Origin: a virus | Taxonomy: Duplodnaviria; Caudoviricetes | Reading direction: 5' to 3' (one strand) | DNA: 29,308 nucleotides | IMG/VR virus record: IMGVR_UViG_3300020599_000116 | Location: 1-29,308 of that record | In this document: in pieces, positions 1 to 29,308 of the stretch | How the letters are laid out: every line of letters begins with the position of its first letter | Numbering within the stretch: position 1 is the first letter of the stretch | The notes under the pieces: model-generated | What the model saw: the letters and a program-made list of their open reading frames with translations, nothing else | What the model was told of the DNA's origin: nothing | Database searches by the model: none | Translations under genes and position numbers: made by a program

Positions 1-127
1 ACGAAGTTCTTTGACGGTTGGATTTCTCTTAAATCTTGGATAAGCTGTTCGTTCAATGGATGCCAATTCAACTGTCTCCCTTAGTTTCCTTTCTTTAGAT
101 ACTTATAAAGTGTGGACGGTGAAATTC
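1..127. repeat. Terminal direct repeat, copy 1 (circularisation overlap)
   Basis: 1-127 is identical to 29182-29308. 127 bp is a common assembler k-mer, and tnpR and tnpA read continuously across the join, giving a 29,181-bp circle. Confidence 0.95.
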
Positions 128-632
128 CAGTCATATCCTTAATTTCACGCAGTGTAACCGTTTTGGACTCGTATAGTTTCACAGCCTTTTCAATTTGTTT
201 CGAACCAACTGCGGGCCGGCCGCCCTTTCTTCCCCTAGCACGTGCCGAAGCAAGTCCGGCCAACGTTCTTTCCCGTATAATATCCGCCTCTAACTCTGCA
301 ATAACAGCCAACATTTTAAACATGGCCTTTCCAATTGCCGTACTTGTATCAATGTGGTCCTGTAAGCTAACCAGCTCTACCTTTCGTTGTTCTAAGGTCT
401 CAGATATCTCGATTAATTTTTTAGTCGATCGAGCAATTCGATCTAGTTTGTAACAAACAAATATATCACCAGACCTTAAAGTCTTCAGTGCTATCCCCAA
501 TTGTGGCCGATCATCCTTTGTACCGGACACCTTTTCTGTAAAAATCTCCTCACACCCGTATTGTTTCAAAGCATCAATCTGCATTTCCAAATTCTGTTCA
601 TGGGTAGAAACCCGAGCATAACCAATTTTCAA
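81..632 (-). CDS. tnpR: Serine resolvase (Tn3-family TnpR)
   Basis: GYARVST catalytic Ser motif, KLDRIARS, ERTLAGLASARARGRKGGRP and a C-terminal HTH (GISPSTLYKY). Lies directly upstream of tnpA across the junction. Confidence 0.95.
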   Translation of the reverse strand: MKIGYARVSTHEQNLEMQIDALKQYGCEEIFTEKVSGTKDDRPQLGIALKTLRSGDIFVCYKLDRIARSTKKLIEISETLEQRKVELVSLQDHIDTSTAIGKAMFKMLAVIAELEADIIRERTLAGLASARARGRKGGRPAVGSKQIEKAVKLYESKTVTLREIKDMTGISPSTLYKYLKKGN

Positions 633-650
633 GATCTATCATCCTTACTT

Positions 651-793
651 ACTCGTTTTTATATCAATATCATACTAAAAACGGATGCTTTTTGAATATA
701 GATTTTCATATAAGTTTTCGCATTGAAATTCAACAAAAAAAGACCACAAAATATGTTCGTGATCAACAATGCGAAAAACGGTCGTTTTTAGGA
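651..793. promoter_or_regulatory. Probable res site and tnpR promoter region
   Basis: AT-rich region upstream of tnpR with imperfect palindromes CGTTTTT..AAAAACG (654-682) and AAAAACG..CGTTTTT (774-789). Position is typical of res in res-tnpR-tnpA transposons. Confidence 0.6.
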
Positions 794-843
794 TAATGGT
801 TATTCAACTCTCGGGAAGTTATCTTCAATAAGCGCAATAAAAT

Positions 844-864
844 AGACCAATCAACGATTGGTCT
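844..864 (-). terminator. Hairpin after the Hsp20-ORF62 operon
   Basis: AGACCAATC-aac-GATTGGTCT perfect stem with a T-rich tail on the minus strand. Confidence 0.6.
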
Positions 865-1052
865 TACATATAGAGTCGTGAAGCATAACAATCTTTAATA
901 CATGAAGTTAGAACCTCTAAAATAGCTTTCTTCTCTGAATCGGGTAATTGAAGCGTTAGAATTAAAAGGTCTGTAAAAACTGGACAATCATCAGTCAATT
1001 TATCCAAGAAATCTTCCTTATTTTCGTATATGATGTCGGCTAATAAAGGCAT
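864..1052 (-). CDS. Hypothetical protein, 62 aa (transposon cargo)
   Basis: Starts 6 bp after the Hsp20 stop on the same strand and is followed by a terminator. Confidence 0.5.
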   Translation of the reverse strand: MPLLADIIYENKEDFLDKLTDDCPVFTDLLILTLQLPDSEKKAILEVLTSCIKDCYASRLYM

Positions 1053-1058
1053 AAATTT

Positions 1059-1502
1059 TTAGTGGAAGTCAATATCAATTCTTTTCTTATTTCCGCCTTG
1101 CATTTTAGGCATCCGAATTTCTAGAACACCATTCTTATATGTTGCTTTTACACCTTCTGAATTAACTCGACTTGGCAAAGCAACAGCACGCTGGAAACGA
1201 CCAACAAAGCGCTCTTTTCTATGCATATTTTCTTCTTTTACCTCATTAACCCTATTGATAGTGCCACTAATGGTAAGCATGTTGTTCTCAATTTCAATAT
1301 TCACATCTTCCTTCTTTTCTAAGCCCGGAATATCACACGTTGCTACCACTTCATTTTCAGTTTCATGGATATCAATATTTGGTGTACCAAAGTTATGCCC
1401 AAAATTAGCTCTGAATGTTGGAAGATCAGTTGTAAAGAAGCGATCTAATTCTCTTCTCATGTTTTCAAGATGACGGAATGGTTCATAAGGAATTAGGGAC
1501 AT
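1059..1502 (-). CDS. Small heat shock protein (Hsp20/alpha-crystallin)
   Basis: P-N-IDIHET, DIPGL-K-EDV-I, ER-GRF-R-V-LP and ATYKNGVLEIRMPK motifs; strong AAGGAGG RBS. Confidence 0.95.
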   Translation of the reverse strand: MSLIPYEPFRHLENMRRELDRFFTTDLPTFRANFGHNFGTPNIDIHETENEVVATCDIPGLEKKEDVNIEIENNMLTISGTINRVNEVKEENMHRKERFVGRFQRAVALPSRVNSEGVKATYKNGVLEIRMPKMQGGNKKRIDIDFH

Positions 1503-1640
1503 AGAAAATACCTCCTTAGCAATTTTACAAATTTATGGTTTCCAACGAATGGTTTTTTATTCAGCTATCGGGATTCGAGAGTTGAAAAGAAAATTCAGCT
1601 ACATCATAAAAATGGGTCATGACTGGAATTAAAATCCATC

Positions 1641-1677
1641 CTATGACCCATTTTTACACGTATCTCGGCTGAACCCC
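1641..1677 (-). repeat. Tn3 terminal inverted repeat (37 bp)
   Basis: Perfect reverse complement of 26226-26262 (GGGGTTCAGCCGAGATACGTGTAAAAATGGGTCATAG). Flanked by GGGGC at 1678-1682, matching 26221-26225. Confidence 0.95.
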
Positions 1678-1682
1678 GGGGC

Positions 1683-1900
1683 GGTTTATAAATACCAAGA
1701 GCACTTCTTTTAGAAGAGATGCGACGATGCGATATCGGGAAACGTAGGAGGCCAATCGTCATCTGCTGTCCAGAATGGGCATGCGAGCCGAAAGGTCTTT
1801 AGCTGAAATACGTTTTTACGATTACCTTCTATGTGTCCCATTATTGGCACGTTGCGTCACGGATTAGAGGGAGACCCTCACCCCATCAGCTTTTGAAAAA
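1683..1900 (+). ncRNA. 3' part of a candidate structured leader/ncRNA upstream of the tyrosine recombinase (split from 25547-26225 by Tn3)
   Basis: Several stems: AGATGCGACGAT..ATCGTCATCT, a GCC-GAAA-GGT tetraloop hairpin and GAGGG-aga-CCCTC. No ORF of 60 aa or more. Confidence 0.4.
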
Positions 1901-1925
1901 TAATTAGGGAGGAGTCTTTTTTGTC

Positions 1926-2960
1926 ATGCAAAAATTAGGATCAATGAAATACCAGGTGGAAAGTGTGCTCAATGTCATTAACTATATCGGTCAGTCCAAG
2001 CATGAAGCGAAGAAGAAGATCGGTGGCAGCAATAAAGTGACCGGTATTTACAGCATCAAATATTTTCGAAAGGTCTTGGGGAGCTGCATCCTTTTTGCTC
2101 AGTATGCCAGGCGCGAATTTGGTGTGAAGAGTATTTTTGATCTAAAGCCAGAACATCATGCAGCTTACATTCATTGGTTACAAGGTCAACGGGTTACCAA
2201 CGGTTATTTAACCAATGTGGAAAGCCATTTGCTGAAGCTCCAAACCGCCATGAGATTGATTTCTGAGAAAAACCACCGAAAGCCTGTCACCTTTATGCAG
2301 GAGCGTTTAATTGACTGGAGGAAAAAGGAGATGCCGAAGGATCGGAGCTACACCCAGGAGGAAATCGATAAATTAGAAAGTCACATGTCAAAACGAGTGG
2401 CTACTGCCATGCGTCTGTCCGTGAACCTTGGGTTTCGGACGGTCACAATTTGTAATATCCGAGTGGAACACGTAGTTACCCAGGAGGATGGAAGTCTACG
2501 AATTGAAATTCCGGACGGTAAGGGGATCACCAAAGGCGGACGTTTTCTATACCTGAATGTACCCTCTTCCTACGTTCCAGAATTGCTTGATTTGATTAAA
2601 AACAAAGGGCCAAAGGATAAAATACTCCCACTCAAAGAAAACACGCTCAGACAGGGCTTAAAACGCGCCTGTGAAGCTTCTGGTGTTGAGTCTGCCGGAT
2701 TTCATGGATTCAGACACACATATGCAAGAAGGAGATTAGAACAAATTATGGGGGATCGATTTTCTGAGGGGAAAATAATGATTGATTATATCTTAAAAAA
2801 CAGGGAGCGCGGCCGAAGAATGGATGACGGAATATCGAAAGATGCCATGGATCCCGACCGCCAATTGTTTGGGTGGGTGCAAGATTGCGTGAACATTGTT
2901 CACGGGGAGTTGGGCCATGGGAAAAGTCGTTGGGCACTGGTGGCGGTTTATATGTCATAA
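1926..2960 (+). CDS. Tyrosine recombinase/integrase (catalytic Tyr at the extreme C-terminus)
   Basis: Catalytic set R (LGFR), K (TKGGR), HxxR (FHGFRHTYA), H (ELGH) and Y (AVYMS); GGAGG RBS. Confidence 0.9.
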   Translation: MQKLGSMKYQVESVLNVINYIGQSKHEAKKKIGGSNKVTGIYSIKYFRKVLGSCILFAQYARREFGVKSIFDLKPEHHAAYIHWLQGQRVTNGYLTNVESHLLKLQTAMRLISEKNHRKPVTFMQERLIDWRKKEMPKDRSYTQEEIDKLESHMSKRVATAMRLSVNLGFRTVTICNIRVEHVVTQEDGSLRIEIPDGKGITKGGRFLYLNVPSSYVPELLDLIKNKGPKDKILPLKENTLRQGLKRACEASGVESAGFHGFRHTYARRRLEQIMGDRFSEGKIMIDYILKNRERGRRMDDGISKDAMDPDRQLFGWVQDCVNIVHGELGHGKSRWALVAVYMS

Positions 2961-3291
2961 TACATAAAGCCTATAGGATTTTTTTGGTAAAAGGAGCTGG
3001 CATAGATGTGGATTTAAATAAAGCTTTATAAAATGTATATCGTATGCATTGAATTGGGGATAACGCACCTATTTATTTCATAATCACTCTATTTTACGAA
3101 ATTATCTAGATGTGCCTTTTCCCTAAAAATCAAGTATTGTTAAGCTTTGTGGCGTTTACCTATTAGGTTGCTTATGATTCTATATTATGCAAAATTTATG
3201 CATGATCTAAATCCGCATTATATCAAGGATTGTGTTTTCCAGTGAATGAATAAAAATCTGCATAAAATATCCATGGTGGAGAAGCTCATCC

Positions 3292-3969
3292 ATGGAAAAC
3301 AGGCTAGAAGGAGCAAGTGATTCCGTGAAACAAGAGGATTTTGAACGTCGTTTAATAAATTGGCTGATGATAGCTTTTTGGTTAGTTTTAGATATTGCTC
3401 TTATACCTTTTATGTTAATGTACTTCTTTCCAAATCAAGCATCGTTCGTCGGTGATGTCTTCACCTGGACAGGGGCTATTATAGGTGGAGGACTCACTTT
3501 GGTTGGGGTGAGGTATACTTTAAACCGCCAGGCAAAAGAAAGATTTATTGATGTGTTTCCTGTAAAACTAAAAAATTTAGATTTAATAACTGAGCGGTTT
3601 GAACATATCTTAAACAGCAATCGCCTTTTGGAGTTTAGGAATAGCAATGTTGATCCTATACCGGATTTAATCAAAACAATAAAAGAGATGTTAAATTACT
3701 CAATAGATGTTGATGGAACAGTCTACACCCTTGTAAAACATTTTGAAGAAGAAGTTATAAATGTTGGGCGTACGTTGAAAGAACCCAGATATAACTATGT
3801 GGAAGACACTAAGCAGATGGGGCTATGGTCTGGTTATACGGATGAATCGCGTGCAGCTCGAGAAGAATTGTCCGAAGAAGTAAAAGAAGATATTAGAGAT
3901 AGATTGAATAAGTTAGCTAGATATCGAGATCAAATCCAACTTAAATATGTTAAATATACAAATGAATAA
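3292..3969 (+). CDS. Hypothetical membrane protein (2 N-terminal TM helices plus a soluble helical domain)
   Basis: Hydrophobic segments at about aa 21-46 and 55-75 (GAIIGGGLTLVGV); 225-aa ORF. Confidence 0.7.
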   Translation: MENRLEGASDSVKQEDFERRLINWLMIAFWLVLDIALIPFMLMYFFPNQASFVGDVFTWTGAIIGGGLTLVGVRYTLNRQAKERFIDVFPVKLKNLDLITERFEHILNSNRLLEFRNSNVDPIPDLIKTIKEMLNYSIDVDGTVYTLVKHFEEEVINVGRTLKEPRYNYVEDTKQMGLWSGYTDESRAAREELSEEVKEDIRDRLNKLARYRDQIQLKYVKYTNE

Positions 3970-3993
3970 AATTTTGTGTAAAGGCGTGAAATC

Positions 3994-4713
3994 ATGATGG
4001 ATTTTTTGCCCGGTATCCCTTCAGACGGGACGCCAGAAGCAGTTGCTTTTTGGATTTCTTTTTGGGCTGCTATGTATTCCGGGATTCTCTACAGTATAGG
4101 GACCGGTCTTTTTGTTGGGCTGGCCGTTTGGTTTGTTCAACTCAAAGTGGAGAAACAGAGAATGCGTAATGGGTTTGATCGGGAACTTGCGATCCTAAAA
4201 GAACGCGTAAGAGCTATTATTCATAAAGAAGATTCGTTAAATATTACCAACGCAAAAAGGTCTGTCCCCGTTGTTGCACAAGAAATAATGGACTTATTAT
4301 TAAATTATCCCGTCGATCTGTGGTTGGAAATGCTACCAAAAAGAAAGAACTTTTTAATACTGTTGAAAAATATTCAACAATCAGTTTCTGAATTTGAAAT
4401 TTCCGCTGAAAAACTAGATACAATATTAGGTAATTCAATCCGAAGGTATAATGCATCAATTGATAGGACAGGTGAATTAAACGCTAGTATTGACATTTCT
4501 TACGCGATTGGAAGAATTCATAACTCTGATCCAGATCATATCATCCCCTGGATTAATATGCCTTTAGGTTCTAAAGAGAAGCTCGAAGAACGTTATCAGA
4601 TAGTCATGGATAATCCAGATTTGAAGGAAAGTAGTCAACGATATTTGGATTGCAGAGAACAAATTTTATCGTGGATTGAGGCAATTAAGAACGAATTAAA
4701 TATAAAGAAATAA
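3994..4713 (+). CDS. Hypothetical membrane-anchored protein
   Basis: N-terminal hydrophobic segment (FWISFWAAMYSGILYSIGTGLFVGLAVWFV); 239-aa ORF followed by a terminator. Confidence 0.7.
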   Translation: MMDFLPGIPSDGTPEAVAFWISFWAAMYSGILYSIGTGLFVGLAVWFVQLKVEKQRMRNGFDRELAILKERVRAIIHKEDSLNITNAKRSVPVVAQEIMDLLLNYPVDLWLEMLPKRKNFLILLKNIQQSVSEFEISAEKLDTILGNSIRRYNASIDRTGELNASIDISYAIGRIHNSDPDHIIPWINMPLGSKEKLEERYQIVMDNPDLKESSQRYLDCREQILSWIEAIKNELNIKK

Positions 4714-4736
4714 GCCAGGGAGGAATCCCCGGCTTA
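4711..4736. terminator. Bidirectional intrinsic terminator
   Basis: TAAGCCaGGG..CCCcGGCTTA stem between convergent genes, with A/T tails on both sides. Confidence 0.7.
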
Positions 4737-5813
4737 TTTTTTAGGCTCAAGTTTAGCAATGAATTCAGATACGATCCCGGTTTCTTCCGCGATCTGTTCA
4801 ACGGTTTTTCCTTCTTCAAAGAGTTGGATCACTCTGTCCTGATTTCGCTTCAATGCTCTACGGTTTCGCTGATTATAGGCATTTTCACAGTTGCTTTTAT
4901 TCTTGCCAAATGGCGGCGGGCAGAACTTCTGACGGTTATCTCGTACAGGGAAAATGGAGTGATTGCAACCTGGATTCAAGCAGCGACGAAATTCCACTCC
5001 TCCTATAACCGCTTGTTGGAATTGCCACCAGGCTGTATCAAGCGGAGTGGCGAATTCTATAGCCGGTACAAATTGACCATCCACATCTTGCATGGCTGGG
5101 TAGACCCCGGAGAAATTAGAATTGATTAAATACTGGAGATACCTACGAGCCATGATATAGGGATCAATCTTGTCGTAGTTGTGGTATTCTTTCACATCCA
5201 ACGTAAAATAAAAGTGAAAAACATTCGGCGCAATACCGATAGAGTTCATTGCTCGTTTTAGACGTTTGTCTTTTTCAATTTCAGATGAACTATAACGATG
5301 GTACTTTCGTGTACTTTGCAATACATCGTTAGAAATTTCCTCTATTTTACCTGCTGGAACATGCCCGGTTTGAACTACTTCCCATATTTCAATGGCTTCT
5401 TTCAAATCAGCAATCGATCGGGCGCAAGATATGGCCAAATCCTCTATGATGCCACGCGTTTTATAATCCTCTACAAACTCTCTTCCTTCCTTCATGGTCG
5501 TTTCATTTTTGTAGGATGCTCCTAACAATCCGAAGCGTTTAAAAAACTCTTGCAGATCCGCCTCGTTATCTATATCTAGTTTGGATATCTCCATAAATAA
5601 GTTATCAGCATCTAAAGGGTTGTAGGTACTTACTGGACCCTTTTTTATGCTCTCCTGCTTGACTTTATAAACCCCTTCATTCATTTCATACTCACTAAAT
5701 ACTTTAAACCGTGTTAAACAATACGGTTTGACTAAGGTATTCTTGGGCCCCTTTGTATCGAGCATAAATTCATCCTCCTCACGTTTCTTCGGTATGACTA
5801 AGACATATCCCAC
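4734..5813 (-). CDS. Putative regulator with C-terminal Cys zinc-finger (CGNR-like) and HTH
   Basis: RRCLNPGC..RQKFC..SNC..RNRR Cys cluster followed by a KTVEQIAEETGI HTH. Divergent from an XRE gene, as in satellite regulatory switches. Confidence 0.6.
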   Translation of the reverse strand: MGYVLVIPKKREEDEFMLDTKGPKNTLVKPYCLTRFKVFSEYEMNEGVYKVKQESIKKGPVSTYNPLDADNLFMEISKLDIDNEADLQEFFKRFGLLGASYKNETTMKEGREFVEDYKTRGIIEDLAISCARSIADLKEAIEIWEVVQTGHVPAGKIEEISNDVLQSTRKYHRYSSSEIEKDKRLKRAMNSIGIAPNVFHFYFTLDVKEYHNYDKIDPYIMARRYLQYLINSNFSGVYPAMQDVDGQFVPAIEFATPLDTAWWQFQQAVIGGVEFRRCLNPGCNHSIFPVRDNRQKFCPPPFGKNKSNCENAYNQRNRRALKRNQDRVIQLFEEGKTVEQIAEETGIVSEFIAKLEPKK

Positions 5814-5864
5814 TAGTTTTTACACCGCCTTTTGGTGACGTGTTAAAAGTATCCGTACTAAAAC

Positions 5865-5904
5865 TTCACATATTTAGGATAGTGCTTTACACTGAAATTG
5901 TCAA
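5865..5904. promoter_or_regulatory. Overlapping divergent sigma-A promoters
   Basis: Minus strand: TTGACA(5904-5899)-17-TATCCT(5881-5876). Plus strand: TTCACA(5865-70)-17-TACACT(5888-93). Confidence 0.65.
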
Positions 5905-5958
5905 ACAGTAAATGCCATTTGTTGTTTGATTTAAAAACAGAAAAAGGAGGGAGTAAAG

Positions 5959-6186
5959 ATGCTGCAAATGCGGATTATCCGAGTTATGAAAGGTTGGAGT
6001 ATCCGAGAAGTAGCGGATAGGACAGGCATCAATAAATCCAATCTATCCCTCATTGAGCGGGGGATGTTCCCCATTTATCCGGGATGGAGGAAGCGTCTGG
6101 CGGAAGTGTTTCAAGTTCCAGAGTCCGTGCTTTTTGAGAAAGTGAACAGCGAAGAAATCATCGATGCGATGGAAGCAACAGTGTAA
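5959..6186 (+). CDS. XRE/Cro-family HTH regulator
   Basis: R..KGWSIREVADRTGINKSNLSLIERG HTH motif; AGGAGG RBS. Confidence 0.9.
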   Translation: MLQMRIIRVMKGWSIREVADRTGINKSNLSLIERGMFPIYPGWRKRLAEVFQVPESVLFEKVNSEEIIDAMEATV

Positions 6187-6339
6187 ATAATATGCTCTTT
6201 GAAAACTGAATAGAGAGGCTGGCTTGAGCCTTTGAAGGCGGTATGACTCCGTTAAAGAAGCGACTTCCGAGAGGATAAGCGAAAACACCAAATAGTTTAG
6301 GTGATGAAAAGTCAAATACATCTAGAAGGGAGGGAGAAT

Positions 6340-8493
6340 GTGGAAGACAAAGAAAAGCTGCCCCAAGAGGAGCAGCCCATAACCCGAGATTCACTTGGTT
6401 TTATTATACCAAAAAATCAACTACTGAAAACTCTGGACCGTTACTTTCCGAGTTCGGAAAAGCAAAAGAAAATCATCAAGCTTAGGGGATATTCTTCAGC
6501 TAACAAGGAAACGAACGAGGCGAAACGATATAGCACCGCCAAGCAGCCAATGGGTAAAGAGTGGCAGGATGTAGATCAACCCGGGCTGTCTCACGAGGAA
6601 ATCAATAACTGGACCAATCAGGGCGGCTGGATCGGGATGGTAATCCCGGATGGTTACGACCTCATAGATATTGACGATCCGCAGGAGGGTGAACTGATTT
6701 ACCAGGCATTAAAAGGAGAGGGGTTTCAGTTTCATGCCATACGGACTCCAAATGGGTATCAATTCTTTTTCCGTAGTACCGGGAAACTGAAAAGGCAGAA
6801 TGCCAAAGTTTTAATGGCAGGAGGCTTTGTAGGGGACTACCGACTAGCAGGAAAAGGGCAGATTGTTTTCCCGACTGAGGGGACGCCAGGGCGCTACTGG
6901 ATACATACAGCTAAGAAAGAACTATCTAAAACGCCTATCATGTTCGAGTTTTTGAAAAACATAGGAAAAAAAGATAGACCTTTCCCCATCCCAGTTAACG
7001 AGGGAAGCCGTGATAATACCCTTTATTCCCATGCTTGTAGGCTTGTCGAATTTGGCTATAAGGAAAAGGATATTAAGTCCGTATGTCAATTCCTCAACCA
7101 GTATTTTTTCGAGCCATCTTTGACTGATTTAGAGTTTCAAAAGACTGTAAAAAGTGCCTTTCAGCAAAAGCCAAGCGGGAGAGATTATAGCGTTTCAACC
7201 TTGAAAGAGGATTTTGGATCCGTTTCATGGGGTCATTTTTTTTTCGATGATCAATTCATCCCCATGCTTTTGGTGGAATGGTTTTTGAAGGAATATCACT
7301 TCTTCACTATGGCGGGTAGGCTATATGTCTACCAGGATGGAGTATATAAACCAATCGGTGAGGAGTTTGTCAAAAAGAAAGCCATTGAGGTATTGGGGAT
7401 AAAAGCCAAAAAGAGCAGGGTTGAGGAAACGGTCTACTTGATCAAAAGTCAAACCGTGGTTCAGCCAAGTCAAGTGAACCCAAATCCTCGGCTAATCAAT
7501 TTGCTAAATGGTTTTTTTGATATGGATGAACTAGAACTTAAACCCCATGACCCAAGCATATTAAGCACCATTCAAATCCCGGTTAAATATGATCGATACG
7601 CCAAATGCCCCACCATTCAAAGATTTATCAGCGAGATCATGCCGGGGGATTGTGTGAACTTGATTTATGAATTTGCAGGGTATTCCCTTGTTCCCCAAGT
7701 GGGTTATGACAAAGCCTTTATGCTTTATGGGAGTGGTGGAAACGGAAAGGGAACATTAATCAATCTCCTTTCCCGGTTTATCGGAGAGGAGAACGCCAGC
7801 AGCATCAGCCTTCAAGATATGACAGACAACCGATTCAGGAAAGCAGAGATTTTTGGAAGGCTCATCAACGTTTATGCCGATCTACCCGCCAGGGCGGTTC
7901 TGGATGGGGCAGACTTCAAAATGATGGTTTCAGGCGACAAGATGACCGCAGAACGAAAGAACTGTGATCCATTCGAGTTTAGACCCTTTGCAAAGCATAT
8001 CTTTTCAGCGAACCAACTACCAAAGGGAGAGAATACCGAAGCGTTCTTTGATCGATGGATTGTCATTCCTTTCCCTCACAAGTTTAGGGGATCAGGGAAA
8101 GGAGATAAGAATCTGATCGATAAAATGACAACACCGGAGGAATTAAGTGGTTTTTTCAACCTTGCCATAGATGGGCTATGGAGACTAGAAATGCAGAATG
8201 GTTTTAGTGAATCGGAGACCGTCAACCGGATGGTAGGCGAATACCGCAAAGAAAGTGATAGTGTGGCAGGCTTTATCGATGAGTGCTGCACGATTAAACC
8301 GGAGGTATGGGAGTACAAACAAGGCCTTTATAGGGAATATGACAAATGGTGTCAGGAGATGGGATTCAGACCTGTTAGCAGTATTAAATTCAATCAACGC
8401 CTTAAAGAGATTGTACCAACAGTTTTGGAAGAAAAAGAAAAAGGCGGTAAACGGAGATGGAAAGGGATTTGTGTTCCATCAGAATTTTTGTAA
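6340..8493 (+). CDS. Bifunctional primase-polymerase / D5(P4-family) SF3 helicase
   Basis: Prim-pol motifs (LIDID, RTPNGYQFFF), primase-C (EGSRDNTLYS), D5_N (INLLNGFFD..LKPHDP), Walker A GSGGNGKG and motif C FSANQLP. The GTG start at 6340 follows a GGAGGGAG RBS (track start 6301). Confidence 0.92.
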   Translation: MEDKEKLPQEEQPITRDSLGFIIPKNQLLKTLDRYFPSSEKQKKIIKLRGYSSANKETNEAKRYSTAKQPMGKEWQDVDQPGLSHEEINNWTNQGGWIGMVIPDGYDLIDIDDPQEGELIYQALKGEGFQFHAIRTPNGYQFFFRSTGKLKRQNAKVLMAGGFVGDYRLAGKGQIVFPTEGTPGRYWIHTAKKELSKTPIMFEFLKNIGKKDRPFPIPVNEGSRDNTLYSHACRLVEFGYKEKDIKSVCQFLNQYFFEPSLTDLEFQKTVKSAFQQKPSGRDYSVSTLKEDFGSVSWGHFFFDDQFIPMLLVEWFLKEYHFFTMAGRLYVYQDGVYKPIGEEFVKKKAIEVLGIKAKKSRVEETVYLIKSQTVVQPSQVNPNPRLINLLNGFFDMDELELKPHDPSILSTIQIPVKYDRYAKCPTIQRFISEIMPGDCVNLIYEFAGYSLVPQVGYDKAFMLYGSGGNGKGTLINLLSRFIGEENASSISLQDMTDNRFRKAEIFGRLINVYADLPARAVLDGADFKMMVSGDKMTAERKNCDPFEFRPFAKHIFSANQLPKGENTEAFFDRWIVIPFPHKFRGSGKGDKNLIDKMTTPEELSGFFNLAIDGLWRLEMQNGFSESETVNRMVGEYRKESDSVAGFIDECCTIKPEVWEYKQGLYREYDKWCQEMGFRPVSSIKFNQRLKEIVPTVLEEKEKGGKRRWKGICVPSEFL

Positions 8494-8494
8494 G

Positions 8495-8746
8495 GTACCC
8501 AGACTTGAACCCAGAAAGTACCCACAGTGTACCCAGACTTTTTCTAGGTATATCAAGGCTGTACCCAGAGTACCCAGACTTTTTCTATTAACTTGATGAA
8601 AAAAATAGAAGTTAGTAGAGAGAGTAATAGAAATAAAAAATATAAGAGTAAGTGAAAAAAGTCCGGGAACTCTGGGTACCTCAGATGTATCAAGGGCTGA
8701 AGCCTTCTAAAGTCTGGGTACAGTCCGGGTACCAAGTCTGGGTACC
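8495..8746. repeat. Iteron replication origin (satellite-type ori)
   Basis: GTACCCAGA(CTT) repeats at 8495, 8529, 8561 and 8570 face inverted copies at 8671, 8710, 8722 and 8734 across an AT-rich core (~8580-8660), directly after the primase-helicase gene. Confidence 0.85.
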
Positions 8747-8767
8747 AATCAAAAAGGAGTTGAATAT

Positions 8768-8941
8768 ATGAAAGGCGTCAAAATATTTGTGGCTGAAGAT
8801 ACAGCAACCTTGGAAGAAGAAATCGAAAGGGAGTTAGAGATGTTTGGTCTATCAGCGCATGATGTGAAGATGTACTTCCCTAGAGATGTGGACGGTCACA
8901 TTAGGCACCTGATAGCTGTGGTCATAACAGAGGAGGCATAA
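8768..8941 (+). CDS. Hypothetical protein, 57 aa (MKGVKIFVAEDTATLEEEIERELEMFG...), not in the ORF track
   Basis: AAGGAG RBS at 8754-59; open to TAA at 8939-41; followed directly by the next gene. Confidence 0.65.
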   Translation: MKGVKIFVAEDTATLEEEIERELEMFGLSAHDVKMYFPRDVDGHIRHLIAVVITEEA

Positions 8942-8945
8942 CCTA

Positions 8946-9245
8946 TTGGATCGATGTGTTTACTGTAAAAAGGAAATTCCCAAAGGTGCCACGAGAATCA
9001 TGACTATTGACGATGATCTGATATCCATCATTCATTGCTGCTTGAAATGCGATAGGAAACAAAATCAGAAGGCGAGGCGGTTGTTTATTGGTCGAAAGAG
9101 GCATCCAAGAGATCGGTTTGATATTGTTCCGCACCAAGGGAAGTGCGTGATATGTGATTCCATCACCCATTCGGTCTACGTGAGGATGGACTTATTCATA
9201 TGCAGTGAGAACTGCAAAAACAAGGCTTTGGATTACCGTAGATAA
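8946..9245 (+). CDS. Cys-rich (zinc-binding) hypothetical protein
   Basis: Paired CxxC motifs (CVYC, CLKC, CVIC, CSENC); GAGGAGG RBS. Confidence 0.6.
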   Translation: MDRCVYCKKEIPKGATRIMTIDDDLISIIHCCLKCDRKQNQKARRLFIGRKRHPRDRFDIVPHQGKCVICDSITHSVYVRMDLFICSENCKNKALDYRR

Positions 9246-9405
9246 TGGCTGAAGAGTGAGCGCAGAAAATTTGATAGCTAATATACCTACTTGAAAGGAG
9301 GTGAAGATAGCGGCTTTGTGTTTCTTTACAAAGAAGTAGACAAGGGAGCTTAGGAGATTAAAGCGGGGGCGCAAATGACGCGCTCCTACCCTTCCCTTGA
9401 ACAAT

Positions 9406-9565
9406 GGGTCCTTCTACGGATTTATTTTTTTTGAGGGTCTGCGAGCGCCCGATTTTTGGCTAGATACAAATAAAAAAAGTTAGTTCCGTTTCCGTTTTAT
9501 GACACACGCCAAAAATTCGGCTTCATTTAGTGGCCGATCAAGAATGCCGAAAAAAGCGGAAACGG
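9406..9565 (+). other. Lambda-like cos packaging site (cosQ-cosN-cosB)
   Basis: GGGTCCT (lambda cosQ) at 9406-12. Thirty bp after its start lies GGTCTGCGAGCG-CCCGATTTTTGGCTA, resembling lambda GGGCGGCGACCT-CGCGGGTTTTCGCTA. R-like inverted boxes CGTTTCCGTT (9487-96) and CGGAAACG (9557-64) follow, directly upstream of the Nu1-like gene. Confidence 0.75.
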
Positions 9566-9603
9566 TGACTTGATTGAGTACCGTTTAAAAAGGAGGTAGT
9601 GGT

Positions 9604-10086
9604 GTGGACTACATTGTAACCACAAACCAGCTTGGAGAAGTCCTCGGTGTGGCTGATTCCTACATACGGCGATTAGAACGAGAGGGTATTTTGCAGAAGG
9701 TTAGTCGGGGGAAATTCGACGTCCGAGTAAATGTTCAAAGATTTTTGCAGTATAAAGCAAGTATTCACGAAGTTGAGGACCAAGAAATTGACTACAACCG
9801 TGAAAAAGCTTTGCATGAACATGCCAAGCGCCGGATTGCGGAACTGGATCTGGCAGAGAGGGAGGATCAGCTCATTGAGGTTGATGAAGTTTGCCGAGAG
9901 CTTACGAAAATGATCAGTGTTACAAAAACTCGGTTTTTGTCCCTCCCTTCAAAATTAGCGCCTATGTTGCAGTTTGAAAACAACATCGCAGCTATTAACG
10001 AGATTCTTCGGAAGGAAATCTATGCCTGCTTGCAAGAGTTATCCAATCTATACGCAAAGGAGACTGAGGTCGAGGTTGGAAAATAA
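9604..10086 (+). CDS. terS: Terminase small subunit, lambda Nu1-like
   Basis: N-terminal wHTH (VTTNQLGEVLGV..YIRRLEREG..GKFDV..VQRFLQY), coiled coil EKA..E.AKRRIAELDLAE, and RFLSLPSKLAP..EIYACLQELS; AGGAGGT RBS. Confidence 0.85.
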   Translation: MDYIVTTNQLGEVLGVADSYIRRLEREGILQKVSRGKFDVRVNVQRFLQYKASIHEVEDQEIDYNREKALHEHAKRRIAELDLAEREDQLIEVDEVCRELTKMISVTKTRFLSLPSKLAPMLQFENNIAAINEILRKEIYACLQELSNLYAKETEVEVGK

Positions 10087-10252
10087 TGAAATTGAACCTC
10101 TTTTTGAAACATTTAATGAAAATCAATAACGTCTGTCAGAATTTTATTTTTGACAGGTGGTTACAAAGGGAATTTTATGGCTTTCACGTTTAATCAAAAA
10201 AAGTTGTAAAAACAGTACATCCTTAAAATCAAACTAATGGAGGAATAAAACG

Positions 10253-10561
10253 ATGCAAATTACATTAACCAAACCGTTATCGATAGACGGACAGACCCAT
10301 ACAAAGCTTGAATTGAACCTGGAAAACTTAACAGGGTATGACATGATAAAAGCTGAGCAAGATGCGATGGTCTTTGGTGATAAAAGTGAAAACGTGTTGT
10401 TCTCAAGTACAGGAGTGGCCATTATTGCTGCAAAAGCATCCGGACTAAAACCGGAAGATATCTTTCAAACCTCAGCACCTGATTTCATGGTGATAACGAA
10501 TACGGTACGGAATTTTTTATTCGGGTGGGCCTTGCTAATGGGGATGCAGTCAGAAGTTTAA
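10253..10561 (+). CDS. Phage tail assembly chaperone (Mu gp41 / P2 E-like, short form)
   Basis: LTKPLSIDG..L.L.LENLTG.DM..AE and A.DF..IT..VRNFL pattern; directly precedes the tape measure gene; GGAGG RBS. Confidence 0.85.
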   Translation: MQITLTKPLSIDGQTHTKLELNLENLTGYDMIKAEQDAMVFGDKSENVLFSSTGVAIIAAKASGLKPEDIFQTSAPDFMVITNTVRNFLFGWALLMGMQSEV

Positions 10562-10680
10562 GAAAAACATTCTTAGCAATGGCCCGGAACACTTTTACTT
10601 CGATTGAGTTTTGGATCAAAATGCCGCTAGTCGATTTCTTAGATTGGCTTCAGATGTCGGTAGAAAAAGGTGAGAACTAA
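10253..10680 (+). CDS. Tail assembly chaperone long form (G-T/E-E' type) via programmed -1 frameshift
   Basis: Slippery heptamer T TTT TTA at 10513-10519. The -1 frame is open to TAA at 10678-80 (..LRKTFLAMARNTFTSIEFWIKMPLVDFLDWLQ..), and that stop overlaps the TMP ATG. Confidence 0.8.
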
Positions 10681-12779
10681 TGTCTCGTAAAGTTCATGAA
10701 ATATCATTTGCCATTGGTGCTAAGATGGCTAGTAATTTCAAAAGCACGTTTAACTTTGCCTCAGCACAAATGAAGGGCATTAAGGGTGATATCCGCGACC
10801 TTAATAATCAATATATTAAAGGTGCAATATCTGTTCAGAAATACCAGGAAGAGCACAGGAGATTAACAAATCAACTGGAGCGAGCACAGCGCGCTCAAAC
10901 CAAATTAAATCAGTCCATGAAAAATCAATACCGGACAGGTACGGGCGGTGTATTTGGTGGAGGTTCTGCACTAGGCAGCCTTAGCCGGGTATCGTTGGCT
11001 GGTATGGGTGCAGTCACCGCATTAGGCCCTGCTTTTTATCTTGGTGCATCCTTGAAAAAAGCCATAGATTATGAGTCTCAACTATCAAGCATCCAGGCTC
11101 TGACAGGTTTAACTAACGAGCAGATGAATGCAATGAATAAATTAGCATTAAAGTTGGGAGCCGATACAAAATATAGTGCGCTTGAAGCAGCCCAAGGAAT
11201 TGAAGAGTTATTAAAATCCGGCCTGACTCCGGCTACAGTACAGACAGGAGCATTGGAGGCAGCCCTCAATTTAGCTACTGCAGGTGGATTAGACTTAGCG
11301 GCAGCAGCGGAAATAATGGCTGATGCTCTTAACGGATTTAGAAAAGATGGGATGAGCGCTGCTGATGCGGCCAACATTTTAGCAGGCGCGGCAAATGCTT
11401 CCTCCACAAACGTTCAGCAAATCAAATACGGGTTAGCGGCTGTAGGGCCTGTGGCAGAGGGGATCGGAATCACGTTCAAAGAAGTCAACGCAGTACTGGC
11501 AGCATTTAGTAATAACATGCTTAAAGGAAGCGATGCCGGGACATCATTGAAGACGTTCCTTGCTAACGTCCAGCCGGGAACTAAAAAGGCAACGCAACTC
11601 TTTGAAAAGTACGGACTGATCAACAAAAAGACAGGTGAAAATATACTGTTTTCAAATGGACAACTAAAGGATTTGGCAGAAGTATCTGGAATTCTACAAA
11701 AGAATTTCAAAAAACTCACTGACCAGCAGCGTTCCTCAGCATTCTTTGAAATGTTTGGATCTGACGCTGTACGTGCCGCCAACATTCTTTTCAAAGAGGG
11801 AGCAGAAGGGATCCGAAATGTCTACCAGGAAATGAGCAAGGTCACTGCACTTGATGTAGCCAAGCAGAAGATGGATAATGCGGCGGGGGCGGTGGAACAG
11901 TTCAAGGGTGCGTTAGAGACCATGCAGATATCGGCTCTCACCCCTACTTTGCCACTGGTTAAAGATTTGGCTCTCATGATGGCTGACATGGCAGAGAAAC
12001 ACACACCCGCATTAACGGCTAAATTAGAAAATCTTTCTGATGCTTTACGGTATTTGTTTGACCCATATCCTCAGGAAACGAAAGATCCATTTGCAATTAA
12101 ATCTGATTCAACGTCAACGTTTGAAAACTATTTAAATGGACGTCAAGCAGTGTTAGAACATTTTCAGGATAAGATACCTGGATTCGGTGATCGGCTTAGC
12201 ATATTAATCCATCAAGCAATGGATAGATTGGCTCAATCTTATAAGGATTGGCTGAATAGCGGAGGACAAGAGAAGATCGATGCGGCAATATCGGATGTGC
12301 TTCGTTTTGTAACAGAATCAGTAGAAAAAAACCTTCCAGCTTTCACAGAATTGGGTGGATCTATAGCTGCATCTATTGCGATGGGAATGGGGAATGGGCT
12401 TTGGGATCTTATCCCGAATTGGGCCAAACCGAGCTATACAGGTTGGAGAGAGGAAAGTCCTAAAAAATATGCCCGTGGAGGCTTTGTAAACAGCCCTCAT
12501 TTGGGAATGGTGGGTGAAGCAGGCCCGGAAGCAATCATTCCTATGGATGGTTCAGCGAGGGCTAAAGCATTATGGCAACGTGCCGGGCAAAGATTAGGAA
12601 TGGGGGCCGGATCTGGAGATTCGTCGATTACCATTCATGCTCCAATCACCGTCAACTTCCAAGGGAATGCAGATGCTAACTCGGCCAATCAATCCGTGGA
12701 TACGATAGAAAAACGCTTTAATAGCTTGATAAGGGATTATCAAAACCAACAAAAGAGAACATCATTCGGTGCATTTTAA
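10680..12779 (+). CDS. Phage tail tape measure protein (TP901-family core), 699 aa
   Basis: YESQLSSIQA..LGADTKYSALEAAQGIEEL..G..GSDAGTSLK core; C-terminal YARGGFV..MVGEAGPEAIIP motif; Ala/Gly-rich helical composition. Confidence 0.92.
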   Translation: MSRKVHEISFAIGAKMASNFKSTFNFASAQMKGIKGDIRDLNNQYIKGAISVQKYQEEHRRLTNQLERAQRAQTKLNQSMKNQYRTGTGGVFGGGSALGSLSRVSLAGMGAVTALGPAFYLGASLKKAIDYESQLSSIQALTGLTNEQMNAMNKLALKLGADTKYSALEAAQGIEELLKSGLTPATVQTGALEAALNLATAGGLDLAAAAEIMADALNGFRKDGMSAADAANILAGAANASSTNVQQIKYGLAAVGPVAEGIGITFKEVNAVLAAFSNNMLKGSDAGTSLKTFLANVQPGTKKATQLFEKYGLINKKTGENILFSNGQLKDLAEVSGILQKNFKKLTDQQRSSAFFEMFGSDAVRAANILFKEGAEGIRNVYQEMSKVTALDVAKQKMDNAAGAVEQFKGALETMQISALTPTLPLVKDLALMMADMAEKHTPALTAKLENLSDALRYLFDPYPQETKDPFAIKSDSTSTFENYLNGRQAVLEHFQDKIPGFGDRLSILIHQAMDRLAQSYKDWLNSGGQEKIDAAISDVLRFVTESVEKNLPAFTELGGSIAASIAMGMGNGLWDLIPNWAKPSYTGWREESPKKYARGGFVNSPHLGMVGEAGPEAIIPMDGSARAKALWQRAGQRLGMGAGSGDSSITIHAPITVNFQGNADANSANQSVDTIEKRFNSLIRDYQNQQKRTSFGAF

Positions 12780-12861
12780 AATTAATAAGACTGTAACAGC
12801 GTTGAAATATTTACCAATTAAAATAAAGCCATCAACCCCCTCAGAACAATATATAAGTGAT

Positions 12862-12893
12862 GCCTACCAGCTAAATGGTGGGCTTATTTTTTT
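12862..12893 (+). terminator. Intrinsic terminator after the tape measure gene
   Basis: GCCTACCA..TGGTGGGC stem followed by a T-tract. Confidence 0.65.
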
Positions 12894-12946
12894 GTTTATG
12901 AATTTGTTTTTATGCCTAAACTAGCGGTAAAAGTTCAGGTGATCTA

Positions 12947-13366
12947 ATGCTAATCGAATACATCGTATTTGGTTTTTTTCTTGCTATTGGCACAATATTC
13001 TACTTCCTCCGAAAACCCGAGCCTGCCATCATCTCGCCAGAAACTGCAGAACGAATGAAGTGTCAAAGCCCTATAGAAAGACGATTGTACGACACATTAA
13101 TCTTTACTGGGTACAGCCCACGAACCCAGGTACCTTGTGGCCACTTCAGTATTGACATTGTCCTCCCTGGAAGAATTGCGATTGAATGTGATGGAGCTGC
13201 TTATCATTCATCCCCAAAACAGAAGAGTCACGATCGGAAGAAGGATCAGTATCTTCGAAAGAACGGTTATACAGTTTTGCGATTTACCGGGAGGCAGATC
13301 AACGGAAACATGAAACAGGTGCTAAAACGAATCGACAGGACTGTGTCTAAAGTGCAGGCTAACTAA
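12947..13366 (+). CDS. DUF559/Vsr-like endonuclease-fold protein with N-terminal TM anchor
   Basis: SPIERRL..Q..G.F.IDI..IAIECDG..YH..HDRKKD.YL..GYTVLRFTG; first 20 aa are hydrophobic. Confidence 0.85.
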   Translation: MLIEYIVFGFFLAIGTIFYFLRKPEPAIISPETAERMKCQSPIERRLYDTLIFTGYSPRTQVPCGHFSIDIVLPGRIAIECDGAAYHSSPKQKSHDRKKDQYLRKNGYTVLRFTGRQINGNMKQVLKRIDRTVSKVQAN

Positions 13367-13727
13367 CTTATACTTTTTTATTGGACTTGCAACTAGGACA
13401 AACGCCCAGGCATACGTTAATAGTGTAATAGGCAGTGTGAACGCAAGGTATGAACGTCGAGTCTGCCCTATGTGTTTTAGGTTACACGCCTCGATAACAC
13501 TTTGAAAGTTGGTGATATGACTGACTTTGTAGTGGTTTTTAAATTATAGTGAACATGCTCAAAAACTTTTATCAAAGTTGGAAGGTGGGGCTTTTTTTAC
13601 CCTTCCTTTTACCATCGTCCCGGCCAGCTATTTTTGAGCACGCCAACCGGACGAATGATGATTGCTCATCCGTCTATTTATAGTATCGCCAAGTTTGGAG
13701 AGACTTATACATCGAGGTGAAAAAAAT

Positions 13728-14924
13728 ATGTTGGACCCGTTAAGTTTAGTGGCCGCTCATGGACTAAAGGTTATCGGTGGGTATGTGGTGGGTCATATCG
13801 CTTGGAAGCTACGCCCCCGCAAAGAAAACTTCCCGGAGTTAATGCGGTTAACCTTTATACGAGCCGGGCTCTGTGTCAAGATCGATAACGGAAAAACCAA
13901 GCGGGAAGCAACTCCTATGTTGAGCAACTTTGCACAGACCCCATGGGGATTTGTCTTTCAGTACCGTTTGATTCCCGGTTTGAGCATTCAACAATTCATA
14001 GACAAGAAAAACATCCTGGATGCCGCTTTTAATGGGGAGTGCAATATTTACGGAGAAGGTAACGAATTGACCATTGAAATCATGCGTGTACCCATGCCGG
14101 ATCTGGAATACTTCGACATAGAGAAGATCCGAGAAAAGGAAGATGGCAAGGCTATCCCGTTTCCTCTTGGGATGACCCGTAAAGGGATTGAAGTGATCGA
14201 CTTTGCCAAGGCCCCACACGGAGTGAATGCTGGGGAGACCGGGGGCGGTAAGTCCGTTTTCCTTCGGCAGTTTTTAACCACCGTGGCCCTGCTCAGGCCC
14301 CCGGAGCAAGTAACCATGACTTTGATTGATTTGAAATATGGCATGGAGCTTTCCTTGTTTGAACACCTGCCACACGTTGAACGATTTGTGGAGGATGCCA
14401 AGGACGTTCAAAAAGCCCTTGATTCCGTTAACAAGATGATGGATGAACGCGGGCGCCTATTCCGTGCTTCCGGGGTGAGAAAGATCGAACAGTATAACGC
14501 CCTCTGTTCAACAGAGCCCGTACCTTATCACCTTCTCATTATTGATGAATTAGCCGAAATAAAAGACCTAGATTCCATAGAACGGATTGGGAAGCTAGGC
14601 AGGGCCCTTGGCATTCATATGCTGCTATGTACTCAACGCCCTTCAGCCAAAATTTTGGATGGCGAGATAAAAGCGAATTGCCCGCTTAAAATCTGTTTCC
14701 AAGTCATTAACGGAGTGAACAGCCGCATTATCCTAGACAACGAAAACGCCAAATACCTTCCACCTATTCCCGGCCGCGCCCTGGTGCAATTCAAGGGTGA
14801 GCGGCAAATTCAAGCCCTACTCTTAGAAGAAAACCACGCAGATGTACTCCTGAAACCCATCCGAAAGGAGAAAAACCAAGATGCTATTGAAAGACCGCGA
14901 GATCGACATTTTAACTACTGTTAG
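13728..14924 (+). CDS. FtsK/SpoIIIE-family ATPase (DNA translocase/coupling protein)
   Basis: Walker A GETGGGKS, LIDLK, Walker B LLIIDELAE, GRALGIHMLLCTQRP and PGRA. The ATG at 13728 follows GAGGTG (track start 13662). Confidence 0.9.
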   Translation: MLDPLSLVAAHGLKVIGGYVVGHIAWKLRPRKENFPELMRLTFIRAGLCVKIDNGKTKREATPMLSNFAQTPWGFVFQYRLIPGLSIQQFIDKKNILDAAFNGECNIYGEGNELTIEIMRVPMPDLEYFDIEKIREKEDGKAIPFPLGMTRKGIEVIDFAKAPHGVNAGETGGGKSVFLRQFLTTVALLRPPEQVTMTLIDLKYGMELSLFEHLPHVERFVEDAKDVQKALDSVNKMMDERGRLFRASGVRKIEQYNALCSTEPVPYHLLIIDELAEIKDLDSIERIGKLGRALGIHMLLCTQRPSAKILDGEIKANCPLKICFQVINGVNSRIILDNENAKYLPPIPGRALVQFKGERQIQALLLEENHADVLLKPIRKEKNQDAIERPRDRHFNYC

Positions 14925-15558
14925 CCACCTGCGTTTCATGACTACCCAACAAATTCACGCCATTCATGGCTATAGTGGTAAGCATGGTGACAATGTAACC
15001 AGGCGACTACTCAAGCAATTAGTAGACAACGGACTATTGAAGTCTTGGCAACCGGATAAATACTCAAGCAAGATTTTTTATTTAACCAAAGCCGGAGCCA
15101 AAGAGGTGGAGTTCTACCACGGCTATGACAACGTGAGAACCTTCCAGAAATCCAACCAAACACTACACCATGTCCTTGTAACGGAGGCTTATGTGCAGTT
15201 ACGGAGAGCAGATGGAGGCAAGGTGCGTCGCTTTGCGATCCATGCCAAGGTGGGCGAGATTGAGGCGGATTCCTTTGTGGAGTATCAGATGGGTAAAACC
15301 ATTAAGCTGCTGTTCCTGGAGGTTGACCGGGCCACCGAGACCCTTCACGCCATCAAGGAGAAGTTGGACCACTATAAAGCAGTATACGATGCCGGTGGCT
15401 ATCAAAAGAAGTTTGGAGTTTTCCCGACTGTTTGCTTTATCACCACCACAGACGCACGACAGCGGTCGCTGTGGCGCGTTTTGAACACTTACCCTTATAG
15501 AAGTAAGGTTGTAACGGAAAAAGAGCTTAGAACTAATCCTCGCGACTTAATTGAGTAA
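14881..15558 (+). CDS. Replication-relaxation family protein
   Basis: N-terminal wHTH (FMTTQQI..RRLLKQL..FYLTKAG), HH.LV, ADSF..LFLEVDRATE..KL..Y. Overlaps the ftsK end, a known gene pairing. Confidence 0.8.
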   Translation: MLLKDREIDILTTVSHLRFMTTQQIHAIHGYSGKHGDNVTRRLLKQLVDNGLLKSWQPDKYSSKIFYLTKAGAKEVEFYHGYDNVRTFQKSNQTLHHVLVTEAYVQLRRADGGKVRRFAIHAKVGEIEADSFVEYQMGKTIKLLFLEVDRATETLHAIKEKLDHYKAVYDAGGYQKKFGVFPTVCFITTTDARQRSLWRVLNTYPYRSKVVTEKELRTNPRDLIE

Positions 15559-15845
15559 CCATTAGGGTACGTGTCTAACCCATGATATAAGGGTGACATT
15601 ACCCCATCAAATATACCGGGGCACCCGCCCTTTCAGATACCCCAAAATCATGCGAATACCCCTATTCATTAAAGCGATTCTGCAACGTTCCATCCTTCGG
15701 ATGGCAATTATAAGGGTTAACTATTAAAACAGAGAGATGGCCCTAATTAGGCGGATATTGAGGGGAATCCATTAAACAACTGCCTTTTTATTTTTGTTTT
15801 TGGATGTTAAACTCAAATCAAAAATAACGAGGTGGTGAACGTATA

Positions 15846-16559
15846 ATGAACGCATCCAAACAAGACCGAGTCTATTGGAATCGAGAGGTTGCAGAGAATT
15901 TAGGACTTGCAGACAGCACGCTTCGAAAGTGGTGTATTGCCATTGAAAAAAGCGGCTACACATTTTCAAAAGATGATCAAGGAAACCGTGCGTTCCACGA
16001 TCACGATTTAATCCTCTTGCGAAGGGTTCATGATTTAAATAAAACGAAGGGTGTTCGATTAGAGAACGCCATAAGTATGGTGTTTTCTAATCTTAATAAT
16101 GAAAATGATACCGATGGAACGACCCTCGTTCAGTCATCTAACGACCCTCGTTCTACATATTCACTCGTTCCTGAATCGTTCGATGAAAAGATGGAACAAA
16201 TACTTGAGGCCAATAGACAACTTGTAGAATATTTAAAATCACGGGATGAACAGATTATGAACGTGATGAAGGAAATGAACGAGGTTCGTTTGCAACTGGC
16301 AGCTTCTACAGTAGATCAAAAGCTAGAAGAGAGGCAGTCCCGGATCACGGAAATGATCACCATGGAGAGGGTAAAGGGGCAATTGAGGAAGGAAGCTTTG
16401 CACCAGTGGTCAACTAAACCAGAGGAAGAACGGATTAAGCGGACCGGGTTATTCGGCCTAAAAAAAGAAGAAGATCACGCAGCGCGTGACCGTTTTGTCC
16501 AGGACTATATAGACGCTCATTTGCCGGAACGTCTCGCCCAAGAATATGGAATGGAATGA
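15846..16559 (+). CDS. MerR-like HTH plus coiled-coil plasmid DNA-binding protein (DUF3967/RacA-like)
   Basis: REVAENLGLADSTLRKWC..EK.GY.F.KD..GNRAF; coiled-coil C-terminal half; GAGGTG RBS. Confidence 0.7.
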   Translation: MNASKQDRVYWNREVAENLGLADSTLRKWCIAIEKSGYTFSKDDQGNRAFHDHDLILLRRVHDLNKTKGVRLENAISMVFSNLNNENDTDGTTLVQSSNDPRSTYSLVPESFDEKMEQILEANRQLVEYLKSRDEQIMNVMKEMNEVRLQLAASTVDQKLEERQSRITEMITMERVKGQLRKEALHQWSTKPEEERIKRTGLFGLKKEEDHAARDRFVQDYIDAHLPERLAQEYGME

Positions 16560-16923
16560 TTATAGCACATCATAGGTAGGGTGGGTGACCGCCCAATCAG
16601 TCATCTTACCTGACAGTTGCGTCCCACGTTCTATTACCAGCAAAGGAAAAGGGCTCCTCTCTATTCATTCGTTTACTTTGTTACTGAGTAACTCGGTTAC
16701 TGTGGTCCTGGGATAACCTTCAATGGACCGGGATGGACGCAAAAGATTGAGAGTGGAAGGACAAATGGGTAGAAATTATATTCTATACAGTAGGTGAAAT
16801 CACTTTCGTAAAATCAAAGGAGCCACAACATGAAACAAACTATTAAATTAAGCCTATGGAGATCCCAACGGTACATGGACTTGAACCGTGAGTACTTTAT
16901 AGAAATGATCCGCCTGAGAAAAG

Positions 16924-17181
16924 ATGGTGTGCCAAAGACTACAAAAAGGTTTGATGCTTATGATAAATAAAAGACCCGTTTTCACAACAACAATTGGAAA
17001 CACAATAATAAAAATTAGATCTGCTCTTCCATTTATGACGGATGAACAACAGAGGCAATGGTTCGAGGAAAATGATTCGCTACCTGAAGTACAAGCGATG
17101 AAACGTGTATGGATTGACATGATTTTAGATATTGAAGAAAAGAAATGGATCAATAACGAAATGATGAAATCAAATGTTTAA
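16924..17181 (+). CDS. Hypothetical protein (true start may be near 16954-16960)
   Basis: ORF upstream of the HTH gene on the same strand with plausible composition. Confidence 0.5.
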   Translation: MVCQRLQKGLMLMINKRPVFTTTIGNTIIKIRSALPFMTDEQQRQWFEENDSLPEVQAMKRVWIDMILDIEEKKWINNEMMKSNV

Positions 17182-17236
17182 AATCTATTAAACCTGTCCA
17201 CCCTTCTAATAGAACTATATTGGGAGGGGTAACGAA

Positions 17237-17431
17237 ATGGGTACTTCAAGGCTTAAGGTATATATGGCCGAAAAAGATATTCGGGCAAAAGAGTTATGCT
17301 ATATGGCAAAAGTTAGCCAAGACACCATTTCAAGACTAATGAACGGCAGATCAAAGCCCACTATCGATGTGGCCTATCGGATCTCTCGGGCCCTTGGTGT
17401 AAAGGTAAATAAATTATTTGAGAATGTTTAG
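17237..17431 (+). CDS. XRE-family HTH regulator
   Basis: RLK..MAEKDI..KEL...VSQDTISRLMNG..PTIDVAYRISRALG; GGAGG RBS. Confidence 0.88.
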   Translation: MGTSRLKVYMAEKDIRAKELCYMAKVSQDTISRLMNGRSKPTIDVAYRISRALGVKVNKLFENV

Positions 17432-17749
17432 TTTTATGCAAACTTCATATAATTTTATGATCTATTAAAAATACTGGAATCACGTGAATATCATGCGTTA
17501 TACGCTGTAATTTTAATAACGCATGATTAACTCTTTTATTCCTCTAAATTTACACTCTACTCCCATATTTCCATTATTCCCGATAATTAGTATTGCTAAA
17601 CGTCTATTTTTAAAAAATTTCATTATATAATGGACTTCGAATGGAAATAACTTTGAGCCCTTTCTAACTACAGGTGAGAGAGGAAGCTCCCACAAATTTA
17701 TGGGGTCATTTTTTATTATAAAAGGGGTTCGTTTAAGTTAGAAATTCAG

Positions 17750-17778
17750 TTGACTGAAAAAGGAAAAAAAGTGACAAT
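17750..17778 (+). promoter_or_regulatory. Putative toxin promoter
   Basis: TTGACT-17-GACAAT upstream of the type I toxin leader. Confidence 0.5.
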
Positions 17779-17845
17779 AAGTGAGTATTAGTGAACGGCT
17801 CGCTCAAATGGTGTCAGCTCACTCCCGTAGAAAGGGGGTGGGAAT

Positions 17846-17959
17846 ATGGTGTCAGTATTCGATGCAATCACTTTGGCTCTTAACTTCGGCATGTATACCA
17901 TTGCGTTTATCGCGCTGATCGTAGCCATACTGACATTCATTGCAACAAAAAAGAAGTAG
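17846..17959 (+). CDS. Type I toxin-antitoxin membrane peptide toxin (holin-like toxin), 37 aa, not in the ORF track
   Basis: MVSVFDAITLALNFGMYTIAFIALIVAILTFIATKKK: single TM helix with a basic tail; strong AAAGGGGGTG SD. Confidence 0.85.
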   Translation: MVSVFDAITLALNFGMYTIAFIALIVAILTFIATKKK

Positions 17960-18198
17960 ACCCCCTTTGAGTTTGGCGACCCAAGGATCTACTTCTTTTT
18001 CAGAACACTAGACTAACTGGAGCTTGACACCTGATTGAGGTGTCATAACTAATACAAACCATTTTTGGCTGTGTATCTCTTAGAGATCACAGTCTTTTTT
18101 TATTTTACTTATTTAAAACTAATTATATTTATATCTAGGAAACTTATTTTTACACTTTTGGTGTAGTGTTTTAATATATTTTATTTATTTACACCTTC
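17945..18198 (-). ncRNA. Candidate convergent antisense antitoxin RNA
   Basis: Minus-strand promoter TTGCAT(18234-29)-18-TAAACT(18210-05) with a TGn extension. A bidirectional hairpin at 17949-17999 overlaps the toxin stop. Confidence 0.5.
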
Positions 18199-18306
18199 GT
18201 ACAAAGTTTAGCACAAGCTAACGATAACATGCAATTACTAAGCGAACGCATACGACACAGTAACGAAGCCTAGCGAAAGATACAGCGGTAACGTTGAAGA
18301 ACGCCT

Positions 18307-18338
18307 AAAAAGCACCTTCCTCATCTTGAGTAGGTGCT
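18307..18338. repeat. AAAGCACC..GGTGCT hairpin repeat R1
   Basis: AAAAAGCACCTTCCTCATCTTGAGTAGGTGCT, abutting the stop codon of 18339-18527. Confidence 0.75.
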
Positions 18339-18527
18339 CTATTCATATATTTTATTTTGTTCCCGCTCTTTCTTTGGCCAATCCCTTCCCCAACCAGCTT
18401 CACCACAAGTAGTGCAGATGTAATCTCCAGTATGCATTCCTAGATGGTATTCTTTTTCTAGATATGGGTGATCGCAAGGTTTATCTCCCCACTCTCTTCT
18501 TAACTGATCTCCTTTGCCTGCTTGCAT
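18339..18527 (-). CDS. Small Cys/His (Zn-binding) hypothetical protein
   Basis: CDH..H..CTTC motif; GGGAGG RBS; bounded by hairpins R1 and R2. Confidence 0.7.
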   Translation of the reverse strand: MQAGKGDQLRREWGDKPCDHPYLEKEYHLGMHTGDYICTTCGEAGWGRDWPKKEREQNKIYE

Positions 18528-18583
18528 GGTTTTCGCCTCCCAAACCCGTATATTTTTATATTTTAATTATTATCAAAACAAAA

Positions 18584-18627
18584 AAAACACCCCAACTGTT
18601 GATTTATAACCATTGCTGAGGTGCTTT
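18584..18627. repeat. Degenerate hairpin repeat R2
   Basis: AAAACACC..GAGGTGCTTT, 4 bp from the stop codon of 18632-18868. Confidence 0.6.
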
Positions 18628-18631
18628 ATTT

Positions 18632-18868
18632 TCACTGATTCGTAATAGCTTTTTTGATCAACTTAATGTCCGTGTGGTGATCAGATACCCTTCCAGCCAG
18701 ATCCGTATATTGCTCTGAATTGGCAGCCACCTGCTGATGGATCATATCCAGTTTACTGTGAATGGATTCTACATCTTCCTTTGTGGCCATGGATACCTTC
18801 ACGTCAGCAAGTTCAGAACGAATAGCCTTCATCTCTTCAAGCAGCTGCTTTAGAATTTCATCGCTCAT
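18632..18868 (-). CDS. Coiled-coil hypothetical protein (ATKED motif)
   Basis: Heptad pattern; GGAGG RBS; TGATATAAT extended -10 upstream. Confidence 0.75.
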   Translation of the reverse strand: MSDEILKQLLEEMKAIRSELADVKVSMATKEDVESIHSKLDMIHQQVAANSEQYTDLAGRVSDHHTDIKLIKKAITNQ

Positions 18869-18945
18869 GGTTAAACCTCCCGTACAAAAATATAATATTT
18901 TAATTATATCACGACTCGGAGTAGAAGCACCGTTTGAAATATGTA

Positions 18946-18981
18946 AAAAGCACCTCTTTACCGTTTGGTAAGGGTGCTTTT
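18946..18981. repeat. Hairpin repeat R3 (36 bp, identical to R6)
   Basis: AAAAGCACCTCTTTACCGTTTGGTAAGGGTGCTTTT, identical to 21162-21197. Confidence 0.9.
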
Positions 18982-19077
18982 GTTGAGTACAAGTCTAAAT
19001 TTGACGAAGGTAATTTAAATACTAAACTATATACCAATGCTATAATTTACCTAAATATGGTAGAGGAGTGATGGAAT

Positions 19078-19287
19078 ATGGCGCAGATGAAATCGAAATA
19101 CGGGGAAAGAAAATTTCTGTTCAGTGTGTACAAAACTCTTGAAAACGCTCAAAAGATTGAAGACGACGGAAAAGAATTTGTGGTTTTACCTGCTGATTTG
19201 GTTAAGCAAATATCAGATACCATGCTGATCGTTATTAACCGTATGGATGGGCCACTTTTTGATGAAGACGAACAGGAAGCAAAATAG
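19078..19287 (+). CDS. Hypothetical protein, 69 aa
   Basis: GAGGAG RBS; TGCTATAAT extended -10 near 19038-46; bounded by R3 and R4. Confidence 0.7.
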   Translation: MAQMKSKYGERKFLFSVYKTLENAQKIEDDGKEFVVLPADLVKQISDTMLIVINRMDGPLFDEDEQEAK

Positions 19288-19297
19288 GAATATAAAT

Positions 19298-19333
19298 AAA
19301 AGCACCCTTACCATTTCGAGGTGGGGGTGCTTT
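19298..19333. repeat. Hairpin repeat R4 (bidirectional terminator-like)
   Basis: AAAAGCACCCTTACCATTTCGAGGTGGGGGTGCTTT. The first 16 nt are the exact reverse complement of the R3 right arm. Confidence 0.8.
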
Positions 19334-19337
19334 CGCT

Positions 19338-20015
19338 TTAGTCATACTTTTTAGTTTCAGCATCTTTGTTTCGCTTGATATCTCTCAATATGATCAGGCT
19401 GACCAAACCAATTGTAATAGTCAAAACGGCCGTAAAAAATCCAAACATAGTCATTGTAAAATCAGAACCAAAAAGACTAGATCTATTATCACTCAAAGTT
19501 GAAATTGCAAAGGCCGTAAAAGAACCTAACACAGCTACGACCACTGACATCGCACTCGATATAATTGCTTTACTTTGTTTTAATTTCAAGGCGTCTAACT
19601 TTTCGTCATGATGTGATTGCTCCTCAACCTCAACATGCAACATCTGTGTCTTTAGTTCCAGTAAAGTATCACAATAATTCAACTTGCTTTGATGGGCTAA
19701 GAAATTAGAGTCCATAATTTCTTTAACCAAATCATCCAGAATGATTGGTAAGGATTCCATATCATCCAAACTTACGTTAAATCTTTTGGCTGTCGATCTA
19801 TGAATTGCATTTAAAATTGGAGGACTAGGCAAATGTTCTTCCGGAATGCTCAATTTGATTGTATTAAACACTTCCTTGTTAGCTAGTCTAACTTGCTGTA
19901 GATATGCCTTTTTATCTCGAACCTTTTTTATAAATTCAGTAATAAAGTAGACGGCCAGACCTGTAAAAATACTGACTACCCAAGAATTATTGATAAAGTC
20001 GATTATCGCATCCAA
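19338..20015 (-). CDS. Hypothetical 3-TM membrane protein
   Basis: One N-terminal and two C-terminal hydrophobic segments; GAGGTGG RBS. Confidence 0.75.
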   Translation of the reverse strand: MDAIIDFINNSWVVSIFTGLAVYFITEFIKKVRDKKAYLQQVRLANKEVFNTIKLSIPEEHLPSPPILNAIHRSTAKRFNVSLDDMESLPIILDDLVKEIMDSNFLAHQSKLNYCDTLLELKTQMLHVEVEEQSHHDEKLDALKLKQSKAIISSAMSVVVAVLGSFTAFAISTLSDNRSSLFGSDFTMTMFGFFTAVLTITIGLVSLIILRDIKRNKDAETKKYD

Positions 20016-20057
20016 ATAATTTCCACCTCTATGTACGCTATTGAATTATGTATTAAT

Positions 20058-20092
20058 AAAGCACACTTACCTCTGTTGGTCTGGTTGCTTTT
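20058..20092. repeat. Degenerate hairpin repeat R5
   Basis: AAAGCACACTTACC..GGTTGCTTTT. Confidence 0.6.
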
Positions 20093-20104
20093 ATTTTATA
20101 AATT

Positions 20105-20235
20105 TAAAGCCCCCAGCAATATACTGGGGGCGAGCCTCATGTCCAAAAAATATGTATGGTACCGATCAAGTTAGACATGGGTATATGAACAAATAACTAA
20201 GCCTCAAGCCTTTCGGCAAGGGTATATAACTTTCT
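20105..20235 (-). ncRNA. Candidate ~130-nt sRNA downstream of the PemK-like toxin
   Basis: TTGACT(20271-66)-18-TAATCT promoter and GCCCCCAG..CTGGGGGC terminator (20109-31), with no ORF of 60 aa or more in between. Confidence 0.4.
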
Positions 20236-20364
20236 GACAATAGATTAACCCTTATGTAACAAAACAGTCAAAGTGCATTATTTACCATTTGAGTCGCTTT
20301 ATTACCATTTTGTTATGTTTTTTAACCATTTTTGTGTGTTTTTTGGCCATTTCCGTTGTACTTT

Positions 20365-21111
20365 TTACTCAACAGTTTCCTTCGTAGTTGCAGCCTGGGA
20401 TTGCAGTAACTCCTTTAGATGCTCTATTTCTTTAGTAAGAGAAAGGATTTGTTGATCTTTTTGATCTATTTTTCCTTCCAAATCTACTACTTCATCGCGA
20501 TGTAGTTTAGCTATGTACGGAGCGTAGAGTTTTTCCACCCTAAGTTCAATATCCTTCATAAGGGGGGTAAAAGCTATTGATTTGCCTAAATCTTTCTTAA
20601 TTCGATTCTTATCAATTGCTCTAATTTGATGGGTCAGAATCCATGAATCATTATGGAATTGAAAATAATCACTAGATTTAACTGGTATAATTGCATCTTT
20701 GAGTTCTTTGGGTATCTGCTTACCTCCAGAGCTAGTCACTGGAACTACCACGACCATGCGTTGGAAATTTGCTATCACAATACCGATGTGAGCATAAGAA
20801 AACTCTCTACCAATATTGTGTTGGCCAAAATTAATATTTAGTAATCTTCCCCGGTTTTGAACTTTACTGCAAACTAAATCTCTGGGTTGTTCCCTTCTTG
20901 GGCCGTGGATCCCATAATCATTCCAAAAACCATTCCACAATGTAAACTCTATCGATTCGTCTATTGATTTACTCTCGAGAAGAACCCGTGTATCCGCTAA
21001 TGTATTGCGTACCTGATGCATTACATCGGGTTCTTGTGCAGTCAAAACCTTCATTTCTTGCTCACTTTTGCTTTGTAGCATTTTAATTAACATATGAGCA
21101 TTAATTGGCAT
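20365..21111 (-). CDS. PemK/MazF-like toxin, long form with N-terminal extension and C-terminal coiled coil
   Basis: INFG.NIGREFS..H.GIVI..VVVVPVTS..ILTHQIRAIDKNRI. The ATG at 21111 follows AGGAAGGAG (track start 21138). Confidence 0.8.
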   Translation of the reverse strand: MPINAHMLIKMLQSKSEQEMKVLTAQEPDVMHQVRNTLADTRVLLESKSIDESIEFTLWNGFWNDYGIHGPRREQPRDLVCSKVQNRGRLLNINFGQHNIGREFSYAHIGIVIANFQRMVVVVPVTSSGGKQIPKELKDAIIPVKSSDYFQFHNDSWILTHQIRAIDKNRIKKDLGKSIAFTPLMKDIELRVEKLYAPYIAKLHRDEVVDLEGKIDQKDQQILSLTKEIEHLKELLQSQAATTKETVE

Positions 21112-21161
21112 GTGTTTTCTCCTTCCTTTTTTTATCATTATCTATTTAAAAATTCAAAAAT

Positions 21162-21197
21162 AAAAGCACCTCTTTACCGTTTGGTAAGGGTGCTTTT
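21162..21197. repeat. Hairpin repeat R6 (identical to R3)
   Basis: Exact 36-bp direct repeat of 18946-18981. Confidence 0.9.
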
Positions 21198-21214
21198 TAA
21201 ATCATGAAACACAT

Positions 21215-21358
21215 TTACTTTTCTTTCTCTTTCTCTAATACCATCCTAATACCAGCCTCAATTAGATCATTTACCTTCATATCCTTTTCCAGTGCAAGAA
21301 ACTTTAATTCCTTTAGTAAATCCTCATCTATCGTTGTATTAAACGCCTTTCTAGCCAT
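21215..21358 (-). CDS. Ribbon-helix-helix DNA-binding protein, 47 aa, not in the ORF track
   Basis: MARKAFNTTIDEDLLKELKFLALEKDMKVNDLIEAGIRMVLEKEKEK: beta-strand plus two helices; AAGGAG RBS. Confidence 0.8.
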   Translation of the reverse strand: MARKAFNTTIDEDLLKELKFLALEKDMKVNDLIEAGIRMVLEKEKEK

Positions 21359-21399
21359 TTTTTATCCGCTCCTTATCACATTTTATAATTTTATTTTAA

Positions 21400-21466
21400 C
21401 TTGTTGTTGACAACATAACAACATACATTTTATGATAAATACATGCTCATAACTACATAACAACAC
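21400..21466. promoter_or_regulatory. Divergent promoter region with ACATAACAAC operator repeats
   Basis: TTGACA (~21407) and TATGAT (~21432) boxes; ACATAACAAC occurs twice plus partial copies, next to the RHH gene. Confidence 0.55.
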
Positions 21467-21491
21467 AAAATTAGTCGAGGAGAGTGTCGAA

Positions 21492-21596
21492 ATGTTGTAT
21501 AAAGTTAGGGACTGGAAAAGATTAACCAAACAGGAACGTTATTTGCTCTTAGTTGCTGTTTCCACACTCCAGAAATCTAAAGGAGGACTATTATGA
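21492..21596 (+). CDS. Small ORF, 34 aa (MLYKVRDWKRLTKQERYLLLVAV...)
   Basis: GAGGAG RBS; ATGA overlap with the next gene. Confidence 0.5.
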   Translation: MLYKVRDWKRLTKQERYLLLVAVSTLQKSKGGLL

Positions 21597-21874
21597 AATC
21601 TTTTGTCGTTACTCTAATAGATACAGCTGATCAACCTTTCAACATCGAAGTGTTTATTCAACGGATCGATCGGGAAACTTGGAAATGGTTAGGACGCGAA
21701 GGGGAGGAGGGCTATTTAATCAGCATCCCGTTTTGGTGTTTTTCGTTTTACCAATCGGACAGGCCAAACCCGGAAGTTGAAAGCCTTAGAGATGAATTAG
21801 ATAACCGTTTTTACTACGAGCATGTTGATCCTGTTCTTTCCGCAATCGAAAAATCCTTAAAGGAAGGTGATTAG
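21593..21874 (+). CDS. Hypothetical protein
   Basis: AAAGGAGG RBS; part of the operon. Confidence 0.7.
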   Translation: MKSFVVTLIDTADQPFNIEVFIQRIDRETWKWLGREGEEGYLISIPFWCFSFYQSDRPNPEVESLRDELDNRFYYEHVDPVLSAIEKSLKEGD

Positions 21875-22103
21875 TTTGCATCCATTAGCAGAATTCTTAT
21901 TAGCTGAATGCATGGATATTCTGGATCATACTCAATGCCCCGCATGCTCTCACCTGGGCTTGTTGATGGAGGTGAGGAAGGAACCTAATAAACCTTTTGG
22001 TGTGAGCTGTCCTGGATGCAATGTGACACATGAAGTTGAGGATTTAGTTTCTGCGTATAAGAAAAACCGCTCCGTGGCTGGCACCAACGAAGCGGCTGTG
22101 TAA
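21867..22103 (+). CDS. Zinc-ribbon hypothetical protein
   Basis: CPAC..CPGC; overlaps the upstream gene. Confidence 0.6.
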   Translation: MISLHPLAEFLLAECMDILDHTQCPACSHLGLLMEVRKEPNKPFGVSCPGCNVTHEVEDLVSAYKKNRSVAGTNEAAV

Positions 22104-22150
22104 GACAAACGTTAATAATAACTATAACAGACTATACGGAGTGAGTACCA

Positions 22151-22300
22151 TTGAAAATCGATGTTCCAGCCGAGAAATTAGCCGCTGCAATCAATAAGTA
22201 TTTAATACCTGCATTGGTCAGGAGTGAGAAAGAGAAAATTCGCCGATCTATCGAAGAGAGCGAAGAACAGAAAAAAAGTAGGAATACACATAAGGGTTAG
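22151..22300 (+). CDS. Small ORF, 49 aa (MKIDVPAEKLAAAINKYLIPALVR...)
   Basis: TTG start after GGAGTGAG; ends at a terminator-like hairpin at 22292-22320. Confidence 0.5.
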   Translation: MKIDVPAEKLAAAINKYLIPALVRSEKEKIRRSIEESEEQKKSRNTHKG

Positions 22301-22343
22301 ATTTAACTAGCCCTTTTTTTTGAATACTTGGAGGTATTAACCC

Positions 22344-22559
22344 ATGAAGAGAGCACAAAAACCAGAAGACATTATTGAACTTCCTGCACTAGTTTACGAC
22401 TTGAAAACTGGTGAAACATTTCCCTTGGATACCGCACCGGAAGAAATCAAACAACGGTTAAAGGAAAAGGTAGCTGATGTGTGGTATCGAGCTGCCGCCC
22501 TTGCTGTTAAAAAGGATTTGAATATTGATTTTGAAATCAAGTCTGTACAGAAAGACTAA
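22344..22559 (+). CDS. Hypothetical protein
   Basis: GGAGGT RBS. Confidence 0.7.
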   Translation: MKRAQKPEDIIELPALVYDLKTGETFPLDTAPEEIKQRLKEKVADVWYRAAALAVKKDLNIDFEIKSVQKD

Positions 22560-22743
22560 AAGAAGGAATTTGTCGATTAACGTGGAAAATAGTAGAAATA
22601 GAAAAACCCCATTGCTTTGGCCGGCAGGGGTTTCTCAACGACAGTAGGACAAGTCTGCCCTTTTTTAAGTTGTTATTAATAACAATTCTATCATGGGCGA
22701 TAAAATCCTGCTAGACCAAAACATCTAGGAGGAATTTTTTATT

Positions 22744-23580
22744 ATGTCAAACGATAAAACAATGGTCAGGACGAGGAAAAACAGAGAGAATCCTTATGTG
22801 ATGCTTGATAAAACAGGTCTCCACGACCAACGTCTTTCGTGGAAAGCTAAAGGGTTACATGCTTATTTGATGAGTTTGCCGGATGATTGGACTATATACA
22901 TAACTGAATTAACTAAACACACAAAAGATGGACGGGACTCCACAAGAGCAGCATTTAAAGAATTAGAATTAGCCGGATATGTTACCAATGAAGCGATAAG
23001 AAATTCGAAGGGTCGTATTGAGAAATGGGAAAAGATCGTCTACGAGCAACCCTTGCATTGGGAACCGATTGAAAAGACTAAGAGTAAAAAGGTAAAGGAA
23101 CAGGAACCAGAAACGGAAAACCCGTATGTGGATCCAGAAACGGATTTTCCGGATCTGGAAAAACCACATCTGGACAATCCAGATCTGGAGAATCCAACAC
23201 TACTAATAAATAATAGTACTAATAATGATTTAACTAATAATGGTTGGTTGGGCGAGGTTACACCTTCGCAGAATAATCCGCCTTCCTCTGATCAAGCTTT
23301 GGCTTGGAATCTATTAAAAGATAACTGTGAACATCATGGAATTGATAAGGTGCAATCCTTTGAATTTTATAAGGTATGGCAGCATTATTACCCAGAGGCC
23401 CCAATCCCTATTGTGCTGGCTACAATCAGGGAACTGATGAATGATAAATGGACTCAAAAGAACGGTAAATGGACCGAGCTGGAATACAAAAATGTAACAG
23501 GGATATTCCATCACCGGATGAAGTCTTGGAGACAAATGGCTGCAGCCTATGAGGATGTGGATGGTTATGAAAATGGATAA
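22744..23580 (+). CDS. Phage/plasmid replication initiator-like protein (wHTH N-terminus, internal iteron linker)
   Basis: NPYV..D.RLSWKAKGL.AYLMSLPDDW.IY..EL..H..DG.DS..A.KELE.AGY, then a PxxENP repeat linker and LLINNSTNN; AGGAGG RBS. Confidence 0.75.
   Translation: MSNDKTMVRTRKNRENPYVMLDKTGLHDQRLSWKAKGLHAYLMSLPDDWTIYITELTKHTKDGRDSTRAAFKELELAGYVTNEAIRNSKGRIEKWEKIVYEQPLHWEPIEKTKSKKVKEQEPETENPYVDPETDFPDLEKPHLDNPDLENPTLLINNSTNNDLTNNGWLGEVTPSQNNPPSSDQALAWNLLKDNCEHHGIDKVQSFEFYKVWQHYYPEAPIPIVLATIRELMNDKWTQKNGKWTELEYKNVTGIFHHRMKSWRQMAAAYEDVDGYENG
23107..23196 (+). repeat. 15-bp-period intragenic repeats (probable origin iterons)
   Basis: CCAGAAACGGA x2, then CCGGATCTGGAAAAA / CCACATCTGGACAAT / CCAGATCTGGAGAAT, followed by an AT-rich run (~23200-23240). 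Confidence 0.65.
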
Positions 23581-23971
23581 GACATTTGAGTTGATCCAAT
23601 TCAAAAAAGGACAAAAAATACACGCCCTGGATGATCGAGTCAACAAAACATATTGCATTTCCTTAAGAAACAAGGATTTGACTAATATCTACTATACGAA
23701 CTTTGGTGATTTAAAGGACATTACCTGCCAATCTTGTAAAGATGTAATAACGGATCGAGAAATTCAAGATGAATTAGATAGATGGCATTTAGAATTAGGA
23801 AAGCTGGAAGAAAAGGCTCGTAAATCGATTATGGACCTAAAGGATGGCGAACGGCTGTGTGATATGTGTCTTGAACCATCTAAAAACTACAAAGTGATTA
23901 ATTTTCCCTTAAAAGACGATATAAAACTTTGTTTTCTTTGCAGTAATGCTATTGGAAAACAATTATTGTAG
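23573..23971 (+). CDS. Cys-rich hypothetical protein (start uncertain; track start 23549)
   Basis: CQSC, CDMC and CFLC motifs; overlaps the rep stop codon. Confidence 0.6.
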   Translation: MDKTFELIQFKKGQKIHALDDRVNKTYCISLRNKDLTNIYYTNFGDLKDITCQSCKDVITDREIQDELDRWHLELGKLEEKARKSIMDLKDGERLCDMCLEPSKNYKVINFPLKDDIKLCFLCSNAIGKQLL

Positions 23972-24009
23972 ATCTTACATTTTACAATTGGTTGAAAGGA
24001 GAATCAAAG

Positions 24010-24192
24010 ATGATACAAGTTACTTACTCGGATAAAGATAAATGCTTCGAATGTTATCAACCAGCAGCAATGACAATTAGTGTTAAAAAGGAAACCGGGG
24101 TAATGTGGTTATCCTTTTGCCATAAATGTAGTGATGATTTATATAAACAGCTGCAGAATGACCAGAGAGATTTAATAAAAACAAATGATTAA
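24010..24192 (+). CDS. Small zinc-finger hypothetical protein
   Basis: CFEC..CHKC; ATG after AAAGGAG (track start 23992). Confidence 0.6.
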   Translation: MIQVTYSDKDKCFECYQPAAMTISVKKETGVMWLSFCHKCSDDLYKQLQNDQRDLIKTND

Positions 24193-24568
24193 AGACGTAA
24201 CGGGTCAAACATTCGGTTTCCTCACAGTGATAAAGCTAGAGAAGGGCGGTAAAACATCACACTGGTTATGTCGTTGTGTTTGCGGATCAGAGAAGGTTGT
24301 CCCCCGAGAGCGGTTGATTGGGGGTAAAACAAAAAGCTGTGGATGCAAAGCGAGCGAGCTGAGGGGAGAAGCTTTAAAGAAAACCATGAAGAAAACTGGC
24401 TATAACCCTAGTCATAACCTAAGAAGTTATAAAGACAGGTATGAGGCTTTTCGAAAGGCTTTGGAGTACATTGCCTATTACGGGTATGAATCAAATGATC
24501 CAGCTGCTAAAAAAATGCGAGAGGTTGCTAGGAACGCAATAGAGAAGTACCGGTACGAATTAGATTAG
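24185..24568 (+). CDS. Protein with the N-terminal Cys motif of phage HNH/AP2-type proteins and no evident nuclease domain
   Basis: KDVTGQTFGFLTV..WLCRCVCG..L.GGKTKSCGC. Confidence 0.65.
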   Translation: MIKDVTGQTFGFLTVIKLEKGGKTSHWLCRCVCGSEKVVPRERLIGGKTKSCGCKASELRGEALKKTMKKTGYNPSHNLRSYKDRYEAFRKALEYIAYYGYESNDPAAKKMREVARNAIEKYRYELD

Positions 24569-24687
24569 CATATAAACTCTCGATTTTGCCTTTATACCGC
24601 TTTTTAAAATCAAAGTGGTATAAATTATGGAATCTATTAAAATGGCAGGAGAGGGAGAAATAAACGGGTTGGGAAGGTGTTGGTTTT

Positions 24688-24909
24688 ATGTACGCGATCA
24701 AAATAAATAATGAGCATTGGTTTTCAGATCATTATCGGGATAATCGTGTACTACTGTTTACTACAGAAAAAAAGGCACTAAAAGAGATAGAGTTTATAAA
24801 AAAGGATCCAAAATGGTTCACGATAGATTTAAAAGTTGTCGAAGTGGAAGTGGAAACAAATATAGATTTTGAAAAATGTATTTCAACGCAGACGGTAAGG
24901 GAATTGTAG
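24688..24909 (+). CDS. Hypothetical protein
   Basis: 73-aa ORF with a GGAAGGTG upstream element. Confidence 0.55.
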   Translation: MYAIKINNEHWFSDHYRDNRVLLFTTEKKALKEIEFIKKDPKWFTIDLKVVEVEVETNIDFEKCISTQTVREL

Positions 24910-25076
24910 TTCTGTCATTCTTTTTGTTATTAATATGTCCGCAAAGGCCATGTACTCCATCATTCGGGACCTTGGAGCCTCCTGACGCGATTTTGGATAT
25001 TTCCTGTTCAATAAATTTAGATTTGATTAACGATAAGCCTCTCTTATCGATAGTTAGAAAATGAGGAGCAATTAAT

Positions 25077-25532
25077 TTGAGGAGATATTTTATTCAAACC
25101 CCAAAAGGATTACAGGAAACTCAAAAAACAGAGCAAGCAGATTTTGTAATGCTAAATTATGCTGACCTTAAAGGTATTGAACATAAGTTAAAAAATAAAA
25201 CAGAAGAAGCATCCAGGTGGGCGAAGAAGTTGACCGGAGAAGATCAACAATACCGACTAATACTAGTGGATTATGTACATGAATACTTTCGTCCTACAGG
25301 TCATAATATGGCTGTTGAAGAACCTACAAAAGTATATGTCACCGTATCTTTACCGGTACCTGCTGTCCCCAGCGCAAAGAACCAAGCAAAAACCTTAGTA
25401 GAACGAGTATTTTCTGAGTACATCTCAAAATATAGACGCTATAAGTTACATTGGGCCACTAAATCCGGATGGTCTGTCAATCTTGAATTGACAGAAAATG
25501 AATTTGACTCTTTTCAATTACCAGAAAGTTAG
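25077..25532 (+). CDS. Hypothetical protein
   Basis: TTG start after GAGGAG; 151 aa. Confidence 0.65.
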   Translation: MRRYFIQTPKGLQETQKTEQADFVMLNYADLKGIEHKLKNKTEEASRWAKKLTGEDQQYRLILVDYVHEYFRPTGHNMAVEEPTKVYVTVSLPVPAVPSAKNQAKTLVERVFSEYISKYRRYKLHWATKSGWSVNLELTENEFDSFQLPES

Positions 25533-25546
25533 ATTATAATCAAGAT

Positions 25547-26225
25547 ATACCTATTTTCTTTGAAGTATGAAGCTATTAGCGGGATGCTGTAGCACGGCGA
25601 GATGCCAAAAAAACCAATTTGATTTCCTTTTTCTTAGCACCAGTCACGCGACAGGTAGCATTTAATCCTTTGGGACATTGACCTTTGTGGTTATCGAAGC
25701 CTTATTCAGGCTCATTCTCCAACGTGTGAACTGTGTCATTTTTTATGGAAGCATAAGTGGGTGCTTCGGATCAACGATCTTTGGATCGATAACAAATGAC
25801 GGGCCTTTGGGTCAACGGAAAACAAACAGGTGTAAGGTTGTGCACGTCTATGAAACTCGAAGCTATAAACGATTTCATACGGACGAAGACACCAACTGAC
25901 CAATAAAAATGGATAAGGTGAAGTCTGCTTTTAAGCAGTGTACACCAATCAGACCATGTGTAAATGAGGACTGCCTTTGTGCAGTGGACGTTCAATGGAC
26001 TGTGAATGAAGAAAAGATGAGATGATTTTTAACTCTCCCTTTTTTCGTTCCAGTCCATTTTTATTTGGTCAGAATTCGAAGAAGTTCTCTGTTTTACCAC
26101 ACTCCTTAATGGTATCCTCACCTCCATTAAGGCATGGCAGGGAACAGATAGGTGAGTTCAGATAGATTTATTGTTCCAGCTTTACGGATTGCAGGCGCCG
26201 TTACAGCCGATCGCCAGCCGGGGGC
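25547..26225 (+). ncRNA. 5' part of a candidate large structured RNA/leader of the tyrosine recombinase
   Basis: TATAAT at 25535-40, then dense hairpins, long-range pairing 25896-913 with 26054-72, and a possible pseudoknot at 26104-26156. Confidence 0.5.
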
Positions 26226-26262
26226 GGGGTTCAGCCGAGATACGTGTAAAAATGGGTCATAG
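26226..26262 (+). repeat. Tn3 terminal inverted repeat (37 bp)
   Basis: Starts GGGG, is the perfect inverse of 1641-1677, and is preceded by the GGGGC TSD at 26221-25. Confidence 0.95.
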
Positions 26263-26298
26263 CGTGGATATTATTTCCAGTTTGTGACCCTGTTTGAT

Positions 26299-29247
26299 TT
26301 ATACCGGAATTTCTCCTTCTATCGGTGGGGGCACATTATCTAAATCAAGTACATATTCACCAAATCGTTTAATATGTCTGGTAAGATAGGGACTGAGCAT
26401 GAATAGATCTTCTCGTGAGAACGTATATCCTTCGTTTATCAATCCCCACAAGATCATCGTCATATCAACCACGTTTTGGAAAATCACCGCGTTAGCTACG
26501 AGATCATTGTATTTAATACGCTTTTCCTGTTCTTCCGGGTCATTTTCGGAAATAACGCCATCTCCACCAAAGAAAAACCATTTAGAGAACCCGTTATATG
26601 CCTCCACTTTGTTTGTACTTGCGTTTATTTGTTTTCTTAATTTTATGTCAGAGATATATCTGAGCAAAAACACGGTTCTTACCACTCGACCAAGCTCTCT
26701 AAATGCTTGATATAAGCGATTTTTCTTACTGTCATTACTCAGTTTCCTAAGTAGAGTGGAAGGGAGGACTTTACCGGCTTTAATCGACAAGACCACCTGC
26801 ATGAGATCCTGCCAGTGTGTCTCAAGCAGATCCCAGTCAATCACGTCACTAAATAGCGGATCAATATGTTCATAACGAGCATCTTTATGAGGACGAAAGA
26901 ACTTCAGATCCTTCCAGTTGCGAATCCTAGGCATCAGATTGATTCCAAGGAGATGAGTTAGAGCGAAAACGGGTGTGGATTGACCTTGTGTATCGGCATG
27001 TAAGGTGTCTGGTTGTATATCAGATTGATTTTTGAGTAGTCCATCAATAATGTACACGGCTTCCCAAACCCCACAGGGTATGAAGTGGCTAAATAATGCA
27101 ATGTAATTATCCGAAACATGGTGATATGCAATGCCGCCATAACCACCATAACGAATATGGTATTCAGATAATAAATTTTCTTCGTATAAGTCATACTTTG
27201 TACCGTCCGCGGCAACAGTTGTACCATCTCCCCAAAGTTTGGGCAGACTGAATTGGTTGTAATGATTTAAAATATCCCGAATAGCTTGATCGATCTTTTG
27301 GGCGGAAACGTGGCGACGATTCACAAAAGAAATCATATGCGGCGTTACGGCATTCTTCATATGTTTAGATGTCTGGGCGGGACCCAGGTTGCACCCATAT
27401 CCAAAAGAAGTGATGAGATATCGTTCTTTTGCCTGTTCGAGTTTAGGATCTGATCCCGATAACGGACCAAAGTGCCTTGTCCATCGAGTCCAGTGTTCCA
27501 CATTACATAATACATCGAGAATGTTTCGTTCCGGTAACCGTTGAACAATAGTAGATTCTAATTCTTTACTCGATGGAGAGGGATCCTTGCGTACCAATCG
27601 TTTCAGAACAGGTTCCCCAGCTTCGTTAATCAATACCTGTCCGTTATCTGGGTAATTCAAATCCACCGTTTCGGCTGTTTCGGTTAACCATTGTTTTAGT
27701 TGGTCAACAAAATCTGAAGTTGATGATGGAAAGCCCAGTTCTTCGCAGTAATCAGTCACCATCGCTTCGCATTCTTTCCATGAAAGCAGTTGATCCCGAT
27801 AATCTGCATAGTTCTCTGAGCCTTTTACACAAAGATCACCCGTTTTTAATTCGGAAGCAAGACTGGAAAAGATACAGATTTCAAGATGTTTTCGATGGAT
27901 TAAACCCGTGTCTTTCCCAACATAAACGGTATTTCTCCATTGTTCGTTAACAAAAGAAAGATCCAAATCTGATTGAAAATACTCGATCTTACGATTTTCA
28001 TGATCCAGAAGAAACTGCAAAGCATGGGCAAGAGAACGATCTTGAGTGGTAGAATCAATTTCAATCATTTTGACTAAGCGGTATAGAGATTTTCTATGGC
28101 TCTTATAAAACTTCCATAATAAGGGGAAATAATTATTCCCGTTATAAGAGGAAACGGATTCGCAATCGCTTTTCAATGCATCAATACCGCCTTTGGCCAT
28201 AATTAATTCCTTCACCTTTTTACCAGCTGAAGCATCATCATCATGGATGTTTGTTGCTTCTAGGACCTCGGTTAAAATGGAAATAAGATTTTCAGTCTTT
28301 GATCGGTGCTGTTCTCTAATCAGTTCTAATTCTTCTTTGCCTTTCTTATGGATGGTTCTGATCCTTTTAATAAACATCTCTACCAAATTGTCTATGGTAG
28401 TGACCTGTGATCGATGAATCATACATAATAACAACATGTAACGCTTTGGAGGCGAAAAATCCTTGATTTCTGCAGCATCTAATGCCCGAGCTTCTGAAGC
28501 AAAATGTTTAATCTTTGAATTGGAGATATCCTTCAATAAACGATGTATATCTACGATAAAGGACGTTAACCAAGATAATCTGGTTTGAAGGTCTTTCATA
28601 TGAGAAAGAGACGGGCTTTTGGGCAAATCCTTAAGGTAATGATAATCAGATTTTCGTTTTTGATCAGAGGTTTCCAATAGTTCATCCAGTTTATGTTTTT
28701 CTTCATTAGATAATCGAGCGAGAACCGTGTGAAATAATCGATAGTTGACAAGTGTCCTTACCCGGCGGGTCAGTCGATCCAGTGTACTGAAAGCCGGCAG
28801 TTCACATTGTTCTTTGATCAATTCAGCAATGGCAACGTTGATAAGGTCAGCAGGATTATCCATCACTTGTGCTGCTTTATAGATTGCGGATGTCGCTATA
28901 TGCAAAGCCTCTTTACCGTACGGAGTAACATTTAAATACTCACGTATGGCCTTTTGATGACGATATAGGGATTTACTCTGAAAATTAGGCTCTATCTCCG
29001 AAGGCAAATTTAAGCAGCTACGTACATGGTTAATAACTGCTACGGGAATATCTTTTGGACGAGGAAAGTATCCTAAACGATGGAAAGACTTCAACAAAAC
29101 CAAAAGACTAAGTACGGGTACGGAACCACGAGCTACACGATGTGCAAATCGATTCTCATCGGGAGTTACGGAGTAAATATCACGAAGTTCTTTGACGGTT
29201 GGATTTCTCTTAAATCTTGGATAAGCTGTTCGTTCAATGGATGCCAA
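26299..29247 (-). CDS. tnpA: Tn3-family transposase TnpA, 982 aa
   Basis: AADGTK, HADTQGQS, LMPRIRN, LYQAFRELGRVVRTVFLLRY and NKVEAYN motifs; intact ORF with a GGGAG RBS just after the tnpR stop. Confidence 0.97.
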   Translation of the reverse strand: MASIERTAYPRFKRNPTVKELRDIYSVTPDENRFAHRVARGSVPVLSLLVLLKSFHRLGYFPRPKDIPVAVINHVRSCLNLPSEIEPNFQSKSLYRHQKAIREYLNVTPYGKEALHIATSAIYKAAQVMDNPADLINVAIAELIKEQCELPAFSTLDRLTRRVRTLVNYRLFHTVLARLSNEEKHKLDELLETSDQKRKSDYHYLKDLPKSPSLSHMKDLQTRLSWLTSFIVDIHRLLKDISNSKIKHFASEARALDAAEIKDFSPPKRYMLLLCMIHRSQVTTIDNLVEMFIKRIRTIHKKGKEELELIREQHRSKTENLISILTEVLEATNIHDDDASAGKKVKELIMAKGGIDALKSDCESVSSYNGNNYFPLLWKFYKSHRKSLYRLVKMIEIDSTTQDRSLAHALQFLLDHENRKIEYFQSDLDLSFVNEQWRNTVYVGKDTGLIHRKHLEICIFSSLASELKTGDLCVKGSENYADYRDQLLSWKECEAMVTDYCEELGFPSSTSDFVDQLKQWLTETAETVDLNYPDNGQVLINEAGEPVLKRLVRKDPSPSSKELESTIVQRLPERNILDVLCNVEHWTRWTRHFGPLSGSDPKLEQAKERYLITSFGYGCNLGPAQTSKHMKNAVTPHMISFVNRRHVSAQKIDQAIRDILNHYNQFSLPKLWGDGTTVAADGTKYDLYEENLLSEYHIRYGGYGGIAYHHVSDNYIALFSHFIPCGVWEAVYIIDGLLKNQSDIQPDTLHADTQGQSTPVFALTHLLGINLMPRIRNWKDLKFFRPHKDARYEHIDPLFSDVIDWDLLETHWQDLMQVVLSIKAGKVLPSTLLRKLSNDSKKNRLYQAFRELGRVVRTVFLLRYISDIKLRKQINASTNKVEAYNGFSKWFFFGGDGVISENDPEEQEKRIKYNDLVANAVIFQNVVDMTMILWGLINEGYTFSREDLFMLSPYLTRHIKRFGEYVLDLDNVPPPIEGEIPV

Positions 29248-29308
29248 TTCAACTGTCTCCCTTAGTTTCCTTTCTTTAGATACTTATAAAGTGTGGACGG
29301 TGAAATTC
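29182..29308. repeat. Terminal direct repeat, copy 2
   Basis: Identical to 1-127. Confidence 0.95.

Follow-up and report, generated by a model that had tools for sequence, protein, structure and literature searches.

Phage satellites that encode a tape measure protein (TMP), the PLEs of Vibrio cholerae and the EPIPs of Mycolicibacterium aichiense, have already been published, as have satellite-plasmids, the Vibrio PISPs. The PLE TMP is present in virions and its deletion cuts transfer by 96–99.9%; in the part of that report drawn on here, chimeric tails are shown only for Vibrio PLEs, and the benefit to a satellite of encoding a TMP itself is called open (PMC12987554). EPIPs are helper-dependent, according to the section of their description used here (PMC12822802). 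The SatelliteFinder model for PICIs, more than 99.9% of which are chromosomal, forbids tail genes, as set out in the available part of that work (PMC10085698). Elements with tail genes are therefore likely to be undercounted and filed as broken prophages.

Here, we describe a circular element from a viral contig collection, in which the window (the whole stretch of DNA analysed) spans 29,308 nucleotides. Judging from sequence, it is probably a satellite-plasmid of Lily-type cos myophages, likely to redirect a helper terminase and to supply its own TMP and chaperones, like the Vibrio PLEs. A packaging site, a terminase small subunit (TerS) and tail-ruler genes, with no detectable head, tube or lysis genes, make a phage parasite likely. 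A preliminary description had proposed a satellite in the run 4734..12893. Its proposal is partly supported, by this gene content and by independent TerL-less elements elsewhere, and its gene run holds; the swapped region is wider (Table 1), and the plasmid backbone with its swappable slot had been overlooked. It had pointed to the TMP and tail assembly chaperone (TAC) of Vibrio PLEs, and had missed the published satellite-plasmids and TMP-carrying EPIPs.

Plasmid backbone and exchangeable slot

The window is a complete 29.2-kb circle with a 127-nt terminal repeat and is the sole contig of its record (G000). Contigs of run X1, possibly the source sample, span the junctions, and X3 and X5 contigs do so in part. 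This plasmid-like circle originates from soil. Its plasmid traits are the terminal repeat, a Rep protein, a recombinase, a DUF3967-like gene and a sister circle, and it looks like a plasmid rather than an island; no parA was found among its 36 ORFs. The recombinase is 36–39% identical to Bacillus plasmid recombinases; in two such plasmids, neither of which has the cassette, the recombinase and DUF3967 genes lie side by side. Searches with the recombinase matched only the sister and one chromosomal relative (47%), the latter without a cassette match.

The sister, G513, is a complete 20.9-kb circle with terminal repeats that has ten backbone blocks in common with the window (80–94% nucleotide identity). 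Its slot holds non-homologous content: a divergent regulator-like gene, a PF03864 capsid gene, a Rep-like protein, a PF05119 TerS and a TMP preceded by two ORFs that are at most putative chaperones. None of its unassigned ORFs is longer than 316 aa. The regulator-like genes of the two circles do not match each other directly, and each weakly matches the gene of a third element, L279 (for the window, a gene in the same position at E 7e-6); Atlas matches of the window's protein are unnamed clusters. The G513 cassette had no coverage in four runs, which says nothing either way. Within the window's slot, positions 3991-4713 are skipped in related X1 and X5 contigs. FtsK also lies downstream of the cassette in L279 and in another related element, L452; a terminase-large PHROG match (E 6e-11) was rejected as a secondary match inside the FtsK ATPase domain.

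Table 1. Features of the window, with position, strand and supporting match
Feature	Position	Strand	Evidence or remark
Tyrosine recombinase, plasmid backbone, likely resolvase	1926..2960	+	PF00589; 96% to sister G513
Cassette region	2961..15624 (about)	.	No blastn block to G513 between 2958 and 15625
Two accessory ORFs	3292..4713	+	No Pfam, PHROG, NCBIfam or PADLOC match
Regulator-like protein, Cys-rich C-terminal motif and HTH, divergent from rightward operon	4734..5765	-	Weak HTH_7
Small Xre/Cro-type HTH protein	5959..6186	+	PF01381 E 3e-7
P4-family primase-SF3 helicase	6340..8493	+	TIGR01613 E 5e-68; PriCT_1, D5_N, DUF5906
Origin-like cluster, putative function	8495..8745	.	GTACCCA, five direct and three inverted, flanking A-rich stretch
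Two small ORFs (57 and 99 aa), candidate interference factors	8768..9245	+	No credible family match
Lily-type cos region	9403..9496	+	Upstream box conserved 9406-9414; predicted 12-nt 5' overhang 9436-9447
TerS, Nu1/Lily type	9604..10086	+	phrog_57 E 7e-30; 32% to Lily TerS
TAC, P2 E / Mu gp41 family	10253..10561	+	PF10109; phrog_3140 E 5e-20
Slippery heptamer and -1 frame extension (TAC-T)	10513..10680	+	Stop overlaps TMP start
TMP, 699 aa	10680..12779	+	PF10145, TIGR01760; phrog_1533 E 9e-91
Terminator-like hairpin and T run	12862..12893	+	Terminator scan
DUF559 nuclease, FtsK/SpoIIIE and replication-relaxation genes, within swapped region	12947..15558	+	Pfam-type domain matches
MerR/DUF3967-like plasmid gene, first backbone gene past slot	15846..16559	+	Matched by 849 plasmid records
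DnaD-like replication initiator, backbone	22744..23580	+	PHROG; C-terminal 111 aa 83% to sister
Tn3-family transposon (resolvase, hsp20)	26226..29308, on across origin to 1677	-	5-bp target duplication; not in sister

The two circles together point to hitch-hiking on phages as a trait that plasmids may carry in modular form. Tentatively, and at somewhat less than even odds, the two circles may belong to a family of Bacillota plasmids with a swappable 'helper adaptor' slot, each version of which joins a packaging-specificity module (cos or pac plus TerS) to a tape measure suited to a different phage class, such that cassette exchange switches the carrier phage. If this is true, tape-measure substitution would be common among Gram-positive satellites and hidden by detection models that forbid tail genes. 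It is far less probable that the cassette is an excisable satellite inside a plasmid, packaged alone without the backbone. The layout does resemble that of integrated elements (L279, L447-L451), and one circle carries two replication modules, but the slot has no second recombinase, the sole tyrosine recombinase being of a plasmid family. Of the 20 largest repeat families, none places a long direct repeat at the slot edges, and no joint across the slot appears among the matches listed from four runs.

Replication, packaging and tail genes of the cassette

A divergent gene pair that includes the Xre HTH gene may be a regulation module comparable to that of PICIs (AlpA, MerR or Stl); its leftward gene has no family assignment and is at most a candidate repressor. 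As described previously, purine-rich RBS-like sequences precede the ORFs; their positions make starts at 5765 (leftward ORF) and 6340 (primase) more likely than those first given. Eight of the window's 11 GTACCCA copies fall in the origin-like cluster. One primase relative, P0123, is 77% identical. No second cassette copy was found with primase relatives, which in viral contigs lie within elements read as filamentous-phage-like and capsid-forming; the seven Brevibacillaceae matches were viewed with 1.5 kb of context per side.

The cos region, recognized in the preliminary description, is borne out by its alignment to the first bases of phage Lily, which has a 12-bp 5' overhang (PMC6070908), and by its score of 43.2 bits in a profile built on 33 full-phage sites, whereas the best of 20 shuffles reached 11.7 bits. 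The TerS has its best relatives (48–49%) in full prophages, retains just 11 of 18 conserved columns, which places it 44th among 46, and forms a long branch in a quick tree, where the three TerS genes from elements without TerL fall in three separate places. A word search returned the window's own TerS alone, and domain-wise retargeting left no signal, the N-terminal, middle and C-terminal parts being 40, 57 and 43% identical to L270. Promoter prediction returned nothing for the spacer between terS and TAC.

The best relative of the TAC (60%) comes from a full prophage, and of the 26 TAC homologues that genome searches found, 25 follow sheath and tube genes, which counts against a satellite; support near the window in a FastTree phylogeny is weak. 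The preserved frameshift and coupled stop/start claimed earlier are both present: a slippery site (T TTT TTA, 10513-10519) is followed by 55 open -1 codons up to a TAATG overlap, and of 35 distinct TACs, 31, including that of the window, combine a TTTTTT slippery site with 40 or more open -1 codons. The TMP retains 163 of 176 conserved columns and both ends, with best relatives at 56–57%. Its length is ordinary beside the TMPs of full Lily-type phages (596–1349 aa) and of the full prophage with the closest TAC (705 aa), which speaks against the earlier suggestion that the element sets its own tail length and rules out a mini-TMP. The terminator scan is by itself no evidence, since it found 10 hairpins against 7.6 expected.

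No likeness to TerL, portal, capsid, tube, sheath, baseplate or lysin genes was seen among the 36 ORFs, and none of 16 head, tail and lysis profiles (the gpW profile from one sequence) matched in six frames, where the TerS and TAC controls did; the lack of recognizable genes of these kinds, as first described, is thus confirmed. ORF domain searches and six-frame profiles found no capsid-morphogenesis or capsid-size gene.

Recurrence in other genomes and alternative origins

Elements with cos and TMP and without TerL, capsid or tube were found in at least seven other records, none of which has the window's exact gene set. One of 15 strict cos matches in viral contigs, L279, reads integrase-regulator-primase/helicase-cos-TMP-TerS without a TerL match. 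Across 401 Paenibacillaceae genomes, eight of 30 cos loci lack TerL; these are spread over six genomes, five of which have a TMP at cos and no TerL, portal, capsid, sheath or tube match. In one element (L009), cos immediately precedes TAC-TACfs-TMP; ARAGORN did not confirm a suspected tRNA at the end of L009. A looser cos pattern gave at least 119 loci (39 of about 650 bp or less) and no further TerL-less cos-TMP element, and scans of viral contigs with single proteins returned one distant locus for TMP and none for TerS. Independent cos/TMP elements thus exist, but no second example was found of the exact primase-cos-terS-TAC-TMP order proposed earlier, a point against the satellite reading. 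All close homologues found are from Bacillota. In the closest complete phages, pBstUI51 and Lily, a GpA-type TerL goes together with a lambda-like head and a contractile tail like that of P2, which matches the helper type that had been predicted.

Alternatively, a Lily-type phage-plasmid may have undergone two deletions (terL to tube, and baseplate to lysis), leaving unselected baggage on a replicating circle. Adding a Lily-sized head-tail region (about 10 kb) and baseplate-lysis genes (7–9 kb) to 24.5 kb restores 41–44 kb. Phages of this size are ordinary, so the circle would fit a phage-plasmid with deletions; this counts against a satellite, as do the divergent TerS, the ordinary TMP length and the misfit of the Tn3-bearing size. 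The divergent TerS is also in line with a remnant, and the phage-like replication genes and FtsK module of the backbone resemble those of full phage-plasmids (pBstUI51, NZ_CP062261). L452, with a TerS on a short branch, a ClpP fragment and a TMP, resembles such a derivative and suggests that similar gene sets can arise by deletion. Where terS ends, a short +1 frame could be a remnant of the terL 5' end; the sign is weak, as 157 of 58,534 window 13-mers reach the same score.

We nevertheless consider a deletion origin unlikely. At this slot the sister backbone carries another, different cassette with TerS and TMP, so two lineages would need near-identical losses of gene classes, and the 16 missing genes have left no profile trace. 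The frames and slippery site are intact, so any loss would be recent: four frames (about 1010 codons) lack stops, and simulated neutral drift to 1% divergence leaves all four open in 32% of runs, drift to 5% in 1.3%. A near-identical full parent prophage, raised as a counter-explanation in the preliminary description, was yet not found among 240 TMP loci or in protein searches (best 56–60%). Moreover, the phages closest in TerS carry distant TMPs (24–26%). For its part, the satellite reading gains no support from dN/dS, which cannot isolate the time since capture because synonymous sites are saturated and no near homologues were found.

An interference role, which we regard as still less probable, would make TerS, TAC and TMP mainly decoys against helper packaging and tail assembly, shielding host and plasmid, with particle transfer minor. 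Defense at tail assembly is known from Rta, as presented in the excerpted source (PMC12987554); in several related islands cos is present two or three times, which could titrate terminase; no capsid-size gene was found; and the 29.2-kb size fits poorly. However, an element that is packaged would need just such a primase-origin module and a single, well-spaced cos, the TMP retains both ends and most conserved columns, and the unassigned ORFs match no PADLOC system.

Proposed helper exploitation and comparison with known systems

For the favored satellite-plasmid, we envisage that the backbone Rep and recombinase maintain the circle as a plasmid. Helper growth would switch on the rightward operon, and the primase-helicase would amplify the circle from the repeats. 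The plasmid TerS may then pair with the helper's GpA-type TerL, leading to cutting at the plasmid's own cos, and its TAC, TAC-T and TMP could displace those of the helper in tail assembly, for which Vibrio PLEs are the precedent, and helper yield would suffer. The chimeric tails, altered DNA injection and poisoning of helper tail assembly suggested in the preliminary description may be among the consequences. Since no capsid-size gene was found, the simplest way to fill a head of normal size would be a dimer (49.1 kb) of the Tn3-free form (24,543 bp); the Tn3-bearing circle misfits a 45–51-kb head both as a monomer (29.2 kb) and as a dimer (58.4 kb). If the element and its relatives are satellites, they would take the own-TMP strategy into Gram-positive bacteria, to temperate phages with cos sites and onto plasmids. 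The question is testable, as Lily-type phages are culturable and cos-TMP islands occur in sequenced isolate genomes.

Like the window, the V. cholerae PLE bears TMP and TAC without tube or sheath, as far as the excerpt describes it; it is chromosomal, remodels capsids and parasitizes the lytic ICP1 (PMC12987554), whereas the window is plasmid-like, traces by homology to Bacillota and combines a frameshifted TAC with a cos and TerS of lambda/Lily type. The PISPs and cf-PISPs of Vibrio crassostreae are likewise episomal circles, in which plasmid functions are combined with hijacking genes of PICI type, TerS among them. In the portion of their description used here, PISPs carry capsid E and a protease, lack tail genes and are reported only in Vibrio (PMC13230959). 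The window has tail genes, and capsid E and a head protease were not found in it; the PF03864 gene (capsid E) is a PISP-like trait of the sister. EPIPs resemble the window in having TerS and TMP without holin or other tail genes, and differ in their 11-kb size, serine integrase, head-tail adaptor and stopper, and actinobacterial hosts, with no TAC listed in the part consulted (PMC12822802).

The order of the PICI model, as partly excerpted, with regulator, primase-replicase and TerS (PMC10085698), recurs in the window, where the regulator is putative. Unlike a PICI, the window has TAC and TMP, no capsid-morphogenesis gene was found in it (such genes are often missing in Firmicutes), and it is a closed circle with a plasmid-family recombinase common to the sister and no shown integrase, although it may integrate in a host. 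Unlike in cf-PICIs and cf-PISPs, its own capsid, portal, TerL and head-tail genes were not found. Lily-type temperate phages (Lily, NC_028841; pBstUI51, NZ_CP064061), which unlike the window encode full head, tail and lysis modules, are the source family of its cos, TerS, TAC, TAC-T and TMP, and are its likely helper class.

The circular molecule and its exchangeable slot

The window is one closed molecule, as its first 127 nt recur at its end; it is the sole contig of its genome record (G000) and forms a circle of 29,181 bp. A Tn3 transposon, flanked by a 5-bp target duplication, runs across the origin of the record, and without it the circle measures 24,543 bp. The best plasmid match to the transposase region reaches ~73% nt. 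The insertion is recent and has hsp20 on board. Parts of the window are present in ten metagenome runs from six studies (nine soil, one manure), at least half of its words in three of the ten, and the named close homologues of its proteins are all from Bacillota. In run X1, which may be the source sample, single contigs span the terS-TAC junction (tail assembly chaperone) and the end of the tape measure gene (TMP), and runs X3 and X5 partly bridge both. Contigs of X1 and X5 bypass the second accessory ORF and also diverge from the window in the first, indicating a related element with another accessory set.

That the cassette is a module, rather than a chance leftover, is best supported by comparison with a sister circle, G513 (20,917 bp, terminal repeats), found via the window's recombinase. 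Ten blocks are common to both circles at 80–94% nt, the Tn3 site is empty in G513, and nucleotide comparison gave no match to G513 between window positions 2958 and 15625. In G513 the slot is occupied by a regulator-like gene in divergent orientation, genes for a PF03864 capsid protein (capsid E), a winged-helix Rep-like protein and a PF05119 (P27-type) TerS, a TMP of 1063 aa that includes a lytic domain, and small unassigned ORFs. Nine G513 ORFs were scanned against PHROGs and the rest viewed, the unassigned ones all being at most 316 aa; the cos profile found no Lily-type cos in this circle. G513 is itself a candidate satellite-plasmid, one that would target another helper. In two Bacillus cereus plasmids, whose annotation is free of phage structural genes, a related recombinase adjoins a DUF3967 gene, which is the empty-slot order.

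Coordinates of features in the window and the sister circle
Feature	Position	Remarks
Cassette	2961-15624	
Tn3 transposon	26226-29181 + 1-1677	
Second accessory ORF	3991-4713	skipped by X1 and X5 contigs
X1 contig, terS-TAC junction	6336-10494	
X1 contig, TMP end	11358-13723	
Hairpins	18946-18981; 21162-21197	36 nt, two identical copies, bracketing variable backbone block
PemK-like gene	20365-21138	long N-terminal part; in variable backbone block
Hexamers CTGTCA...TGACAG	10133-10156	inverted; terS-TAC spacer; possible operator
Hexamers CTGTCA...TGACAG	25474-25494	inverted; near end of 25077 ORF; possible operator
G513, sister circle	L453:4919-14738 (L453/L461)	regulator-like, capsid, Rep-like, TerS, TMP

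Gene content and recurrence of cos-TMP elements

Domain and family searches bore out the gene calls of the preliminary description, and its proposed cos can be aligned to the very start of the phage Lily genome, whose ends are described as having a 12-bp 5′ overhang (PMC6070908). The site scores 43.2 bits on a profile of 33 full-phage sites, with 20 shuffles reaching at most 11.7 bits, and is the only one of its kind across the window. The box upstream of it is presumably a match to lambda cosQ. The claimed TAC frameshift also held, the slippery site and open -1 frame being common to 31 of 35 distinct TACs, as did the absence of head, tail and lysis genes: 16 such profiles, made of homologues from fetched loci, gave no match in a six-frame search of the window, in which the controls, TerS and TAC, reached 152 and 100 bits. 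A separate X3 contig matches the window only in the cos region (9459-9497) before continuing into other sequence; it is another cos-bearing element of that sample, possibly a helper-type phage.

The search for similar synteny was answered in part: seven further records combine cos with TMP while lacking TerL and capsid, but TAC was found only in L009, a Desulfovirgula MAG locus where cos is directly followed by TAC, its -1 frame extension (TAC-T) and TMP; no TerS was found in that genome. Window-type TerS occurs in just two of the seven, L452 (with a ClpP fragment and TMP) and L279. The latter, a provirus record with integrase, regulator-like gene, primase-helicase, cos, TMP, coiled-coil gene, TerS and FtsK, is the exception among 15 strict cos matches in viral contigs, the other 14 entering terS-terL heads. 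Among 401 Paenibacillaceae genomes, the cos pattern occurs in 22, at 31 places; TerL is present at 22 of the 30 loci retrieved and absent from eight, which belong to six genomes. G328, G342, G458 and G399 contain islands headed by an integrase, with cos, a coiled-coil gene and a TMP of 905–1099 aa, where searches for TerL, portal, capsid, sheath and tube gave no match; the G399 island retains ClpP and gpD genes. G483 is represented by a 7.9-kb contig with TerS, ClpP fragment and TMP, and no TMP lies at the cos of G420. In satellite-like islands (L009, L447, L448, L449, L451), cos is present two or three times at a spacing of a few kb, and most of these islands share a coiled-coil gene of 200–290 aa that the window lacks.

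TMP scans covered at least 244 sequences, and 52 of those listed had at most one structural marker. Ten of these were judged to be a different type of compact TMP island, five of them having a phBC6A51-like TerS; the remaining 42 comprise short contigs, phages whose genes lack labels, two ambiguous loci, L009 and the window itself. The compact islands (L006, L008, L012, L023, L026, L031, L035, L061, L083, L235) come from Brevibacillus, Paenibacillus and other Bacilli, often carry the phBC6A51-like TerS or an XkdR-like gene, share coiled-coil genes and are without head or tube markers. TAC is mostly a full-phage gene, with 25 of 26 genome matches sitting behind sheath and tube. The nearest viral-contig relatives of the window primase (33–36%) lie in 10–12-kb elements (L291-L294) that, from their small membrane proteins and assembly-ATPase-like gene, look like Gram-positive filamentous phages. 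In another viral contig, L300, the genes are unusually arranged, portal and head gene preceding a cos-like site that is followed by terS, terL and TMP, and its 13 kb contain no tail-tube marker.

Donor phages, selection and proposed packaging

The phage-plasmid pBstUI51 (NZ_CP064061) encodes a TerL of GpA type together with a lambda-like head and a contractile tail; its cos matches that of the window, and identities are 38% for TerS, 37% for TAC, 26% for TAC-T and 48% for TMP. Such Lily-type phages are the likely donor and helper class. Relative to known phages, the cassette is a mosaic: phages nearest in TerS (47–49%) have a TAC at 34–41% and a TMP at 24–26% or without match, the best TAC relative (60%) belongs to a full prophage whose TMP is 705 aa, and the best TMP relatives reach 56–57%. 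As full Lily-type TMPs span 596–1349 aa, the 699 aa of the window TMP are an ordinary length.

Divergence from the nearest relatives (dN 0.29–0.37, synonymous sites saturated or nearly so) mostly reflects older history. TMP retains 163 of its 176 conserved columns and ranks 19 of 26, like equally isolated rows; for TerS the figure is 11 of 18, at rank 44 of 46. In a substitution-only neutral simulation, the share of runs with all four frames still open fell from 32% at 1% divergence to 9% at 2% and 1.3% at 5%, so a phage remnant would have to be young. The sequence behind terS might, faintly, be a terL 5′ vestige.

The window element is real and probably a satellite-plasmid. Most likely, the circle would be maintained as a plasmid and amplified during growth of a Lily-type helper; its own TerS would act with the helper's TerL in cutting at its own cos, and delivery would proceed, as in PLEs, through a tail assembled with its own TMP and chaperones. 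PLE TMP is described in virions, and its deletion lowers transfer by 96–99.9% (PMC12987554). Size is the weak point of this packaging model, and no capsid-size gene was found in the window. Lambda cos packaging requires near-unit length. Lily-type genomes measure 44,952, 46,952, 48,929 and 51,094 bp, a range that includes a Tn3-free dimer (49.1 kb); the present Tn3-bearing form does not fit well.

Relation to known satellites

Several of these traits are already known: TMP with TAC in PLEs, alongside predicted tmp genes in some cf-PICIs (PMC12987554), TerS with TMP in EPIPs (PMC12822802), and plasmid-borne satellites in Vibrio (PMC13230959). We found no report of a Bacillota satellite with TMP, or of such a satellite-plasmid, in a search of mostly open-access papers. 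The window element lacks defining features of PICIs, cf-PICIs and PISPs alike and is therefore not classed with any of them; it likely combines PLE-style tail hijacking with a PISP-style replicon.
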